Source: an uncultured Clostridiaceae bacterium
Lineage (GTDB): Bacteria; Bacillota; Clostridia; TANB77; CAG-465
Reading direction: 5' to 3'
NCBI GenBank assembly: GCA_947381905.1
Contig: CANCXL010000006.1
Coordinates: forward strand, 448 to 64,447
DNA: 64,000 bases
This document shows positions 1-64,000 of the stretch, one piece after another. Numbering within the stretch: the first letter of the stretch is position 1; every line of letters starts with the position of its first letter. The position numbers were made by a program, and so were the translations under genes. The notes below the pieces were generated by a model. The model did no database searches. It saw nothing but the letters and a program-made list of their open reading frames with translations, and was not told the DNA's origin.

Positions 1-218
1 TTATTTTCATCTGTAATAGCATAAACTGTAGATTTCATCTCAAGTTCTTTAGAGTTTTCATTTACCACCATAGTAGACTCAATACTATATTTTATTATTT
101 TTCCTTCTAATTCTTTATCTACATCTTTTAATAAAACCAAACCTTTATTTACTATTAAAATTACTAATATAAATATACAGACTATAATTGTAGTAATTAT
201 AACTATTCTTTTATTCAT
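1..218 (-). CDS. hypothetical membrane-anchored protein, N-terminal part only (gene runs off left edge)
   Basis: ATG at 216-218 (minus) preceded by GAGGAGA SD. Translation MNKRIVIITTTIIVCIFILVILIV... is a TM anchor. Frame is open to position 1. Confidence 0.5.
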   Translation of the reverse strand, partial: MNKRIVIITTIIVCIFILVILIVNKGLVLLKDVDKELEGKIIKYSIESTMVVNENSKELEMKSTVYAITDEN

Positions 219-309
219 CTTATCTCCTCGCATAGCTAAAATTTATTCAATTTATTTAATTTTATCATTAATATAAATATTAGTAAATATAATAACACAT
301 ACTATTTTT

Positions 310-1809
310 ATGATGTATAATTTTGAATCAATATGGGATGATACTATACAAAAAACTCCCAAATATAATAAATTAAATAAAGATATTAATACATATGTAT
401 GTATAATTGGTGGAGGAATCACCGGAATAAGTACTGGATACATGCTACACAAAAACAACGTGGATTTTGTATTATTAGAAAAAAATAAAGTATGTAATAA
501 TACTACCAAGTTTTCTACCGCTAAAATTACAAGCCAACATGGACTTATTTATTCAGATATTGCCAAAAAATATGGCTTAAAATATGCTAAATTGTATCTT
601 GAAGCAAATAATGAAGCAATATCTAATATAAAAGAAATTGTGCAAAAAGAAAATATTGATTGTGACTTTACAGAACAAGATTCATATATATTCACTCAAA
701 AAATGCAATATAAAGAAAACATTAATAATGAAGCTCAAATTTTAGCCAAATTAGGTTTTAATGGCTTTGAAGTTTTAAATAGTACAGAATTACCAATTAA
801 TACCAGTTATGCCATTAAATTTAAAAATCAGGCAAAATTTAACCCTAAAAAATATACCTTATCTCTTGCTAATTTAATTAAAGATAAAATGTATGAAGAT
901 TCTAATGTAATTAATATAGAAAAAAATGGTAAATCATATATTGTTCATACTCCAAAATATAAAGTATATTGTAAGAAAATAGTAATTGCCACACATTTTC
1001 CAATTAAAGATATCCCTGGCTTTCACTTTATTAAAATGTATCAAGAGACATCTAATGTAGTAGCTATAGATATAAAAGATAATACATTTAATGGTATGTA
1101 TATAAATGCAGAAACTCCAACTATATCACTAAGATCAATGATATATAAAGATCATAATATACTACTTGTTGGTGGAAACGAATTTAAAACTGGAGATTTA
1201 ATTCAAGAGAATAAATATAGTTTTCTTGAGAAACTAGCTTATCAAATGTATCCTGATTGTAAAATAATAAAAAGATGGAATACTCAGGATTGTATGACTT
1301 TAGATAAAATTCCATACATTGGTAATTTTTCAAAATTTTATCCTAATGTATATGTGGCAACTGGGTTTAATAAATGGGGAATGACAACATCAAATGTCGC
1401 AGCAAATATTATAAAGGATAAAATACTAGAAAACAAAAACAAATATGAAAAAGTATTTAATGCAACAAGACTGCATCCAATAAGAAATAGTAAAGAATTA
1501 TATTACAATATGAACCAAACTATACAATCTGAAATTATAAATAAACTAAAAATTAAAAAAGACACTATAGATAATATTCCAATTAATACAGGTAAAATAA
1601 TAAAAGAAAATAATATAGCAATAGGCGTATACAAAGATGAAAAGGGCAATATATACAAAGTTCATCCGTATTGTAGTCATTTAAAATGCTTGCTCACATT
1701 TAACTCACAAGATAAAACATGGGATTGTCCTTGCCATGGATCTAGGTTTGATATATATGGTTATATTATAAATAATCCTGCTAATGAAGATATAAAAACA
1801 TATTTTTAA
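310..1809 (+). CDS. FAD-dependent oxidoreductase fused to a C-terminal Rieske [2Fe-2S] domain
   Basis: N-terminal dinucleotide fold IIGGGITGIS. C-terminal Rieske ligand pattern CSHLKC...CPCHGS. Confidence 0.85.
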   Translation: MMYNFESIWDDTIQKTPKYNKLNKDINTYVCIIGGGITGISTGYMLHKNNVDFVLLEKNKVCNNTTKFSTAKITSQHGLIYSDIAKKYGLKYAKLYLEANNEAISNIKEIVQKENIDCDFTEQDSYIFTQKMQYKENINNEAQILAKLGFNGFEVLNSTELPINTSYAIKFKNQAKFNPKKYTLSLANLIKDKMYEDSNVINIEKNGKSYIVHTPKYKVYCKKIVIATHFPIKDIPGFHFIKMYQETSNVVAIDIKDNTFNGMYINAETPTISLRSMIYKDHNILLVGGNEFKTGDLIQENKYSFLEKLAYQMYPDCKIIKRWNTQDCMTLDKIPYIGNFSKFYPNVYVATGFNKWGMTTSNVAANIIKDKILENKNKYEKVFNATRLHPIRNSKELYYNMNQTIQSEIINKLKIKKDTIDNIPINTGKIIKENNIAIGVYKDEKGNIYKVHPYCSHLKCLLTFNSQDKTWDCPCHGSRFDIYGYIINNPANEDIKTYF

Positions 1810-1831
1810 AACACTTTAATATTAAAAACAT

Positions 1832-1857
1832 AAAGAAGCTGGTTAAACAGCTTCTTT
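1832..1857. terminator. bidirectional rho-independent terminator between convergent genes
   Basis: Perfect 10-bp stem AAAGAAGCTG/CAGCTTCTTT with 6-nt loop, flanked by A/T runs. Confidence 0.7.
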
Positions 1858-1869
1858 ATTATTACTTTT

Positions 1870-3408
1870 TTAATATATTGTTTTTTCTATAAAGTCTAGT
1901 TCTTTTCTTAAACCATCAGTAATTTTACCTTTTTTCTTTATACTTGATATGACTTCTTTTACAGCATTTTCCGATCCATCAAGATCACTTAATTTCCAAA
2001 TATAATTTATTACCTTTTTACTTAAGTTATATGACTTGTAATATTCGTTTAATATATCATTTTTATATTTTTCTATTATTTTTTCATTATAGTCATTATA
2101 CAAATATGGTATATGATCACTAAATGTTTCCAAATTCACATTATTAATTAAGTCATATATTTTTTCTTTTTGATTTTCATATTTATATAAAAGAATTCTA
2201 TCCTTTAAAGAACCTTCTCTTTCTACTAATAGATAATATGTAATACATTCGTCAAGTGTGTACTTTTCTCTTAATATTTTATAATACTCTATAGATTTAT
2301 ATTTAAAGCATTCCTCTTTTATATAATTATAATATTTATCTTTGTCTACATATGAATATGATTCGATTAAAATTTTTCTATATTTCTCTTCATTTTCTAT
2401 CCTAAATTCTTTAATTATATCTACTATTATCTTATATTCTTTATATTTATATAAAGTCTCAATTACTTCATCAATATAGCTAAGATCTTTTCTAAATAAA
2501 ACTACTTTATTCACTAGATTTTGTATTGCATTTTTAGAATTTAGATATTTACTTTCTAAAATATATAATATTGTAATATAGAGTATATTATTATTTGAAA
2601 ATGAATTAATTTTATTATTTACCACGTCATATAATTGTTGCGCTTTCCTTTCATTATTAGTATTTTGTATTATAATTTCTAATACATCGTCTTGAATATC
2701 ACTCACATTTATAAATTTTAACCAATTTATAATATAGTCATATCCTTCATCATCTTTTGCTATTTCTTCTATAACACTATTTACTATACCATTACAGTCA
2801 TAAAACAAATCGTAAATTTCATCATAGTCTTCATCATAGTAATAATCCTCGTCTTCATCATAGTAATCTTCAACATATTTTATCCAGCGCTCTTTATATA
2901 TAAATTCATATAAATATCTTATAAAATTAAAAATATTTTCTTTATCTTCACTATAATGCTCTAATGCCATCTTACAAGACTCGTCTACAAAACAAATAAA
3001 CTCATCTATCATGTCATAGTCTATACAATCCCCATCATATAAACCATTCTTAATTATTTCCTCATTAAAATAATTTATATATTTATTATCACTAATTTTA
3101 TTATCAATATTTAAATTTTCTATTACATTACTTTTATCTTTTAAATAATATAATACAGCTGCAATATGCTTACAATTAGTATTTGATCTATAATAAGGAC
3201 AAGTACAACTCAAATTTTCAATTTTTTCCTCATCAGTTGAAATTCTAACTTTATATGTCATATTTCCATTTACTAAGGCTTCATATTTTTTACCATCACT
3301 AATAACTCTTTTTACTTTTCCATCAATGTAATAATCATATCCTCTTTTTAAAATTACCATATCAAAGTATTTTTTTAAATTTCCTATATCCATATTTCTT
3401 TCCCCCAT
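1870..3408 (-). CDS. SWIM zinc-finger domain protein with long helical, acidic Tyr/Asp/Glu-rich body
   Basis: CTCPYYRSNTNCKHIAAV fits the SWIM CxCxnCxH signature near the N-terminus. Start may be the second ATG at 3393 (GGGGGA SD). Third gene of a tightly spaced operon. Confidence 0.7.
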   Translation of the reverse strand: MGERNMDIGNLKKYFDMVILKRGYDYYIDGKVKRVISDGKKYEALVNGNMTYKVRISTDEEKIENLSCTCPYYRSNTNCKHIAAVLYYLKDKSNVIENLNIDNKISDNKYINYFNEEIIKNGLYDGDCIDYDMIDEFICFVDESCKMALEHYSEDKENIFNFIRYLYEFIYKERWIKYVEDYYDEDEDYYYDEDYDEIYDLFYDCNGIVNSVIEEIAKDDEGYDYIINWLKFINVSDIQDDVLEIIIQNTNNERKAQQLYDVVNNKINSFSNNNILYITILYILESKYLNSKNAIQNLVNKVVLFRKDLSYIDEVIETLYKYKEYKIIVDIIKEFRIENEEKYRKILIESYSYVDKDKYYNYIKEECFKYKSIEYYKILREKYTLDECITYYLLVEREGSLKDRILLYKYENQKEKIYDLINNVNLETFSDHIPYLYNDYNEKIIEKYKNDILNEYYKSYNLSKKVINYIWKLSDLDGSENAVKEVISSIKKKGKITDGLRKELDFIEKTIY

Positions 3409-3422
3409 AGAATAAATATTTT

Positions 3423-4442
3423 TTAAACCAATTTATATTTATTATATAACTTACTATTATATTTAATCAAATTATTTTTAGCAAGTCTTCCTACAATAAA
3501 GCTCATTGGTATTTTATATTCTTTAGACTTTTCACATAAATAATCTTCATCAATATTTTTAGATATGTTTATCCATTCATTTTGACTAATCATAGTATTA
3601 ATTGCAAATAAATCTGCTCTTTTTTCTCTTTCATCATCGCCATCTATAATCGTTTTACTTTTTGCCATATTATAATCACTTTTACAATGTCCTAATTCAT
3701 GAAATATTTCAAAGAAAAATGAATCTTTTCCAGAATAATTATCTGTTATATATATAGCTGGTGTATTTAATTTTACTTTGAAGCATCCTCTAACTTTTGT
3801 TCCAGGCAAAGCTTTTTCACATACAAATATTATCCCATATTTATTTAATATTTTGGTTATTCTTTCTATATCAATTCCTTCATTATATGATTCCTCAAGC
3901 AATTCATAAATCAGTTCATTAAATTTTGAGCTGTCATATTTTTCTATACTTTGACTATTACTAATTTCATCGCAATGAGCTATCCATAAAGCTAACTTAT
4001 AATAATTTTCTCCAGACTTTTTAAATAATACAAATTGTTTTATGTCATTTAATACCTTAAAGTTACGGACTTTTAAAAAATTTAATATATCCATAGCATT
4101 TTGATAAACATTTGTCACATCTTTAAACTCAATCCATTTCCTTTTAATAACATTTGTTATATTCATATCTTCATATAATATTTTTTTTAAATCCTTTTCA
4201 CAAGGATACTCTTTTCTAATATTTTCTTCAAGAATTCTTGCTGTCTCAATAGAAATAATAAAAGAAGTTGGTATACCAGTTAAAGTTGCAATGCTAACTG
4301 CCATACACGGAGTTATATTTTTTTTACCTTTTATTAATTCATTCATATGTTTTTGACTAATACCAAGTCTTATAGCAAATTCAGACTGAGATATATTATT
4401 ATCTATCAAATAATCTTTTAAATAATCTCCAAAACAAACCAT
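3423..4442 (-). CDS. XRE-family HTH fused to ImmA/IrrE (COG2856-type) zinc metallopeptidase, HigA-like antitoxin/regulator
   Basis: N-terminal HTH (NISQSEFAIRLGISQKHMNELIKGKK), HEXXH motif FHELGHC, AGGAGG SD lying inside the end of the upstream toxin gene. Confidence 0.8.
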   Translation of the reverse strand: MVCFGDYLKDYLIDNNISQSEFAIRLGISQKHMNELIKGKKNITPCMAVSIATLTGIPTSFIISIETARILEENIRKEYPCEKDLKKILYEDMNITNVIKRKWIEFKDVTNVYQNAMDILNFLKVRNFKVLNDIKQFVLFKKSGENYYKLALWIAHCDEISNSQSIEKYDSSKFNELIYELLEESYNEGIDIERITKILNKYGIIFVCEKALPGTKVRGCFKVKLNTPAIYITDNYSGKDSFFFEIFHELGHCKSDYNMAKSKTIIDGDDEREKRADLFAINTMISQNEWINISKNIDEDYLCEKSKEYKIPMSFIVGRLAKNNLIKYNSKLYNKYKLV

Positions 4443-4455
4443 TCTTCTTTACCTC

Positions 4456-4692
4456 CTATCCTTCACCATAATGCTTATCATCAATACATAAAAACCAAAC
4501 CTCTACTATATCTTTCAATATATATGGATATTTTCCAACTGGTTTAATATATAACCTTAATTTAGAATTTATTCTCGCAGTATATATGTCTTTTAGATTT
4601 CCTTTTTTCTTTTCTAACATATAATGCAAATGTATTGGATTTAACATTACATCTTTTAAGGTTTTAGATTGTTTCAAAAATACTTCCAGCAT
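4456..4692 (-). CDS. RelE/ParE-superfamily (HigB-like) toxin; true start probably upstream at about 4779-4782 on a non-ATG codon
   Basis: ARINSKLRLYI...VWFLCIDDKHYGE resembles the RelE/HigB core. It sits directly upstream of the HTH antitoxin (HigBA gene order). The frame stays open for 29 more codons up to a GAGGTG SD. Confidence 0.6.
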   Translation of the reverse strand: MLEVFLKQSKTLKDVMLNPIHLHYMLEKKKGNLKDIYTARINSKLRLYIKPVGKYPYILKDIVEVWFLCIDDKHYGEG

Positions 4693-4816
4693 TTCTATTT
4701 CCTTAATCTCCTTAAATAAATGCTTATCTAAAATCTTCTTTTTATAGTCTCTAGTGTATTGCTTATTCTTTAGTATAATTATTTAAATCACCTCGCAATA
4801 TCACTATGTTGATTAT

Positions 4817-4846
4817 ATTATAACCTATAAAGTAATAACATGTCAA
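4817..4846 (-). promoter_or_regulatory. sigma-A-type promoter of the toxin-ImmA-SWIM operon
   Basis: Minus-strand TTGACA (4841-4846), 18-nt spacer, TATAAT (4817-4822). Flanked by inverted 8-mers AATATCAC (4797-4804) and GTGATATT (4855-4862). Confidence 0.5.
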
Positions 4847-4888
4847 TAACACGGTGATATTTAGAGTATAAACTTATAATATAAAAAA

Positions 4889-4918
4889 TACAAGAAATTT
4901 TATTTCAAATTTCTTGTA
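4889..4918 (-). terminator. rho-independent terminator after HEPN-like gene 1
   Basis: Stem TACAAGAAATT/AATTTCTTGTA followed by a T-run on the minus strand. Confidence 0.7.
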
Positions 4919-4966
4919 TAATTTTGTACCAATATTCTTAATAAACTTTATGAAAATTGTAATAAG

Positions 4967-6352
4967 CTAAATAATAATATTATTAAAAAAAATCTTAGTA
5001 TGTAAATTATTTATGCTATTTTTTATATGTATTTCATCTAAGCCTAATCTATAAAGTTGCATTACATATATAAATCTACTTAAAAAAACAGCTCCTAAGA
5101 TTCCATCATTTTCTAAATCAATTTGCATATGTCCATGTGCATAGTCATTTCTTAGATCACTTAACTCCTTAAATATATTGTCCCTATTTCTTACATCATT
5201 AAGATTTATAAGATGTTCTAAAATTGGTTTAGCAAAAGTAATAAGCTCGTCATATGCGTATTTTAATTTTCCATCTAAAGTATCTTTGTACATATTTTCT
5301 ATTGTCTTATTAACTATCCTTTTTTGAAGAGAATTACATTCTAATTTCATATTATTAAGTTTGTTTTCTAAATCTCTAAGTTTACTTACTTTGCCAGGCT
5401 TATGCTTTATTCCTTCAGGAAATAATTGATCAAATTCCCACTCAAATGCAGATGTTAAATTTATTACTCTATCTAAAGTAATTTGTTTTGCTTCAATAAT
5501 ATCCTTAGGAATATGTCTTATAAATAATTTCTTGTCTGATATCGCTTGAATAATTTTTTCTTCAATTGGCAAAATATCGTCATGATTAATTATATGTTTA
5601 TAAATATAATCCTCTTCAACTCCATTATTGAGCTTATTCTCTCTTTTATATGTATAATAGAAAGTGCCACAATTATATAATCTGTTGTTTTCATCAAAAG
5701 AATATATAATTATTCTATCATCTAAAATGTTTTGGCGATATGAAATATAAGAATAAAAAATATGTAACTTATTATATATTTTTATTATATCTTTAAAATT
5801 TTCCATTTTGTCTTTTAAAGAATATTTTGCAAATGTATTAAGTGTCAATGGATTTTCATTATTTCTATTTAATTTTCTAGCCACATAATAATAGTACTCT
5901 ATTTCTTTATTATCTATTTTTATCTTTTTTATTTCACTTTTTACATCTCTGAAATTATTTACCTTAATAGATATCTGTTTATCATCATCTAAAGTAATTT
6001 CGTTAAGAGCTTTGTTTGTACTATAAAAAGCATTTAATTCTTTAAATGACATTTCAAATGAATTAATCTCATGTTCTCTGTTGTCTTTAAATTCAATATA
6101 ACCAATTATTTCAAATCTTTCTTTTCCATCTATATAGTCCATTGTATTATTATGAAAAATTATACCTTTATTCCAGTTCGGGAAAAAATTAACATGTAGC
6201 TCTTGTATTTCAGAAATAAACTCATTTTTACAATTAAACTTTTCAAAAATTTTACTTATATTAATTCCACTTGTATTTGAGATTTCAATAACGCCATCTT
6301 CTATTTTAAAAAAATACATCTTTTCATTTAACTTAAAAAAACCAGTTTTCAC
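4967..6352 (-). CDS. HEPN-like (Rx4H) protein with large N-terminal domain; ApeA/Abi-type architecture
   Basis: GTG start with GGTGAT SD. C-terminal helical region carries LRNDYAHGH, with the His 55 aa from the C-terminus. Own terminator. No other recognisable domain. Confidence 0.55.
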   Translation of the reverse strand: MKTGFFKLNEKMYFFKIEDGVIEISNTSGINISKIFEKFNCKNEFISEIQELHVNFFPNWNKGIIFHNNTMDYIDGKERFEIIGYIEFKDNREHEINSFEMSFKELNAFYSTNKALNEITLDDDKQISIKVNNFRDVKSEIKKIKIDNKEIEYYYYVARKLNRNNENPLTLNTFAKYSLKDKMENFKDIIKIYNKLHIFYSYISYRQNILDDRIIIYSFDENNRLYNCGTFYYTYKRENKLNNGVEEDYIYKHIINHDDILPIEEKIIQAISDKKLFIRHIPKDIIEAKQITLDRVINLTSAFEWEFDQLFPEGIKHKPGKVSKLRDLENKLNNMKLECNSLQKRIVNKTIENMYKDTLDGKLKYAYDELITFAKPILEHLINLNDVRNRDNIFKELSDLRNDYAHGHMQIDLENDGILGAVFLSRFIYVMQLYRLGLDEIHIKNSINNLHTKIFFNNIII

Positions 6353-6463
6353 TATATATCACCAATATATATATATCACTTTATTATTTTACTGTCAATA
6401 TTAGACTTATTTGCTTAAATAATACTAATTAGAAGTTCTAATATCTTAAAACTTCATTAAAAA

Positions 6464-6485
6464 AGTACTAGTAAAAACTAGTACT
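6464..6485 (-). terminator. rho-independent terminator after wze
   Basis: Stem AGTACTAGT/ACTAGTACT with 4-nt loop, T6 on the minus strand. Confidence 0.75.
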
Positions 6486-6492
6486 CTTAACC

Positions 6493-7239
6493 TTATGATA
6501 TTCTTCTAAATTTATCATCATATTTTATCATCTGATTACTTGTATAATGTGAATAATCTTTAGCATAGTATTTCATTTTATCCATAGGCATTTTATTTAT
6601 TACTACACCTAATATATTACCACCTACACTTAATATTTTTTCTTTTGTTTCAAGTAATGTTTCTCTTCTTGCTTTACCTATTCCACAAGTAAGTATTACT
6701 CCATCTACTTTATTACATAGTATTATACTATCAGTTACAATATTTGCTGGTGGTGCATCAACAATAATAACATCAAATTTATCTTTTAAATTCTCTAAAA
6801 TTGCTGCAAATTGTTCACTTTCTAAAAGCTCTGATGGATTATGTGGTGTTATTCCAGTTGGTACTACATATAAATTCTCTATACCTGTAGACTGAATTAG
6901 CTTGTCCATTTCTTCATCTAAATATACACTACCTTTACATATTTTTTTGTTATTTAACACACTAGAAAGTCCTACAGTATTATCTATATTAAATACTTCA
7001 TGTTGTCTTCCTTTTCTTAAATCTGCATCAATTAATAATACTCTTTGTTTAGATTGTGTAAATGCTATTGCAAGATTTGATGCTGTCCAGCTTTTTCCTT
7101 CTCCAGGAGCAGAACTTGTAATTAAAAACATCTTTGAACCAGTTTTATTCATTTTATATGTAAGATTTGTTCTTAAAGTTCTAACTGCTTCTGATACTGG
7201 AGATTTTGGAGCTTCATGAATAATTAAATCTTTTCTCAT
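6493..7239 (-). CDS. wze: capsular polysaccharide tyrosine autokinase (CpsD/CapB/Wze type)
   Basis: PKSPVSEAVRTLRTNL N-terminus, Walker A SAPGEGKS, Walker B VIIVDAPP. ATG at 7239 follows an AAGAGGTG SD. Confidence 0.9.
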   Translation of the reverse strand: MRKDLIIHEAPKSPVSEAVRTLRTNLTYKMNKTGSKMFLITSSAPGEGKSWTASNLAIAFTQSKQRVLLIDADLRKGRQHEVFNIDNTVGLSSVLNNKKICKGSVYLDEEMDKLIQSTGIENLYVVPTGITPHNPSELLESEQFAAILENLKDKFDVIIVDAPPANIVTDSIILCNKVDGVILTCGIGKARRETLLETKEKILSVGGNILGVVINKMPMDKMKYYAKDYSHYTSNQMIKYDDKFRRIS

Positions 7240-7251
7240 ATCAAACACCTC

Positions 7252-7950
7252 TTAATCTTTAATTTCTGGTATTACTGCAAGAGTTTCAAGTCCTAATAGT
7301 TCTTCTATTTCTGTTTTAGACTTAACTCTTGTATCAAAATAGAATATTAAAAATAATATGCCACAAGATACTACAAATCCAGCTGCACCAAATAGTCCAG
7401 CATTTTTAGTATAATTTACATTACTAGGAACTTTACTTGGTATTGCTTTATCTATCACAGTAACATTTTCAATGTTATATATTTCTCTTACTTTTTCTTT
7501 AAAAACATCAGATAAACTATTTGCAACATTTGCTGCAACAATAGGATCTTCATTTTGTACTTGAATTTTTAACATCTCTGTATCATCTTTTGCATTAACA
7601 GATATGTTAGACATTAAAGATTCTTCAGATATTTCAAGTCCTAAAGCTGTCTTTACTTCTTCTGCAACTGCTCTACTTTTCATTATTTCACTATATGTTG
7701 AAACAAGCTTTGAGTTTAATGTTATATCTCCTTGTGTAATTGCTTCACTAGACGTAACATATGAATTATTTGCAGTAGTTGGTTTAGATAACACAACTGT
7801 GGTTACTGCAGAATACATTGGCGTAATTAGAAATTTAGTATATAATACGCCTGCTACTACTCCTAATATAGTTAAAATAATTACAAAGAATTTCTTTTTA
7901 AAAATATAATATAGTATTTCTTTTATATCAATCTCTTCCATAATCATCAC
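7252..7950 (-). CDS. wzz: polysaccharide chain-length determinant / kinase modulator (Wzz/CpsC/CapA type)
   Basis: Two terminal TM segments around a soluble loop. Located directly upstream of the tyrosine kinase. Confidence 0.85.
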   Translation of the reverse strand: MMIMEEIDIKEILYYIFKKKFFVIILTILGVVAGVLYTKFLITPMYSAVTTVVLSKPTTANNSYVTSSEAITQGDITLNSKLVSTYSEIMKSRAVAEEVKTALGLEISEESLMSNISVNAKDDTEMLKIQVQNEDPIVAANVANSLSDVFKEKVREIYNIENVTVIDKAIPSKVPSNVNYTKNAGLFGAAGFVVSCGILFLIFYFDTRVKSKTEIEELLGLETLAVIPEIKD

Positions 7951-8040
7951 CGATAAAAAAATTATATAATATTTTTATAAGAAAAATCAAGGGGATAATA
8001 GTGATTTTTAGAGGTTATAAAAAATATTTCTAATATACTA

Positions 8041-9321
8041 TTATAATAAAATTTCTTTAGTATATAAAATATTTAACATACTTAGTCTTAAATTGCCACA
8101 ATCTAATTGTATTAATTTGTACATATTTAACAAAATACAATCTTCGATAAACATAATATATTTTTTTATTTTTAATTCATCTAATTTAATTCCTAGTTCG
8201 GATATGCTATGAATATAGTATGTTCTAGCATCTTTTATATTTTTTGATAACATTAATATTTCGTCATCAGAAAAGTTAAAATTTTCATTTACATTATTTA
8301 TTAATTCATATACCATAGATCTAAATTCAGGTTCATCACGTCTTCTTATATTCAATACATTGGTTCTTGCTAATGATTGATCATATAAAAAATTTCTGCA
8401 AAAATTTTCTATCATTGCAAAACAATTGATTAATCTTATTGTTGATGGAACAGTATACTTTGTTACATCATTATAAAGTTCCATTATTGGATACATTACT
8501 TCTGCTTTATCAAAAAAATTATTTATACACTCTCCAAAATTGTTTATATCTTGTAACTTAATTGAACAATCCTCCATTAATCTTTTATAGTTATTATTTA
8601 AATACTTATACTTATTTTCTTTAATACAATTAATTAAATAAATAGATTTCTCTTTATCTAAATACATCATTTTATCTTCAAATTCAATATTTTTTCTTTG
8701 TATTATCATTAATAGATTCATTAATGTACATGATTGTTTCTTTATTTCATAAAAATTTAATACTTTATCATTACATATTTCAAATACTATGTCACTATTT
8801 AATAAAACTTTATTATCTATTTCTAGAATACAGGGGTATGTAGCAACAGATAATTTCCCAAAATTCGTATTATAAGTATAAATTTTTGAAGAGTATTCAA
8901 TATTTTTATTTAGGAAATTATTTTTAAATATATTACATTCTACAAAACTATTAATATCCTTAAAAAAAATACTATAATTTTTAAAACAAACGTTTTCTAT
9001 TGCATCATATCTTTTACCGATAATAATCCAATCCAAATTATATGATGCATGATATATATTTTTTTTACTTTTCGATGTGTAAGTTGTTCCTGTTGAAGGA
9101 TGAGATAAAGTAATAATAGTTATTGGAATGCCAGATGATGTTTCTGTTCCAGAAAAAAACATTTCATTGTCATTAATGAATTTAAATATTTCATCATTCT
9201 CATAACTAAAATTTAAAGTGATAAAATTATCTTTTTTCTTTATATTTCCTATGATTTCATACTTATCAATATTAAACTTAATACTTAATCCTATCAAATC
9301 TTCTCTTGTTTTTATATCCAT
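8041..9321 (-). CDS. HEPN-like (Rx4H) protein 2 with large beta-rich N-terminal domain; ApeA/Abi-type architecture
   Basis: ATG at 9321 behind an AAGGTGA SD. DARTYYIHS motif, with the His again 55 aa from the C-terminus. N-terminal G..ITL and IIIG strand motifs. Confidence 0.55.
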   Translation of the reverse strand: MDIKTREDLIGLSIKFNIDKYEIIGNIKKKDNFITLNFSYENDEIFKFINDNEMFFSGTETSSGIPITIITLSHPSTGTTYTSKSKKNIYHASYNLDWIIIGKRYDAIENVCFKNYSIFFKDINSFVECNIFKNNFLNKNIEYSSKIYTYNTNFGKLSVATYPCILEIDNKVLLNSDIVFEICNDKVLNFYEIKKQSCTLMNLLMIIQRKNIEFEDKMMYLDKEKSIYLINCIKENKYKYLNNNYKRLMEDCSIKLQDINNFGECINNFFDKAEVMYPIMELYNDVTKYTVPSTIRLINCFAMIENFCRNFLYDQSLARTNVLNIRRRDEPEFRSMVYELINNVNENFNFSDDEILMLSKNIKDARTYYIHSISELGIKLDELKIKKYIMFIEDCILLNMYKLIQLDCGNLRLSMLNILYTKEILL

Positions 9322-9557
9322 TATATTCACCTTATAATATATTATCATATTTGTTTCTAATAATACATTTTTTTATAATTTTTTAAAAATATTTTAGGAA
9401 ATCTAATATTATATTTAAAAGATTGTAATAATTTAAAATAATTCTAAAAATACTCAAATATTGATATCAATAAATTAGTTTGTTATTTCAAATAAAACAA
9501 AAACAACTTGATTAAAATGTTAAAATAATTTATTTCAAACTTAGAATTTAAATATAT

Positions 9558-9590
9558 TAAAAAAAGAAGGATTTTAAAATAAATCCTTCT
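9558..9590 (-). terminator. rho-independent terminator ending the glycosyltransferase/wzx operon
   Basis: Stem AGAAGGATTT/AAATCCTTCT followed by T7 on the minus strand. Confidence 0.75.
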
Positions 9591-9647
9591 TCTAAAGATT
9601 CTATATTTTAGAATATTTTTCCAACTATTTGTTTATAACTTTATTAA

Positions 9648-11054
9648 TTAAATCTTATTTTTTTTACTAATTGCTAAAAAATCATATCTTACATAATTTA
9701 TATTAAGAGCAAAATATACAATTCCACCAATTATTATTTGTAAAATTATTTTTGCATAATTGTTATTTATAAAATAAGATAATACAAGTATTACTATAGA
9801 CATAATTATACTTTTTATAAAAAAAGGAAGTATAGCTTTTAAATTATCTATATACTTGATATCTATTCGAGTACAAATAATTTGATAAATCATTACCACT
9901 AATTCTGCTAATATAGTTCCAACGCAAGCACCATAAGCACCATATTTTGGAATAAATAGCAAATTAAATATAAAATTTACTATAGCACCACAAATAGTCG
10001 ATTTAACATATATATTGTCTTTTGATTTAGGAATGAGATAATTGTTTCTTGTTATATTTGTTATACATGAAAACAATACTGTAATAATTAGTAAATTAAT
10101 TAAATTGGGTGTTATGTCAAATCCATTTCCAAAAAATATATTGCAAAAATTTTTTGATACTAATAGTAGACCAGCACAAATGGGAAAAATCATAAAGAAA
10201 CACAATTTATATGTGTCCTTGATTTTTTCAGAGTACTCTTTTGTACTGACTTTTGACATATGTGGTAACATTACTGTTCCTAAAGCTGTAATAATACTTA
10301 ATGGAATATTAATTATTTTTTCCGCACTTTCATAATTTCCAAGTTGAATGGTATCTGAAAAATAACCTATCATTGTTTTATCCATAACTCTATATATGCT
10401 ATATGCAATTACAGGGATAAATAAAATAATACAAGGTTTATAGTTTAAATATATATCTTTAAATGATACTTTAACTAAAGTAACATCTTTTTTTATGAAT
10501 ATCCATAAATATAATTGACTAATCAATGTTGATAACGATAAAACTAATATATATATCCACAAGTCAGTTTCTTTTTTTACAAGTATGAAGATAAATATTA
10601 AAGATAATAATTTTATTATCATACTTCTAGAAATAGTGATTTTAAATTTTTCCATACCAAAATAAAACCAATTAATGTCAAGCATTGCAGAAATAAGAAA
10701 TATTGTTTGAATAATTAAAATTTGTTTATATTCAACATTAGAGAAAATTACAAACAATAAAAATATTAATATACATACAATAGAATTAATTAATTGTAAA
10801 TAATATATTGATAAGAATTTTTTAGATCTTTCCTCTCTAGTAGTAGACTTGGCAATTTCTCTAGCACCGTAATTATTTATTCCAAGTAAAATTGCAAGCA
10901 TAAAATAATTTACGATTGAATAAGTATACGAATATATACCTATATTTTCAACACCTAAAACTCTAGAAATATATGGTGTTGTTATAAGTGGTATTACAAA
11001 AGCAAAGATCTGATATATAAGATTATATATAAAATTTTTATTTGTTGTTTTCAT
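9648..11054 (-). CDS. wzx: Wzx-type oligosaccharide flippase (MOP/PST family)
   Basis: About 12 predicted TM segments, typical N-terminus NLIYQIFAFVIPLITTPYISRVLG. ATG at 11054 follows GAGGAG. Confidence 0.85.
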   Translation of the reverse strand: MKTTNKNFIYNLIYQIFAFVIPLITTPYISRVLGVENIGIYSYTYSIVNYFMLAILLGINNYGAREIAKSTTREERSKKFLSIYYLQLINSIVCILIFLLFVIFSNVEYKQILIIQTIFLISAMLDINWFYFGMEKFKITISRSMIIKLLSLIFIFILVKKETDLWIYILVLSLSTLISQLYLWIFIKKDVTLVKVSFKDIYLNYKPCIILFIPVIAYSIYRVMDKTMIGYFSDTIQLGNYESAEKIINIPLSIITALGTVMLPHMSKVSTKEYSEKIKDTYKLCFFMIFPICAGLLLVSKNFCNIFFGNGFDITPNLINLLIITVLFSCITNITRNNYLIPKSKDNIYVKSTICGAIVNFIFNLLFIPKYGAYGACVGTILAELVVMIYQIICTRIDIKYIDNLKAILPFFIKSIIMSIVILVLSYFINNNYAKIILQIIIGGIVYFALNINYVRYDFLAISKKNKI

Positions 11055-12180
11055 TTTTCTCCTCATCAAATAGAGCTATATCTAAGAAATTATTTGCTTT
11101 ATCTTTTAATTCATCTAAAGTTTTGTCATATGAGCTATAATCAACATCAGCTAGGTAATCAAATTTTTCGTCAAAATCGAATGGAATTAATCTATCCATC
11201 ATATTTAATTGTTTTAGTAATGTTATTACTCTATCGTCATCTCCATACATATCCCCATTTTTTACTGTTATAAAATTCTTTTTATAAATTGTAGAAAAGA
11301 TTGTTCCATGAAAAGATGTAGTAATAACTACTTTGGCATTTTTAATTAATGAAAGGTATAATGCTGGTGTCTCATAGTCAACTAGTTCAAATCCATATTT
11401 TTTTACTTGTTTAAAGTAATAAGATTTTGTACTCCATGCAATTACTTTTAAATTATATTTTTCAGATATCTTCTTTACAAACTTACATATATCAGTATTA
11501 AATGATGGGCAATAGAAAAATATATAATCCCCTTTATATTTATCAGAATCTTCTAAAATTGCATCATAGTCTTGCGCATTTAACAATAATGTTGGATCTA
11601 TTAATACTTCCGCATCTCTATTGCATAAATCTCTTATCCACTTTTTACCATTATTTTCTCTTATAGATATATAATCATATGAATTAATATATTCCTTATA
11701 TTTTTCTGGTTCCTTTGAATATTTTAAGATATTTTTAGAACCAAAACTAGGAGCATATGCTACTTTTTTTGCTTTTTTTACCCATGGTAAAAAATATGCA
11801 TCGTCGCTATCTTCTATTGTTATATTCCATATCTGATCACTTCCAGATACAACAATATCAAACTCTTCATCACTTAATTGATTATTTGATATATAAGAAT
11901 CAGATGTTAAATTAAAGTTTTTCCTTTTAAATTCTTCATATTTCTTATTATTTACTTTTAATTTTGATATTGCTGGAATAACTAATATATTTTTTACTAT
12001 ATTTTTTAATGAATTGTTTTTATAAAAAATACTATATAATTTTCTTTGATTGTAATTAGAAAAGTCTATTATTTTAGTTAAACAGCCTCTCTTCTCTATA
12101 GCTTTTTGCATAGCATATGATTCTAACATTGAACCACAATTATATGAATTATGAAATGTAATAATTCCTACTTTTTTCAT
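11038..12180 (-). CDS. polysaccharide pyruvyl transferase family protein
   Basis: N-terminus MKKVGIITFHNSYNCGSMLESYA and SGSDQIWN motif are typical of the CsaB/WcaK-type family. Confidence 0.75.
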   Translation of the reverse strand: MKKVGIITFHNSYNCGSMLESYAMQKAIEKRGCLTKIIDFSNYNQRKLYSIFYKNNSLKNIVKNILVIPAISKLKVNNKKYEEFKRKNFNLTSDSYISNNQLSDEEFDIVVSGSDQIWNITIEDSDDAYFLPWVKKAKKVAYAPSFGSKNILKYSKEPEKYKEYINSYDYISIRENNGKKWIRDLCNRDAEVLIDPTLLLNAQDYDAILEDSDKYKGDYIFFYCPSFNTDICKFVKKISEKYNLKVIAWSTKSYYFKQVKKYGFELVDYETPALYLSLIKNAKVVITTSFHGTIFSTIYKKNFITVKNGDMYGDDDRVITLLKQLNMMDRLIPFDFDEKFDYLADVDYSSYDKTLDELKDKANNFLDIALFDEEKNENNK

Positions 12181-12188
12181 TTTATCAC

Positions 12189-13157
12189 CTATATTTCTTT
12201 TAAATATTCCTTTCTTTTTAATTTTATAAGTTTATTTTTTAATCTTAAAATTTTATAAGCTAAAAAATATCTTCTGTTCTTTATAAAATAAATTACTAAA
12301 TTTTTAAAAAATCCTAGGTTGTTATCCGCAGATCTTAAAAAGAATTTGTTGTAAAATTCAAAGTCTATTCTCTTATAGAATTTCTTAACATCTGTATAAC
12401 AATCTACAAAAGATAATCTATCAAACATAGTATAAATTCCATTAATACAGCTATTTTGTATTATTAATTTATCGTTATTTTGATTAATATCTAGTATATC
12501 CATTAAGTATTTTTGAAACTTTCTATCAGTGTCAATTATTTTTTCATTAAAACTTTTTGTAGCTGAACCAAAATTAACTCTATATATATATATATTATTA
12601 TTTACAATCTTATAATTTTTGGTTTTTTTAAGTATAGATAAATTGAAAATCATATCTTCACCATTAATTAAATCTGAAATAAATACTATATTGTTTTCTT
12701 TCAAAAAATCTTTTCTATATAATTTTGAAAAAGGTCCAGCTATACAAATTCCATCTTTGTTCATACCAGCAACTTGTCTCATTAATATTTCTTTGTTGCT
12801 ATTAATGCCTTCATTAGAAAATATAACTATATCGTATTTATAATTAAAGTATTCCTTTACAGTATCATACCAATTACGATTTAAAATATCATCTGCGTCA
12901 ACAAACATAAGGTATTCTCCTTCTGCTTGTCCAATTCCAAAATTTCTAGAATATGAAACGCCATGATTTTTATTATTATATATTTTTAACTTATCATTTT
13001 TTAGTTCATCTAATATATTTTGGGTGTTATCTGTAGAGCCATCATTAATTATTATAACTTCATAATCTTTAGTATTATTAATTAATATGGATGATATACA
13101 TTCTCTAATATATTTCTCCCCATTATATACTGGAATTATAATTGATAATTTTGTCAT
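12189..13157 (-). CDS. family 2 glycosyltransferase
   Basis: LSIIIPVYNGEKYI, INDGSTD and FVDADD motifs. Confidence 0.9.
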   Translation of the reverse strand: MTKLSIIIPVYNGEKYIRECISSILINNTKDYEVIIINDGSTDNTQNILDELKNDKLKIYNNKNHGVSYSRNFGIGQAEGEYLMFVDADDILNRNWYDTVKEYFNYKYDIVIFSNEGINSNKEILMRQVAGMNKDGICIAGPFSKLYRKDFLKENNIVFISDLINGEDMIFNLSILKKTKNYKIVNNNIYIYRVNFGSATKSFNEKIIDTDRKFQKYLMDILDINQNNDKLIIQNSCINGIYTMFDRLSFVDCYTDVKKFYKRIDFEFYNKFFLRSADNNLGFFKNLVIYFIKNRRYFLAYKILRLKNKLIKLKRKEYLKEI

Positions 13158-14316
13158 TTTTTATCTCCTTATTCTCACTTATGAAATCATTAGAATATAT
13201 TGTAAAAAGAAAAACTAACATAATTATAGGATTAAGATACACCTCTGTTAAATTTAAAATTAATAATACAAAAAAACATGAACTAATAGTTTTTATAATA
13301 TCATTATTATAATTATTCTTTACTTTATTACATGTACTTAAAATAATATATACATATACTAATATGCTAATAATTCCTCCCATATATAAATACTCTAATA
13401 TTTGATTATGTGCTGTTATAACTGTTTGACTATTATACATAGTATGTCTAACATCAATATTTTCCCATCCATATCCAATAAAAGGCTTTTTTAGAATTTG
13501 TTCTAAAGTTATATCCCATAAAAACGTTCTATTAGTGAATGTTAAATCTTTATGCAATATATCAACAATTATAAATCCAAATGCATTTTGAAATCTAAAA
13601 ATAACAATTATAAAAAACAAGATAATGGATACCCAAAAATAATTTCTTAAATTAAATAATTTAGTATTATTTTTTATAAATGGTAAATAATTAAGTATTA
13701 CAATAACACTCATACCAACTATTGATGTAGATGAACCGGAAATAATGCAACTTAAAAATATAATAATGTTAAGTAATTTTATACGTATCTTACTCTTATT
13801 TAAGCTATTATATATATGTCCTACTATATATGCAGGAAGAAAGTAACTAATCATAACATTTTTAAATCCTAAAATCCAGTTCTGACTAGCAATCCCCGTA
13901 TAAATAGTTCCTGTAGAATATAATCCTTTAGGAAATAAAATCATACTAAAAAAGTTGGCATAAATTAGTAATTCAAAGCAGATTAATAATGTATTTAAAA
14001 ATTTTATATTTTTTTTATTTAAATCGATTAAATATGCTAAACATAAAAGACTAATAAAATAATTCAATGCTGTTCCGATATTTCCATTATATAAAAACGT
14101 CGGTACAATAATTGTTAATGAAAACAAAATCAACTTAAGAAATGTCTTAGAAATTTTTCTTTCTTTAAATATAATAATTACTATAAAACTATATGAAAGT
14201 ATTCTTAATAAATTAAAAATCATTGAAACACTTACAAATCTAGTAAAATAATCTGTCCTAAAAAAGGAAAGTAAAATAATAAAATAAATAAAACTAAAAT
14301 TTTTAATTTTAAGCAT
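13123..14316 (-). CDS. wzy: Wzy-type O-antigen/capsule polymerase (O-antigen ligase-like membrane protein)
   Basis: Polytopic membrane protein with a large loop (GYGWENIDVRHTMYNSQTVITAHNQILE), located in a Wzx/GT locus. Confidence 0.7.
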   Translation of the reverse strand: MLKIKNFSFIYFIILLSFFRTDYFTRFVSVSMIFNLLRILSYSFIVIIIFKERKISKTFLKLILFSLTIIVPTFLYNGNIGTALNYFISLLCLAYLIDLNKKNIKFLNTLLICFELLIYANFFSMILFPKGLYSTGTIYTGIASQNWILGFKNVMISYFLPAYIVGHIYNSLNKSKIRIKLLNIIIFLSCIISGSSTSIVGMSVIVILNYLPFIKNNTKLFNLRNYFWVSIILFFIIVIFRFQNAFGFIIVDILHKDLTFTNRTFLWDITLEQILKKPFIGYGWENIDVRHTMYNSQTVITAHNQILEYLYMGGIISILVYVYIILSTCNKVKNNYNNDIIKTISSCFFVLLILNLTEVYLNPIIMLVFLFTIYSNDFISENKEIKNDKIINYNSSI

Positions 14317-15292
14317 ACTTTTTCCTCATTTCATTTAATTTATATAATAACATAATAAAAAGAGCATTATGATTTATAAATCCTCTTATTAACATTTTAT
14401 ATTTAAGATCCATATTATTAATTGGAGAATTATAAAAAATATTTTTCCACAATTCTGATGAAAAAGTTTGCTTAATAGCTTTATAATGTGAAATTCCATT
14501 TAATTTTTTATGCATTGCATAGTGCCTCAAATAATTCATATACATATATAAACCACACATATATATATCCTTATTATTAAATTCATATAATGAATATACT
14601 TTTTCTATCTCATTTATAAAAGTTATTATTTCTTCTTCATAATTATCAAAAAATTTAAATGATGCTGAATTTTCATTCAAGATATAGTTATAACATTTTA
14701 TATCAGAAATTATTATTTTATTGCATTTACTGTATATAGATAAATTAAAAAGAGTGTCTTCTTTAAAACGAATCTTAGTATTAAACTTTGCCCCATCAAG
14801 TAAAGTCTTTCTATACAACTTACCACAAACGTATCCTAATAATTGAGCATCATATATATCACTTTTACACGAAATTAATGCAGAAATCATATCTTTAATT
14901 TGATTTCTATTAACTTCAATTAAAATATTATCTGCTTCATTTTCAAATCTACCAATTACAACATCACAATTATACTTATGTGCGGACAACACTAATTCTT
15001 TAACAGAATCTGTTTCTAATGTGTCATCTACATCAACAAACATTATATATTCTCCAATTGAATGTTCAATTCCAAAATTTCTAGAATATGAAACACCATG
15101 ATTTTCATTATTATATATTTTTAACTTATCATTTTTTAATTCATCTAATATATTTTTTGTATTATCTGTAGAACCATCATTAACAATAATAACTTCATAA
15201 TTTTCAAACGATTGCGTAAAAATTGAATCTAGACATCTTTTTATATATTTTTCTCCATTGTATACTGGTATTATTATTGACAAGGTAACCAT
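14309..15292 (-). CDS. family 2 glycosyltransferase
   Basis: LSIIIPVYNGEKYI, VNDGSTD and FVDVDD motifs. Shares a near-identical 116-nt patch with 12189-13157. Confidence 0.9.
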   Translation of the reverse strand: MVTLSIIIPVYNGEKYIKRCLDSIFTQSFENYEVIIVNDGSTDNTKNILDELKNDKLKIYNNENHGVSYSRNFGIEHSIGEYIMFVDVDDTLETDSVKELVLSAHKYNCDVVIGRFENEADNILIEVNRNQIKDMISALISCKSDIYDAQLLGYVCGKLYRKTLLDGAKFNTKIRFKEDTLFNLSIYSKCNKIIISDIKCYNYILNENSASFKFFDNYEEEIITFINEIEKVYSLYEFNNKDIYMCGLYMYMNYLRHYAMHKKLNGISHYKAIKQTFSSELWKNIFYNSPINNMDLKYKMLIRGFINHNALFIMLLYKLNEMRKKYA

Positions 15293-15304
15293 TTTATCAC
15301 TCCT

Positions 15305-16525
15305 TTATTGAATTAATTCAATAAAATTATTATAATATACTTCTATACTTAAATCTTTTGAAACTTTTATACCACTCTGACTCATTTTATTTCTTTTATC
15401 ATCGTTTATCAATAAATCATCTATTGCTAAAGCAATATTATTAATTAATTTTTCATTTCTTTCAAGAATTATTGCTGAACCTTCAGTAGCATATTCTGGT
15501 ATACCTCCAGAATTAGTTGTTATTATTGGTAATCCACTAACTAATGACTCTATAATAGTTAATGGTGCTGGATCATCCCAAATTGAAGGTATTATAGCAA
15601 TGTCTGCTAAATTATAAATTTTATTAATTTCATCATACTTAACGAAACCAGTAAATATAACTTTATCTGCTACTGTTCCTAAGCTATTCTCTATTAAAGA
15701 TTCATATTCTGTTTTAGTATCAAGATCATTTAATGCTGATCCAATAATTAACAGTTTAAAATTCTTATATTTAACTTTTTTTATAGCTTCTACTAATTCA
15801 TATACGCCTTTTTCTGGAACAAAGCGTCCAGTAAATAATAATATTTTATCATTGTTAGAAATTTTATATTTAGAAAAGAATTCTTCTTTATAATTCATAG
15901 AATAATTCTTACCAAATCTTTCTCTATCAATTCCATTTCTTAATACAGAAAATTTATCTATTGGCATATTAATATTTCTCGAAACGGTCTCCTTTATATA
16001 ATTACTTACACAAATAACATTTTTTGTATCAAGAATTATATTATGGCATCCATATTCTGCTGGGAACTCATTATGACAATGATAATAATATCTTCCTTTA
16101 TACTTTTCAAAATTTTTATTCCATTTTAAGCATAAATATTGCGTTGGATGATTTTCTAGTAATATCTTCTTATAATTATTCTTTTTTAAATCATTACTGA
16201 TCTTCCACAAAAAAGACAATCTTTGAAAAATATATCTGTAGCTCTGTGAATTTTTCTTTTTTAATATATTTTTAGCAATAAAGTGTGTTATTCTATCTAA
16301 TACTTTAACAAAAAAAGAAGTTTTTATAAAAATAAAATCAGTATTTTTATATTTTTTACTTTCATCTAAAGCAACATTATCAAATATACTATAAATTAAA
16401 AATTTTTCTTTTTTCTGTTTTTCATTTTCATTTAGCATATTTACAATAAGATTTTCTACAGCTCCACCTTTAGTTGCTGGTACAGGTAAAAAACCCGATG
16501 TAATAATTGCAACTCTATTATCCAT
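15305..16525 (-). CDS. GT-B fold (family 4) glycosyltransferase
   Basis: C-terminal EX7E-like region PSIWDDPAPLTIIESLVSGLPIITTNSGGIPE. Confidence 0.85.
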   Translation of the reverse strand: MDNRVAIITSGFLPVPATKGGAVENLIVNMLNENEKQKKEKFLIYSIFDNVALDESKKYKNTDFIFIKTSFFVKVLDRITHFIAKNILKKKNSQSYRYIFQRLSFLWKISNDLKKNNYKKILLENHPTQYLCLKWNKNFEKYKGRYYYHCHNEFPAEYGCHNIILDTKNVICVSNYIKETVSRNINMPIDKFSVLRNGIDRERFGKNYSMNYKEEFFSKYKISNNDKILLFTGRFVPEKGVYELVEAIKKVKYKNFKLLIIGSALNDLDTKTEYESLIENSLGTVADKVIFTGFVKYDEINKIYNLADIAIIPSIWDDPAPLTIIESLVSGLPIITTNSGGIPEYATEGSAIILERNEKLINNIALAIDDLLINDDKRNKMSQSGIKVSKDLSIEVYYNNFIELIQ

Positions 16526-17654
16526 TATCTTTTCCTTTCTTTATAACATTAAATGATGTATATTTATCTATTAACTTAATAGTTTCAATATTAATATCAT
16601 AACCATGATTTTTAATATCTTCTATATAATCCTTTCTTATAAATTGTTTATTTAAAATATATTCTTTCCAAACATCTATACTTTCATTTAATCCAATAAA
16701 TTCAATATTTTCTGTTATTTTTGTAATTTTTGGAACCTCATTAGATGCTAAGCAAAATAATCCAGAAGCTTGTGCTTCTATTAAAACCATACCTAATCCT
16801 TCGTATAGACTAGGGAATAAAAATACATCAAAGACTTGATATAAATCATTAACATCAATTCTTTGACCTAAAAATTTTACTGCTTCTGTTATCCCAAGTT
16901 TTTCAACTTTTTGTTTTATATTTTCCATTAAAGGACCTTGTCCTACCAATAATAATATAGAATTACTTTCTTTTTTATGTACTTCATCAAATATATCAAT
17001 TAAAAAATCATGATTTTTTTGTTCTACAAATCTACCTATATGTCCAATCACTAATGTATTTTTATCAATTCCCAATTCTCTTCTTTTTTGTTCTCTAACA
17101 ATTTCATTATATTTGAATTTTTCTATTTCAATAGCATTATTCATTATAAAAACTTTTCCTTGTTCAAAAGTTTTATTTCCAAATAACCATCTTCCAGCAT
17201 GCTCAGTACAAGCAAAATAATCAGTAGAATATATTTTAGCTAAAGGTTTTAAAATAGATTTTATTAAATTTTTTTTCCATTCCTTTGAATTACTTGTAGA
17301 ATGAGAATGAGCTATCCTTACGGGAATTCCAGCTTTTTTTGCAGCTCTTAAAGGAAATACAGATAATGTGTTGATATGTGAATGAACTACTCTATATTTT
17401 CCCTCTCTTAATAGACCTATTAATTTTTTTTGATATTTAAAAACATTTTGATAAGGTGGAATAAGTATAACTTTTCCACCTAAAGCTTCAATTTCTTCAT
17501 ATGGTATATTGGTCGAGTCATCATCACAAAAAAAATCAAACTGAATCTTTGAGTGATCAATATGTCGATAATAATTCATTACAACAGCTTCGACTCCACC
17601 ACCAACCCATTTTCCAATTATTTGCGCTACTCTTATAGGTTCATTTTGTTCCAT
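16518..17654 (-). CDS. GT-B fold (family 4) glycosyltransferase
   Basis: FPSLYEGLGMVLIEAQASGL motif. Overlaps its neighbours (operon). Confidence 0.85.
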   Translation of the reverse strand: MEQNEPIRVAQIIGKWVGGGVEAVVMNYYRHIDHSKIQFDFFCDDDSTNIPYEEIEALGGKVILIPPYQNVFKYQKKLIGLLREGKYRVVHSHINTLSVFPLRAAKKAGIPVRIAHSHSTSNSKEWKKNLIKSILKPLAKIYSTDYFACTEHAGRWLFGNKTFEQGKVFIMNNAIEIEKFKYNEIVREQKRRELGIDKNTLVIGHIGRFVEQKNHDFLIDIFDEVHKKESNSILLLVGQGPLMENIKQKVEKLGITEAVKFLGQRIDVNDLYQVFDVFLFPSLYEGLGMVLIEAQASGLFCLASNEVPKITKITENIEFIGLNESIDVWKEYILNKQFIRKDYIEDIKNHGYDINIETIKLIDKYTSFNVIKKGKDNG

Positions 17655-18415
17655 TACTCTGCTCCATCCTTGCCTAATACAACACCTACAGTTTTAGTAA
17701 GTAATCCCATGTCGTATAGGAATCCTTTTTCTTCATTGTATCGTGCATCAAACTCTAGTCTTTCTTCAAATGTAGTATTTGATCTACCAGATACTTGCCA
17801 TAGACCTGTTATACCAGGTTTTGATTCTACTATTGTATCATAGTAATTTCCCATATCATCTATTTCTCTTGGTAAATATGGTCTAGGTCCTACAAGAGAC
17901 ATATCTCCTTTTAAAACATTTATCAATTGAGGTAATTCATCTATGCTTGTTCTTCTTAAGAAATTACCAACTTTTGTTATTCTTGGGTCATTTTTTAATT
18001 TTTTATTTTGTTTGTATTCTTTAGCAGCTTCTTCGTTAGTTGCTAAAAGTTCAAATAATTTTTGATCTGCATCTTTAACCATTGTTCTAAATTTGTATAT
18101 TTCAAATAGTTTTCCATCTTTTCCTATTCTCTTTTGTGTAAACATAGCTGGTCCATCATTATCTTTTCTAATTGCAATACTTGCAGCTAAAAATACAGGT
18201 GATAATAACAATAGTGCTGTTGCAGATGCAGTTATATCTACTGCTCTTTTTAAAAATGAATATGTTACTTCATTAAAAGTCTTATGCTCTTTTTGCTCTA
18301 GTATGTTTGTGTCTTCATTAAATTTAATAATATTGTTTTGAATTTCTTCTGGAAATTTTGCTGTTGTTTCCATACTAATAATTTTATAGTCATTTGCATT
18401 ATTTGACTGTAACAT
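17654..18415 (-). CDS. initiating undecaprenyl-phosphate sugar phosphotransferase (bacterial sugar transferase, WbaP/CpsE C-terminal type)
   Basis: KRAVDI...FTQKRIGKDGKLFEIYKFRTM...DELPQLINVLKGDMSLVGPRP motifs. Confidence 0.9.
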   Translation of the reverse strand: MLQSNNANDYKIISMETTAKFPEEIQNNIIKFNEDTNILEQKEHKTFNEVTYSFLKRAVDITASATALLLLSPVFLAASIAIRKDNDGPAMFTQKRIGKDGKLFEIYKFRTMVKDADQKLFELLATNEEAAKEYKQNKKLKNDPRITKVGNFLRRTSIDELPQLINVLKGDMSLVGPRPYLPREIDDMGNYYDTIVESKPGITGLWQVSGRSNTTFEERLEFDARYNEEKGFLYDMGLLTKTVGVVLGKDGAE

Positions 18416-18980
18416 TTTTACTCCCCCATTTTATCCTTACGTTTCTTTTTAATATTATCCTTAGTATATACACTAATACTACTCCAGTTATTACTCCCAT
18501 CGAATCAATAAATACATCTTTTAAAGAACCTGTCCTACCAGGAACAAATCTTTGATGAAACTCATCTGTAAAAGCATATACAATACCTGTTATTATTGCA
18601 TATATTGCAAGTTTTATTTGGCTACTTTTGTATTTAGAATTAGCGCAAAAAAATACAGATAGAAAAACACCACCTAACATATATAAAAAATAATGTGCAT
18701 TCTTTCTTACAAGTTTTTGTATTTTATTTGAATACGTATATTTATATTTCTTATTTTCTAGTGAATTTTTATTATCTGTCTTACCCAAATTATCGCTAAC
18801 TACATTTGAACTATCATTAGTCGTTTTTGATTCAATAACACTAATAACTGCTCCACTTGTATTGAGCGTATCTATTCCGTCTTGACCCGAAAATATAAAT
18901 ACAGTTATCATCCACATTAATACTAGTATTGAAGCTAATATTTTCTGCAGAGAAAAGTTGTTTTTCATTTCTTTTTGCAT
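18399..18980 (-). CDS. VanZ-family membrane protein (first gene of the polysaccharide operon)
   Basis: RKNAHYFLY...DEFHQRFVPGRTGSLKDVFIDSMGV is the VanZ signature. Confidence 0.8.
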   Translation of the reverse strand: MQKEMKNNFSLQKILASILVLMWMITVFIFSGQDGIDTLNTSGAVISVIESKTTNDSSNVVSDNLGKTDNKNSLENKKYKYTYSNKIQKLVRKNAHYFLYMLGGVFLSVFFCANSKYKSSQIKLAIYAIITGIVYAFTDEFHQRFVPGRTGSLKDVFIDSMGVITGVVLVYILRIILKRNVRIKWGSKNVTVK

Positions 18981-19050
18981 TCTTTATTTCTCCGATTAGT
19001 ATAACCTTTTACTATTATGTATACTATAATTATAATATTTGACGGATTTT

Positions 19051-19079
19051 ATTATATCATAAATAGGTTTGTTAGTCAA
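19051..19079 (-). promoter_or_regulatory. sigma-A-type promoter of the vanZ-to-wzx operon
   Basis: Minus-strand TTGACT (19074-19079), 17 nt, TATAAT (19051-19056). Confidence 0.55.
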
Positions 19080-19160
19080 TTAAATTATGCAAAAAATATC
19101 ACTTTATGTATACCATGTTTTGTCATTATACAAAAAAGTGATTAAAATAGTATACAAAAG

Positions 19161-19187
19161 TGCCTCACAACATATCGTGTGAGGCAT
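19161..19187 (-). terminator. rho-independent terminator after the alarmone synthetase gene
   Basis: Stem TGCCTCACA/TGTGAGGCA followed by CTTTTGT on the minus strand. Confidence 0.7.
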
Positions 19188-19190
19188 AAA

Positions 19191-19871
19191 TTAATAATTT
19201 AATAAAGAATCTTTTTCATTCTTTCTATATAATTTTATTACTTTTGCTTGCAACTTTTCAAGGGCTTTTGCATACCATGTAAGCTTTTTAGAATCTATTT
19301 TAGATATTTGATTTTTACTTTTATATCTTATGCTATGTTCCATTTCAGACCAAAAATCCATTGCTACAGTTCTAATTTGAATTTCTACTTTTATTATAAC
19401 TGTCTCTGTATTTATTGTAACTGGTGTTTCAACTATTAAATGATATGCACTATATCCACTTTTCTTAGGATTATCTATATAATCCTTTTCTTCTATTACT
19501 TTTATATTTGGCATATTATCTATAATTTGTTTAATAAATAGTATATCTTCTTTTAAAGGACATATTATTCTAACACCTGCAATATCTTTTATATTATCTA
19601 CAAGTGCATTATATGAAAACTCTATATTTTTCTTCTTCATCTTGTTTATTATACTATCTTTGGATTTTACTCTAGCATCTACTTTTTCTATAATATTATA
19701 TCCATATATTGCATTTAGTCTGTCTTTTATACTCAAAATAGAATTTTGTACTTGAAGCATTGCAAATTCATATATTTTTAACAAGTCATTGTACTGTTTA
19801 CTTTCTATATCAATCCTTTCGTATTCTTCTAAATTATTATCTGTTAATATTAGATCAGTTCTCGGACTCAC
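19191..19871 (-). CDS. small alarmone synthetase, GTP pyrophosphokinase (RelQ/RelP, YjbM/YwaC type)
   Basis: DIAGVRIICP...SGYSAYHLIV...VEIQIRTVAMDFWSEMEHSIRYK is the RelA/SpoT synthetase core. Length is typical of a single-domain SAS. Exact start is uncertain (GTG abuts the SD). Confidence 0.85.
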   Translation of the reverse strand: MSPRTDLILTDNNLEEYERIDIESKQYNDLLKIYEFAMLQVQNSILSIKDRLNAIYGYNIIEKVDARVKSKDSIINKMKKKNIEFSYNALVDNIKDIAGVRIICPLKEDILFIKQIIDNMPNIKVIEEKDYIDNPKKSGYSAYHLIVETPVTINTETVIIKVEIQIRTVAMDFWSEMEHSIRYKSKNQISKIDSKKLTWYAKALEKLQAKVIKLYRKNEKDSLLNY

Positions 19872-20076
19872 CTCCTTTACTCTACACTATAATTATACAC
19901 CATAACACATATTAATTGTGTGTTAGATTAGTGAATTTTTCATTCATAATCTAATAATGTTAAATTAACTTTTTAACTATATTAAATTATGCTTATTACT
20001 ATTATATTTTTATTATTTATATACAATTACATTTAAATTTATGATATAATTCTTATATTACAACACGGAGGTGTAT

Positions 20077-20730
20077 ATGCAATATTTATTTTTAGATGAA
20101 TCTGGTAACTTACACAAAAATAGTCCTGATAGATTCTTTGTCATAGGTGGCATTTTTACTAATAACTATACAGATATAAAAAAATCATATGTAGAGATAA
20201 ATAAAGAATTAAAAGAAAAACTAAATATGGATTTTGAAGCTGAACTTAAAGCTGCATATCTAAATATGGAAGAAAAAATGGATATAGTAGTAAAACTTAG
20301 TCAAATGAAAGGCATGTATATTGTTGGAATAATTGTAGATAAAGAAAAGATAGGCATAGAAATAGAGAGAATACATTTATATTATAATTATATAATACGC
20401 AAACTATTAGACTATTTAATTAAGATAAAACTTATTAGAATTGGTAAAAATGATGATCTATATTTAAATATTGATAAAAGCTCTATGAAAATAGAAGATA
20501 TTAACTCACTACAAAATTATCTTAGAACTCATTTTAATATTGAAAAAGACTATCCTTTTGAAATAACTGTTGCATATTGGGATTCTAAAAAGAACTATAT
20601 GGTACAAGTAGCAGATATGATGGTAAATACTATGTGGAATTTAGCGCAAACTACTAAACCATTTTATATTTTTAACCATTTAAACAAAAATAAAAATATG
20701 ATAATTTGTAGATTAAATAAAATAAAATAA
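20077..20730 (+). CDS. DUF3800-family protein
   Basis: N-terminal LFLDESGN motif and C-terminal VQVADMM motif typical of DUF3800. ATG at 20077 is 5 nt after GGAGG. Confidence 0.65.
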   Translation: MQYLFLDESGNLHKNSPDRFFVIGGIFTNNYTDIKKSYVEINKELKEKLNMDFEAELKAAYLNMEEKMDIVVKLSQMKGMYIVGIIVDKEKIGIEIERIHLYYNYIIRKLLDYLIKIKLIRIGKNDDLYLNIDKSSMKIEDINSLQNYLRTHFNIEKDYPFEITVAYWDSKKNYMVQVADMMVNTMWNLAQTTKPFYIFNHLNKNKNMIICRLNKIK

Positions 20731-20731
20731 A

Positions 20732-20758
20732 TTAAAGCTCTCGTTTGGAGAGCTTTAA
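20732..20758. terminator. bidirectional terminator between convergent genes
   Basis: Perfect 11-bp stem TTAAAGCTCTC/GAGAGCTTTAA with 5-nt loop. Confidence 0.75.
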
Positions 20759-20759
20759 T

Positions 20760-22034
20760 TTATATTAGTTCTAATGGTATATAATTATTATTTTTATCTA
20801 TAGGGAACAATTCTGACTTCATGCAAATAACTCCACCATTACCAATTGTTAATCCAAATCTTTCAACAACATTAAAATTTCTAATTGCTTCTTTACCTGG
20901 ATTTGAACTTTTCTTTATCTCTATTGGATATACTGTATTGTTATATATAATAAGTAAATCAATTTCTTTATTATTGTTATCTCTATAATAATATAAATAT
21001 TTCTTTGCATCCATTCCATTATTTGTATATGATTTAATTATTTCTGTTATTACATACGTTTCAAATATTGCACCATTGAAAGCACTTTTCTCTAACGTAA
21101 CTTCATCTAAATATCCTGCCAAATAACAAGCAAGTCCAGTATCCATAAAATATATTTTAGGCTTTTTTACTATTCTAGAAATATTATTATTTGAATATGG
21201 TTGTAATAAATATATTAAACCAGAATTTGCAAGAACAGAAATCCACTTTTCTCCAGTTGCATTAGAAATTCCAACTTCTTTGCAAATATCATTAATATTG
21301 AGTTCTTGACCAGTTCTAACTGCAACATTACTTATAAACTTCATAAATTTAACTTCATCTTGTACTTTAATTAATTGCCTTATATCTCTTTCCATATATG
21401 TTTTTATATATGCCTCAAAAAATTTATTTCTATCTAATAATTCATTTTTATATATTTCTGGATAACTTCCATTTATTATTTTCTTAAAAACATTAATTGT
21501 ATCATATTGAGTAATTTTCTCTTTTTTTTCTAATATTTCTAAATCTGGAAGAAAGAATGACTCTTCTTTTTTCTCACATTCTCTATTACTTAATCCATAT
21601 AAATCAAGTATTCCAACTCTTCCCGCTAAAGATTCATCAACACCTTCCATTATTCTAAAAGCTTGTGAACCAGTTAAATAATACAACCCATTACACTCAA
21701 TATTAGAATCTACTAAATTATCTAGCCTTTTAGAGTCTACTACCGTTTTTATATAAGATAATATATTAGGTGCATATTGAAATTCATCTATAATTAATGG
21801 GGTTTTATATGTTCTAAAAAACAATTCAGGATCTTCTACTGCAAGTATTCTTGAATTCATATCATCTAAAGTTACATAGTTAATTTTATTTTCCATACTA
21901 TTTCCCAATATATTTAAAACTGTTGTTTTTCCAACTTGTCTTGGCCCTGTAAGCATTATTACTGGAAAAGATTTAGACATTTCTATTATTTTCTTTTCTA
22001 TTGTTCTATTAATATATTTATTCATATCTATCAC
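20760..22034 (-). CDS. AAA+ ATPase with C-terminal DUF4143-like region (COG1373 type)
   Basis: Walker A GPRQVGKTT, Walker B LIIDEFQ. Length and C-terminal EIDLLI...PIEIK pattern fit the family. Confidence 0.75.
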   Translation of the reverse strand: MIDMNKYINRTIEKKIIEMSKSFPVIMLTGPRQVGKTTVLNILGNSMENKINYVTLDDMNSRILAVEDPELFFRTYKTPLIIDEFQYAPNILSYIKTVVDSKRLDNLVDSNIECNGLYYLTGSQAFRIMEGVDESLAGRVGILDLYGLSNRECEKKEESFFLPDLEILEKKEKITQYDTINVFKKIINGSYPEIYKNELLDRNKFFEAYIKTYMERDIRQLIKVQDEVKFMKFISNVAVRTGQELNINDICKEVGISNATGEKWISVLANSGLIYLLQPYSNNNISRIVKKPKIYFMDTGLACYLAGYLDEVTLEKSAFNGAIFETYVITEIIKSYTNNGMDAKKYLYYYRDNNNKEIDLLIIYNNTVYPIEIKKSSNPGKEAIRNFNVVERFGLTIGNGGVICMKSELFPIDKNNNYIPLELI

Positions 22035-22075
22035 CTATAATTATATTATACGCTTTTTTTAATTAAAATTCAATA

Positions 22076-22122
22076 AAAACTTATACATTTTTTTAGTACT
22101 ATTAAAAAAATGTATAAGTTTT
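22076..22122 (-). terminator. long perfect hairpin (19-bp stem) downstream of vanZ paralog 2
   Basis: AAAACTTATACATTTTTTT / AAAAAAATGTATAAGTTTT with 9-nt loop. Confidence 0.6.
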
Positions 22123-22147
22123 GCTTTAAAAAGAAAAAATAAATATA

Positions 22148-22654
22148 TTAATTAATTATTTTCTTTATAATAAAATTTTTAATTTTTGTTGTAATAATAA
22201 ATAGTATAATACCTGTAATTACTCCACATGTGTCTATCAATACATCAGTGACTTGTCCACTTCTATAAGGTACAAATAATTGATGTATTTCATCACTTGT
22301 TGCATACAATGCACCTATTATTGTCGTATAAATTACTTTTCTTTTTCTAGTTAATTTATATTTGTTTATCATATTGTATATTAATATTCCGCCTAATGTG
22401 TATATAGAAAAGTGTGCAAGTTTTCTTACAAAAGGTTGTAACGCTTCAACTATCATTTCTAAATTTTCATTTGATATATTTTTATCGAAAAAGATTATTA
22501 TTTTTCTAATCGTATTCCCACTTTGTGCTTTTGATGTATCTCCAACCTGGGAGGAAAACCAAAACACAATGGACATCCATAATATAACTATAGCAATATC
22601 TATTATTTTTATTATTATTTCTTTATTGTTATATTTCTTTTTATTATCTTCCAT
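22148..22654 (-). CDS. VanZ-family membrane protein (paralog 2)
   Basis: RKLAHFSIY...DEIHQLFVPYRSGQVTDVLIDTCGV is the same signature as 18399-18980. Confidence 0.8.
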   Translation of the reverse strand: MEDNKKKYNNKEIIIKIIDIAIVILWMSIVFWFSSQVGDTSKAQSGNTIRKIIIFFDKNISNENLEMIVEALQPFVRKLAHFSIYTLGGILIYNMINKYKLTRKRKVIYTTIIGALYATSDEIHQLFVPYRSGQVTDVLIDTCGVITGIILFIITTKIKNFIIKKIIN

Positions 22655-22743
22655 ATTTCCAAATCCTTACTATATTTATATATTATATAGCAATATTTCA
22701 AAAAAATCCATAAAAAAATTGAGCAGAACTACCTGCTCAACAT

Positions 22744-23451
22744 TTATTCATAATATTCTACATCTTTTACTTCAAATTCGTATTTGCCATCATCTGTAGG
22801 ATATACTACTATACTTGTTATTTTTTCTTGTCCCAAATCTAAGTTTTCAATTGTTGTACTGGCACCAGTATTTTTTTCTACAATTGTTGCTTTGTATAAC
22901 GGTTTCTTTGATTCATTCTTTACAAACACAGTTAGTGTATCTTGTTCAACATCTACATATGTTACTTTGTAATATGCATTAACTATGACACCGTTATTAT
23001 TAACATCAGTAACTGGATTAATTGTATGAACACTTCCACCAATACTATGAGAAATTATAATGAATATAATGGTTATCATACACCAGAAAACTATGCATGC
23101 TTTTGCAGCATTTTGCCCCCAAGTATCAACTTTATTGTATTTTTCTCTGTACTTATCTTTCAATCGCTTTTCTTCTTTAATCTGGGCTTGCATTTGTTTT
23201 TGTGCCTTTAAATTCTCATCGTCCTCATCCATTATTTCAGTCTCTAGCTCTCTAGGTATGTAGCCATCACTCTCTCTGCGTTCTTTTTCTAATCTTTGTG
23301 CTTCCTCATCATGTTTTCTAGCCTTTTTTGCATAGTATGCCATAATGCAGCTTGAAATTATAACAATTCCAACAAATATTAGCATAACTGCTAGCCATAA
23401 AACTGTTACATTGTTTGCAACCTCTGTTGCATGAATTATTCCGTTACTCAT
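22744..23451 (-). CDS. hypothetical membrane protein (two TM segments, charged coiled-coil loop, beta-rich C-terminal domain)
   Basis: AAGGAGG SD, own TTGACA/TGGTATAAT promoter (23538-23572 region) and own terminator (22711-22732). Confidence 0.6.
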   Translation of the reverse strand: MSNGIIHATEVANNVTVLWLAVMLIFVGIVIISSCIMAYYAKKARKHDEEAQRLEKERRESDGYIPRELETEIMDEDDENLKAQKQMQAQIKEEKRLKDKYREKYNKVDTWGQNAAKACIVFWCMITIIFIIISHSIGGSVHTINPVTDVNNNGVIVNAYYKVTYVDVEQDTLTVFVKNESKKPLYKATIVEKNTGASTTIENLDLGQEKITSIVVYPTDDGKYEFEVKDVEYYE

Positions 23452-23628
23452 CTCGGAACCTCCTTATAAACTGTTTATACGATATTTATCGTATACTTCT
23501 AAGCAAAATTTCAAGTTTGAAATTTCTTACATATTTTAGAAGCAAGCTCATTATACCACTCGAGTATAATTATGTCAATTATTATTTTACTTTCTGTATA
23601 AAAAATAGAGTGCACTCGCACTCTACAT

Positions 23629-24285
23629 CTATATCATTACATTTTCAGAAATCAAGCTAAATAGAATTGGTTCATCTTCTGTTTCATCTATTAAGTATTT
23701 GACATTGCCATCTTCTATACATAGTTTTGTTTGCTTGTCATCTATATAATAAGTATATTCTATCTTTACATCTGGATACATTTGAGATAACTTCATAAAC
23801 AATAATACTGGTGCTTTATCAAAAGTAGTAAATTCAATAGTATTCTTCTTAACTTGAGGATTATATGCTCCACTACCTGTTCCCCATAATGCATCTCTTA
23901 CCATATATCCATTAAAAATAGCTTTACTTTTTATCTTATTTATAAAATTTTCTGCATCTTTAATTAACATACTAGTCTGATATTTTGCTCTAGCACTGCA
24001 CAATTCTTTTTTCTCTAAAACTTTAAATTTATATGGAAATTGTCTTGTAATACCAACAAATTCAAAAGTCTTAATTAAATCTTGTTTTTTCTCTGGATGT
24101 TGTTCTATATATATGTTACAACAAAGATTCATATAGTAATCTAAACTTAGGTCGTCTTTGTCCTCATCCATAGGTATTATTTTTGAAAAATCTATTGCTG
24201 ATTTTTCACTCCTTAATTTTTTTAAAACTCCTTTAACTGAGTTATCTTTTCCTATTAAATTAATTTGATTTTTAATAATTATCAT
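23629..24285 (-). CDS. hypothetical protein, DUF1281/Api92-like pattern (weak)
   Basis: DFSKIIPMDED and RDALWGTGSGAYN...FTTFDKAPVLLFMKLSQMYPDVKIEYTY resemble the family pattern FdFnkIIPMPeeL ... NWGTKWda ... F.TAW.pP. Recalled from memory, not searched. Confidence 0.45.
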   Translation of the reverse strand: MIIIKNQINLIGKDNSVKGVLKKLRSEKSAIDFSKIIPMDEDKDDLSLDYYMNLCCNIYIEQHPEKKQDLIKTFEFVGITRQFPYKFKVLEKKELCSARAKYQTSMLIKDAENFINKIKSKAIFNGYMVRDALWGTGSGAYNPQVKKNTIEFTTFDKAPVLLFMKLSQMYPDVKIEYTYYIDDKQTKLCIEDGNVKYLIDETEDEPILFSLISENVMI

Positions 24286-24354
24286 AATAATTATTCATCC
24301 TTTCCTTTTTAATTCCTATGTACACCTAAAAATACAACTATCAAACTATTATAC

Positions 24355-24430
24355 TCACCTCCAAATTATTAGTTGTGTTAGATTTTTTTAAATGTTTAAT
24401 TATTATACCATGCTTATAAGGTTATGTCAA
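24355..24430 (-). promoter_or_regulatory. promoter-leader cassette copy 1 (TTGACATAA-N-TGGTATAAT plus conserved leader ending in AATAATTTGGAGGTGA)
   Basis: -35 at 24425-24430, -10 at 24402-24407, SD-like GGAGGTGA at 24355-24362, about 70 nt upstream of the real start codon. Confidence 0.7.
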
Positions 24431-24480
24431 CTTTTGTAATAAAATTAAAGACCTTGAAATAAATCAAGGTCTTATTTATT

Positions 24481-24924
24481 TTAATTAAAACAACGAGTTA
24501 TAGAATACTTACACGATCTAAATCTATCTGATACTCTTGTTTCTTTGGATAATTTTCCTTTTCTATAAAAATCTGTATTTATTACTGACTTATCCCCATT
24601 TTCCACAAGATATCTTGATTCTGCATCAAATTTATATCCTCTAACTAGATGTAATAGTAACTTTTTAATTTTTTCATCTGAATAAATGATATATATTTCT
24701 GATGAATTAGGTTTTGCATAAATTAATTTTTTATTTAAGTCTAATCTTGATACTTTCCAGTTACTATCTACAAATGTTGTAGATACATTTGTCATATCTT
24801 TTGGACATTTTACTGAAATAACATTTACTCCTTTATCTTTTACTTCCTTTAAAAATCTCTCAATTACGATTCCTTCAGCTTTAATATATAAAACGTTAGT
24901 TAACTTTTTTGATATCTTTGTCAT
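24481..24924 (-). CDS. hypothetical protein (147 aa)
   Basis: GAAGGGAG SD, own promoter cassette and own terminator (24449-24474). No recognisable motif. Confidence 0.55.
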   Translation of the reverse strand: MTKISKKLTNVLYIKAEGIVIERFLKEVKDKGVNVISVKCPKDMTNVSTTFVDSNWKVSRLDLNKKLIYAKPNSSEIYIIYSDEKIKKLLLHLVRGYKFDAESRYLVENGDKSVINTDFYRKGKLSKETRVSDRFRSCKYSITRCFN

Positions 24925-24992
24925 AAATTAATGACTCCCTTCTTAAAAATTATTTTTTTTGTAAAAGAATAAATTTAATTTTAGAACTTACT

Positions 24993-25067
24993 CACCTCCA
25001 AATTATTTTTGCGTGTTAAAATTTAATAATGTTTGCATATTATATCACTTGTTTATAATTATGTCAA
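24993..25067 (-). promoter_or_regulatory. promoter-leader cassette copy 2
   Basis: -35 at 25062-25067, -10 at 25039-25044 (TGATATAAT), SD-like GGAGGTGA ending at 24993-24999. Same spacing as copies 1 and 3. Confidence 0.7.
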
Positions 25068-25115
25068 CACTTTATTTTGATTTATCTAGTATCAGTAAAA
25101 ATAAAAAAAGAGAGA

Positions 25116-25499
25116 TTATTTCGTCTCTACAAATTTTAGTTCTACAATCTCAAACTGAACATCTTCAAATTTAGTATTTGAATTAAAATATAATTTAGTT
25201 GATTTACCAGGCCTTAGTTTATGAAATGTATCTGTAATTTGGGAATTCTTTTCTCTTACCACAAGAGTTCCTATCATCTTATCTGTTTTATTTTCTATCT
25301 GTAAGAAAACCTCCTGATTCATAAATACATGATATACCTGCTCATACTGTGTAAGTTCAAATCCATCTTTTGCTATATTATACTTACGATTAATTCTTAT
25401 ACCGTTAGTTAGTAATACAATTACCACCGTTGCAACAATAAATTCAATTAAAAAAACAACAAATAAGTAAACAACAAGCTTGTCTAAATTACTTTTCAA
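25116..25499 (-). CDS. hypothetical single-pass membrane protein with beta-rich C-terminal domain
   Basis: N-terminal TM segment LVVYLFVVFLIEFIVATVVIVLL, AGGAGG SD, own TTGACA/TATAAT promoter. Confidence 0.55.
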   Translation of the reverse strand: MKSNLDKLVVYLFVVFLIEFIVATVVIVLLTNGIRINRKYNIAKDGFELTQYEQVYHVFMNQEVFLQIENKTDKMIGTLVVREKNSQITDTFHKLRPGKSTKLYFNSNTKFEDVQFEIVELKFVETK

Positions 25500-25709
25500 T
25501 ATAGCCTCCTTCTAGAAGAAATATTTTTTCTCTAGATGTAACATATAAATTTATATGTTATTTCTCCATTTATTTTCTCAAACATTATATCACTTTCTAT
25601 TTTTTATGTCAATTAATATGTTTTTTATAATTACTTAAATATAAAAAGAGTTTAGAAATATATTCTAAACTCTTTATCTTTGATCTATTATTAATGTTAT
25701 AATTATGAA

Positions 25710-27188
25710 CTAATTATCATTAACAGAATCACTTTCTGGATTTACACCAGTAAGATTAACATTTCTTGTTGTTTTTCCTTCAAATGTGTCAGCCTTAATG
25801 ATTTCATTTAAATCAATTCCTGTTGCTTCTTTAACAGATTCAATTACTTTAGCCATTACAATAGGAACGTTTCCAGCCATATCTGCTACACCATTTGAAT
25901 TACCACCAATAACTGTAACCTTATCTATTGACGAGATAGGCTCTGCAATATTTTTAGCCATTTCTGGAAGAATATTAAATGCCATCTCAAGAATAGCAGC
26001 TTCTCCATATTTTTTCATAGCTTCTGCTTTTTTATCTATTGCTTCTGCCTCTGCTATACCTTTTGCACGAATTGCAGCTGCTTCTGCTTGACCTTTTGCT
26101 TCAATTGCTTTTGCTTCTTGCTCTTGTGCATATTTATCTGCATCTGCCTTTTTCATTAAAGCCTCTGCTTCAAGTTCAGCTTCAACTTTCTTTGCTTCTG
26201 CATCTTTTGTCCTAATGTATAGCTTAGCATCTGCTTCTTGTTGTTCTTTAAACTTTTCAGCCTCTGCCTTTTTCTTTATTTCAGCTTCTAGAGATTGCTC
26301 CATGACTTTAACTTCTCGTTCTTTAAGTTCAACTTCACGTTCCCTTTTGGCAATCTCTGCATTAGTAGACGCAGTTTCAATTGTTTTTCTTTGCTCTTGT
26401 TTTTGAATTTCAAAAGCAGCATCAGCTTCAGCAGCTTTAGTATCTGCAGCTTTTTTTAACTCAGATTTTCTAATATCTAGTTCATTCTTTTTTTGCGCAA
26501 TTTCTAAATCCGCTTTAACACGTGCTTCGTTTGCTTCTTTATCTGCTTCGGCCTGTTTTATAGCAACATCTCTATCTGCTTCTGCTTTTGCAATAGCTGC
26601 ATCTTTACGAATTTTAGCAGTATTATCCATCCCCATGTTTTTAATAAGATCACTCTCATCTTCAACATTTTGAATGTTACATGAAATAATTTCAATACCT
26701 AAATTTTTCATGTCAACAGAAGCTTTTTGCTGTACCTGATTACCAAATTCTTCTCTATTATTACAAATATCTCTTAAAGAAATTGTTCCAACAATCTCAC
26801 GCATATTTCCTTGTAGAGAGTCTTGTAAATCTTCAATGATATCTTTTGAATCTTTATTTAAAAAGTTCTTCATAGCTCTTTCTAGAAGATCTGGCTCTGT
26901 ACTAACTCTTACTTTAGCTACAGCATCCACTTGAATGTTAATAAAATCTAGTGTTGGTATATACCCATCAGTTTTAATATCTACAGTAACTTGTTTTAAT
27001 GATAATTTGTCTATTCTTTCAAGAAACGGAATTCTAATTCCAGCACGTCCAATTAAGATACGTGGTTGTTTCTTAAATCCAGATATAATATATGCTGTAT
27101 CTGGTGGTGCTTTAACATAGCCTTTCACAATTATAAGTAATAATAACGCTACTGCAACTACGCCAATTCCAATATAAACATAAATCAT
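25710..27188 (-). CDS. flotillin-like SPFH/Band-7 protein (FloT/YuaG type)
   Basis: N-terminal TM segment, SPFH domain, then a long Ala/Glu/Lys coiled-coil (AEAD...KAEAE repeats) and C-terminal flotillin-type tail. Confidence 0.9.
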   Translation of the reverse strand: MIYVYIGIGVVAVALLLLIIVKGYVKAPPDTAYIISGFKKQPRILIGRAGIRIPFLERIDKLSLKQVTVDIKTDGYIPTLDFINIQVDAVAKVRVSTEPDLLERAMKNFLNKDSKDIIEDLQDSLQGNMREIVGTISLRDICNNREEFGNQVQQKASVDMKNLGIEIISCNIQNVEDESDLIKNMGMDNTAKIRKDAAIAKAEADRDVAIKQAEADKEANEARVKADLEIAQKKNELDIRKSELKKAADTKAAEADAAFEIQKQEQRKTIETASTNAEIAKREREVELKEREVKVMEQSLEAEIKKKAEAEKFKEQQEADAKLYIRTKDAEAKKVEAELEAEALMKKADADKYAQEQEAKAIEAKGQAEAAAIRAKGIAEAEAIDKKAEAMKKYGEAAILEMAFNILPEMAKNIAEPISSIDKVTVIGGNSNGVADMAGNVPIVMAKVIESVKEATGIDLNEIIKADTFEGKTTRNVNLTGVNPESDSVNDN

Positions 27189-27247
27189 AACATATACCTC
27201 TTTCTTTCTAAAATTTTACATTTAATAACAACTTATTACAATAATTC

Positions 27248-27322
27248 ACCTCCCAAATTATTAGAAGTTGTTAAATATTTTAAATGCTTAGAAATTATAC
27301 CACCCTTTTATGTTTATGTCAA
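27248..27322 (-). promoter_or_regulatory. promoter-leader cassette copy 3 (drives flotillin)
   Basis: -35 at 27317-27322, -10 at 27294-27299 (TGGTATAAT), SD-like GGGAGGTGA at 27248-27255. Confidence 0.7.
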
Positions 27323-27358
27323 CTTTAATGTGTAAAAAAATAAAGGTTGTTAAAACCT

Positions 27359-28312
27359 TTATTCTCCATAATAATATTTATTAAAATCTTCTTTTGCTCT
27401 ATCCATATCAAATTGGAAATAATATATGCCATAAATCATACTATCATAACCATAGTCTGTTGATGGAATTTGAACTGAGTTTATTTTCTTTAAATACTCA
27501 TTTCTATCTGCTGCAACTTCCATAAACATATCTTTATATTTATTAATATCCATATTTGTAGTTATATTTACCAATATATCGTCACTTATACTTAATATTT
27601 CATTAACGTCCTTTTTAGATATCTTATTCATTAAAGATATAAGTATAGATCTTTGTCTATATGCTCTTGTAAAATCATTACCAACATATCTATTTCTAGA
27701 GTGTGTTAATGCTTGTATTCCATTTAAGTTTATAGTTCCAGGTCCTGCAATCTTATTTTCTGCGGTAACTCTTTGATTAATAAAGTTTACCTCATCTTGA
27801 TCTAATGTTACCTCAACTCCACCAACTCTATCTATTGATGCAATAAGCCCAGAAAAATCTATAGTCATATACTGAGTTAAATTAAGTCCAAAATTTGAAT
27901 TGATTGTTTTCAAACTTAATTGTTCTTGTCCATACGCATATGCGTGATTTATTTTAGTCATGCCATAATCTGGGACATTTACATATGTATCTCTTGGTAT
28001 ACTAATTAAGTTTATTTCTTTTGTATCATTATTTATTACTACAATTATAATTGTATCTGATCTTCCAGCATATGCATTTTCTGTATCTCTTGAGTCGCTT
28101 CCAAATATAACAAATCTTGTATATTTTTCTACATCTACATGTTTTTGAGCAATTGTTTGAACCTCTATTCCTAAATCTTGTTCATCTACTGGCTTGTATG
28201 TCATTTTATCAAATTTAGATTTTACATATATATATCCTGCAAGTACACATCCTATTATAATCATGAGTATTACAGTTATTATAATAATAATTATCTTTAT
28301 AGATTTTTTCAT
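27359..28312 (-). CDS. LytR-CpsA-Psr (LCP) family glycopolymer transferase
   Basis: N-terminal TM anchor, FGSDSR...RSDTIIIV...ISIPRDTYV motifs. Confidence 0.9.
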   Translation of the reverse strand: MKKSIKIIIIIITVILMIIIGCVLAGYIYVKSKFDKMTYKPVDEQDLGIEVQTIAQKHVDVEKYTRFVIFGSDSRDTENAYAGRSDTIIIVVINNDTKEINLISIPRDTYVNVPDYGMTKINHAYAYGQEQLSLKTINSNFGLNLTQYMTIDFSGLIASIDRVGGVEVTLDQDEVNFINQRVTAENKIAGPGTINLNGIQALTHSRNRYVGNDFTRAYRQRSILISLMNKISKKDVNEILSISDDILVNITTNMDINKYKDMFMEVAADRNEYLKKINSVQIPSTDYGYDSMIYGIYYFQFDMDRAKEDFNKYYYGE

Positions 28313-28441
28313 TAATTTTTTTCTCCTTATTTACACCGCAAGATTATACCATATTTTACATAACATTTCAACAAAATCACATAACTTTCACAGTAAGAAA
28401 AAAAGAATTACACATTGTAATCCTTTTTTAGTATTATATAT

Positions 28442-29386
28442 TTATCTACAAATTATATATGCAGTATATAAAACATACATAGCAAGCATACATAATCCTT
28501 TTTTCTGTCCTATTCTCTTATTCTTTTGAAGCATAATGAATACAAGTAAGCTAGATAGTGACATAAATATTATATCCATTAGTGTTGTATAATTTAAAGA
28601 AATAGGAGATATTGTTGCTGTTGTTCCAAGTATAAACAATATATTAAATATATCTGAACCTATTACATTTCCTATTGCCATATCTGTTTCACCTTTTCTA
28701 CTTGCAACAACACTTGTTACAAGTTCAGGAAGTGATGTACCTATAGCAATTATTGTAAGTGCAATTAAACTCTCACTTATTCCCATTGACTTAGCAATAC
28801 CAGTAGCACCATTTACAACAAGTTGTCCTCCACCTACAACACCTGCTATACCAATTAAAATTAATATAACATCTTTAAAATTAAATTTAGGTCTTTCTTC
28901 TTTTTGCTCTTTTTGATTTTTCCTTACATTTGCTATCAAAGAATATATATATACTGCTAAAAAGCATAGTAAAACCATACCATTTGCACGTGTTATATAC
29001 CCAATTGTTTCTCCTCTTAAAAAATAATCTGCAGTCATTATTAACAATACAAATGCAGATAAAAGATAGTATGGAAAATCTCTTTTTCTTACTTCATCTT
29101 TTGCCTTAAGCATAGTAAATAGACCACATAATCCAAGTATTAATAACGAATTACATATATTTGATCCTACTACATTTCCTACAGAAATTTCGTTGCTTCC
29201 ATTTAAAGCCGCGGTTATACTTACTGCTGCTTCTGGTGCCGATGTACCAAATGCAACAATAGTAAGACCTATAATTAATGATGGTATTCCTAATGCTTTT
29301 GCAATATTACTGCTTCCATCTACAAATATGTCTGCACATTTTACAAGTAGAACTAGTCCAACAACTAGCATTAAAAAATTTAACAT
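28442..29386 (-). CDS. CaCA-family cation/Ca2+ antiporter (YrbG-like)
   Basis: Duplicated alpha-repeats GTSAPE and GTSLPE, 10 TM segments. Confidence 0.9.
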   Translation of the reverse strand: MLNFLMLVVGLVLLVKCADIFVDGSSNIAKALGIPSLIIGLTIVAFGTSAPEAAVSITAALNGSNEISVGNVVGSNICNSLLILGLCGLFTMLKAKDEVRKRDFPYYLLSAFVLLIMTADYFLRGETIGYITRANGMVLLCFLAVYIYSLIANVRKNQKEQKEERPKFNFKDVILILIGIAGVVGGGQLVVNGATGIAKSMGISESLIALTIIAIGTSLPELVTSVVASRKGETDMAIGNVIGSDIFNILFILGTTATISPISLNYTTLMDIIFMSLSSLLVFIMLQKNKRIGQKKGLCMLAMYVLYTAYIICR

Positions 29387-29404
29387 TTAAACTCCTCCTT
29401 TGTA

Positions 29405-29540
29405 CAAAAAAACGAGACAATACGCCTATATGCGTAAAGTCTCGTTATATACCAAATTTATTATAGTATATTATGCAGCGGGTAATATATCTACCGTGAC
29501 TGACGCTACATAACAATAAAGAAACTACTCCCTTTACATT
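29405..29540 (-). promoter_or_regulatory. yybP-ykoY-like (Mn2+) riboswitch with intrinsic terminator expression platform
   Basis: Minus-strand RNA GUAAAGGGAGUAG...GCUGCAUAAUAUAC...GUAUAUAACGAGACUUUAC. P1 is GUAAAG/CUUUAC, with the hallmark GGGAGUAG and A.GAGAC strands. Terminator ACGAGAC...GUCUCGU+U7 overlaps the 3' half of the aptamer. Confidence 0.65.
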
Positions 29541-29574
29541 ATATAAATATAACATAATATACAAAAAATGTCAA

Positions 29575-29823
29575 TTATTCTGCTTCTGTTCTTTTAATAA
29601 ACTCATTAAATATGTCGTCAGCTAGTTCTTCATCTGTTACTTCTTCATATTCTACTTCATCTTCAGTTGCAAGCGGTATTATTTTAAATATAACTACTTC
29701 ATCCTCACTATCTTCTGGTAACATTACTGCAAATTCATCATCATCTCTATATATTACATCTAAAATTTCATATTGTACTTTTTTCCCCTCATCGTCTGTT
29801 AATTCAATCATTTCATCATTCAT
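29575..29823 (-). CDS. DUF1292-family small acidic protein
   Basis: IELTDDEGKKVQYEILDVI...DDEFAVMLPED pattern typical of DUF1292. Confidence 0.75.
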   Translation of the reverse strand: MNDEMIELTDDEGKKVQYEILDVIYRDDDEFAVMLPEDSEDEVVIFKIIPLATEDEVEYEEVTDEELADDIFNEFIKRTEAE

Positions 29824-30162
29824 AAATAATTCCTCCTTTATTTAACACTAATATTATATCCTTAATTTATATATTTATTATATAATTAATTGTTTTAATT
29901 ATATTAAATGCAATTTTAAAATCCAGTATATATTCTATATATAAATATTAGCATAAATTTACACGTTTTTAAAGCTATTTTTTTCAATTTTATTATTCAA
30001 TATATAAATATATAAACACAAATATTTATCTTTTTTTAATCTATTTAAAAAACAAATTTATGAACAAAAAATGGTAAAATGTCATTTTTATTTGATTTTT
30101 GTAAATTTTTACGATACAATTTAAATATACAAATTAAAGCATGTCATAAAGGAGAGGTTTAT

Positions 30163-31017
30163 ATGTTTGGAAAAAGAAGTGATGGAAGAGTAATAAAAAC
30201 ACTAGCTCCAGAATTTAAATTAATGCCTAGTTTAATGTCTGAAAGAAGTGATGCACATGTATACTTTAACCAAGATGTTAAAATAGATGCTATAAATGAA
30301 TACATTGCAAAAAAACAAGAAGAGGGTATAAAATTTAGTATAATGGAAGTAATAATTGCTGCAATAGTTAGAATTATTGCTACAAGACCACAATTAAATA
30401 GATTTGTAATGAAAGGAAGAACATACGCTAGAAATCACATATGTATTTCTCTAACTATAAAAAAATCTATGACTGATGATGCAGAAGAGACTACAGTGAA
30501 ATTTTATTTTGATGGAACTGAAAACATATTTGAAATCAAAGAAAAAATTGCAAAATTGCTTGTAGAAAACAAAAAAGAAGAAAAAAATAATGGAACAGAT
30601 AAAACAGCAAGAATGCTTACAATGGTTCCTACTCCAATAATTAGAGGTGCTGTAGGCCTTATAAAATGGTTAGATAAACATAATCATTTACCTAAAGGAT
30701 TAATTAAAGTTAGTCCATTCCACACAAGTTGTTATGTAACAAATGTAGGATCTTTGGGAATTGATTCAATATACCACCATTTATATAATTTTGGTACAAC
30801 AAGTATGTTCTTTGCAATTGGTAAAAAGAAAAAATCATATATGTATGAAGATGATGAGATAAAGCAAGAAAGAGTAATTAATTTAGCTTTTGTAGGTGAT
30901 GAGAGGATATGCGATGGTCATTACTATGCCATGTCTTTTAGAACATTAAATAGACTTCTATCTCACCCTGAATTACTCGAATCAAATCTTACTGAAATTG
31001 TACAAGATATAAAATAG
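30163..31017 (+). CDS. 2-oxoacid dehydrogenase acyltransferase catalytic-domain-like protein (no lipoyl domain)
   Basis: ATG at 30163 follows an AAAGGAGAGG SD. C-terminal DERICDGHYY resembles the DHRxxDG catalytic motif. Confidence 0.7.
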   Translation: MFGKRSDGRVIKTLAPEFKLMPSLMSERSDAHVYFNQDVKIDAINEYIAKKQEEGIKFSIMEVIIAAIVRIIATRPQLNRFVMKGRTYARNHICISLTIKKSMTDDAEETTVKFYFDGTENIFEIKEKIAKLLVENKKEEKNNGTDKTARMLTMVPTPIIRGAVGLIKWLDKHNHLPKGLIKVSPFHTSCYVTNVGSLGIDSIYHHLYNFGTTSMFFAIGKKKKSYMYEDDEIKQERVINLAFVGDERICDGHYYAMSFRTLNRLLSHPELLESNLTEIVQDIK

Positions 31018-31030
31018 TATATAAATATTA

Positions 31031-31058
31031 AAAAATCCTGCTTTAATACAGGATTTTT
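31031..31058. terminator. bidirectional terminator between convergent genes
   Basis: Stem AAAAATCCTG/CAGGATTTTT. Confidence 0.7.
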
Positions 31059-31088
31059 TATATTTAAGTTTAACAATGTTATATATAT

Positions 31089-31898
31089 TTAATTTATATA
31101 TTCCATAATTCCTTTAAAGAAATTAAAACTTTTCACATAATTTATTATCTTTTCTTCTTTAGTATTTCCATTTAAAAAATCTATGGCATATTCTAAAACT
31201 ATTGGATATGTATAATTTATATTACTTATATTTTTTAATGCATCTTTAATCTCATTTAAATCTATAGAAGCTTCTTTTATATAATAATGATCTTCTTTAT
31301 TTACAACGCTATGAATATGAACATTATTTATTCTTTCAACTTGTAATTTACTTAGTTTTGAAGGTTTATTATTATCGTATATATCATGACCTATATCATA
31401 GGTAAAAGCTAGATCTTTAAACTTCTCTAAAATATTATCTATATTGTTGATATTTATTCTTTCTATACTATCTATCATATTTAAATTTTCAAGTGATGCT
31501 GTAATATTGAGATTGTATTTTTTTATATAATTTAATATTCTTTCTATATAAATTATAGTGTTAATAATATTCTTTTCCATATTATTATCATTATCATATA
31601 AACTATGAAATACAACATTTATATTATATTTTAAATCATTAGAAATTTTATTTAATAATTTTAAATACTTTATGACATCTTTTTCATCTATTATCTGTGA
31701 AGGAAAATGAAATCTAAAAATTAAATTATTTATTCTACATAATTTTGCACATTTTCTTATATTTTCTACATTTAAGCTACTCATTTCAATTCCATCTATA
31801 TTATTGTTTCCATATTTGTTTATAGTGTCTATAATAAGTTCTACACTTATATCTTTATCGCCTTTATCACAAAAAGAAAATAATAGTTTATTATTCAT
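31089..31898 (-). CDS. xylose-isomerase-like TIM-barrel protein (sugar phosphate isomerase/epimerase or AP-endonuclease-2 fold)
   Basis: Strand-end pattern IDGIEM, FHFP, VVFHS, SLENL, YDIGHD, VHIHS, VLEYA. Confidence 0.55.
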   Translation of the reverse strand: MNNKLLFSFCDKGDKDISVELIIDTINKYGNNNIDGIEMSSLNVENIRKCAKLCRINNLIFRFHFPSQIIDEKDVIKYLKLLNKISNDLKYNINVVFHSLYDNDNNMEKNIINTIIYIERILNYIKKYNLNITASLENLNMIDSIERININNIDNILEKFKDLAFTYDIGHDIYDNNKPSKLSKLQVERINNVHIHSVVNKEDHYYIKEASIDLNEIKDALKNISNINYTYPIVLEYAIDFLNGNTKEEKIINYVKSFNFFKGIMEYIN

Positions 31899-31973
31899 AC
31901 CTATCCTCCATAATATCTACAATAATTATAAAAATAAAGCTCTGCTGTATTTAGCAGAACTTTATAAAATATT

Positions 31974-32063
31974 TGGCGGAGAGTGAGGGGTTCGAACCCT
32001 CGCGCCCGTTGCCAGACCTAACAGTTTAGCAAACTGTCCCCTTCACCACTTGGGTAACTCTCC
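31974..32063 (-). tRNA. tRNA-Ser (anticodon GCT), CCA encoded
   Basis: Reverse complement GGAGAGTTACCCAAGTGG...CAGTTTGCTAAACTG...long variable arm...GAGGGTTCGAACCCCTC...CCGCCA. Own TTGACT/TATAAT promoter at 32086-32114. Confidence 0.9.
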
Positions 32064-32142
32064 AAACAATTTTTGCTACTCCTACATTATAACAATAACG
32101 CGTTAATAAGTCAACAATTTTAAATTATTTTTTAAAAATAAG

Positions 32143-32166
32143 AGAGGCATATTATAATATGCCTCT
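32143..32166 (-). terminator. terminator after the collagen-like gene
   Basis: Stem AGAGGCATAT/ATATGCCTCT, T-rich tail on the minus strand. Confidence 0.7.
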
Positions 32167-32172
32167 ACTTTT

Positions 32173-32820
32173 TTATATTAATGATAAAGATACATCATCT
32201 AAATCTAAAGATTGTTCTCCTGATGAATTTACTAAAAATTTAATTATAATCGCTGTTGTATCTGCTGGAGCTTTTGTAGTAATTAGTTGATAAAATGCAA
32301 AATCTCTGTTTGAATTTGTTATATCTTGTTGTCTTATAGATAGATTTCCTCCATCTACTTCTCCATTTTCTGTTTCAAAAACAACACTTGCATTTAATCC
32401 TACCCTATCACCTTCACCTCTGGCAAAAAATGATAATCTATAGTAGCATCCTTCAGATATCGGTATTCTTTGAGATATGCTAGAACTATCTTCAATATTT
32501 ACAGAATAATTACCAGAATGGACTCTTCCTTGAGCATCATTTGATGTTACTCCATCTTCATTTTCAAATATCCAATTAGTAGGCTTATCATTTTCAATAT
32601 CTTCCATATTTCCATTTGTTACTAATTCTCCATTTGAAATACAATCACAATTACATTCACCAGCAGGCCCAGTTGCACCTGTTGCTCCAGTCACTCCGGT
32701 AGGACCTGTAGCTCCAGTTGGTCCAACTTTGCAATCATCGTGTGGTCTACATGCTGGAATTACACAAATATCATCACAATCGCATAAATCGAATGATCTT
32801 TTACATTTATCTTTTTTCAT
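32173..32820 (-). CDS. Cys-rich collagen-like (GXT repeat) protein with C-terminal carbohydrate-binding-module-like jelly-roll; probable spore surface protein
   Basis: ATG at 32820 follows an AAGGGGGA SD. CxxxxxxCDCDDICVIPAC, seven G-X-T triplets (GPTGATGPTGVTGATGATGPAG), CNCDC, then NGNMED...W as in CBM4/9-type modules. Confidence 0.75.
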   Translation of the reverse strand: MKKDKCKRSFDLCDCDDICVIPACRPHDDCKVGPTGATGPTGVTGATGATGPAGECNCDCISNGELVTNGNMEDIENDKPTNWIFENEDGVTSNDAQGRVHSGNYSVNIEDSSSISQRIPISEGCYYRLSFFARGEGDRVGLNASVVFETENGEVDGGNLSIRQQDITNSNRDFAFYQLITTKAPADTTAIIIKFLVNSSGEQSLDLDDVSLSLI

Positions 32821-32854
32821 TAAAATCCCCCTTTTCTTAAGCACATGCTCTGTA

Positions 32855-32882
32855 TATTATATGGGATTTTTTGGGGCTTAGT
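32855..32882 (-). promoter_or_regulatory. candidate sigma-K-type (late mother-cell) promoter of the collagen-like gene
   Basis: Minus strand AC, 17 nt, CATATAATA fits the Bacillus sigma-K consensus AC-N17-CATAnnnTA. No good sigma-A -35. Confidence 0.35.
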
Positions 32883-32923
32883 TACAAAAAAAATAGAACG
32901 TTAAAACGTTCTATTCTTTTATA

Positions 32924-33012
32924 TGGCGGATGAGGTAGGATTCGAACCCACGGTGCCTTTCGACATCACCAGTTTTCAAGACTGGCTCCTTAAACCACTC
33001 GGACACTCATCC
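32924..33012 (-). tRNA. tRNA-Ser (anticodon TGA), CCA encoded
   Basis: Reverse complement GGATGAGTGTCCGAGTGG...CCAGTCTTGAAAACTGG...variable arm...GTGGGTTCGAATCCTAC...CCGCCA. Promoter TTGACA (33053-33058) / TGATATAAT (33031-33036). Confidence 0.9.
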
Positions 33013-33073
33013 ATTAATGATACGTTTATTATTATATCACTAAATTTTATTTTGTCAATACCTTGCTTAAAAT

Positions 33074-33421
33074 TTATTTTCTTTTAAAGATATTTTTAAT
33101 TTTTCCAATTAATTTATTAAATAAATTTTGTTTTTTGGGTAAAATCAATTCCTGTTCTTTACTAGTATTGACTATTTTTTCAATTTTATTATTATCATTA
33201 TTTTTTAAATACTTGTTGTATATAATTTCTATAAAAGCTTCCGTTTCTTCTTTTAGCTTTTCATCACTTAAATTCCTAGTGTAATCTAAATTAACAGTAT
33301 AAGTGTAATCTTTATTTTGTGTAAAAAACTTTTTTACTTCTTGAGGTATTTTGGCTTGTTCTTTAGAATCCATATGATTTATTATATATTCCATTTCTGC
33401 ACATGCTTCCTCAAAGTTCAT
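33074..33421 (-). CDS. hypothetical protein (115 aa)
   Basis: ORF with a GGTGA SD, translationally close to the upstream gene. Confidence 0.5.
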   Translation of the reverse strand: MNFEEACAEMEYIINHMDSKEQAKIPQEVKKFFTQNKDYTYTVNLDYTRNLSDEKLKEETEAFIEIIYNKYLKNNDNNKIEKIVNTSKEQELILPKKQNLFNKLIGKIKNIFKRK

Positions 33422-33433
33422 TTAATCACCTAC

Positions 33434-34852
33434 TTATCTTTTGTATTCATCAATTTCATTTATTCTTGTTTTATCAGTCCTATCATTTGCAATTTTTTGT
33501 AAATTATCTATTTCTTCCTTCTCAATATCTTTTTCTTTTTTCTTTACCATCCAGTCTAAACACTCATTTAATACACCTTTAGATTTTTCTTTTTGTGCAA
33601 TATATTGTAGTTCGTATGAATTATAACAGTTTTTCTCTCTAATTAATTCCTTTGTCTCGTTTTCTCTTTCTCTAGATATTTCAGTATACTCAACTATATT
33701 ATCATACATATTATTCATAATAACATCTTTATCTTTAATAGTTAATTCTGCTCTATTAGCACTATTAGTAAACCCTGATGGTGAGTCTTGATTTATATAT
33801 CTTTTTATTGCAAGAACAGCTTGTTCCTTATTGTATTTTTCTAAAGTATCTTTTGTTGCTTTTCTTAATATATTCTCTTCGTTTAGTGCTTCTCGTTTAT
33901 CCTTAAATTTCTCATCTCTTGAGATAGAATCAACAAAGATATTTGATACAATTTCACTCATTTCACCTTGACTTACATACTTTTGTATATTGTCTCTTGC
34001 TCCACCATTATTAGTAAAATATTTACTATAACCTTCTTCTACATATTTCATTAATGCAGCTTTTACTTGCTTTTTTGCTTTGTCTGTTCCTTGTAACTTA
34101 GAATATTTTTTATATGTCTCATCTATTGCATTTTCAACAAATACCCTTTTTGTCTCAAGATCCATTTTGTCTGCTACATAAACTCTATCATTTCTAGATA
34201 TGTTAGTATTAATAGATTTTACATCTTCATCAGATAAAACAAAATAATTAAATTGTCTCTCATCTAAATCTGCAACATGTCTTTCATTAAACCTAGTATT
34301 ATTTCCAAAATATTCTATTTTTGCACCTTTACTTATTCTTGCAGAATCCCAAGTAACATCTAGTGCTATTGTTTTTCCATCTATTGTTATATTATTCCAT
34401 GCATGTTTTTCAGGGTTATCATTATTTCCTAATGCTTCTCCTCTAATATATTCACACTCTATATTTTGCCTATCCATCATCTCTTTAAATAATAATGCAT
34501 ACCCTGCACAGACAGCTTTTCCACTTAATATTGTAGTTAAATTTGAATCTTGTTGATGTCTACCCGCTTCAAAGTATTTATAATCATATGATACATTTTT
34601 ACCTATAGTCTCATAAATATACTTTGCTTTTTGCCAATCATTCCATTCGTCTGGAATATTTGCCTCTATCTCTCTCATTTTAGTGATTATATTTTTTATA
34701 TCTCTTCCCGAATAAGTTACTCTTCTTTCATATCTTTCTCTATTGTATTTTTCTTTGTCTAATCCACCTTTTATTACAACTTGCTCTTCATCGTCAATTT
34801 GAGATAACTTATAATTCTTTTCTAGTTCTACTGTATTTCTTGCTCTAATCAT
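33434..34852 (-). CDS. transglutaminase-like cysteine-protease-fold protein with long helical C-terminal extension
   Basis: Cys-His-Asp core: KAVCAGYALLFKEMM ... HAWNNITIDGKTIALDVTWD. Confidence 0.7.
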   Translation of the reverse strand: MIRARNTVELEKNYKLSQIDDEEQVVIKGGLDKEKYNRERYERRVTYSGRDIKNIITKMREIEANIPDEWNDWQKAKYIYETIGKNVSYDYKYFEAGRHQQDSNLTTILSGKAVCAGYALLFKEMMDRQNIECEYIRGEALGNNDNPEKHAWNNITIDGKTIALDVTWDSARISKGAKIEYFGNNTRFNERHVADLDERQFNYFVLSDEDVKSINTNISRNDRVYVADKMDLETKRVFVENAIDETYKKYSKLQGTDKAKKQVKAALMKYVEEGYSKYFTNNGGARDNIQKYVSQGEMSEIVSNIFVDSISRDEKFKDKREALNEENILRKATKDTLEKYNKEQAVLAIKRYINQDSPSGFTNSANRAELTIKDKDVIMNNMYDNIVEYTEISRERENETKELIREKNCYNSYELQYIAQKEKSKGVLNECLDWMVKKKEKDIEKEEIDNLQKIANDRTDKTRINEIDEYKR

Positions 34853-34860
34853 ATTATCAC

Positions 34861-35568
34861 CTAAACTTTATACATATCATTATAAATGACATTGTATCCC
34901 ATTTCTTTTAATTTATTTACATGTTCATTTGTATCATTATTTCCAATCCAATCAATAGATATAGTATCTAAATTAGAATAATTTTTTAATATGTCATATC
35001 TAAATTCTGGTATATCTTCAATAGATAAATAATTTATTGGCATATAAAAATCTATTTTATCCATTGTAAACTTTTCTACGTTTTTTATAACTAATTTTTC
35101 TAGTAAATTTTGGTTTTTCAAGAATTCAAAGGAATTGCAATTAGTATTAATAATGCTTAATTGAGATAGTTTAATTTTAAACTCTAAATCACAATTAATT
35201 TTACATCCAATAAAAGATATATTTTTAACATTTAATTCTTCAATTGTATCAATAATGCAATTATAAAAGACTATTTCATCTACATTATCCAAATACTTAA
35301 TATTTTCACAAGTAATTCTATTATTTTTTATTTCTATTTTCTTTAAATTTGGGAATAATTTAATATCCTCAAAATATACATTATTCTGTTTTCCAGAAAT
35401 AGTAACTGAATTAAGTGTTATTTCTTCAATTTTTAGTAAATCTTCAAGTTCAATATTTGATTTATTAATCATAAACTTGATATTCTCTTTTAATTGTTCA
35501 TTTTTTATTACATACTCTGGATTTAGTTTATTTGTCAAATCCATTGTATTGTCAATAATTTTTGACAT
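34861..35568 (-). CDS. leucine-rich-repeat-like protein
   Basis: ATG at 35568 follows AGAGGAGA. Repeated L..L..L.I.N periodicity of about 22 aa. Confidence 0.5.
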   Translation of the reverse strand: MSKIIDNTMDLTNKLNPEYVIKNEQLKENIKFMINKSNIELEDLLKIEEITLNSVTISGKQNNVYFEDIKLFPNLKKIEIKNNRITCENIKYLDNVDEIVFYNCIIDTIEELNVKNISFIGCKINCDLEFKIKLSQLSIINTNCNSFEFLKNQNLLEKLVIKNVEKFTMDKIDFYMPINYLSIEDIPEFRYDILKNYSNLDTISIDWIGNNDTNEHVNKLKEMGYNVIYNDMYKV

Positions 35569-35722
35569 AATATCTCCTCTTTTCACTTTATATTATATGA
35601 TAACATAAATATAATTAAATAATCAACAAATATATTAAATCTGTATTCCTATAATTATGTATACTAGTACTATATCATAATCGTATAATAAAATATAGTT
35701 ATTAATTCAAAAAGTCCCTATT

Positions 35723-35986
35723 TTAATAGGAACTTTTCTTTCTTTTAAATCCAAATGATCTATCTACTTCTTTTACATTTATACTAGAATTTTTATATTT
35801 TTGTATAATTTCATCTATAGATTTTCTAATATATTGTTGATTAGAATTATCTTGTATTACTATATCACAAGAATTATTTTTTAAAGTAATTATAGTATTT
35901 TCACCATATTTTGTCACACAAATTTCGGTGTCTTTATTAAACACTATTTTACTTCCCTTTTTTAACTTAATAAAGAAATTATTCAT
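35723..35986 (-). CDS. hypothetical small protein (87 aa)
   Basis: ORF with an AAGGAGAA SD. Confidence 0.45.
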   Translation of the reverse strand: MNNFFIKLKKGSKIVFNKDTEICVTKYGENTIITLKNNSCDIVIQDNSNQQYIRKSIDEIIQKYKNSSINVKEVDRSFGFKRKKSSY

Positions 35987-36072
35987 TATGTTTTCTCCTT
36001 TCTACATTAGTAGTATTATAAAAGTATAAATTATGTCATATTATACTACTTATATTTTTATTATACAATAGA

Positions 36073-36099
36073 AAGGAGTAACAATTTTTGTTACTCCTT
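36073..36099 (-). terminator. terminator after parB
   Basis: Stem AAGGAGTAACA/TGTTACTCCTT. Confidence 0.7.
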
Positions 36100-36129
36100 G
36101 AATTATTTATTTAATATATAACTTGTAAT

Positions 36130-37020
36130 TTAAATTTCAATATCTAATAAATTTAATAAGCTTTCTAATCCTTCTTCGTCATTGTATTCTATTATTAATC
36201 TTTGATGCTTCTTTGTTTGATCAAGCTTAACTTTATATCCAAAATAATTTTTTAATTTATTCTCTAATTTCTCATAATATACAGATTTTGGCTGTTTTTT
36301 AGTTGTTTTTTTTCTATATTTATCATCACCATATATAAGCTTTTCAACATCCCTTACAGTCAATTTATTTTCTGCAACCTTTTTAGCAATAGCTATTTGC
36401 TTTTCTGTATCATTAATTGCAAGTAAAGCTCTAGCTTGTCCTTCTACAAGATTACCATTTAAAATCATTTCTAATATTTCATCTGGTAATTTTAATAGTC
36501 TCATTATATTAGACACAGTAGAAACATTTTTTCCTGTAATTTTTGCAACTTCTCCTTGAGAATATCCATCTATTTCCATAAGTTCACGTATAGCTTGTGC
36601 AACTTCTACTATATTTAAATCTTCTCTTTGTATATTTTCAATTAAAGCAACTTGTTTTTTCTTATTATCTGTATAATCTTTTATTATTGCTGGTATAACA
36701 GTAAGACCTGCAGCTTTAGCTGCTCTCCATCTTCTTTCTCCAGCAACAATAGTATATCCGTTCTTATCTTTAACAACAAGTATTGGTTGAATTACACCAT
36801 TCTCACGTATAGAATCTGTAAGTTCATCCATTTTTTCTTTATCAAAAACTTTTCTAGGTTGATTTAGCATAGGTTCAACTTCAGTTATATTAAGTTCTAC
36901 AACTTTTTCAATAACATTATCATCTTGCTTTTTTGTTGATTTCTTAGTTACTTTTTCAATTGTAGCTGCATCATCATCACCAAAAAAAGCATCTAATCCT
37001 CTTCCTAATCCCTTAGCCAT
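36130..37020 (-). CDS. parB: chromosome partitioning protein ParB/Spo0J
   Basis: GLGRGLDAFF N-terminus, PRK...IVAGERRWRAA ParB box, HTH. Confidence 0.95.
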   Translation of the reverse strand: MAKGLGRGLDAFFGDDDAATIEKVTKKSTKKQDDNVIEKVVELNITEVEPMLNQPRKVFDKEKMDELTDSIRENGVIQPILVVKDKNGYTIVAGERRWRAAKAAGLTVIPAIIKDYTDNKKKQVALIENIQREDLNIVEVAQAIRELMEIDGYSQGEVAKITGKNVSTVSNIMRLLKLPDEILEMILNGNLVEGQARALLAINDTEKQIAIAKKVAENKLTVRDVEKLIYGDDKYRKKTTKKQPKSVYYEKLENKLKNYFGYKVKLDQTKKHQRLIIEYNDEEGLESLLNLLDIEI

Positions 37021-37021
37021 A

Positions 37022-37792
37022 TTAATCCTCCTTTTCTGTTAATTTAATTAATTCTTTTGCAAGTTTTTTATATGTTTCTGCTCCTTTAGAGTCGTTATCG
37101 TATAAAGTAATTGGCAATCCATGGCTTGGTGCCTCACTTAATCTGATATTTCTTGGAATTATAGTTTGAAAAACTTTATTTCCAAAATACTTTTCAACTT
37201 CTCTTGCTACCTCTGTTGAAAGGTTTGTCCTAGCATCAAACATAGTTAATATAACTCCCTCTATAATTAAGTCTTGATTTAAGTGTTTTTGTACCAACTT
37301 AATTGTATTTATAAGTTGTCCTAACCCTTCTAATGCATAGTATTCACATTGAATAGGTACAAGTACACTATCTGATGCTGTAAATGCATTCAATGTAATA
37401 AGTCCTAAAGATGGTGGACAATCTATTAAAATATAATCATATTCATCTTTAATATTATCTATTGCATCTTTTAACCTATTTTCTCTTGAAACCATAGAAA
37501 CAAGCTCAATTTCTGCCCCAGCCAAATTTATATTTGCTGGACATACATCTAGTTTTTTTACCATTGTTTGCACTATAGTCTCTTTCATATCCATATCATC
37601 AACTAAAACATTATATACAGATCTGTCAGTATGAGCTTCAATGCCTAATCCACTTGTTGCATTTCCTTGTGGATCTATATCTACTAATAATACTTTTTTA
37701 CCTCTTTGTGCTAAACAAGCACTCAAATTAACTGCTGTTGTTGTTTTTCCTACTCCACCTTTTTGATTAGCTATTGATATTACCCTTGCCAT
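37022..37792 (-). CDS. parA: chromosome partitioning ATPase ParA/Soj
   Basis: Deviant Walker A NQKGGVGKTTT. Confidence 0.95.
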   Translation of the reverse strand: MARVISIANQKGGVGKTTTAVNLSACLAQRGKKVLLVDIDPQGNATSGLGIEAHTDRSVYNVLVDDMDMKETIVQTMVKKLDVCPANINLAGAEIELVSMVSRENRLKDAIDNIKDEYDYILIDCPPSLGLITLNAFTASDSVLVPIQCEYYALEGLGQLINTIKLVQKHLNQDLIIEGVILTMFDARTNLSTEVAREVEKYFGNKVFQTIIPRNIRLSEAPSHGLPITLYDNDSKGAETYKKLAKELIKLTEKED

Positions 37793-37934
37793 AATGTCAC
37801 CTCATGGTAATTATATTACATTTAAAAAGAAAAGAAAAGAGCAAATTTAAAATTCGCTCTTTTTTACTATAAATATATCTATAAACATTGGTATAACTAT
37901 ACTATAAATAATTAGAAAGTTATCTAAATATCTA

Positions 37935-38660
37935 TTATAATGGTTTCTTTTTTATTTGTCCATAATTTCTTGGATACTTTTGAGGAGTATTAGAATTTTT
38001 TCTTATGTTTAATATTACTCTATTATATTCTTCATTATTAACTATATAAGAATAATTATATTTATCTTCAATTTTTAGTTTTAGTGTATTAAGGGCGTTA
38101 GCAGATATTTTAATTTCATCTTCTATACTATCACCTTTCATTACAATACATATTCCATTTACTTTAACAAATGGACTTGTATATTCAAGTAATACAGGAA
38201 GATTTGCTACAGCTCTTGATACAGAAGCATCATATACTTCTTTATATTCTTCTGTTCTTGCAATTTCTTCAGCTCTTGCATGTACAATTTTCACATTTTT
38301 TAATCCCAATTTATTTACAACTTCTTGTAAGAATATTAGTCTTTTATTTAAAGCATCAAGTAGAGTAAAATTCTTGTCTTTATAGTATATTGCAAGAACC
38401 ATACCAGGAAAACCTGCACCAGTTCCAACATCTATAATATTTTTCTCATCTTTTATTACTTTAGTGCATTCTAAACAATCTACAAAATGCTTTACTATTA
38501 TTTCATACTCATCTGTAATTGCAGTTAAGTTCATTTTTTCATTCCATTCAAGTAACATATCTTTATATTCAGCTAAATCGACACATTGTTTTTCATTAAT
38601 TGCAATATTTTGTCGCTTGCATTCTTTACATAATGTTTGTATAAATTCTTCACTTTTCAT
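37935..38660 (-). CDS. rsmG: 16S rRNA (guanine527-N7)-methyltransferase RsmG (GidB)
   Basis: DVGTGAGFPG SAM motif. Located after mnmG. ATG at 38660 follows an AGGTGAG SD. Confidence 0.9.
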   Translation of the reverse strand: MKSEEFIQTLCKECKRQNIAINEKQCVDLAEYKDMLLEWNEKMNLTAITDEYEIIVKHFVDCLECTKVIKDEKNIIDVGTGAGFPGMVLAIYYKDKNFTLLDALNKRLIFLQEVVNKLGLKNVKIVHARAEEIARTEEYKEVYDASVSRAVANLPVLLEYTSPFVKVNGICIVMKGDSIEDEIKISANALNTLKLKIEDKYNYSYIVNNEEYNRVILNIRKNSNTPQKYPRNYGQIKKKPL

Positions 38661-38672
38661 GTGAAAACTCAC

Positions 38673-40577
38673 CTACTTTCCTAAATTATGCTGACTAATA
38701 TATATTAGTAATACAGATATATCTGCAGGAGAAACACCAGATATACGAGAGGCTTGACCAACAGATAATGGCTTTTGTTTATTAAGCTTTTGTCTAGCTT
38801 CTAGGCACAACCCTTTAATATCATTATAATCTATATCTGGACTTAACTTCTTATTTTCAAGTTGTTTAAATTCGTCTATTTGTTCTTGCTGTAATTTAAT
38901 ATATCCTTCATATTTAATTTGTATTTCAGCTTCCTCAGCAACAGCTTTAGAAATATTTTGTCGTTTTTTGTCGATAGGAGCAAGATTTTCATAAGTTAAT
39001 TCACTTCTTTTTAGTAAATCAGCTAGCTTGCATCCAGTACTTAGTCTAGATGATCCAAGACTTTCAAGTAAATTATTAACTTCATCAGATGGTCTTACAG
39101 CAGTTGCTCTAATACGTTCAACTTCTCTCCTTATTTGATCTTTCTTCTCTTTAAACATTTTATATTTTTCTTCTGTTACTAGCCCTACATTATATCCTTT
39201 TTCTGTAAGTCTTAAATCTGCATTATCTTGTCTTAAAGCAAGTCTATATTCGGCACGTGATGTCATCATTCTATATGGTTCATTAGTTCCTTTTGTTACT
39301 AAATCATCTATTAAAACACCAATATATGCCTCTGACCTATCTAATATTAGTGGCTCTTTATTATCTATTTTTAATGATGCATTAATTCCTGCCATAATTC
39401 CTTGTGCTGCTGCTTCCTCATATCCTGATGAACCATTTACTTGTCCAGCAAAGAATAATCCGTCTATTCCTTTATATTCAAGACTTAGTTTTAAGTTTGT
39501 AGAATCAATGCAATCATATTCAATTGCGTATGCAGGTCTCATCATTTTAGCATTTTCAAGTCCTGGAACAGTTCTATACATCTGTATTTGAACCTCTTCT
39601 GGAAGAGAAGAAGACATTCCTTGTATATACATCTCAGATGTTTTCTCTCCTAAAGGTTCAATAAATAATTGATGTCTTTCTTTATCTGCAAATCTTACAA
39701 CTTTATCCTCAATTGATGGACAATATCTAGGTCCAGTTGATTTTAACTTCATATCTTTATTTGCTGTATATATAGGAGATCTATCTAGATTGGCACGAAT
39801 TATTTTATGAGTTTCTTCTGTTGTATATGTTAAATAACAAGATACTTGATTTTTATGCATTATTTCTTCATTTTCTGCATTATCAAAAGAAAATGGTGTT
39901 ATTTCCTTATCCCCTAATTGTTCTTCCATTTTTGAAAAATCTATAGTTTTAGCATTAATTCTTGCTGGTGTTCCTGTTTTAAACCTTCTTAGTTCTACTC
40001 CAATATCTAATAAACTTTGAGATAGATCATTTGCAGGAAAAACCCCATCTGGACCGGATTCATAAGATACTTCTCCTATAATTACTTTTCCTTTTAGATA
40101 TGTGCCTGTTGCAACAATAACAGACTTAGTTTTAAATGTAGCTCCAATCTTTGTCTTTACTCCAACTACTTTTCCATCTTCTACTAATATTTTAACAATT
40201 TCTGCTTGATAAACATCTAAATTTTCTTGTGCTTCCATTGTTTTTTTCATTTCAATATGATACATTCTTCTATCTGATTGCACTCTTAAAGAATGTACAG
40301 CAGGACCTTTAGATGTATTAAGCATTTTAGATTGCAAAAAAGTTTTGTCTGCATTTTTTGCCATCTCTCCACCTAGAGCGTCTATTTCTCTTACTAAATG
40401 TCCCTTTGATGTACCACCAATACTTGGATTACAAGGCATATTTGCAAGAGTATCTAAATTAATTACAAAAGCTGCAGTCTTTTTTCCCATACGAGCAGAT
40501 GCAAGTGCAGCTTCACATCCTGCATGTCCTGCTCCTATTACTACAACATCATATTCACCTAAACAATATTCACTCAT
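38673..40577 (-). CDS. mnmG: tRNA uridine 5-carboxymethylaminomethyl modification enzyme MnmG (GidA)
   Basis: [19 protein letters not shown] motif. Full-length conserved GidA pattern. Confidence 0.97.
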
Positions 40578-40590
40578 TTTAATACCTCCT

Positions 40591-41964
40591 TTACTTACCT
40601 AAGCAGAATTTTTCAAATATCTTTGCGATGATATCTTGAGTTACATCTGCTCCAATTATTTCTCCTAAAGTTTTTGTACTCTTTTTTACATATATTGATA
40701 CAATATCTATAGGTTGTCCATTATTAATCTCGCTTTTGGCATCGTTTAAATAGTTAATAGCTTTTTTTAACAAATCTCTATGTCTTTCATTAGTTATAAT
40801 TAATTCATGTGTATAATCTAAATCTGTTGAATCAAACAAATTAATTATTTCATTTTTTAATTCATCAATACCAACATTCTCTTCAACAGATATACAAATC
40901 GGCTTATTAATCCCATTATCTACTAATTCGAGCGTAATGGTGTCTAAAATCGATTTTTCGGTTACATCCATCTTATTTATTGCCGTTATATATTTAAGCC
41001 CTTTATTTTGGATTTTAGAAAGAATTTCAAAATCTTCTTTTGATACCCCATCTTGTCCATTAATTAAATATAAAACTAAATCCATTTCTTCTAAAATTTT
41101 TAAGCTCTTTTCTACTCCAATTTTTTCAATTATATCGTCAGTATCTCTTATTCCTGCAGTATCTGATATATTTAAAACTATGTTTCCAAGGTTAATTGTT
41201 TCTTCTACTATATCTCTAGTAGTTCCAGGAATATTTGTAACAATAGCCTTTTCATAATTTGCAAGTCTATTTAACAGTGATGATTTCCCAACATTTGGTT
41301 TACCAAGTATTGCTACATTTACTCCATTTTTTATATATTTTCCATGGTCATATGTATCAACAATATGCCCAATTTCAGATATTTTTTTATCTAGTAGTCC
41401 AACAATGCTTTCTGGCTCTACTTCTTCATAATCATATTCTGGATAGTCCACACTTACTTCTATATGTGCCATAAGTTCTACTAACTCTTCACGTAATTCA
41501 CGTATTTTTTTAGATAAATCACCTTCAATATTTTTAGCTGCAATCCTACTTTCGGTTCTAGTCTTAGCGTTAATAAGATTAATTACGGCCTCTGCTTGAG
41601 ATAAATCCATTTTACCATTTAAAAATGCTCTTTTTGAGAATTCTCCAGGTTCAGCAAGAGTTGCTCCACTTTCTAAAACTAGTTGTAATATATCTTTTGT
41701 AATTTGATTTCCACCATGACAGTTAATCTCACATACATCTTCGCCTGTAAAAGAATGAGGCGCTTTAAAATATGAAACTAAAACATTGTCTAATATCTCA
41801 TTATTATCCAAAATCTTGCCATAAATAATACGATTTGGCTCTAAATTTGTATTAGATTTAAATATCTTATTTATTATATTCAAACTATCTTTTCCGCTTA
41901 TTCTAATAATGCTAATACCACTATTTGATAATGCTGTTGCAATAGCTGCAATAGTTGTAGACAT
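40591..41964 (-). CDS. mnmE: tRNA modification GTPase MnmE (TrmE)
   Basis: TIAAIATA N-terminus, G1 [10 protein letters not shown]-terminal FCLGK. ATG at 41964 follows AGGAGG. Confidence 0.95.
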
Positions 41965-42084
41965 AATGTACCTCCTAATATTCAAAAGAACTCAGCGAGT
42001 AGAATAATACCTATAATTGTACTATCTACACCACTGAGTTCTATTTAACTTTCACCTAAATAGAAATGGTGAATTATATACTTT

Positions 42085-42243
42085 TTAATATCCTATTCCA
42101 AGATCATCTCTTTCTTTAGTTTGACCTTGTCCAGCATCGTTTCCTGCTTCCTTTTTTAGCTTGTTAATTGGCCAATTTTCAACAGGATCGTTTCTTGTTT
42201 TTAATTCATCAACGAATTCTTCATAGTTTTCCTTATCTTCCAT
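42085..42243 (-). CDS. unannotated small ORF (52 aa), acidic/Gly-rich
   Basis: ATG with a GGAGG SD 7 nt upstream. Translation MEDKENYEEFVDELKTRNDPVENWPINKLKKEAGNDAGQGQTKERDDLGIGY, followed by a hairpin + T-run (41991-42055). Below the ORF-track length cut-off. Confidence 0.45.
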   Translation of the reverse strand: MEDKENYEEFVDELKTRNDPVENWPINKLKKEAGNDAGQGQTKERDDLGIGY

Positions 42244-42263
42244 AATAATACCTCCATAAAAGA

Positions 42264-42926
42264 TTATCTATATTGATATTTTCTTTTAATAACAACTCTT
42301 CTTCTAGGCTCTTCACCAATAGATTCAGTTTCAACATCTTTTCTATCAGCAAGCTCTCTATGTATTATTAGTCTTTCATAAGCTGACATTGGCTCAAGTC
42401 TAATTGGTCTTCTAAATTTAACACAATTTGCTGCCATTTTATTAGCTAGTTTTCTAAGTTTTTCTTCTTTTTTCTTTTTATAATCATTAATTTCTACAAA
42501 TACTTTAGCGTATTCTTCATCTTCTCTTTGAAGAATAGAATTAAGTAATGATTGAAAAGCCTCAATTGTCTTACCTTTATATCCAATTAAATGAGCAACA
42601 TCATCACCTGTAATAGTAAGATTCATTTGATTTCCATTCTTTTCTACTGTGTAGTTAATAGTTTCGCCAGTAATATCAAACATATCTTTTAATACTTCTT
42701 CTAGTTTTGTCTTTGTCTTTTCTGCTACTTCGTCACTTACTTTTTTATCTACTGTAAGCCTTACTTTTGCAAGTTTAGCAGAAAGAATTCCTAAAACGCC
42801 GCCATTTGAAGGTTCTTCTAAAACTTCAATTTTAACATCGTCTCTTGATACTTTTAATTCTTCTAAACCTTTTCTAATAGCTTCTTCTACTGTTTTTCCA
42901 ATTTGTTCAGTAACTTTTTTAGTCAT
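42264..42926 (-). CDS. jag: Jag/KhpB RNA-binding protein (KH + R3H domains)
   Basis: LIGYKGKTIEAFQ (KH) and ERLIIHRELA (R3H). Located after yidC. Confidence 0.9.
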   Translation of the reverse strand: MTKKVTEQIGKTVEEAIRKGLEELKVSRDDVKIEVLEEPSNGGVLGILSAKLAKVRLTVDKKVSDEVAEKTKTKLEEVLKDMFDITGETINYTVEKNGNQMNLTITGDDVAHLIGYKGKTIEAFQSLLNSILQREDEEYAKVFVEINDYKKKKEEKLRKLANKMAANCVKFRRPIRLEPMSAYERLIIHRELADRKDVETESIGEEPRRRVVIKRKYQYR

Positions 42927-43812
42927 TATTATCACCCTTTCCTAGGAATAATGTTTTATCTTTTTTAATATCTTTTTTATTTTCATCTTTTTCTTCCATT
43001 AATTTATCCATAATAAATTGTTGACCAATACCTAAAATACTTCCAAATAGCCAGTATACACCAAGTGCTAAAGGCCATGCAAATGCGATATATGCTGAAA
43101 GTATAGGCATCATAATATTCATGGATTTTTGCATTTCAAGTTGATCTTCAGACATTGTTTTCTTGCTTTTTTTCATAGTAATATGATTGCTTAATAATGA
43201 GAAGAAAAGTGTAAGAACTGGTATAGCTAATGACCATTTACTTACTTTTTTAGATTCATCTTTAGAAAATACATCTTTTGGTGTATCTCCAAGATTAATC
43301 TTATCTCCTACATTCATGTCTAATAATCCATATTCCTTGGCAATATTTATTTCATATTGTTTAGCTGTTTTAAAATCTAATGTACTAGGGTCTATCGTAT
43401 TTTCTTCAGTAGTAAAGTACTCTGCTGTATAGTTAATTATATCCTGTTGTGACATTTGATTTATATATGTTAAAGGTTGTTTTACAACCCAAAACATAGC
43501 TAAAATAAGTGGAATCTGAATTATTGGTAATAAACAACCAGCCATCGGATTAATTTTATTTTCTGCGTATAATTTGCTTATTTCTTCATTAAGTTTTACT
43601 GGATTATCCTTATATTTTTCTCTAAGTTTCTTGTCCTCTGGCGCAATTTTTTGAATACCTGCTGATGATTTTAATTGTTTTAGCATTAATGGGAAAAGTA
43701 ATAACTTTGTAAGCAAGGTAAATATTAAAAGTGCTACAAGATAGTTATTTCCAACTAAATTATAGATAATTCTAATAATACCTCCTAACAAACTTGAAAT
43801 AAAGTCAATCAT
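42919..43812 (-). CDS. yidC: membrane protein insertase YidC/SpoIIIJ
   Basis: Polytopic, conserved GCLP.IIQIPI segment, synteny. Confidence 0.9.
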   Translation of the reverse strand: MIDFISSLLGGIIRIIYNLVGNNYLVALLIFTLLTKLLLFPLMLKQLKSSAGIQKIAPEDKKLREKYKDNPVKLNEEISKLYAENKINPMAGCLLPIIQIPLILAMFWVVKQPLTYINQMSQQDIINYTAEYFTTEENTIDPSTLDFKTAKQYEINIAKEYGLLDMNVGDKINLGDTPKDVFSKDESKKVSKWSLAIPVLTLFFSLLSNHITMKKSKKTMSEDQLEMQKSMNIMMPILSAYIAFAWPLALGVYWLFGSILGIGQQFIMDKLMEEKDENKKDIKKDKTLFLGKGDNND

Positions 43813-43828
43813 TAATATCCCCCATTCG

Positions 43829-44071
43829 TTACTTTAGTAAATCCACTCCACCTTTTGAAAATGGATTACATTTAAGTATTCTTATTATACCTAATAAACT
43901 CCCTTTAATTATACCATATTTGTCAACTGCTTGCCTAGTATATTCAGAGCAAGTCGGATAATATTTACAATGACTGCCAATCCTTGGAGATATCGCTACT
44001 TGATAAAACCTAATCAAACGTATAAGTCCTCGTCTTGGCAATAGTATAATTTTATTAATAAATTTCTTCAT
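43829..44071 (-). CDS. yidD: membrane protein insertion efficiency factor YidD
   Basis: YQ..ISP....[10 protein letters not shown] motif. Confidence 0.9.
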
Positions 44072-44423
44072 ATAAATTCAACTCCTCAAAGCATTTAATT
44101 ATGTCATCTTTAATTATATGGAAATTTACTTCTTTAGCAATAGTATCTTTTTTATATATAATTATATAATTATATCCCATTTTTAGTTTTTCTTCCTCTT
44201 GTTTATATACCTCACGAGCATATCTTTTAAGCCTATTTCTCTCTACACTATTGCCATTTTTCTTAGATACACATACTGCAAAAAAATTAGTACTATCCCC
44301 ATTTTCTACAGCAAATTTAGTCTTACAAGAATGTACCACTATATATTTTCCTTTAGAATACTCACCTTTTTTAAAAATATACTTAAATACTCTATTATCT
44401 TTAATTCTTAATGTATATTTCAT
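44055..44423 (-). CDS. rnpA: ribonuclease P protein component
   Basis: [18 protein letters not shown] (RNR motif), synteny with rpmH. Confidence 0.9.
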
Positions 44424-44443
44424 TTAAATCATCCTTATCATTT

Positions 44444-44472
44444 AAAAAAAGTGGATACATTGCATATCCACT
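44444..44472 (-). terminator. hairpin + T7 between rpmH and rnpA (attenuator/terminator)
   Basis: Stem AGTGGATA/TATCCACT followed by T7 on the minus strand. Confidence 0.6.
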
Positions 44473-44483
44473 TACATATTTAA

Positions 44484-44618
44484 TTAAGCACAAAGTACTT
44501 TTCTTCCTTTTGCTCTTCTAGCTTTTAATACGTTTCTTCCTGAAGAAGTTGACATTCTTTTTCTAAATCCGTGTACTTTTTGTGTTTGTCTTGTTTTTGG
44601 TTGATATGTTCTTTTCAT
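44484..44618 (-). CDS. rpmH: 50S ribosomal protein L34
   Basis: Translation [54 protein letters not shown]. Below the ORF-track cut-off. Confidence 0.95.
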
Positions 44619-44819
44619 GTTACTACACCTCCTAAACAATGTATATATATTAAATAATTTTCAACTCAAAAAAATAAATGCTAATTAGTTAATAAATTAG
44701 TCATTTAAACATTTGTATAAGTGAGACAATTATACACCATGATCTATACTTTGTCAACCCCTAATATAATAAAATACAGTTACATAATATAGCGTGAAAA
44801 CTTACAATATAAAAAAAAG

Positions 44820-45710
44820 TTATCCACAGTTTTTATGTATATTTGTAAATTACAAATTTGACCATCTTTTACTATTATTTTTTTTATTTGCCTGTGGATA
44901 ACTTTAAATAACCTAATAAATTATATTAAATTTATATGAAAAACTACATAAAAAAGTAAGTTATCCACAGTTTTTATGTAAATTAAAATATCGTATAATT
45001 AATATTGAAAAAAATTTTGCGCAATCAAAAATTACTATAAAAGTTTTCACACAATAAAATGCTTTAAATTCAGTAATAGCAAGGCTTTTAAGATTACATA
45101 TTTTTTATAAAAATAATAAAAGTTTTCACAGTTATCCACAGTTTTTATGGAAATTTATACATAATAAAATAGTATAAAAATAAAGTTATCCACAGGGGGT
45201 GTGGATAAAACTGTGGATAACTTTTATAAAATTATCAGTGTTTCATTTTTTTTAGTTGTAAATCACATATAACTGTGGATAGTTTTTAATATCAGTGCTT
45301 CTAATATATTTAGATTTACGTAATAATGATTTTCTAAATTTTCTGTGAAAACTTTATTTTGCGCAATCGACATAAAATATAAAAAAATAGCAAAATAAAT
45401 TGTATATTACAACTAATGAAATATGCCATTTGAATAGGGTTTCAAAGGTTATCCACACATTTTTGACACAATTATTACAAAAAAGTTGCAAAACAGTTAA
45501 AATCTGCAAGTTTAAAAGTTATCCACAGGTAAACTGTGGATAACTTGTGGATAACTATGTGATAGAATTGTGAAAATGGAAATTGTCGAAAAAGTTATCC
45601 ACAGGGGGTGTGGATAACTTAGCTAGTTATCCACAGTTTTATCCACAGGCAAGACACCCTTCAAAGTACTGAAAATACTGGATTTTTAAAAGTTATCCAC
45701 ATTATCCACA
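44820..45710. repeat. DnaA-box cluster
   Basis: TTATCCACA starts at 44820, 44961, 45132, 45186, 45449, 45519, 45595, 45627, 45639, 45693 and 45702. TGTGGATAA starts at 44893, 45200, 45212, 45535, 45546 and 45609 (plus 45921 outside the cluster). Confidence 0.9.
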
Positions 45711-46076
45711 GGCCTAATAATAACAATAATATATAATAAATAATAACTTAATATTTTTATATACGCGTACGCGCGCGTGAGAAACCCTATAAAAAATTGG
45801 TTTACATTTTTCCAAAAAAATATAAATTAATAAAAGTTTTTTTAGTTAAAAAATAAAATAAAAAAATACAAAATTATTTTTTATTTTATCTACATAATTC
45901 ACAAATTAAATTGTTTAAAATGTGGATAACAAAAATTAAAGATAAAATTGAAATCAATATATTTACAAATAATTTCTAATTTAAAGAAAAATATAATTAT
46001 TTTTATAATTTAGTTATACACATAATTCACTTAATAAATTGTTGATAATGTTTATAACTTTAAAATATTTTTATAA

Positions 46077-46115
46077 TGATATTTAAAATAATAATTTAAA
46101 ATAATAATTTAAAAT
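46077..46115. repeat. AT-rich 13-mer tandem repeat (candidate DNA unwinding element)
   Basis: AATAATTTAAAAT x2 perfect (46090-46102, 46103-46115) plus a partial copy upstream. Confidence 0.5.
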
Positions 46116-46281
46116 ATTAATTCAATTTATATAAATATACTAATTATTTTTATTAGAAAATTTTTTTAATGTGTAAAATGGGGATAATTAAGTATATTTA
46201 AAAATTTTGTTATTGATTTTTTAAATTAATTTTATTATAATAAAGACAGATTAAACGGAATTAATTTTAAAGGAGGGAAAT

Positions 46282-47694
46282 ATGGAAGATAATTTTATGA
46301 ATGTTTGGGAAAAAGCAGTAGATATATTAAAAGATGAAGTTTCACCAATTGCAATGAAAACATATATTGAAGTTATAGTACCAAGACTTATAAATAAAAA
46401 TACAGTTTGTCTACTATGTCCTTCTAGTTATTATGTAGATACAATAAAGCATCGTTTTGTTGAATTAATTAGAAATGCATTAAATTATTTAACAAGTGTA
46501 GATTATGAAATAGTTTTTGAAGTAAAGACTACTGTTCCAGAAAATGAAATAACAGATATTGATGATGTAGAAATCATTAGAGGACAGTTTGGGGATGTAG
46601 AGAGCTTAGATGGAAAAGAAAAATTAAATCCTATATTAGATATAGAAAAAATTCGTGAGAATGCAGGACTTAATAAAAGATATACTTTTGATAATTTTAT
46701 AATTGGAAATAATAATAGATTTGCTCAAGCAACAGCTTATTCTATAAAAGATAATTTAGGGTTAACTAATCCTTTATATATTTATGGAGGTGTTGGTCTT
46801 GGAAAAACACATCTTATGCAAGCAATAGGTAACGCTGTAATTGACGAGGATCCCTCTAAAAAGGTTTTTTATTGCTCAGGGAAGGATTTTGTTGAGGAAC
46901 TTGTAAATGACATTTTAAATAGCAAAAAGGACGATTTAAATACTAACTTTAAAAATAAATATAGAAATTTAGATTTGTTACTTATTGATGATGTTCAAAT
47001 TATTGCTGGAAAGCAAAAAAGTCAAGAAGAATTTTTCCATACATTTAATGCTTTATGTGAAAGTGGAAAACAAATTGTTTTAACATCAGAAAGACCTCCA
47101 AAAGAAATAAATGGATTAGAAGATAGATTAAAAACAAGATTTTCTATGGGAGTAAGTGTAGATATTCAAACACCAGATTATGAAACAAGACTTGCAATAT
47201 TAAAAAAGAAAGCAGCAGAAGAAAGATATGTTATATCTGATGATATATTAATTAAAGTTGCAACTAAGGTTAAATCTAATGTAAGAGAGCTTGAGGGAGT
47301 ATTTAATAAACTTATGGCTTATACAAAATTTACAAATAATCCTTTAACTGATCCAGTAGTAGACAATGTTATAGAATCAATACTTGTAAAAAATAGTAAC
47401 GTTTTATCTAGTACATTAGTTATGCAAGTTGTTGCTAAATTTTTTGATTTACCTGTAACAGATTTAACAAGTGATAAAAGATCAACAAAAATTGCATATC
47501 CAAGACAAATTGCAATGTATCTATGTAGAGAGGTAGCAGATATGTCTTTTCCAGCTATAGGAAAAGATTTTGGTGGAAGAGATCATTCTACAGTATTACA
47601 TGCATATTCTAAAATACAAGATGAGTATGAGAACAATCCAGACACAAAAGATTTAATAGATGATATTAAAAAGACTTTAGAAAGAGAAGGTTAA
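46282..47694 (+). CDS. dnaA: chromosomal replication initiator DnaA
   Basis: Walker A GGVGLGKTHL, LLIDDVQ, C-terminal box-binding SFPAIGKDFGGRDHSTVLHA. Confidence 0.98.
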   Translation: MEDNFMNVWEKAVDILKDEVSPIAMKTYIEVIVPRLINKNTVCLLCPSSYYVDTIKHRFVELIRNALNYLTSVDYEIVFEVKTTVPENEITDIDDVEIIRGQFGDVESLDGKEKLNPILDIEKIRENAGLNKRYTFDNFIIGNNNRFAQATAYSIKDNLGLTNPLYIYGGVGLGKTHLMQAIGNAVIDEDPSKKVFYCSGKDFVEELVNDILNSKKDDLNTNFKNKYRNLDLLLIDDVQIIAGKQKSQEEFFHTFNALCESGKQIVLTSERPPKEINGLEDRLKTRFSMGVSVDIQTPDYETRLAILKKKAAEERYVISDDILIKVATKVKSNVRELEGVFNKLMAYTKFTNNPLTDPVVDNVIESILVKNSNVLSSTLVMQVVAKFFDLPVTDLTSDKRSTKIAYPRQIAMYLCREVADMSFPAIGKDFGGRDHSTVLHAYSKIQDEYENNPDTKDLIDDIKKTLEREG

Positions 47695-47778
47695 TTTTTC
47701 TATACTATTGATTTTTAAGATTTAATTTATTATAATAGAAAAATAAATATAAACGGTTTAAGAAAAGGGGAAAAGTAA

Positions 47779-48897
47779 ATGAATATTAAATGTGATTTAA
47801 AAGAACTAATAAATGCTTTAAATATCGTATCAAAGACATCTAGTTCAAAAACAACAATGCCAATTTTAGAAGGAGTTTTATTTGAAGCTTATCAAAACAA
47901 ATTAAAACTTATAACAAATGATTTGGAAATTGGTTCTGAACATACTTTTGATTGTGAAGTAATTAGAGAAGGTAAAACTGTTGTAGATTTAAGAATGCTT
48001 AATGAGATAGTAAGAAAAATAGAAGATGAAACAGTAGAAATTTCTGTTGATGATAATTTATTTGTTTTAAAATCTATTAATGGAATTTTTAAACTTGCTG
48101 TAATGAATCCTAATGAATATCCAAAACTTCCAGTTTTTGATGTTGAAAGAAGCATTGATTTACAACAAAATGTGTTTAAAGATATGATTAGAAGAACATT
48201 ATTTTCTGTAAGTACTGATGAAAATAGACCAGTGTATAACGGTGCGCTAGTTAAAGTTGAAGATAATGTTTTAACTATAGTTACTATAGATGGATTTAGA
48301 CTTTCATTAAAAAAACATTTAAGTGAAAAAGATATTAATGACTTTAAAGCAATTATTCCAGGAAGAGTGTTATCTGAATTGTTAAAAATATTAAGTGATG
48401 CAGAAGATGAAAATGTAAGAATTGGAATAAATAGAAATCAAGCATTATTTGAAATTGGAAATAGTATCATAATTAGTAGATTAATTGAAGGAGAATTTTT
48501 AAATTATCAAAGTATAATTCCTGACCATTATGAGACTAAAGTAAGAGTAAAAACTAAAAAATTATTAGATTCTTTTGAAAGAGTTGCTTTATTTGCTAAA
48601 GAAAATAAAGAAAAAGATAAGAAATCTCCAGTTAAAATGAGATTAAGCTTAGATGGTATTACTTTAAGCTGTGTAAGTGAAAATGGAGATGCAAAAGAAG
48701 ATATAGCAGCTTTTGTTGAAGGTAAAGAATTAGAAATTGGATTTAATCCAAGATATGTTATTGATGCTTTAAAAGTTATTGAAGATAGTGAAATTTGTGT
48801 AGAGTTTACAACAAGTATTTCACCAGTACTATTTAAACCTGTTGTTTCTAATGAATTTACTTATGTAGTTTTACCAATAAAAATAAAACAAGATTAA
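47779..48897 (+). CDS. dnaN: DNA polymerase III beta sliding clamp
   Basis: Synteny, length, conserved MPILEGVLFEA and DGFRL motifs. Confidence 0.97.
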   Translation: MNIKCDLKELINALNIVSKTSSSKTTMPILEGVLFEAYQNKLKLITNDLEIGSEHTFDCEVIREGKTVVDLRMLNEIVRKIEDETVEISVDDNLFVLKSINGIFKLAVMNPNEYPKLPVFDVERSIDLQQNVFKDMIRRTLFSVSTDENRPVYNGALVKVEDNVLTIVTIDGFRLSLKKHLSEKDINDFKAIIPGRVLSELLKILSDAEDENVRIGINRNQALFEIGNSIIISRLIEGEFLNYQSIIPDHYETKVRVKTKKLLDSFERVALFAKENKEKDKKSPVKMRLSLDGITLSCVSENGDAKEDIAAFVEGKELEIGFNPRYVIDALKVIEDSEICVEFTTSISPVLFKPVVSNEFTYVVLPIKIKQD

Positions 48898-48910
48898 TAT
48901 AGATATTAAT

Positions 48911-48947
48911 AAAGCATGAGTAATCAAACTCATGCTTTATTTTTTTG
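48911..48947 (+). terminator. rho-independent terminator after dnaN
   Basis: Stem AAAGCATGAGT/ACTCATGCTTT + T-run. Confidence 0.75.
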
Positions 48948-48957
48948 AGGGATATAT

Positions 48958-50028
48958 ATGTATTTAGAAAGTTTAAAATTAGAAAATTTTAGGAATTATA
49001 AAGAACAAGAGATTAATTTAATTAATGGAATAAATCTCTTTTTGGGAAATAATGCTCAAGGTAAAACTAATATAATTGAAGCAATATATATTTGTGCTTT
49101 TGGAAAATCATATCGAACTATAAAAGACACAGAACTTATAAATTTTGAAAGTGATTATTGCAATATTAATTGTAAATATATAAAATCAGCACAAGGAACA
49201 TGTTCATTTTATATAGATAATATGAATAGAAAGCAATTAAAAAATAATGATATAAAAATAAAAAAGATAGCAGATTATGTTGGTGAAATCCCTATAGTTA
49301 TATTTTCACCAGAAAGTCTAGACGTTGTTAAAGGTTCTCCTGCAAGAAGAAGAAACTTTATAGATATGATATGTTGTCAATTATCTAAATCTTATATTAT
49401 TTATCATCAAGAATATATGAAATGCTTAAAACTAAAAAATAGTATTTTAAAGCAAGATTATATTGATGATAATTATATAGAAGTTCTTCATGAAAAGATG
49501 GCAAAATATATTAAATTTATTGTTGATCTTCGAGAAAAGATTATAAATAAACTAGATTATTACTCAAAGGATATACAAAAAAGTATAACAGATGGGGCAG
49601 AAGAGATAAAGCTTGAGTATGTTACAGATTTTATAAATAAATCTGAAGAAGAAATAAAAAAATATTTAGATGAACATCTATATGTAGATAAATTAAGAAA
49701 ATCAACAATAAAAGGTATTCAAAGAGATGATTTAGGTATATATATAAACGAAAAAGAGGTAGCAGTTTATGGCTCTCAAGGTCAAAAAAGAACAGCTCTT
49801 TTAACATTAAAACTTGCAAACTTTGAGTTATTAAAAGAAGAAAAAGATGAAATACCAATCTTACTTCTTGATGATATAATGTCAGAACTTGATAGTAAGA
49901 GAATAAATTATATGCTAAAATATATTGAAAATTACCAAAGCATTATAACTACAACAGAAGATACTTTTGCAAGAAATATAGATAATATAAAAATTTTTAA
50001 AGTTTCAAATGGAACACTTGAAAATTAA
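48958..50028 (+). CDS. recF: DNA replication and repair protein RecF
   Basis: LENFRNY, Walker A GNNAQGKTN, SQGQKRT signature, LLLDD Walker B. Confidence 0.95.
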   Translation: MYLESLKLENFRNYKEQEINLINGINLFLGNNAQGKTNIIEAIYICAFGKSYRTIKDTELINFESDYCNINCKYIKSAQGTCSFYIDNMNRKQLKNNDIKIKKIADYVGEIPIVIFSPESLDVVKGSPARRRNFIDMICCQLSKSYIIYHQEYMKCLKLKNSILKQDYIDDNYIEVLHEKMAKYIKFIVDLREKIINKLDYYSKDIQKSITDGAEEIKLEYVTDFINKSEEEIKKYLDEHLYVDKLRKSTIKGIQRDDLGIYINEKEVAVYGSQGQKRTALLTLKLANFELLKEEKDEIPILLLDDIMSELDSKRINYMLKYIENYQSIITTTEDTFARNIDNIKIFKVSNGTLEN

Positions 50029-50041
50029 TATAAAAGTATGA

Positions 50042-52006
<1,965 letters not shown>

Positions 52007-52015
52007 TATAATAAG

Positions 52016-52050
52016 ATGCTATTAAGTAATAATGCTTAATAGCATTTTTT
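52016..52050 (+). terminator. rho-independent terminator after gyrB
   Basis: Stem ATGCTATTAAG/CTTAATAGCAT + T6. Confidence 0.8.
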
Positions 52051-52068
52051 ATGAGGAGGTAAATATTT

Positions 52069-52521
52069 ATGGAAGAACTAGAAAATAAAATTATTCAAGA
52101 AAGTAAAGTTTTTAAAGGAGAAAATACTGATAGAAAAGAAATAGGCTATTTTATTTATAAAAAATATATTATTTCAGTGTATAGACTATATTCAATTTTT
52201 GATGATAATAATGAAGAAGGCTCTTTTGAAAATGTATATGCAGTTTATGATATTAATACAGGTAGTGTTTTTGATGAATACTCACAAGATAAAAAAGAAA
52301 TTTTTGAGGAATTACCTGGAATAGACGATGTACAATTTTCTTATAATTTTGAAAATATGGAGATTGTAGAAAAATATAAAAAACAAGTAAAAGAAGCAGT
52401 AATAAACTATTATAAAACTGGAGTTTTAGCAGATAGTTATAAAACTGGACTAAATGAAATTATAAAATATATGGATAAATCATCTATAAATTTTTATAAT
52501 TTCTTTATAGAAAATATATAG
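52069..52521 (+). CDS. hypothetical protein (150 aa) occupying the usual gyrA position
   Basis: GAGGAGG SD. No recognisable motif. Confidence 0.55.
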   Translation: MEELENKIIQESKVFKGENTDRKEIGYFIYKKYIISVYRLYSIFDDNNEEGSFENVYAVYDINTGSVFDEYSQDKKEIFEELPGIDDVQFSYNFENMEIVEKYKKQVKEAVINYYKTGVLADSYKTGLNEIIKYMDKSSINFYNFFIENI

Positions 52522-52552
52522 ATATAGAATATTTTAAGTACGAGGTATAGCA

Positions 52553-54361
52553 ATGAATGTAGCAATAACAATTATAAAAATGATAGGTGGACTTGTTTTA
52601 TTAATTTATGGAATGAATTTATTAAGTACAAACTTAAAGAAATTAGCAGGTGAAAAATTTGAAAGAATATTAAAGAAGGCAACAGATAATATTTTCAAAG
52701 GATTATTAACAGGAATACTAATAACTGTTGCATTGCAAAGTTCTGCTGCAACAACAGTTATGGTTGTAGGATTTGTAAATGCAGGAATTTTAAAATTAAA
52801 AAATTCTATTCCAATTATAATGGGAGCAAATATTGGTACAACAATAACTGCACAAATATTAAGGCTTGCAAGTGTTGGTGAAAATACAATTATTTCACTA
52901 ATTAGCCCATCTACTCTTGCACCAATGTTTTTACTTATAGGTCTTATATTTATGGAAATGAAGAAAAAGAAAAAGTTTAGAGATGTTGGACAACTATTAG
53001 TAGGAATTGGACTATTATTTACAGGTCTTATGACAATGGTAGACATGGCAAGTAGTTTTAGTGAATTACCAATACTTACAACTATTCTTACTAAACTATC
53101 AAATCCTATACTTGGAGTGTTAGCAGGAGCACTTATTACAGTAATTGTACAAAGTTCCGCAGCGGCTGTTGGAATATTACAAGCAATATCTACAACAGGA
53201 TTTACAACATTTTCTAGTACAATTCCAATAATACTTGGACAGAATATAGGAACATGTTTTACATCTATATTATCAAGTATTGGTGCATCTAAAAATGCAA
53301 AAAGAACAGCAGCAGTACATTTATATTTTAATTTAATAGGAACAATAATTTTCATGATATTTATATATACTTATCAATATACTATTGGATTTACATTTTG
53401 GAATGATTCAATTGATATGGGAGGAATAGCTAATTTTCATTTAGTATTTAATATAGTTTCCACTTTAATACTACTTCCATGTACTGGATTACTAGAAAAA
53501 TTAACTTTATTTACAATAAAAGATAATAAAAAGATAAATGATGACGATGATGATGTAAATGAGTATATATCAATATTAAATACTTTAGATCAAAGAATAA
53601 CAAATATTCCAAGTGTTGCAATAGGAAATAGCATGGATGTAATATATAAAATGGGAGAACTTTCAGAAAAGAATTTTAGAAAGGCAGTTAAGCTAATAGA
53701 TAATTTTAATCCTAAAAAATTAGAACATATTCAAGAAAGAGAAGATGCTATAGATAAAATGGATATAGCTGTTGCTAACTTTTTAGTAAAAGTAGATAAT
53801 TTAGATATTTCTGATCAAGAAAATCAAAATATAACTATGTTATTAAAAATAGAATCAGAATATGAGAAAATAGGAGATTATTCGTTCAAAATTGCAAAAT
53901 TAGTCGAAAATATAAAGGAAAAAGATTTAACATTTTCAAATACAGCAGATAAAAACTTAAAAGTAATGTATAATATTGTTGAAGATGCATTAATTAAAAC
54001 ATTAGATATACTAAAAAATAAAGATAAAAATTCTGTAATTGAAATAGAGGTTATAAGAGAAGTTGCAGATTCTTTTAAAGAAAAATATAGATCAAAACAT
54101 ATTGAAAGGTTAAAACAAGGTAAATGCTCTGTAGAAAATGGTATTGCATTTATAGAAATACTATCTGCATATGAAAAAATTATATCTCATTGTGTTAATA
54201 TTTCAATTGCAAGTTTAAATGTTTTTGGGGAATATATTACAAAACATGAATATTTAGATTTTATATATTTAAATGAAGAAGAATTATTGATATCAAAAAA
54301 GAACGAATATAATGAAAAATATAAAATTCTTGAATTAGATAACAAGTTAAATATTGCATAA
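52553..54361 (+). CDS. Na+/phosphate cotransporter family protein with PhoU-like C-terminal domain
   Basis: Duplicated QSSAATT / QSSAAAV motifs in the membrane domain, helical PhoU-like tail. Confidence 0.9.
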   Translation: MNVAITIIKMIGGLVLLIYGMNLLSTNLKKLAGEKFERILKKATDNIFKGLLTGILITVALQSSAATTVMVVGFVNAGILKLKNSIPIIMGANIGTTITAQILRLASVGENTIISLISPSTLAPMFLLIGLIFMEMKKKKKFRDVGQLLVGIGLLFTGLMTMVDMASSFSELPILTTILTKLSNPILGVLAGALITVIVQSSAAAVGILQAISTTGFTTFSSTIPIILGQNIGTCFTSILSSIGASKNAKRTAAVHLYFNLIGTIIFMIFIYTYQYTIGFTFWNDSIDMGGIANFHLVFNIVSTLILLPCTGLLEKLTLFTIKDNKKINDDDDDVNEYISILNTLDQRITNIPSVAIGNSMDVIYKMGELSEKNFRKAVKLIDNFNPKKLEHIQEREDAIDKMDIAVANFLVKVDNLDISDQENQNITMLLKIESEYEKIGDYSFKIAKLVENIKEKDLTFSNTADKNLKVMYNIVEDALIKTLDILKNKDKNSVIEIEVIREVADSFKEKYRSKHIERLKQGKCSVENGIAFIEILSAYEKIISHCVNISIASLNVFGEYITKHEYLDFIYLNEEELLISKKNEYNEKYKILELDNKLNIA

Positions 54362-54363
54362 AT

Positions 54364-54396
54364 AGAAGAGATACTCTTATTTAGAGTATCTCTTCT
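54364..54396. terminator. bidirectional terminator
   Basis: Perfect 14-bp stem AGAAGAGATACTCT/AGAGTATCTCTTCT. Confidence 0.8.
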
Positions 54397-54587
54397 TAAA
54401 TGTCAAATTCATTTGGGTTATTTTCATTTTTCCACTTTTTTAATTCGATTTTAGCTCCTAGCTTGGTATAACAATTATTTGTTACGCTTTGCCATCCTGT
54501 CCATTTGCTTTGCGTGATAAAACAATACCATGTAGCATATACTTGTCCATACCACCATGGACCAATTTGTTTTAATCTTGCTTTCAT
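54396..54587 (-). CDS. hypothetical small Trp-rich protein (63 aa)
   Basis: GGAAAGGA SD. 7 Trp in 63 residues. Candidate TTGTCA-17-TATACT promoter upstream. Confidence 0.45.
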   Translation of the reverse strand: MKARLKQIGPWWYGQVYATWYCFITQSKWTGWQSVTNNCYTKLGAKIELKKWKNENNPNEFDI

Positions 54588-54696
54588 ATTAATCAGTCCT
54601 TTCCAAAAATTTTTGTGAAAATAAATATTTTTAGTTGTTTTAGTATAACATATTTTGTTTGATATGACAATATACTATAATTTGTAAACATAATAC

Positions 54697-54724
54697 TTGA
54701 CAAATAATTTAATTATGGTATAAT
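54697..54724 (+). promoter_or_regulatory. sigma-A promoter of the infC operon
   Basis: TTGACA (54697-54702), 16 nt, TGGTATAAT extended -10 (54716-54724). Confidence 0.75.
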
Positions 54725-54730
54725 AATACA

Positions 54731-54870
54731 CGTAAAGTAGAGGAAATCTTCTCACCTTACAAGTTACGTCTTAGTAAGGTATCAATAAATACATATATCA
54801 AATAAAGTTTATATGTTATATTTTGATTTGAGAAGATTGCCGAACAAGCAATCTTTTTTATATAATTTTT
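54731..54870 (+). promoter_or_regulatory. L20-leader-type transcription attenuator of infC-rpmI-rplT
   Basis: Terminator GAAGATTGC/GCAATCTTT + T-run (54832-60). The upstream segment AATCTTCTC (54745-53) is perfectly complementary to GAGAAGATT (54830-38), giving an antiterminator. Position matches the Firmicute L20 leader. Confidence 0.7.
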
Positions 54871-54885
54871 GTGGAGGTGTTTCTT

Positions 54886-55395
54886 ATAAAACAAGATTTT
54901 TTAGTAAATGAGGAAATTGAATTTTCTAAAGTTCAAGTTGTAGATTCAAATGGTCAAAAAATTGGATTAATGCCAAGAGATAAGGCTATTGAACTTGCAG
55001 AAGAAGAAGGATTAGATTTAGTATTAGTATCACCTAATCCATCAAACCCTGTTTGTAAAATATTAGATTATAGCAAATATAAATTCGAAATGAATAAAAA
55101 AGCAAAAGAATCTAAGAAAAAACAAAAGGTAGTTGAAATAAAGGAAGTCAGAATATCACCAAATATAGATAAACATGACTTAGAAGTAAAAGCGAAAAAT
55201 GCTAATAAATTCATTGATGCTGGAAATAAAGTAAAAGTTACAATGAGATTTAGAGGTAGAGAATTAAACTTTGTTGAACAAGGAAAAGAAATCATGACTA
55301 GTTTTAGGGATATGATTGTTGATGCACAAGTAGACAAAGAACCTAAAATGGAAGGTAAAAATCTAATTATGTTTTTAGTACCAAAACAAAAATAA
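54886..55395 (+). CDS. infC: translation initiation factor IF-3 (probable non-canonical ATA start)
   Basis: INEEI...VQVVDSNGQKIGLM...DLVLVSPN...PVCKILDYSKYKFE pattern. GGAGGTG SD at 54873-54879 leaves ATA at 54886 as the first suitably spaced codon. Confidence 0.9.
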   Translation: MKQDFLVNEEIEFSKVQVVDSNGQKIGLMPRDKAIELAEEEGLDLVLVSPNPSNPVCKILDYSKYKFEMNKKAKESKKKQKVVEIKEVRISPNIDKHDLEVKAKNANKFIDAGNKVKVTMRFRGRELNFVEQGKEIMTSFRDMIVDAQVDKEPKMEGKNLIMFLVPKQK

Positions 55396-55424
55396 ATTAG
55401 TGTTTGAGGGAGGAGAGAGTTATT

Positions 55425-55622
55425 ATGCCAAAAATGAAAACACACAGTTCATCTAAAAAAAGATTATCAGTAACAGGTACTGGTAAAATTAAGAAAAATG
55501 TTGCAAATCGTGCACATAAATTAACAGGTAAATCTTCAAAAAGAAAAATGGCTTTAAGACAATCAGCATATGTTGATAGTGCAAACGCTAAAGCAGTTAA
55601 GAAGTTATTACCATATCAATAA
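55425..55622 (+). CDS. rpmI: 50S ribosomal protein L35
   Basis: MPKMKTHSSSKKR... after a GGGAGGAGAG SD. Confidence 0.95.
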   Translation: MPKMKTHSSSKKRLSVTGTGKIKKNVANRAHKLTGKSSKRKMALRQSAYVDSANAKAVKKLLPYQ

Positions 55623-55654
55623 TAGGAAAGTACATTCGAAAGGAGAGAATTTAA

Positions 55655-56002
55655 ATGGCAAGAGTTAAAGGAGCTGTTACAACAAGAGCTAGACATAAAA
55701 AAGTTCTTAAAAGAGCAAAAGGATATTTTGGAGCAAAATCTATAAGATTTAGAATGGCTAATCAAGCTGTTATGAAATCTGGTAATTATGCATATGTTGG
55801 AAGAAAACAAAAGAAAAGAAATTTCAGACAACTATGGATTGCTAGAATTAATGCAGGAGCAAGAATGTGTGGAACTACATATTCTAAATTAATGAATGAT
55901 CTTAAAGCTGCAAATGTAACAATTAACAGAAAAATGTTAGCTGAAATGGCAGCTAATGATATGACTGGATTTAAAGCATTAGTAGAAAAAGTTCAAAAAT
56001 AA
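55655..56002 (+). CDS. rplT: 50S ribosomal protein L20
   Basis: [19 protein letters not shown]... conserved throughout. Confidence 0.97.
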
Positions 56003-56022
56003 TTAATATTTAGGAGGTAATT

Positions 56023-56577
56023 ATGTTAGCAGGAGAAATTAGAAAAGGTGTAACATTTGAATTTGAAGGAAATGTATACAGAGTTGTAGATTTTATGCAT
56101 GTAAAACCTGGAAAAGGATCTGCATTTGTTAGAACAACATTAAAAAATGTTATGACAGGTAAAAATCTAGAAAGAACTTTCAATCCAAATGAAAAACTAG
56201 AAGAAGCTCAAGTTACTGTAGAAGAAATGCAATATTTATATGCAGATGGAGATATGTATGTCTTCATGAACACAGAAACTTATGAACAAAAAGAACTAAC
56301 TAAAGAACAAATAGAAGATACATTACCATATTTACAAGATAATATGTTAGTAAAAGTATTATCATATAAAGGTACTATATTTGGAGTTGAACCTCCTACA
56401 TTTGTTGAATTAGAAGTTACTTATACAGAACCAGGAATTAAAGGTTCAACTGCTACAGGTACAACAAAGCCTGCAACTGTTGAAACAGGTGCTTCATTCC
56501 AAGTTCCAATATTTGTAGAAATTGGAGATAGAATTAGAATTGACACAAGAACTGGATCTTATATGGAAAGATGCTAA
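56023..56577 (+). CDS. efp: elongation factor P
   Basis: [16 protein letters not shown] motif, 184 aa. Confidence 0.97.
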
Positions 56578-56615
56578 TAGATTAAGATAAAAAATAAGCG
56601 AAGATTTTTCTCCGC

Positions 56616-57368
56616 TTATTTTTTTATAGTTATTTCATAAGTACTATGTCCTCTATATAATCCTGTTTCTGGGTCAAAATCATCTTCTGTATCCCAACAA
56701 AAAGCTGTAAGTTTTATATCAGATGAAATGTTAGATGTTTCAACATCACCAACAAGTTTTAATGATGAACATATTGTATAATCATACATAACATCTTGTG
56801 TAATATGATAATATGGTTTTCCAGGTACAAGATTTATATCATCATATAGAAAACTCATTATTTTAGGAAAAGTCTTATATGCGTCATCTGGATTTAAAAT
56901 TTGATAATGCATATTATTACCATCACTTAAAGTAAAATCTAATGAATATCCTATTCTATAAATATCTGCATTTTCATAGTTATTTATATAATTTTTCCAC
57001 ATTGTATCAAAGTTAGAGTTTAAAATATATTCTTCTTGAGTAGGAATAGCATAAAAAAGTCCCATTACGTTTTCAGCAGACCAATTACAAGTATGTTCTT
57101 TAATTAGAACTAAATTATTACCTTGTTCTATATAAATACCAAGTTTTACAGGATTATCATCTTTATATTCTGGTTCCTTAGGTTCTTCTGGTAAAACTGG
57201 ATTTTCTTCTTTTATGTCTAAAGCAGGAGCATATTTTTTTCCCCAGGTACTAAAGAGTACTGGTAAATTATTTCTCATTCTATTTTGATCTATACAATAT
57301 AAACTAGTTAATGTGCCAAATATAATAAAAAATATAATTAACGATATTAATATTATTTTATTTTTCAT
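56616..57368 (-). CDS. hypothetical membrane-anchored protein
   Basis: ATG at 57368 follows GGAGG. N-terminal TM segment IILISLIIFFIIFGTL. Confidence 0.55.
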   Translation of the reverse strand: MKNKIILISLIIFFIIFGTLTSLYCIDQNRMRNNLPVLFSTWGKKYAPALDIKEENPVLPEEPKEPEYKDDNPVKLGIYIEQGNNLVLIKEHTCNWSAENVMGLFYAIPTQEEYILNSNFDTMWKNYINNYENADIYRIGYSLDFTLSDGNNMHYQILNPDDAYKTFPKIMSFLYDDINLVPGKPYYHITQDVMYDYTICSSLKLVGDVETSNISSDIKLTAFCWDTEDDFDPETGLYRGHSTYEITIKK

Positions 57369-57499
57369 TTTATACCTCCAATCACATTGTACCATATGAG
57401 CAAACAAATAACAAGGAACTATACATAACTTAAAGGTTTACATATATTGACATTATATGCCTTCAATGATAAAATAAAGCTTATGTTAAGGAGAAGATA

Positions 57500-58873
57500 A
57501 TGAGATATATTAATAACTATAAAGATAAAATGCAAACTTATAATAAAGAACACAAACTAAAATATTATATAGATACTATGGGATGTCAAATGAATGAAAA
57601 TGATTCACTAAAGTATGCTGGTATTTTAGAATCAATGGGATTTGAGAAAGGTACAGAAGAAGAATCTAACTTATATCTATTTAACACATGCTGTGTAAGA
57701 GAGAATGCAGAAAACACATTATTTGGCAGACTAGGTATGTTAAAGAAAAGAAAAATAAATAATGAAGAAGTATATATTGCAATTGTTGGCTGTATGACAC
57801 AACAAGAACATATATTAAATAAAATTAAAGAGTCATATAGATTTGTAGATATTGTACTAGGTACAAGTTGCATGAGCATTTTTCCGGAAAAATTATATAA
57901 TGCAATTGTATATAATAAAAAGAAACTAGAATTTATTGATGTAAGTAATTCTATGGAAGAAGAAGTTCCAATTAAATACGAAGATAAATATAAAGCTAGT
58001 GTAAGTATTATATATGGGTGTAATAACTTTTGCACATATTGTATTGTACCATATGTAAGAGGAAGAGAAAGAAGTAGAAAACCAGAGGATATTTTGGCAG
58101 ATATTAATAGACTTGCAAAAGATGGATATAAAGAAATAATGCTTCTTGGTCAAAATGTTAATTCATATGGAAATGATTTTAAAGATGAACTGAATGGATA
58201 TAATTTTCCTAAACTTCTTCAAGATATTGAAAAGATAGAAGGAATAGAAATAATAAGATTCATGTCTCCTCATCCAAAAGATTTTAAAGATGATTTAATT
58301 GAAGTTATAAAATCATCAAAAAAAATAGCACGTCAAATTCATTTACCATTACAATCAGGAAATACAAATATTTTAAAGAAAATGAATAGAAAATATACAA
58401 AAGAACAATTTTTAGATGTTGCTATGAAACTTAAAAAAATACCTGATGTGTCAATTTCGACAGACATCATAGTTGGGTTCCCTAATGAGACAGAAGAAGA
58501 ATTTTTAGATACATTAGATGTAGTATCAAAAGTAAAATTTGATCAAATATATATGTTTATATATTCACCAAGAGAAGGAACAGTTGCGGCTAAGATGGAA
58601 GATCATGTGACATATGAAGAGAAAGTAAATAGATTGGAGAGACTAAAAAAATTATATGAGGATATTTTGCCAAGTATTAACAAAGAGATGATAGGAAAAA
58701 CATATAAGGTTTTAGTTGAAGGAAAAAGCAAGAATAATGATTTATTATATACTGGTAGAAGTTCACAAAATAAAGTTGTTATATTTGAAGCAAACGACTC
58801 ACTTATTGGAAAAGTAGTGGATATTAAAATAGATAGTGAACATCTATGGTACTTAAAAGGAACAATAGTATAG
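57500..58873 (+). CDS. miaB: tRNA-2-methylthio-N6-dimethylallyladenosine synthase MiaB (radical SAM methylthiotransferase)
   Basis: N-terminal TMGCQMNENDS, radical SAM CNNFCTYC, C-terminal TRAM domain. Confidence 0.88.
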   Translation: MRYINNYKDKMQTYNKEHKLKYYIDTMGCQMNENDSLKYAGILESMGFEKGTEEESNLYLFNTCCVRENAENTLFGRLGMLKKRKINNEEVYIAIVGCMTQQEHILNKIKESYRFVDIVLGTSCMSIFPEKLYNAIVYNKKKLEFIDVSNSMEEEVPIKYEDKYKASVSIIYGCNNFCTYCIVPYVRGRERSRKPEDILADINRLAKDGYKEIMLLGQNVNSYGNDFKDELNGYNFPKLLQDIEKIEGIEIIRFMSPHPKDFKDDLIEVIKSSKKIARQIHLPLQSGNTNILKKMNRKYTKEQFLDVAMKLKKIPDVSISTDIIVGFPNETEEEFLDTLDVVSKVKFDQIYMFIYSPREGTVAAKMEDHVTYEEKVNRLERLKKLYEDILPSINKEMIGKTYKVLVEGKSKNNDLLYTGRSSQNKVVIFEANDSLIGKVVDIKIDSEHLWYLKGTIV

Positions 58874-58956
58874 ATTTTAAAAAGCTAGTATTTTTAATGC
58901 TAGCTTTTTTGTAATATTTATTTTAAAAATTAATATAATTTACTGAGGTTAAAATT

Positions 58957-59985
58957 ATGGATGATATAGTAAATTATAAGCATACAAAAGAAGAAATAGA
59001 AAATTTATTTGAAGAAGAACTAAAAAATCATTATTATAAAAGAGATAATATAGATATAGTAAGTATAGGTAATAAGTTAAATTCTACAGATATTGATTTA
59101 GATTTAAAAAGAGATAATGATGACACAAAAAATAAGAAAAGATTTAAATATAGATATAAATTTGCAATAAAATTATGCTTATCATTATGCATTTTAGGTA
59201 GTGTGGTAGGATATAAATATTTTCCTGAGGAAATAAAGAATAGTAAAGCAATTACTTTTATAAAACAAGAGTATCAAAAAATGTATAGTAAAAATGAAGT
59301 AATAGAAAATGTAGAAGAATATGCTAAAAATATTTATGAGAAAGTAGAAAAATATATACCAGAGGAGTTATATACCAATGTGGTAAATGGGTATATATAT
59401 AAAGTAAAACCCACTCTTATTAATTTTAGTGTAGATCAATTAGTTAATAATAAAACAATAGATAATGCAGTAACAGTGTTTAATGAAACAGATTTTAGTA
59501 TAGACAACACAGATATGGCCTTAGCAGAAGAAGCAATTACTACAAGTAGCGAACTTAGCCTTATGAGCATGGATGTTGAAGAAATATTATCAAAGAACAT
59601 TAATATTGCATTACCTGTTCAAGGGACAGTAACATCTATTTATGGTGCAAGAGAAGAAGTATTTAAATATGTCGGATATCATACAGGAATAGATATAGCA
59701 AATTCTTTAAATACTCCTATTAAAAGTGCAACTGATGGTGTAGTTGTTAAGGCAGAATCTATGGATAAATATTATGGAAATAATATTGAGATAGAAAAAA
59801 ATGGTGTTATTTTTAAATATGCACATTTAAATCAAATTGATGTAAAAGAAGGAGACACTATATCTCAAGGACAAATAATTGGGCTTATGGGTTCTACAGG
59901 TGCATCAACAGGCTCTCATTTGCATTTTGAAATAAAAATAAATGATAGAAGTGTAGATCCAGAATTATTAGTAAAGATTAGGTAA
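58957..59985 (+). CDS. M23 (LytM) family metallopeptidase, membrane anchored (SpoIVFA-position protein)
   Basis: HTGIDI and GSHLHFEI catalytic motifs. One TM segment. Confidence 0.85.
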   Translation: MDDIVNYKHTKEEIENLFEEELKNHYYKRDNIDIVSIGNKLNSTDIDLDLKRDNDDTKNKKRFKYRYKFAIKLCLSLCILGSVVGYKYFPEEIKNSKAITFIKQEYQKMYSKNEVIENVEEYAKNIYEKVEKYIPEELYTNVVNGYIYKVKPTLINFSVDQLVNNKTIDNAVTVFNETDFSIDNTDMALAEEAITTSSELSLMSMDVEEILSKNINIALPVQGTVTSIYGAREEVFKYVGYHTGIDIANSLNTPIKSATDGVVVKAESMDKYYGNNIEIEKNGVIFKYAHLNQIDVKEGDTISQGQIIGLMGSTGASTGSHLHFEIKINDRSVDPELLVKIR

Positions 59986-59990
59986 ATAAA

Positions 59991-60560
59991 TTGGTAATAC
60001 ATAAATGTAACATTATTTTAGAAATAGAAAATTTATTAGTCGTTATATTGATTTCTTTTTTCTTTTCTGGTAAAATTAAATTGTTTTTGACGTCGTATTT
60101 TGTATGTTATCTATTCATTTTATTTCATGAATTAGCACATATAGTAATTGCGACAATTTTTAAAAAGAAAATAAGAAAGATAAAATTATCGATTGCAGGC
60201 GTATCTGTAGCATTTAATAATGATGAATTAGAAATAGTAAAGAATATACTAATATATTTAGCTGGACCAGTATCAAATATATGTTTGGCAATTATGTTTT
60301 ATAAAATAGATTTTGTTTTTGAAATTAATATATTTTTAGCTATACTTAACTTTATGCCAGTGTATCCACTAGATGGTTATAATATAGCTAAATATATATT
60401 TAAATATAATACTTTAAAAAGAATAGAATATACATTTTTATCTTTACTTTTTTTAATCTCAATTTTAGTTTTAATTATTAAATTTAATCCATCATTATTA
60501 ATCTTTTTTATTTACATTATGTTAATAAAATACGTTACGAAAAATCGCGGAAATTATTGA
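59991..60560 (+). CDS. M50 site-2 protease family protein, short SpoIVFB-like
   Basis: HELAH and NFMPVYPLDGYN (NxxPxxxLDG) motifs in TM segments. Confidence 0.75.
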   Translation: MVIHKCNIILEIENLLVVILISFFFSGKIKLFLTSYFVCYLFILFHELAHIVIATIFKKKIRKIKLSIAGVSVAFNNDELEIVKNILIYLAGPVSNICLAIMFYKIDFVFEINIFLAILNFMPVYPLDGYNIAKYIFKYNTLKRIEYTFLSLLFLISILVLIIKFNPSLLIFFIYIMLIKYVTKNRGNY

Positions 60561-60694
60561 TTTTTGAAGAAAAAAATATGTTTAAAAAGAATTACAAAAA
60601 AGTTGCACAAATATTACAAATATTCTTCAAAAGTCTTGATTTTTTTAGCAAAAGATAGTATCATATAGGTAGCTCAAATTTGGAGGTGTAAGAT

Positions 60695-61963
60695 GTGGCT
60701 ATAGGTGATATCATCGTAGGGCTAGATATTGGCGTTTCCAAGGTAAGTTGCGTAATAGGACAAGTCAATAAATTTAGCGAGATCGAAGTCATTGGATATG
60801 GCCTTTCAAACAACTCGGGAATAAAAAGAGGACAAATACTAGATTATGAAAGAGTAGGCCAGTCAATAAAAGACGCAGTAAATTCAGCTGAACAAATTTC
60901 AGAGCTTTCGGTAAATTCAGCCTATGTAAATATAAAAGGTATGAATGTACGAATTGAGAAGGTTGTTATGGAATCTGAGGTCGAAAGACCAAATGATGGT
61001 ATGACAGTTAATGATATTTATAATTTATATACAAAAATTCAGATATCGACTAGACTAGAAAGAGATGAACAAATTATAGATATTTTGCCATCAGCATATG
61101 TGGTAAATGGTAGAATATATAAAGAAGAGCCTATAGGAGCTTTTTGTAAAACATTCCAAATGGAAGTTGAAGTGGTCATCGCAAGAGGAGACTACATAGA
61201 AGGGGTTCAAAAAGCACTTAAATATGCTAATCTTAAAATAGATGGTTTGATATTAGAGACACTTGCTACCTCTAATATTATTTTAATGCCTGAAGAGAAA
61301 CAAAATGGCGTTTTAATGTTAGATATGGGAGGAGGACATACAGATATTTCTGTATATAAGAGAGATAAATTAGAATTTTATACAACACTTCCTGTTGGAG
61401 GAAATTATATTACAAATGATATCTCTTTAACCTTTGATATTAGTACAGATGAAGCGGAGAAATTAAAAAGACAATATAATTTAGCTTTAGTTTCGATGAT
61501 TACAAATAATCATGAAGTAAAGTTAACATCAAAAGCTGTAGCATCTGATGACGTAATAAAATGTAGTGAAATTGTACAAGTAATTGAAGCAAGAATAAAA
61601 GAAGTATACCAAATAGTCCGCAGAATGCTTCAAGAAAAAGGAATGACTACCGCAATTGGTACTGTTGTTCTTACAGGACAAGGTATAAGTAACATAGTTG
61701 GAGCTGAAGAACTTGCAAAGAGAACATTAAAGATTAACAATGTGAGAATTTGCAGTCCAAAATTAATTAATGTTATTAAACCACAACATACAACTGTGTA
61801 TGGAATGGTTAGATATATATCCGGATTAGGTCTTAGTAAGCATGTTAATAGTGATGTGCAGATAGTTACTGAACCAACATTTAAGGATAAAATTTTTGAA
61901 GGTATTGAAAACTTTAAAGAAAAAATCTTTTCAAAAAATAAAAAAGATAAAAAGAAGTTTTAA
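60695..61963 (+). CDS. ftsA: cell division protein FtsA
   Basis: GTG start 6 nt after [18 protein letters not shown] and [12 protein letters not shown] actin-fold motifs. Confidence 0.95.
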
Positions 61964-61989
61964 ATATAGATTTTAAGGGGGAACAAATA

Positions 61990-63201
61990 ATGGAAAACGA
62001 AAATCAAGCAGGAATGGCTACAATTAAGGTTGTTGGAGTCGGGGGTGCTGGAAATAATGGTGTAAACAGAATGGTAGAAACTGGTCTTAAAAGTGTTGAA
62101 TTTATTTCTGTTAACACTGATAGACAGCATTTACATAAAGCTAAAGCAAATAAAAAAATACAAATTGGTGAAAAATTAACTAGAGGTCTTGGTGCTGGTG
62201 CAAATCCAGAAGTTGGTAAATGTAGTGCAGAAGAATCAAAAACTGAAATTGCAGAAGCATTAAAAGGTGCTGATATGGTATTTATTACTGCTGGTATGGG
62301 AGGCGGAACTGGAACAGGAGCTGCTCCTATAGTTGCAGAGGTTTCTAAAGAAATGGGAATATTAACAGTTGGTGTTGTTACAAAACCATTCCCATTTGAA
62401 GGAAAAAGAAGAATGATGCAAGCAGAAGCTGGTATTGAAGAATTAAGACAAAATGTAGATACTTTAATAGTTGTTCCAAATGAAAAATTATTACAAGTTG
62501 TTGAAAAACAAACTTCAATTATGGAAGCATTTAAGATGTCTGACGATGTTTTAAGACAAGGTGTACAAGGAATATCTGACTTAATCACAATTCCTGGACT
62601 TGTACAAATAGATTTTGCAGATGTTAAAACTATAATGCTTGATGCAGGTGTTGCTCATATTGGTATTGGTAGAGCTTCTGGTGAACATAGAGCACAAGAA
62701 GCAGCGCGTCAAGCAATTCATAGCCCATTACTTGAGACATCAATAGAAGGTGCTGGTGGTGTATTATTAAATGTTACTGGTGGTAAAGATCTATGCTTAC
62801 TTGAAATTAGTGAAGCTGCAGATTTAGTTCAAAAATCTGTTGATGCTGATGCAAATATTATATTTGGTGCTGTAATAGATGAAAAACTAGAAAATGAAAT
62901 TGTTATTACTGTAATTGCAACAGGATTTACTAAGTCATTCCAACACATGGAATTAGATAGTATTGTTGGTGAAGCATTAAAAAATGCTACTGTATCACAA
63001 AATACTCAATCAACAACATCTTCATCTAGTTTTTCAGATTTAGGATCTTTATCTGGAATGTCATCACAATCATCTTCAACAATGTCTGGATTTGGTTCAA
63101 TGAGCGGGTCTACAAGTTCTATAAGTTCTGTAAAGACAAATAATGATTATAAAATGGTAGATTTAGATATTCCTCCATTTTTAAGAAGAAACAAAGACTA
63201 G
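61990..63201 (+). CDS. ftsZ: cell division protein FtsZ
   Basis: GVGGAGNN and [10 protein letters not shown] tubulin signature. Ser-rich linker, C-terminal [10 protein letters not shown] peptide. Confidence 0.98.
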
Positions 63202-63237
63202 TAGATAACCCCAAAAAAATCTATGAAAATTGAGATA

Positions 63238-63271
63238 AAAGCTAAGATTATGTATGAATCTTAGCTTTTTT
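63238..63271 (+). terminator. rho-independent terminator after ftsZ
   Basis: Stem AAAGCTAAGATT/AATCTTAGCTTT + T-run. Confidence 0.8.
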
Positions 63272-63371
63272 ATATTAATATATCTAAAAATTTAGATGGA
63301 AAAATGATACAGGTATACTATTTTTACAAATTTTTTTAAATTAAAAGAATATAATTAGTCTAGGTGATTAA

Positions 63372-64000
63372 ATGAAAATCTACCTAGACTATATTTTTTT
63401 AGAAAATCTAATAGTAAATGCAGTAATTATATTTCAAACGATAAGATGTATAAATATAGATATAAAAGTATGGAAAAAATTTTTATGGGCTATATGTGAT
63501 GCTATTGTCGCATGCATTATATATATAAGACCAGAATTTAATTCATATATAATTAATATAATAGTTACAACAGTTATAATAGTTTTGGTTTTAAAACCCA
63601 AAAGTGTAATAAAGTGTATAAAATATATGATTACATACTATTATATATATATTGTATATATGGGAATTATTATTTTTTCTAGTATATTTTTTAATATACA
63701 TTTAGAAATATATCTAAATAAGATACTTTTGTATATTTTTTCCGCTGTAATCTGTAAATACATAACAGATAAAATGTGGATTATGTTGAAAAGTAAAAAT
63801 AATTATTTAGATTTAGTGTATACATTAAATATACAAAATAATAATATACCAGTATTTTTAGACACAGGGAATAAGGTTTATGATTATACTAATAATTCTA
63901 GTGTTATATTTTTAGATAACAGTCTAAAAGATAAAATAAACCTAGAAAATTATAAACTTGTGGAGTTTGAGATAAATACAGTAAGTGGAACAGATATAAA
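63372..64000 (+). CDS. spoIIGA: sigma-E processing aspartic peptidase SpoIIGA, N-terminal part (runs off right edge)
   Basis: MKIYLDYIFLENLIVN start, five TM segments, FLDTGN catalytic motif. Canonical position after ftsZ. GGTGA SD. Confidence 0.85.
   Translation, partial: MKIYLDYIFLENLIVNAVIIFQTIRCINIDIKVWKKFLWAICDAIVACIIYIRPEFNSYIINIIVTTVIIVLVLKPKSVIKCIKYMITYYYIYIVYMGIIIFSSIFFNIHLEIYLNKILLYIFSAVICKYITDKMWIMLKSKNNYLDLVYTLNIQNNNIPVFLDTGNKVYDYTNNSSVIFLDNSLKDKINLENYKLVEFEINTVSGTDI

Follow-up and report, generated by a model that had tools for sequence, protein, structure and literature searches.

Two divergent ApeA-like proteins, candidate anti-phage RNases, at a strain-variable site in the capsule locus of an uncultured Clostridiaceae bacterium

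Genes and transcription signals at the end of the capsule locus

We analysed a 64,000-nucleotide stretch of DNA from an uncultured Clostridiaceae bacterium (contig CANCXL010000006.1, positions 448 to 64,447; hereafter the window). The 3' end of its capsule (cps) locus contains two genes, P1 and P2, separated by wzz and wze. All genes in this region are on the minus strand, and the features are listed in Table 1. A sequence-only reading of the window had described P1 and P2 as HEPN-like genes bracketing the wzz-wze pair. The open reading frames, their Rx4H motifs and the intervening wzz and wze were all reproduced, as was the spacing of 55 residues between the motif histidine and the C-terminus in both P1 (461-406) and P2 (426-371). 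The longest P2 frame extends to position 9348, and the gene has a GC content of 20.6%.

Table 1. Features of the P1/P2 region and their coordinates in the window.
Feature	Position	Strand	Evidence
Terminator after wzx, closing the cps biosynthetic operon	9562..9593	-	13-bp stem and T-run; -14 kcal/mol, z -3.2
P2, 426 aa, putative short ApeA-like protein	8041..9321	-	ATG start; ribosome-binding site AGGTGA
P2 putative HEPN motif RTYYIH (R366..H371)	8209..8226	-	within ARTYYIHS, from translation
wzz-wze promoter-like site TTGATT-18-TATAAT	7961..7990	-	consensus scan; kept in window, cassette 2 strain L023 and sister lineage L003
wzz, chain-length determinant	7252..7950	-	Pfam Wzz 1.2e-17
wze, CpsD-type P-loop tyrosine-kinase-like protein	6493..7248	-	Pfam AAA_31 4e-13; also CbiA, ParA
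Terminator after wze	6462..6486	-	hairpin and U-run; -13.6 kcal/mol, z -3.2
P1 promoter-like site TTGACA-17-TATATA	6370..6398	-	read from sequence
P1, 461 aa, putative short ApeA-like protein	4967..6352	-	GTG start; ribosome-binding site GGTGA
P1 N-terminal beta-rich domain (residues 1-233), presumed sensor	5654..6352	-	AF2 secondary structure; fits ApeA-NTD1 description
P1 C-terminal all-helical domain (residues 247-451), presumed HEPN	5000..5614	-	AF2 helices; HEPN_Apea matches of relatives
P1 putative HEPN motif RNDYAH (R401..H406)	5135..5152	-	within LRNDYAHGH, from translation
Terminator after P1	4889..4918	-	-14.4 kcal/mol, z -7.6; 0/200 shuffles fold as well
Accessory cassette beside P1	1795..4966	-	78-aa ORF 4456-4692; HTH and M78 peptidase 3423-4442; SWIM protein 1870-3408

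The three terminators proposed earlier, after wzx, wze and P1, were each confirmed as a hairpin with a U-run. Conversely, the claim that P2 forms a transcription unit separate from wzz-wze was not supported, as the gap between P2 and wzz yielded no terminator (folding z -0.4). The terminator after wze falls within 82 bp (indel 6412-6493) that other strains exchange for a PycTM-like gene. Homology between strains resumes at 6411, and the P1 promoter-like site lies just within the block common to all of them. The accessory cassette beside P1 has a perfect promoter (TTGACA-18-TATAAT, 4846..4817). It matches the PADLOC models PD-Lambda-2_B (4e-22) and PDC-S62 (2.8e-12) and the Pfam models HTH_3, Peptidase_M78 and SWIM.

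Family assignment of P1 and P2

Bare R-x4-H motifs are frequent in the window: among its 54 ORFs with a length of 150 aa or more, 11 contain the motif, and five of the 54 have one placed 30-90 residues from the C-terminus. The motif by itself would therefore be no evidence, and the deciding point is its conservation among relatives. The P1 family comprises 603 representative clusters. An alignment of 105 sequences, which are 16-64% identical to P1, has just two invariant columns, R401 and H406. Residues N402, A405 and G407 are kept in at least 90% of the sequences, and E304 (in AFEWEF) is almost invariant. In the P2 family, all six sequences share an unchanged KDxRTYY[IV]H. The R and H residues singled out in the sequence-only reading are thus kept among the homologues of both proteins.

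Searched directly against Pfam, NCBIfam and PHROGs models, neither P1 nor P2 gave a match, even at E-values up to 1-10. The HEPN prediction was supported by their homologues instead. HEPN_Apea was matched by 59 of the 105 P1 relatives (best E-value 6.8e-8), in every case in the C-terminal helical region. HEPN_RiboL-PSP was matched by seven of the 105 and ApeA_NTD1 by two. The ten nearest outgroup relatives of P1 score at most 17-20.5 bits on HEPN_Apea, under the threshold of 24.4 bits, and five of them have no HEPN_Apea match at all. Homology to P0007 (26% identity, E 1.8e-33) and P0008 covers 97% of the length of P2. These two proteins exceed the HEPN_Apea gathering score, with 37.6 and 30.9 bits respectively, and P0008 is also above the ApeA_NTD1 threshold (32.5 vs 25.5 bits; Pfam). 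No similarity between P1 and P2 was detectable by BLASTP (E=0.35) or hhalign (E=0.5, 0.01 and 0.08).

We next consider structure. The AF2 model of P1 (pLDDT 92, pTM 0.90) has a beta-rich N-terminal domain and an all-helical C-terminal domain, in which helix 391-405 has R401 and H406 at its end. ApeA-NTD1 has been described as a domain of ~300 aa consisting mainly of beta strands, and the layout of P1 is the same as that published for NTD1 plus HEPN (PMC3710099). The P1 model and the Pfam matches of the homologues agree with the ApeA-type architecture proposed earlier. The model of P2 is poor (pLDDT 56). With the confident P1 model, Foldseek found no match at E <1e-3 in PDB or BFVD, and no match was found with PDB sequence profiles. 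Hence, structure gives no independent confirmation of the HEPN fold. The family assignment is one by transitive homology. On that footing, P1 and P2 are best read as highly diverged members of an already known family, ApeA, not as a new kind of system, and we regard the ApeA-defence reading as a whole as likely.

Strain variation at the locus and the setting of relatives

The comparison covered ten strain contigs (eight with cps cassette 1 and two with cassette 2) and a sister lineage, L003. The wzz-wze pair and its promoter form the 3' end of the cps locus in all ten contigs, with either cassette, and in the sister lineage. The Wzz protein is identical between strains with the two different cassettes. 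Thus, contrary to the earlier suggestion, the pair is not displaced; it is the normal conserved 3' anchor of the cps locus in this species. P2 is present in 8/8 cassette 1 contigs and 0/2 cassette 2 contigs. It falls within the serotype-specific portion of the locus, and its inheritance follows one cps cassette.

P1 occurs in all ten strain contigs, and the sister lineage has a 63%-identical allele. Amino acid identity with the sister lineage is 94% for Wzz, 95% for Wze and 91-95% overall for the P1 flanks. Between the window and L003, dN is 0.235 and dS 1.09 for P1, compared with 0.02-0.04 and 0.17-0.31 for its flanks. The P1 allele is much older than its flanks. Its dN/dS of ~0.22 indicates a functional gene, and P1 is under purifying selection. 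P1 sits just past the conserved wzz-wze pair and is maintained as old divergent alleles between conserved flanks. The PycTM-like gene between wze and P1 is present or absent by strain, and the HTH-M78/SWIM cassette is missing from L003. Comparing cps loci, as the sequence-only reading had suggested, thus revealed a locus that varies between strains in P2 and the PycTM-like gene. The capsule locus has at its 3' end a small accessory hotspot, variable between strains and probably devoted to defence, in which P1 and P2 sit.

Relatives of P1 and P2 are found near defence genes and in variable loci, in agreement with the earlier proposal. They occur in restriction-modification operons (L034, L036 and L038), in a defence island with an OLD-like ATPase, an SLFN-type helicase and Fic (L016), in a conjugative-element island (L017) and in integrase-flanked regions (L009 and L013).

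Proposed function and comparison with known systems

ApeA proteins are HEPN RNases that act against DNA and RNA phages once they have sensed a ligand in a conserved pocket (bioRxiv 10.64898/2026.01.26.701840; 10.64898/2026.03.20.713152). We think it probable that P1 and P2 are single-protein anti-phage RNases of this family, sited in a strain-variable cps hotspot. Each would be a short ApeA form, in which an N-terminal domain of ApeA_NTD1 type, rich in beta strands, is joined to a C-terminal HEPN_Apea RNase domain using a catalytic Rx4H motif. Each protein would dimerise via its HEPN domain to create a composite RNase site. This site would stay silent until an infection-derived ligand bound in a pocket lying between the N-terminal domain and the HEPN domain. 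Once active, the enzyme would cleave phage RNA or the anticodon loops of tRNAs, and phage replication would stop. This mechanism is proposed by analogy with characterised ApeA proteins, and carrying that of the E. coli proteins over to short beta-rich forms is an extrapolation. The ApeA-type family, the defence-like contexts and the locus variability fit the defence modules envisaged in the sequence-only reading; the RNase activity, the trigger and the anti-phage role we infer.

Alternatively, P1 and P2 could be HEPN toxins, acting as selfish addiction modules that keep the cps cassette or the neighbouring accessory DNA in place, without any anti-phage role. HEPN domains often act as the toxin in toxin-antitoxin systems (PMC3710099). 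Transformation of E. coli with a distant minimal ApeA homologue failed, presumably because the protein is toxic. Moreover, P2 is tied to one cps cassette, and a SocA/Panacea antitoxin-domain gene adjoins the P2 homologue in L008. However, P1 and P2 have no antitoxin-like partner in the window, where the intergenic regions hold promoters and terminators only, and the 78-aa ORF downstream of P1 belongs to the next unit, with its own promoter. Characterised ApeA proteins also defend as stand-alone proteins, and recent preprints report experimental validation of the single-gene system. We judge the addiction role improbable.

Somewhat less probable again is a two-gene system, in which a P1-family protein and a second divergent ApeA-like paralogue would form a hetero-oligomer or respond to complementary triggers, with P1 and P2 as a pair parted here by wzz-wze. 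In L016 and L012, a 427-aa protein is encoded directly upstream of, and overlapping, the P1 homologue. This partner matches ApeA_NTD1 above threshold (4.4e-8) and has LRNYYSH 58 residues from its C-terminus; in the window, the two ApeA-like genes are 1.7 kb apart. Conversely, the L016 partner falls outside both the P1 and P2 families, cassette 2 strains have P1 without P2, and P1 homologues in L009, L013, L031, L034, L036 and L038 have no such partner. Defence genes of the same kind often lie close together although they do not interact.

A housekeeping or regulatory function in making the capsule, such as processing of cps transcripts by P1 and P2 as RNases, would account for their position in the cps locus but is unlikely. 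P1 stays beside wze in all ten contigs and the sister lineage, no terminator parts P2 from wzz, and family members end polysaccharide clusters in three independent contexts (the window, L008 and L031-33). Yet cassette 2 strains have wzz-wze without P2, and most relatives in either family lack polysaccharide genes in their neighbourhood and lie in restriction-modification operons, defence islands or mobile elements. Furthermore, the divergence of P1, set against that of Wzz and Wze, is unlike that of a co-adapted partner. Least credible is the earlier suggestion of a mobile wzz-wze-HEPN cassette inserted after wzx: wzz/wze have a GC content of 27.7%, against 20-23% for their neighbours, and the sister lineage has the end of an IS transposase upstream of wzz, but this GC content is like that of other conserved cps genes (Bac_transf 29.5%, VanZ 27.7%), the block is flanked by neither repeats nor an integrase, no P1 homologue elsewhere is linked to wzz-wze, and the suggestion is contradicted by the fixed position of wzz-wze and its promoter in all strains, with either of two unrelated cps cassettes, as well as in the sister lineage.

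With P1 and P2 read as ApeA-family RNases, the closest known system is ApeA itself, defined by Pfam HEPN_Apea (PF18739) and ApeA_NTD1 (PF18862) and named ApeA/BMEI1217 by Anantharaman et al. (2013). Shared features are a single protein, a C-terminal HEPN domain with conserved Rx4H, a beta-rich N-terminal domain of ~230-300 aa and the occurrence of relatives within defence islands and restriction-modification operons. P2 homologues score above the Pfam thresholds and a majority of P1 relatives match HEPN_Apea, whereas P1 and P2 themselves fall under every Pfam, NCBIfam and PADLOC ApeA-type threshold. They are also shorter (426-461 aa vs ~600 aa for the E. coli proteins studied, in which the N-terminal and middle domains consist largely of helices) and sited in a capsule locus, and the P2 motif begins RT rather than the usual RN. 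The PADLOC model PDC-S58 is matched over most of its length by P2 (4.6e-6), P0007 (4.6e-14) and P0008 (5.3e-7). However, it is a computational candidate only, and PADLOC gave no match for P1 or for four of its relatives. In the literature searched, PDC-S58 has one mention, in a table of predicted systems for Streptococcus thermophilus (PMC11514479).

HepT/MntA and other minimal HEPN toxins, as well as RiboL-PSP HEPN proteins, share the Rx4-6H catalytic helix in a four-helix core, and HepT is reported as the nearest structural relative of the ApeA HEPN domain. Unlike HepT/MntA, P1 and P2 have no nucleotidyltransferase antitoxin partner and carry a large fused N-terminal domain. P1 relatives match RiboL-PSP less often and more weakly than HEPN_Apea. 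Abi-type HEPN proteins (AbiD/AbiF, Abi_C/Abi_2) are single-gene abortive infection systems of low-GC Gram-positives, including lactic acid bacteria. They resemble P1 and P2 in being single genes with a C-terminal HEPN motif in low-GC Gram-positive hosts, but no P1- or P2-family member matched Abi_C or Abi_2 in Pfam scans. Taken together, the kind of system is already known, and P1 and P2 would add very divergent short members to it, one of them inherited only with one capsule type.

Layout and transcription units of the capsule locus

The capsule (cps) genes of the window are on the minus strand, in DNA of approximately 26% G+C. Two genes encode proteins of 461 aa (P1) and 426 aa (P2), and wzz and wze lie between them. 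Translation confirmed what the sequence-only reading had said of both: their open reading frames and lengths, the motifs LRNDYAHGH (P1) and ARTYYIHS (P2), and a motif histidine 55 residues from each C-terminus. The three hairpin-plus-U terminators that it had placed here are also real. Its proposal that P1 and P2 are separate transcription units was only partly upheld. P1 has a promoter-like site and a terminator. P2 has promoter-like sites, but a search for a terminator between P2 and wzz found none. Given the mapped terminators and promoter-like sites, the likely transcription units, as predicted from the DNA, are the cps operon, P2 (possibly running into wzz-wze), wzz-wze, P1 and a three-gene cassette beyond P1.

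Features of the capsule locus and its surroundings in the window
Feature	Position	Strand	Remarks
SWIM protein	1870-3408		three-gene cassette; matches PDC-S62 and DpdE
Bidirectional terminator	1830-1859		three-gene cassette
HTH+M78 peptidase protein	3423-4442		three-gene cassette; PADLOC PD-Lambda-2_B 4e-22, also RmrA
78-aa ORF	4456-4692		three-gene cassette, next beyond P1; no match
DAO/Rieske gene			convergent; after the three-gene cassette
Three-gene cassette promoter	4846..4817	-	perfect TTGACA-18-TATAAT
Terminator	4889-4918		z -7.6
P1	4967-6352	-	after Wze
P1 promoter-like site	6398..6370	-	TTGACA-17-TATATA
Terminator	6462-6486		z -3.2
Wze	6493-7248	-	CpsD-type P-loop protein; after Wzz
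Wzz	7252-7950	-	chain-length determinant; after P2
wzz promoter-like site	7990..7961	-	TTGATT-18-TATAAT
P2	8041-9321	-	after Wzx, before Wzz
Terminator	9562-9593		z -3.2
Wzx	9648-11069	-	last of the cps middle
cps middle		-	after Bac_transf: GT1, GT1, GT2, Wzy, GT2, pyruvyl transferase, Wzx
GT2 repeat	12889-13199, 15024-15339		~315 bp, 79% identity
cps start		-	transcription order: RelA_SpoT-like gene, VanZ, Bac_transf (initiating transferase)
DUF3800 gene	20071-20730	+	5' side of cps
AAA_14/DUF4143 ATPase	20760-22034		5' side of cps
Second VanZ	22148-22654		5' side of cps
LytR_cpsA_psr (LCP-family) gene	27359-28312		detached from cps
tRNA genes	31977-32063, 32927-33012
Origin region	36130-48897		mnmG, mnmE, yidC, dnaA, dnaN; gene-strand switch near 44-46 kb

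The position of dnaA and dnaN, at 46-49 kb, puts the cps locus ~30-40 kb from the replication origin. The LCP gene is ~8 kb upstream of the cps operon and, because it is located apart, the layout differs from that of streptococcal cpsABCD. The 5' flank of the locus may also be accessory; a DUF3800 gene, like the one found here, adjoins P1 homologues elsewhere (L031-33). The repeat shared by the two GT2 genes of the cassette is an internal paralogous one and could mediate rearrangement. In the three-gene cassette, component B was the only one of the three PADLOC PD-Lambda-2 components recognised. The cassette spans 1795-4966 and, rather than a complete PD-Lambda-2, is probably a further system of the defence or toxin-antitoxin-like kind.

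Relationship of P1 and P2 to the ApeA family

The sequence-only reading had proposed that P1 and P2 are HEPN-like proteins of ApeA/Abi-type architecture, from a beta-rich N-terminal region and an R-x4-H motif. The motif residues are R401 and H406 in P1 and R366 and H371 in P2. A bare R-x4-H is found in 11 of the 54 window ORFs of at least 150 aa, and has a similar C-terminal position in 5 of the 54. The motif alone is no more than chance; conservation and homology carry the weight.

Direct searches with P1 against Pfam (E up to 1), NCBIfam, PHROGs and PADLOC gave no relevant match. An exhaustive profile search recovered 603 representative clusters at E ≤1e-3, with 119 at ≤1e-30. We aligned 105 members, sharing 16-64% identity with P1. 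The only invariant columns were R401 and H406. Residues N402, A405, G407 and E304 (in AFEWEF) were at least 90% conserved, and the family signature is R-N-x-x-A-H-G. Each of the 105 relatives was scanned singly against Pfam. HEPN_Apea was matched by 59 of them at E ≤0.01 (best E 6.8e-8), HEPN_RiboL-PSP by 7, HEPN_MAE_28990 by 4 and ApeA_NTD1 by 2. For the ten nearest outgroup relatives, HEPN_Apea matches were all C-terminal and reached 17-20.5 bits at most, below the 24.4-bit threshold. P1 thus falls in a peripheral subfamily of HEPN_Apea.

An AlphaFold2 model of P1, built from the 105-sequence alignment, had a pLDDT of 92 and a pTM of 0.90. It comprises a beta-rich domain (residues 1-233, pLDDT mostly >90) and an all-helical domain (residues 247-451); R401 and H406 sit where helix 391-405 ends. 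Foldseek comparison of the full-length model with PDB and BFVD returned nothing at E <1e-3; the top matches were beta-clamps and nucleoporins with TM <0.15. A sequence-profile search of PDB gave only chance matches for both families. Hence, the fold assignment of P1 stands on sequence profiles and not on structural comparison.

Searched directly, P2 matched nothing relevant in Pfam (E up to 1), NCBIfam or PHROGs, and its sole PADLOC match was the candidate model PDC-S58. Relatives comprised three clusters from the protein search and three from a scan of metagenome contigs; scanning viral contigs found none, and repeating the word-indexed protein search from the P2 alignment brought no further ones. 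The homologue P0007 aligns with P2 over 97% of its length (26% identity, E 1.8e-33). Both P0007 (37.6 bits) and a further homologue, P0008 (30.9 bits), exceed the HEPN_Apea threshold of 24.4, and both match PDC-S58. P0008 also exceeds the ApeA_NTD1 threshold, at 32.5 bits. All six family members share the sequence KDxRTYY[IV]H without change. The P2 model, from a four-sequence alignment, has the strand and helix order of P1 at low confidence (pLDDT 56).

The HEPN reading was thus borne out, with qualifications. Tested directly, neither protein reaches 24.4 bits against HEPN_Apea (PF18739), and the P1 model found no Foldseek match; it is their full-length homologues that match the profile. Both proteins have a conserved Rx4-6H in a C-terminal helical domain. 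An N-terminal domain of the ApeA_NTD1 type, defined as ~300 aa in which beta strands predominate (PMC3710099), is indicated for P1 by the model and two of the 105 relatives, and for P2 by P0008. Pairwise and profile-profile comparisons of P1 with P2 gave no significant match (E 0.35, 0.5, 0.01 and 0.08), and a greedy profile alignment was colinear over the full length with the Rx4H motifs in register. As their relationship is no closer than membership of one Pfam family, P1 and P2 are not recent duplicates, as the sequence-only reading had maintained. Judged by these sequence comparisons, P1 and P2 appear to be new, very divergent members of the ApeA family.

Genomic neighbourhoods of P1 and P2 relatives

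Homologues of both proteins occur near defence genes. In the P1 family, the L034 member is fused into an operon of the restriction-modification type, where it follows a Fic-methyltransferase and a DEAD/ResIII helicase. Other members adjoin an Mrr nuclease (L036) or directly follow a type IIG-like methyltransferase (L038). Two contigs (L016 and L012) have a defence island encoding an OLD-like ABC/TOPRIM protein, an SLFN-type helicase, GNAT and HTH-Fic. Tyrosine integrases adjoin the homologues in L009 and L013 (9983-11360), the latter also having prophage-like replication genes. The L013 homologue, from three uncultured Clostridia MAGs, is split between two ORFs, and so is a frameshift/stop pseudogene. 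In the P2 family, one member (L017) is in a conjugative-element island with VirD4, a serine recombinase, Fic, a Dam-like methylase and a HATPase protein, and another (L018) is beside Fic and DUF6414. The neighbourhood profile is that of a defence gene and not of a capsule gene.

Three of ~11 independent contexts are at the ends of polysaccharide clusters. These include L008, where a P2 relative ends another such cluster before a SocA/Panacea gene, and L031-33, where P1 relatives follow sugar-nucleotide genes and precede the DUF3800 gene. The link is suggestive, and the contexts are too few to claim it. We consider it rather unlikely that short ApeA-like RNase genes are recurrent cargo of surface-polysaccharide loci, with the further possibility that divergent ApeA paralogues act as pairs.

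Some contexts may point to pairing. In L016 (5066-6349 and 6304-7725) and L012 (2411-3694 and 3649-5070), two ApeA-like genes overlap in tandem. The partner directly upstream of the P1 homologue has 427 aa, matches ApeA_NTD1 (4.4e-8) and carries the motif LRNYYSH. These overlaps may reflect paired ApeA paralogues. Separately, a 403-aa protein directly upstream of the P2 homologue in L017 (8468-9679) has YRSLIVHGN, an Rx4H sequence, near its C-terminus. It had no Pfam match and may be another unclassified HEPN protein.

A paired ApeA system, a capsule-regulatory RNase and a selfish toxin or addiction module are all poorer matches to the strain and neighbourhood data than phage defence. The tandem genes favour the first, and positions at polysaccharide-cluster ends the second. 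As to the third, no small partner gene was found beside P1 or P2. Pseudogenes or decaying remnants were also considered for P1 and P2, and rejected: every strain has intact reading frames, the catalytic residues do not vary, and dN/dS is ~0.22.

Strain variation and comparison with known ApeA systems

Looking up exact matches to the Wzz protein identified ten contigs of the same species. One (L022) matches the window at 100% identity across 17.9 kb, and five of the ten share the window's arrangement. Three have an additional 898 bp in place of window positions 6412-6493, which include the wze terminator. In five of the ten, these 82 bp are exchanged for ~0.9 kb (L001 12829-13726; L023 11456-12352), which on the opposite strand encodes a PycTM-like membrane protein of 177 or 192 aa (PADLOC PycTM 4e-6; 2TM effector 6e-4) and has an ORF of 40 aa. 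This insert has no cyclase gene nearby.

The remaining variation concerns the cps genes. Contigs L023 and L027 have an unrelated cps cassette, with GT4 genes, radical-SAM/SPASM, Stealth, a different Wzx and Fer4/FrhB, and P2 is absent. Homology to the window begins at ~8010-8069, just upstream of the conserved wzz promoter. P1 and the three-gene cassette are in all ten contigs. Thus, P2 varies with the cps cassette and is part of an exchangeable, serotype-specific segment, with P1 in an accessory hotspot just outside it.

Gene order in a sister lineage (L003-L007) runs from the end of an IS transposase through wzz, wze and a P1 homologue to DAO, and the three-gene cassette is absent. Every contig ends ~300 bp upstream of wzz, at the C-terminal end of a transposase-like ORF (L003 1-166; ...YNNFPMKLLKWLSPREKLNEYMQRG); an IS element is at the place of the window's P2. 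Protein identity to the window is 94% for Wzz, 95% for Wze and 91% for DAO, and 63% for P1. Synonymous divergence is ~1.09 in P1 and 0.17-0.31 in the flanks, with a P1 dN/dS of ~0.22. P1 is thus functional, and its allele long predates the DNA around it, indicating allelic replacement between conserved flanks. The G+C contents fit exchangeable P1 (22.8%) and P2 (20.6%) genes; conserved cps genes (Bac_transf, VanZ, wzz and wze) have 28-30%, and serotype-specific genes are also lower.

These comparisons contradict the view that wzz-wze is displaced. With its own promoter, the pair is a fixed feature that anchors the 3' end of this species' cps locus. A mobile wzz-wze-HEPN cassette is rejected because wzz-wze is fixed at one site in all strains and the sister lineage, P2 varies independently and P1 relatives elsewhere lack wzz-wze.

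The ApeA proteins are RNases of the HEPN type; they dimerise via the HEPN domain, and most assemble into rings. They become active when a ligand occupies a pocket lying between the N-terminal domain and the HEPN domain. Phage nucleases that degrade host DNA generate the ligand of Ec2ApeA, a 5'-phosphorylated deoxydinucleotide. Activated ApeA cuts tRNA anticodon loops, and Ec1ApeA additionally cuts RNA-phage genomic RNA (bioRxiv 10.64898/2026.01.26.701840, 10.64898/2026.03.20.713152). By analogy, P1 and P2 would be ligand-triggered HEPN RNases with the beta-rich NTD1 as sensor domain. On this reading they would have HEPN-dependent RNase activity and protect against phage.

On the rather unlikely cargo reading, a switch of capsule, besides altering the phage receptor, would also exchange P2 as an abortive-infection gene. 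P1 is retained at the edge of the locus in alleles that diverged long ago. The strain comparison provides a clean natural case of a defence hotspot attached to a capsule locus: P2 co-segregates with capsule type and P1 is deeply diverged between near-identical flanks. This pattern would be the expected outcome of frequency-dependent selection by phages. Should it hold more widely, receptor variation and intracellular immunity are joined in one recombining unit. P1 and P2 escape direct searches of Pfam, NCBIfam and PHROGs; PADLOC assigns P2 to an untested candidate model only, and P1 to nothing. With ~600 clusters at 50% identity in the P1 subfamily, inventories of defence genes in low-GC gut Firmicutes probably fall short.

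The mechanism of the defence family to which P1 and P2 are assigned is now under study. The ApeA family dates from 2013, and both its role in defence and Pfam models for it are established, so P1 and P2 would be new members and not a new kind of protein. What goes beyond the routine is that standard tools miss them, that P2 is tied to one capsule cassette and that deeply diverged P1 alleles sit beside the capsule locus, inside a four-part accessory hotspot. As a caveat to the mechanistic analogy, the ApeA proteins studied to date have ~600 aa and helical N-terminal parts, and P1 and P2 are shorter, with a beta-rich NTD1. Among shorter forms, one preprint includes a "minimal" homologue of 467 aa, but labels it inconsistently, so that its outcome reads either as protection against DNA phages or as a failure to transform, presumably through toxicity.

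Follow-up and report, generated by a model that had tools for sequence, protein, structure and literature searches.

A flotillin gene and two of its neighbours in an uncultured gut Clostridia bacterium carry, well upstream of their start codons, a strong Shine-Dalgarno-like (SD-like) sequence, and the question is what such an element and the leader around it could do there. The three genes, which are not related to one another, belong to a cluster of five that lie head-to-tail on the minus strand of the window, the 64-kb stretch of DNA analysed here, and all features described below are on that strand.

Promoters, genes and leaders of the cluster

Each of the five genes has its own promoter of the pattern TTGACATAA-N11-TGnTATAAT. 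The first-pass annotation had called these promoters near-consensus; all five in fact match TTGACA-17-TATAAT at 12/12 positions, begin with TTGACATAA and have an extended -10 TG. Extended -10 sites of this quality number 7 in the whole window against 0.03 expected, and the promoters were perfect consensus in every species compared. The flotillin promoter (TTGACATAA-N11-TGG-TATAAT, 27294..27322) precedes a FloT-like protein of 492 aa with Band_7 and Flot domains by profile matches (25710..27188) and a terminator (25645..25675). Next come a 127-aa membrane protein (25116..25499; promoter 25584..25612), whose leader lacks the cassette described below, a 147-aa protein of unassigned function with a model of a generic ferredoxin-like fold (24481..24924; promoter 25039..25067, terminator 24448..24473), a 218-aa protein (23629..24285; promoter 24402..24430, terminator 23605..23626), and a 235-aa membrane protein (22744..23451; promoter 23550..23578, terminator 22718..22741), whose leader has a 5′-terminal helix of its own (GCUUCUAA/UUAGAAGU). 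The earlier assignment of a terminator to every gene stood for four of them, which end in terminator-like hairpins, but not for the 127-aa gene, where we read from the sequence only a weak 5-bp hairpin (AGAGA/UCUCU) with a T7 run that overlaps the stop codon (25102..25130), compared with 7 bp in the relatives L033 and L057. Leader lengths, previously given as 90-115 nt, came to 78-110 nt when counted from the inferred start site.

The C-terminal domain suspected to be common to the 127-aa and 235-aa membrane proteins, a beta domain, was borne out by BLASTP (E=0.002, 27% over 97 aa). The 218-aa protein belongs to a tiny family (17 homologues found) and had no match among Pfam and NCBIfam profiles or in a profile search of PDB sequences. 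Its AF2 model (pLDDT 73) gave PDB 2ijr (Api92, DUF1281) as the sole significant Foldseek match (E=1.8e-4, TM 0.35/0.28). The label DUF1281-like thus keeps a weak structural similarity on which sequence profiles are silent, a hint of resemblance at the level of the fold only.

The leaders of the flotillin, 147-aa and 218-aa genes had been described as homologous, which we confirmed by a common TATAAT-N31-AATAATTT-GG(G)AGGTGA motif and by their forming a 74-nt direct-repeat family with 62-77% ungapped identity among copies. The pattern TAATTTGG(N)AGGTGA occurs three times in the window (24355-68, 24992-25005 and 27246-60) against 0.00 expected. The window has 43 GGAGG sequences, 17 of them genuine ribosome-binding sites; just four of the remainder are intergenic, namely the three cassette copies and the rpmH ribosome-binding site, and the cassette copies are the sole intergenic GGAGG in 64 kb without a gene behind. 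The flotillin leader spans 27189..27287, with the start site inferred at G27287, 7 nt past the -10, and holds AAUAAUUU followed by the orphan SD-like GGGAGGUGA (27246..27262, P(unpaired) = 0.99). The same AAUAAUUU is followed by GGAGGUGA both in the 147-aa leader (24925..25032; element at 24992..25007) and in the 218-aa leader (24286..24395, start site inferred at A24395; element at 24355..24370), in the latter within an invariant block of 23 nt. The cassette matched no Rfam family and nothing in phage or plasmid collections.

Conservation and predicted fold of the cassette

Conservation at orthologous loci had been named beforehand as the test on which the cassette could fail. We found it in front of the same three gene families in some 10 related lineages of uncultured Clostridia (loci L014, L033, L057, L067, L070/78, L072/81, L073, L075, L076, L080 and L082-85). 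Protein identity at these loci spans 25-83% overall, with lows of 25-57% for the two small proteins, and identity is 41-72% at third codon positions and 28-78% in promoter spacers; persistence beside the same genes despite this divergence argues against a local accident. The 23-nt block, ACACAACUAAUAAUUU..GGAGGUG, was invariant in 13 orthologous 218-aa-type leaders. Conservation sets in close to the inferred +1: a variable spacer and five variable discriminator positions (30-34) give way to position 35 (A, ~90%) and the RCAUUU after it, which are conserved. In every locus and every collection match the cassette was confined to these three gene families, whole genomes of the lineage having been scanned by exact patterns only.

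In 32 of the 33 tabulated leaders the SD-like element, positioned at +31 to +37, shares 7-10 contiguous nt with AGAAAGGAGGUGAUC; the exception, the 147-aa leader of L067, has only a degenerate GAGGG core. It lies ~32 nt from the inferred 5′ end, its core is preceded by the invariant CUAAUAAUUU, an AU-rich 10-mer, and its complementarity to the 16S 3′ end is mostly longer than that of the genuine SD.

Both stems that the first-pass annotation described were present, ACAACTA/TAGTTGT (24370-76/24334-40) in the 218-aa leader and AACAACTT/AAGTTGTT (27265-72/27227-34) in the flotillin leader. They form an inner helix, P2, that encloses the exposed SD-like element. Outside it we found a further helix, P1, unseen before, in which the 10 nt predicted to open the 218-aa and flotillin transcripts (RCAUUUAAAA) pair with UUUUARRUG ~60 nt downstream; P1 is predicted to be the outer helix of a two-helix domain that sequesters the 5′ end. 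The flotillin P1 arms are GCAUUUAA (27280..27287, the predicted first 8 nt of the mRNA) and UUAAAUGU (27218..27225), and its P2 arms are AACAACUU (27265..27272), where a strain SNP (A to G in L002/L003) yields a G·U pair, and AAGUUGUU (27227..27234). The corresponding 218-aa arms are ACAUUUAAAAA (24385..24395) and UUUUUAGGUGU (24322..24332) for P1, and ACAACUA (24370..24376) and UAGUUGU (24334..24340) for P2.

Pairing of the 5′ 11 nt with the fixed downstream site beat dinucleotide shuffles in 18/18 of the 218-aa and flotillin leaders (p = 0.000-0.078), and P1 was present in the MFE or centroid structure of 13/14 folds, with all z-scores negative. Across P1 and P2, 92.9% of cells pair, against 34.6-45.5% with the partners slid, and seven P1 pairs change from A-U to G·U, with double compensatory changes in two P2 pairs; these counts come from related sequences in an alignment fitted to the model, and P1 variation is mostly one-sided. 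Variation of the G·U type is consistent with RNA on the sense strand and not with a DNA palindrome. Both helices are weak and rich in A/U, with MFE values of -8.6 to -14.8 kcal/mol and single-sequence z-scores that mostly fall between -0.8 and -2.3. The predicted P(unpaired) of the SD-like core is 0.60 and 0.81, compared with a leader mean of 0.46, and the first 8 nt of the leader reach 0.28. The covariance model matched the flotillin leader at 27216-27287 (64.7 bits) and the 218-aa leader at 24320-24395 (76.2 bits). The 147-aa leader scored 17 bits against 65-76 for the other two, and 5′-end pairing was absent from it in the pairing test. As modelled, the fold is common to the 218-aa and flotillin leaders only, and the 147-aa leader has the cassette sequence without the P1/P2 fold.

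Candidate functions of the SD-like element

We give about an even chance to the cassette joining a strong, constitutive promoter of the sigma-A type to a 5′ stabiliser of the mRNA, in which a sequestered 5′ end is combined with a STAB-SD-like decoy for the 30S subunit. Transcription would start at the conserved purine 7 nt past the -10. In Firmicutes, 5′-end-dependent decay involves RppH, the RNase J1 exonuclease and RNase Y; P1 would keep the 5′ end out of single strand and, by pairing the first ~10 nt, make it a poor substrate for such decay. Inside P1, P2 (ACAACU/AGUUGU) would present a largely unpaired loop, where AAUAAUUU precedes a stretch of 7-10 nt that is perfectly complementary to the 16S 3′ end and has no start codon after it. 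A 30S subunit could dock at this loop as a second roadblock, like the cry3A STAB-SD, and the real, weaker SD and start codon, 51-106 nt beyond the decoy, would be used normally. Because a 30S docked there would reach into P2, the two protections may be unable to operate simultaneously. In the 147-aa leader, promoter, decoy and +1 motif are all kept and P1/P2 is not, so that the decoy would act alone there. Stabilisation, 30S binding, the start sites and high co-ordinate expression of the cluster are what we infer from the sequence. The first-pass annotation had already proposed a STAB-SD-type element, and its sequence-level predictions hold (16S complementarity of 7-10 nt, no conserved ORF, predicted accessibility); it had not placed the element inside a two-helix domain.

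An unlikely alternative is a dedicated cis-regulatory RNA, a site through which an RNA-binding protein or small RNA would co-ordinate the flotillin, 147-aa and 218-aa genes. The regulator might be CsrA-like, a protein that recognises GGA presented in a loop, or else some factor from the cluster or its neighbourhood, and the SD-like core would then belong to a longer recognition sequence. Pairing with the anti-SD does not call for CUAAUAAUUU or for the other positions of the 23-nt block, and the restriction to this gene cluster suits a specific regulator no less than a general stabiliser; the AU-rich 10-mer and the restriction leave room for such a regulator. The flotillin GGAGG core, predicted to lie in a 5-nt apical loop, would be presented in a CsrA-like manner, and the 218-aa leaders carry GGA motifs at the real SD too. 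However, the real flotillin SD (AAAGAGG) lacks GGA, so a two-site CsrA clamp would not suit all three leaders, and we identified no candidate regulator and no expression platform, neither a terminator nor a helix masking the real SD. In diverged 147-aa leaders, moreover, the flanks are altered and the GGAGG/GAGG core is kept, which suggests that the conserved partner is the anti-SD.

It is rather improbable that the element instead serves as a standby or loading site for the 30S subunit that raises translation and not stability, with the P1/P2 fold bringing it close to the real start. In favour of this, the 218-aa genes have short SDs of their own (GAAAGGA), placed 9-16 nt from the AUG, whereas the element further up is stronger and predicted accessible; no more than 25-40 nt separate the end of the P1 3′ arm from the start codon. 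Yet the distance from core to start codon, 51-106 nt, differs between lineages, the element sits within a loop and not at a helix base beside the AUG as in split ribosome-binding sites, and flotillin and many 147-aa genes own adequate SDs.

We hold it very improbable that the block from +17 to +41 is a DNA operator, where a repressor or roadblock protein would tame three otherwise maximal promoters. Perfect consensus promoters in every species make control elsewhere plausible, and an invariant block is typical of protein-DNA sites; but we read no clear dyad or direct-repeat symmetry in it, conservation starts close to the inferred +1 and is of a strand-specific kind (G·U-compatible changes, compensatory pairs), and the core is an anti-SD complement that shifts or duplicates as an SD would, as in the flotillin leader of L080, which has a weakened first element, AGAAGGUGA, with a second one, AAGGAG, directly behind.

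Translation of a tiny upstream ORF or start-stop, regulating the downstream gene or merely holding a 70S ribosome, has hardly any likelihood: the flotillin leader does hold UUG-UAA 7 nt past GGAGG (27236..27241) and the 147-aa leaders of L033, L076 and L085 have AUG-UAA or AUG-CUA-UAG 5 nt past the element, but the former is not conserved in orthologues, only ~10/33 distinct leaders and none of the 218-aa leaders have a start codon 4-10 nt past the element, the ORFs of 1-8 codons are conserved in neither frame nor sequence, the RUG of the P1 3′ arm opens ORFs in frames that differ between species, and no conserved uORF was found behind the element among the leaders compared. The earlier statement that no start codon follows the element accordingly remains valid at usable spacing for the 147-aa and 218-aa leaders, and for flotillin it had overlooked the TTG-TAA.

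Comparison with known systems

Start-stop and mini-ORF elements of 5′ UTRs have a start and then a stop at the correct spacing, as some copies of the cassette do, but the start-stops of the cassette are not conserved across orthologues or among the three paralogous leaders. Leaders bound by CsrA, such as that of B. subtilis hag, present a GGA purine motif in a loop and a second one at the real SD. The cassette likewise exposes a GGA-containing purine motif in a loop of the 5′ leader, and another purine motif stands at the real SD; unlike them, its motif extends to a 9-10-nt anti-SD complement and the real flotillin SD lacks GGA. We saw no csrA gene in the sequence examined.

Closer parallels are the STAB-SD of Bacillus thuringiensis cry3A, which binds 30S and blocks RNase J1 (PMC4113751), and the SD mimics known in Listeria inlA (PMC5449094), inlC and uhpT. 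These also have an SD-like 5′ UTR sequence, complementary to the 16S 3′ end, that stands far above the real start without a coding start of its own, and it is thought to hold a 30S subunit against 5′-to-3′ decay (PMC4113751, PMC5449094). Whereas the decoys of cry3A and inlA lie at or beside the 5′ end, the cassette element is ~32 nt from it, in a two-helix domain and behind an invariant AU-rich 10-mer, and the cassette exists in three paralogous copies, each joined to an identical consensus promoter. A review lists 5′ occlusion and a strong SD as the two determinants (PMC3997798). As in the leaders of B. subtilis aprE and of ermC and in the E. coli ompA 5′ UTR, the first nucleotides of the transcript are base-paired, here by prediction, and ribosome binding in the leader would contribute. 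P1 differs from the local hairpins of those leaders in being a long-range helix that closes a ~70-nt domain, and the ribosome-binding element is a putative decoy and not the gene's own site, present also in the 147-aa leader without the helix.

Promoters and shared leaders of the flotillin cluster

Five genes lie at 22744-27322 on the minus strand; their products are a FloT-like flotillin of 492 aa and proteins of 127 aa (membrane), 147 aa, 218 aa, and 235 aa (membrane). A promoter scan of the window detected a perfect TTGACA-17-TATAAT promoter with an extended -10 TG before each of them, all starting with TTGACATAA, and thereby bore out the five near-consensus head-to-tail minus-strand promoters proposed in the first-pass annotation. 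Seven such promoters occur in the 64-kb window, against 0.03 expected by chance, and the perfect TTGACATAA promoter is kept at every cluster gene in every lineage. One of the window's only two other perfect extended -10 promoters lies at 33031-33058, ahead of two tRNA genes on the minus strand (31977-32063 and 32927-33012). The same annotation had assigned each cluster gene its own terminator; this stood for four of the five genes, which are followed by terminator-like hairpins, and the 127-aa gene has only a weak 5-bp hairpin with a T7 run, the same hairpin reaching 7 bp in relatives.

The origin region of chromosomal replication lies inside the window (42919-48897), with yidC (42919-43812), a yidD-like gene (43829-44071), rnpA (44055-44423), and the 44-aa gene rpmH (44484-44639) on the minus strand and, after a 1.6-kb gap from rpmH, dnaA (46282-47694) and dnaN (47779-48897) on the plus strand. 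The GC skew switches sign at about 44-48 kb. The flotillin cluster is located ~17-22 kb from the origin and its genes are co-oriented with replication, an arrangement that fits high expression of the cluster without proving it. Neighboring genes (window 20760-22034; downstream in L001-L010, loci of the window's own species) encode LytR-CpsA-Psr, VanZ, DUF4143 AAA ATPase, and DUF3800 proteins; a small RelA/SpoT-type synthetase is a further neighbor, and a strain-variable glycosyltransferase (capsule-like) gene cluster is found nearby.

Searches of the four small proteins against Pfam and NCBIfam returned nothing significant. The similarity previously suspected between the C-terminal domains of the two membrane proteins (127 and 235 aa) was recovered by BLASTP (E=0.002, 27% over 97 aa). 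The 218-aa family is tiny, with 17 homologues in 5.8 billion clusters, and has neither a sequence-profile match to the PDB nor any Pfam or NCBIfam match; the sole significant Foldseek match of its AF2 model (pLDDT 73) was 2ijr (Api92/DUF1281; E=1.8e-4), with low TM scores of 0.35/0.28. The model of the 147-aa protein is mediocre and ferredoxin-like, and its fold search gave only generic ferredoxin-like matches at E>0.1. Paralogy of the 147-aa and 218-aa proteins was rejected, as BLASTP found no detectable relation (E=1.9).

The leaders of the flotillin, 147-aa, and 218-aa genes have TATAAT-N31-AATAATTT-GG(G)AGGTGA in common and belong to a 74-nt repeat family with 62-77% ungapped identity. The 14-15-mer TAATTTGG(N)AGGTGA occurs three times against 0.00 expected, in agreement with the earlier description of three homologous leaders sharing an SD-like element. 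Among the 43 GGAGG motifs in the whole window, 17 are real ribosome-binding sites and nearly all others fall within reading frames; the only four intergenic copies outside ribosome-binding sites are those of the three cassettes and the ribosome-binding site of the 44-aa rpmH, counted here because the gene is below the length threshold used. The upstream element comprises 7-10 contiguous nt of AGAAAGGAGGUGAUC, the complement of the 16S 3' end (assumed to be of Firmicute type, as the window has no rRNA gene), in 32 of 33 distinct leaders compared; the one exception, the 147-aa leader of the uncultured Clostridia locus L067, has only a degenerate GAGGG core. It is positioned at +31 to +37 from the start site inferred by promoter geometry and 51-106 nt ahead of the start codon, and it is usually longer than the gene's own SD. 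A processed 5' end adjoining the element may be an alternative to the primary end.

A start codon follows the element by 4-10 nt in only about 10 of the 33 leaders and in none of the 218-aa type, and the resulting mini-ORFs span 1-8 codons with neither frame nor sequence conserved. The first-pass annotation had reported no start codon behind the element: none is conserved, and the flotillin leader does carry a UUG-UAA start-stop at 27236-27241, 7 nt past GGAGG. With no conserved start codon or frame, an upstream ORF or start-stop was rejected as a general explanation. Apart from this start-stop and the leader length, which is 78-110 nt from the inferred start rather than 90-115 nt, the original observation is confirmed. 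Diverged 147-aa leaders have altered flanks and retain the GGAGG/GAGG core, and in the flotillin leader of the related locus L080 a weakened first element, AGAAGGUGA, has a new AAGGAG directly behind it. Core retention together with this replacement is the pattern that selection for anti-SD pairing would give.

Two predicted nested helices at the mRNA 5' end

In two of the leaders, those of the 218-aa and flotillin genes, the ~10 nt predicted to begin the mRNA (RCAUUUAAAA) pair with UUUUARRUG, located immediately 3' of the 3' arm of the inner helix P2. P2 corresponds to the stems described earlier in copies 1 and 3, both of which are present, whereas the outer helix P1 is new in this analysis. 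P1 begins at inferred nucleotide 1-2 in these two leaders; the 147-aa leader has no 5'-terminal pairing. Paired with the leader sequence further downstream, the 5'-terminal 11 nt gave a more favorable duplex energy than with dinucleotide shuffles of that leader in all 18 sequences (p = 0.000-0.078), its partner always occupying the same relative position, and the same test found a P1-type duplex in none of 15 leaders of the 147-aa type. P1 appeared in 13 of 14 single-sequence folds (MFE or centroid structure), for which z-scores were all negative and individually modest (-0.8 to -3.5). When the covariance model R1, built on P1 and P2, was run window-wide with filters off, its only hits were the 218-aa leader at 76 bits and the flotillin leader at 65 bits. 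At 17 bits, the 147-aa leader stayed at noise level; since it also has no P1, a single fold common to all three leaders was rejected.

MAFFT alignments A1 and A2 misregistered the 3' arms and the flotillin P2 arm, and pairs were therefore counted on alignment A4, made with the covariance model and biased towards it, with slid controls for comparison. In this alignment of 19 distinct sequences, standard pairs filled 92.9% of cells, compared with 34.6-45.5% when the 3' partners were slid by 1-3 columns. Of the ten P1 pairs, seven show one-sided changes only (A-U to G.U), and double compensatory changes were found at two P2 pairs (ACAACU/AGUUGU vs UUAACU/AGUUAA); the observed covariation score was reached by no shuffle. 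A within-species SNP carried by L002 and L003, two loci of the window's species, likewise converts a P2 A-U pair to G.U. These values are to be read with the helices being A/U-rich and weak, the variation mostly one-sided, the sequences related, the alignment model-leaning, and the start site placed by promoter geometry. Partition-function folds of whole leaders gave the SD-like core an unpaired probability of 0.60 and 0.81 against an average of 0.46, and left the first 8 nt mostly paired (0.28 unpaired), the opposite of the 147-aa leaders (0.51 and 0.66). A coding role for the RUG in the P1 3' arm was rejected because ORF frames differ among species. The terminator scan found no terminator-like site within the leaders, the leader folds showed no conserved helix over the real SD, and the leaders lack the expression platform of a riboswitch or attenuator.

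The remaining two genes of the cluster have leader structures of other kinds. In the 235-aa gene leader (window 23452-23543), a separate 5'-terminal helix, GCUUCUAA/UUAGAAGU, encloses an inner hairpin. Relatives (loci L082 and L084) show compensatory changes (AAAUUUCAA/UUGAAAUUU vs AAACUUCAA/UUGAAGUUU, and CUUCUA/UAGAAG vs CUUUCA/UGGAAG), and the 3' arm of the helix is SD-like (GAGGAG) in some lineages. The 127-aa gene leader (window 25500-25577) contains two near-perfect palindromic hairpins, UAACAUAUAAAUUUAUAUGUUA and UCUAGA..UCUAGA, the latter adjoining the real SD AGGAGG of this gene, which starts with UUG.

Distribution and conservation across lineages

The gene order of the window recurs in many gut-type metagenome assemblies of its own species (L001-L010). 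An exact-pattern scan of the genome collection returned 48 loci, of which only L014, L033, and L057 were true cassettes; the source species was not among these matches, and UUUAGGAGG variants were missed by the pattern. The corresponding metagenome scan gave true cassettes at 5 of 17 loci, bringing the total to eight, all from uncultured Clostridia (L014, L033, L057, L067, L070, L072, L073, and L075). The remaining loci in both scans were ordinary ribosome-binding sites with a chance TATAAT upstream. A homologue look-up of the 218-aa protein added the orthologous loci L076-L085. In a profile search of all fetched DNA, full cassettes were found solely upstream of flotillin, 147-aa, and 218-aa orthologues, with none at other places in the flanks or the window; this restriction to the cluster rests on the 64-kb window, flanks of at most ~10 kb in the related loci, and the exact-pattern scans. 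The cassette is thus kept at the same three genes in relatives, which answers the concern, raised with the original proposal, that it might be absent elsewhere and unconserved at orthologous loci. Because each of the three leader types is conserved across lineages, the triplication predates them.

The 147-aa and 218-aa proteins share 25-57% identity in the more distant loci, third codon positions 41-72% across loci, and 18 promoter-spacer and discriminator positions 28-78% (~0.3-0.56 for all but the closest relative). The 23-nt block ACACAACTAATAATTT..GGAGGTG is unchanged in 13 leaders of the 218-aa type, and the core (C/A)(T/A)AATAATTT-N0-2-GGAGGTG is retained in all three leader types. These invariant columns are the better gauge of core conservation, as an ungapped identity measure ('core24') is distorted by the 1-nt G/A insertion. 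Conservation starts near the inferred start site: counted from the -10, positions 30-34 vary, A occupies position 35 in about 90% of leaders, and the next residues, RCATTT, are conserved. The comparison with Rfam that had been suggested was run, and no family matches the leaders; at gathering thresholds the whole window gave two tRNAs only, and at E<=10 the region 22600-27400 gave only chance eukaryotic matches, none on the leaders. A distant-mode blastn search of the 111-nt cassette against phage and plasmid collections found no match. The leader family is real, conserved, and previously uncatalogued.

Several related loci depart from this arrangement. One lineage (L078, L079, and L081, with L070 and L072) has no flotillin at the cluster position, which in L078 and L079 is occupied by a 327-aa protein of no known function; the 218-type leader of the lineage has an extra inner hairpin with compensatory changes (AUAAU/AUUAU vs AUAUUAU/AUAAUAU), and an additional 222-aa gene without a cassette of its own follows the 225-aa gene. 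The flotillin gene of L033, from the Clostridia MAG BRZ_EH__bin69, is interrupted at 2806-5438 by a group II intron that carries an RT/HNH ORF (Rfam matches RF02004 at 2806-3008 and RF00029 at 5354-5438). Several metagenome assemblies of the window's species or its relatives show a flotillin frame broken into two parts (L002 7099-8577, L003 7097-8576, and L080 7611-9090), which may reflect frameshifts, assembly errors, or real pseudogenes. L054, a rabbit-gut Clostridia MAG, has the same TTGACATAA promoter and the same AATAATTTGGAGGTGA (2894-2965), but here a 67-aa ORF uses the latter as its genuine ribosome-binding site, with ATG 5 nt downstream, an arrangement that may hint at how the putative decoy arose.

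Candidate functions and known systems

The most likely function of the cassette, on a judgment we consider evenly balanced, is that of a 5' mRNA stabilizer joined to a maximal promoter. The 218-aa and flotillin leaders would combine a sequestered 5' end with a decoy SD and the 147-aa leader would use the decoy only, and it is this presence of both stabilizer features in two leaders and of the decoy alone in the third that led us to rate this function likeliest. We rate it no higher because the putative decoy lies ~32 nt from the inferred 5' end, overlapping P2 in any 30S footprint, because anti-SD pairing does not account for the invariant CUAAUAAUUU, and because the cassette is apparently limited to this cluster. 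All three points favor the main rival, to which we give a minor though appreciable probability, namely that a dedicated regulatory partner reads the loop. In its full form, which we regard as rather doubtful, such a partner would read the CUAAUAAUUU-GGAGGUGA loop, maybe against the 30S subunit, and switch the Api92-like 218-aa protein and the 147-aa protein on and off together with flotillin, the leaders being a cis-regulatory RNA family. The same tentative reading would make the family undescribed and specific to a flotillin-centered module of one clade of gut Clostridia, uncultured and very AT-rich. If true, the three genes would form one post-transcriptional regulon with a flotillin-linked function, and a dedicated regulator for the cluster-specific invariant loop, if found, would raise interest in the family. 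A standby or loading site for translation is improbable, and a DNA operator somewhat more so. Translation of the mini-ORFs is the least probable, given that start codons at 4-10 nt are unconserved and confined to about 10 of 33 leaders.

Experimental work on orphan SD stabilizers covers only a handful of genes, cry3A and Listeria inlA among them. To our knowledge, conserved, structured, and paralogous ones are almost absent from catalogues, and Rfam has none. More than 30 natural variants of the leaders, in which a putative decoy SD, a 5'-end-sequestering helix, and a perfect consensus promoter travel together, could serve as a compact test bed for how the two stabilizer determinants combine in Firmicutes and possibly as an expression part for AT-rich Clostridia. 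The cluster also links a bacterial flotillin to four small, function-unassigned proteins whose unusual expression signals stay the same from lineage to lineage. Two of these are membrane proteins with a common beta domain, one has a predicted Api92-like fold, and one is modeled as ferredoxin-like; together they provide a lead towards flotillin partners.

Compared with known systems, the leaders gave no match to the curated covariance models of Rfam families (riboswitch, T-box, and ribosomal leader among them), and they show neither a start codon conserved at 4-10 nt behind the SD nor the constant reading frame of a leader peptide or uORF. They resemble CsrA-regulated leaders in having an upstream GGA in a loop and, in the 218-aa and 147-aa leaders, a GGA at the real SD, but the real SD of the window's flotillin gene (AAAGAGG) has no GGA. 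The 218-aa and flotillin leaders, given the inferred start, share with the 5'-terminal stem-loops of aprE, ermC, and ompA base-paired first nucleotides, whereas the 147-aa leader does not. The textbook decoy is the cry3A STAB-SD, which holds a 30S subunit and stops RNase J1 (PMC4113751), and SD mimics have also been proposed for Listeria inlA (PMC5449094). As in the STAB-SD, the leaders carry in the 5' UTR an SD-like element complementary to the 16S 3' end, assuming the Firmicute type, with no functional start codon or ORF behind it. The leader family most likely works like the known Firmicute 5' stabilizers.
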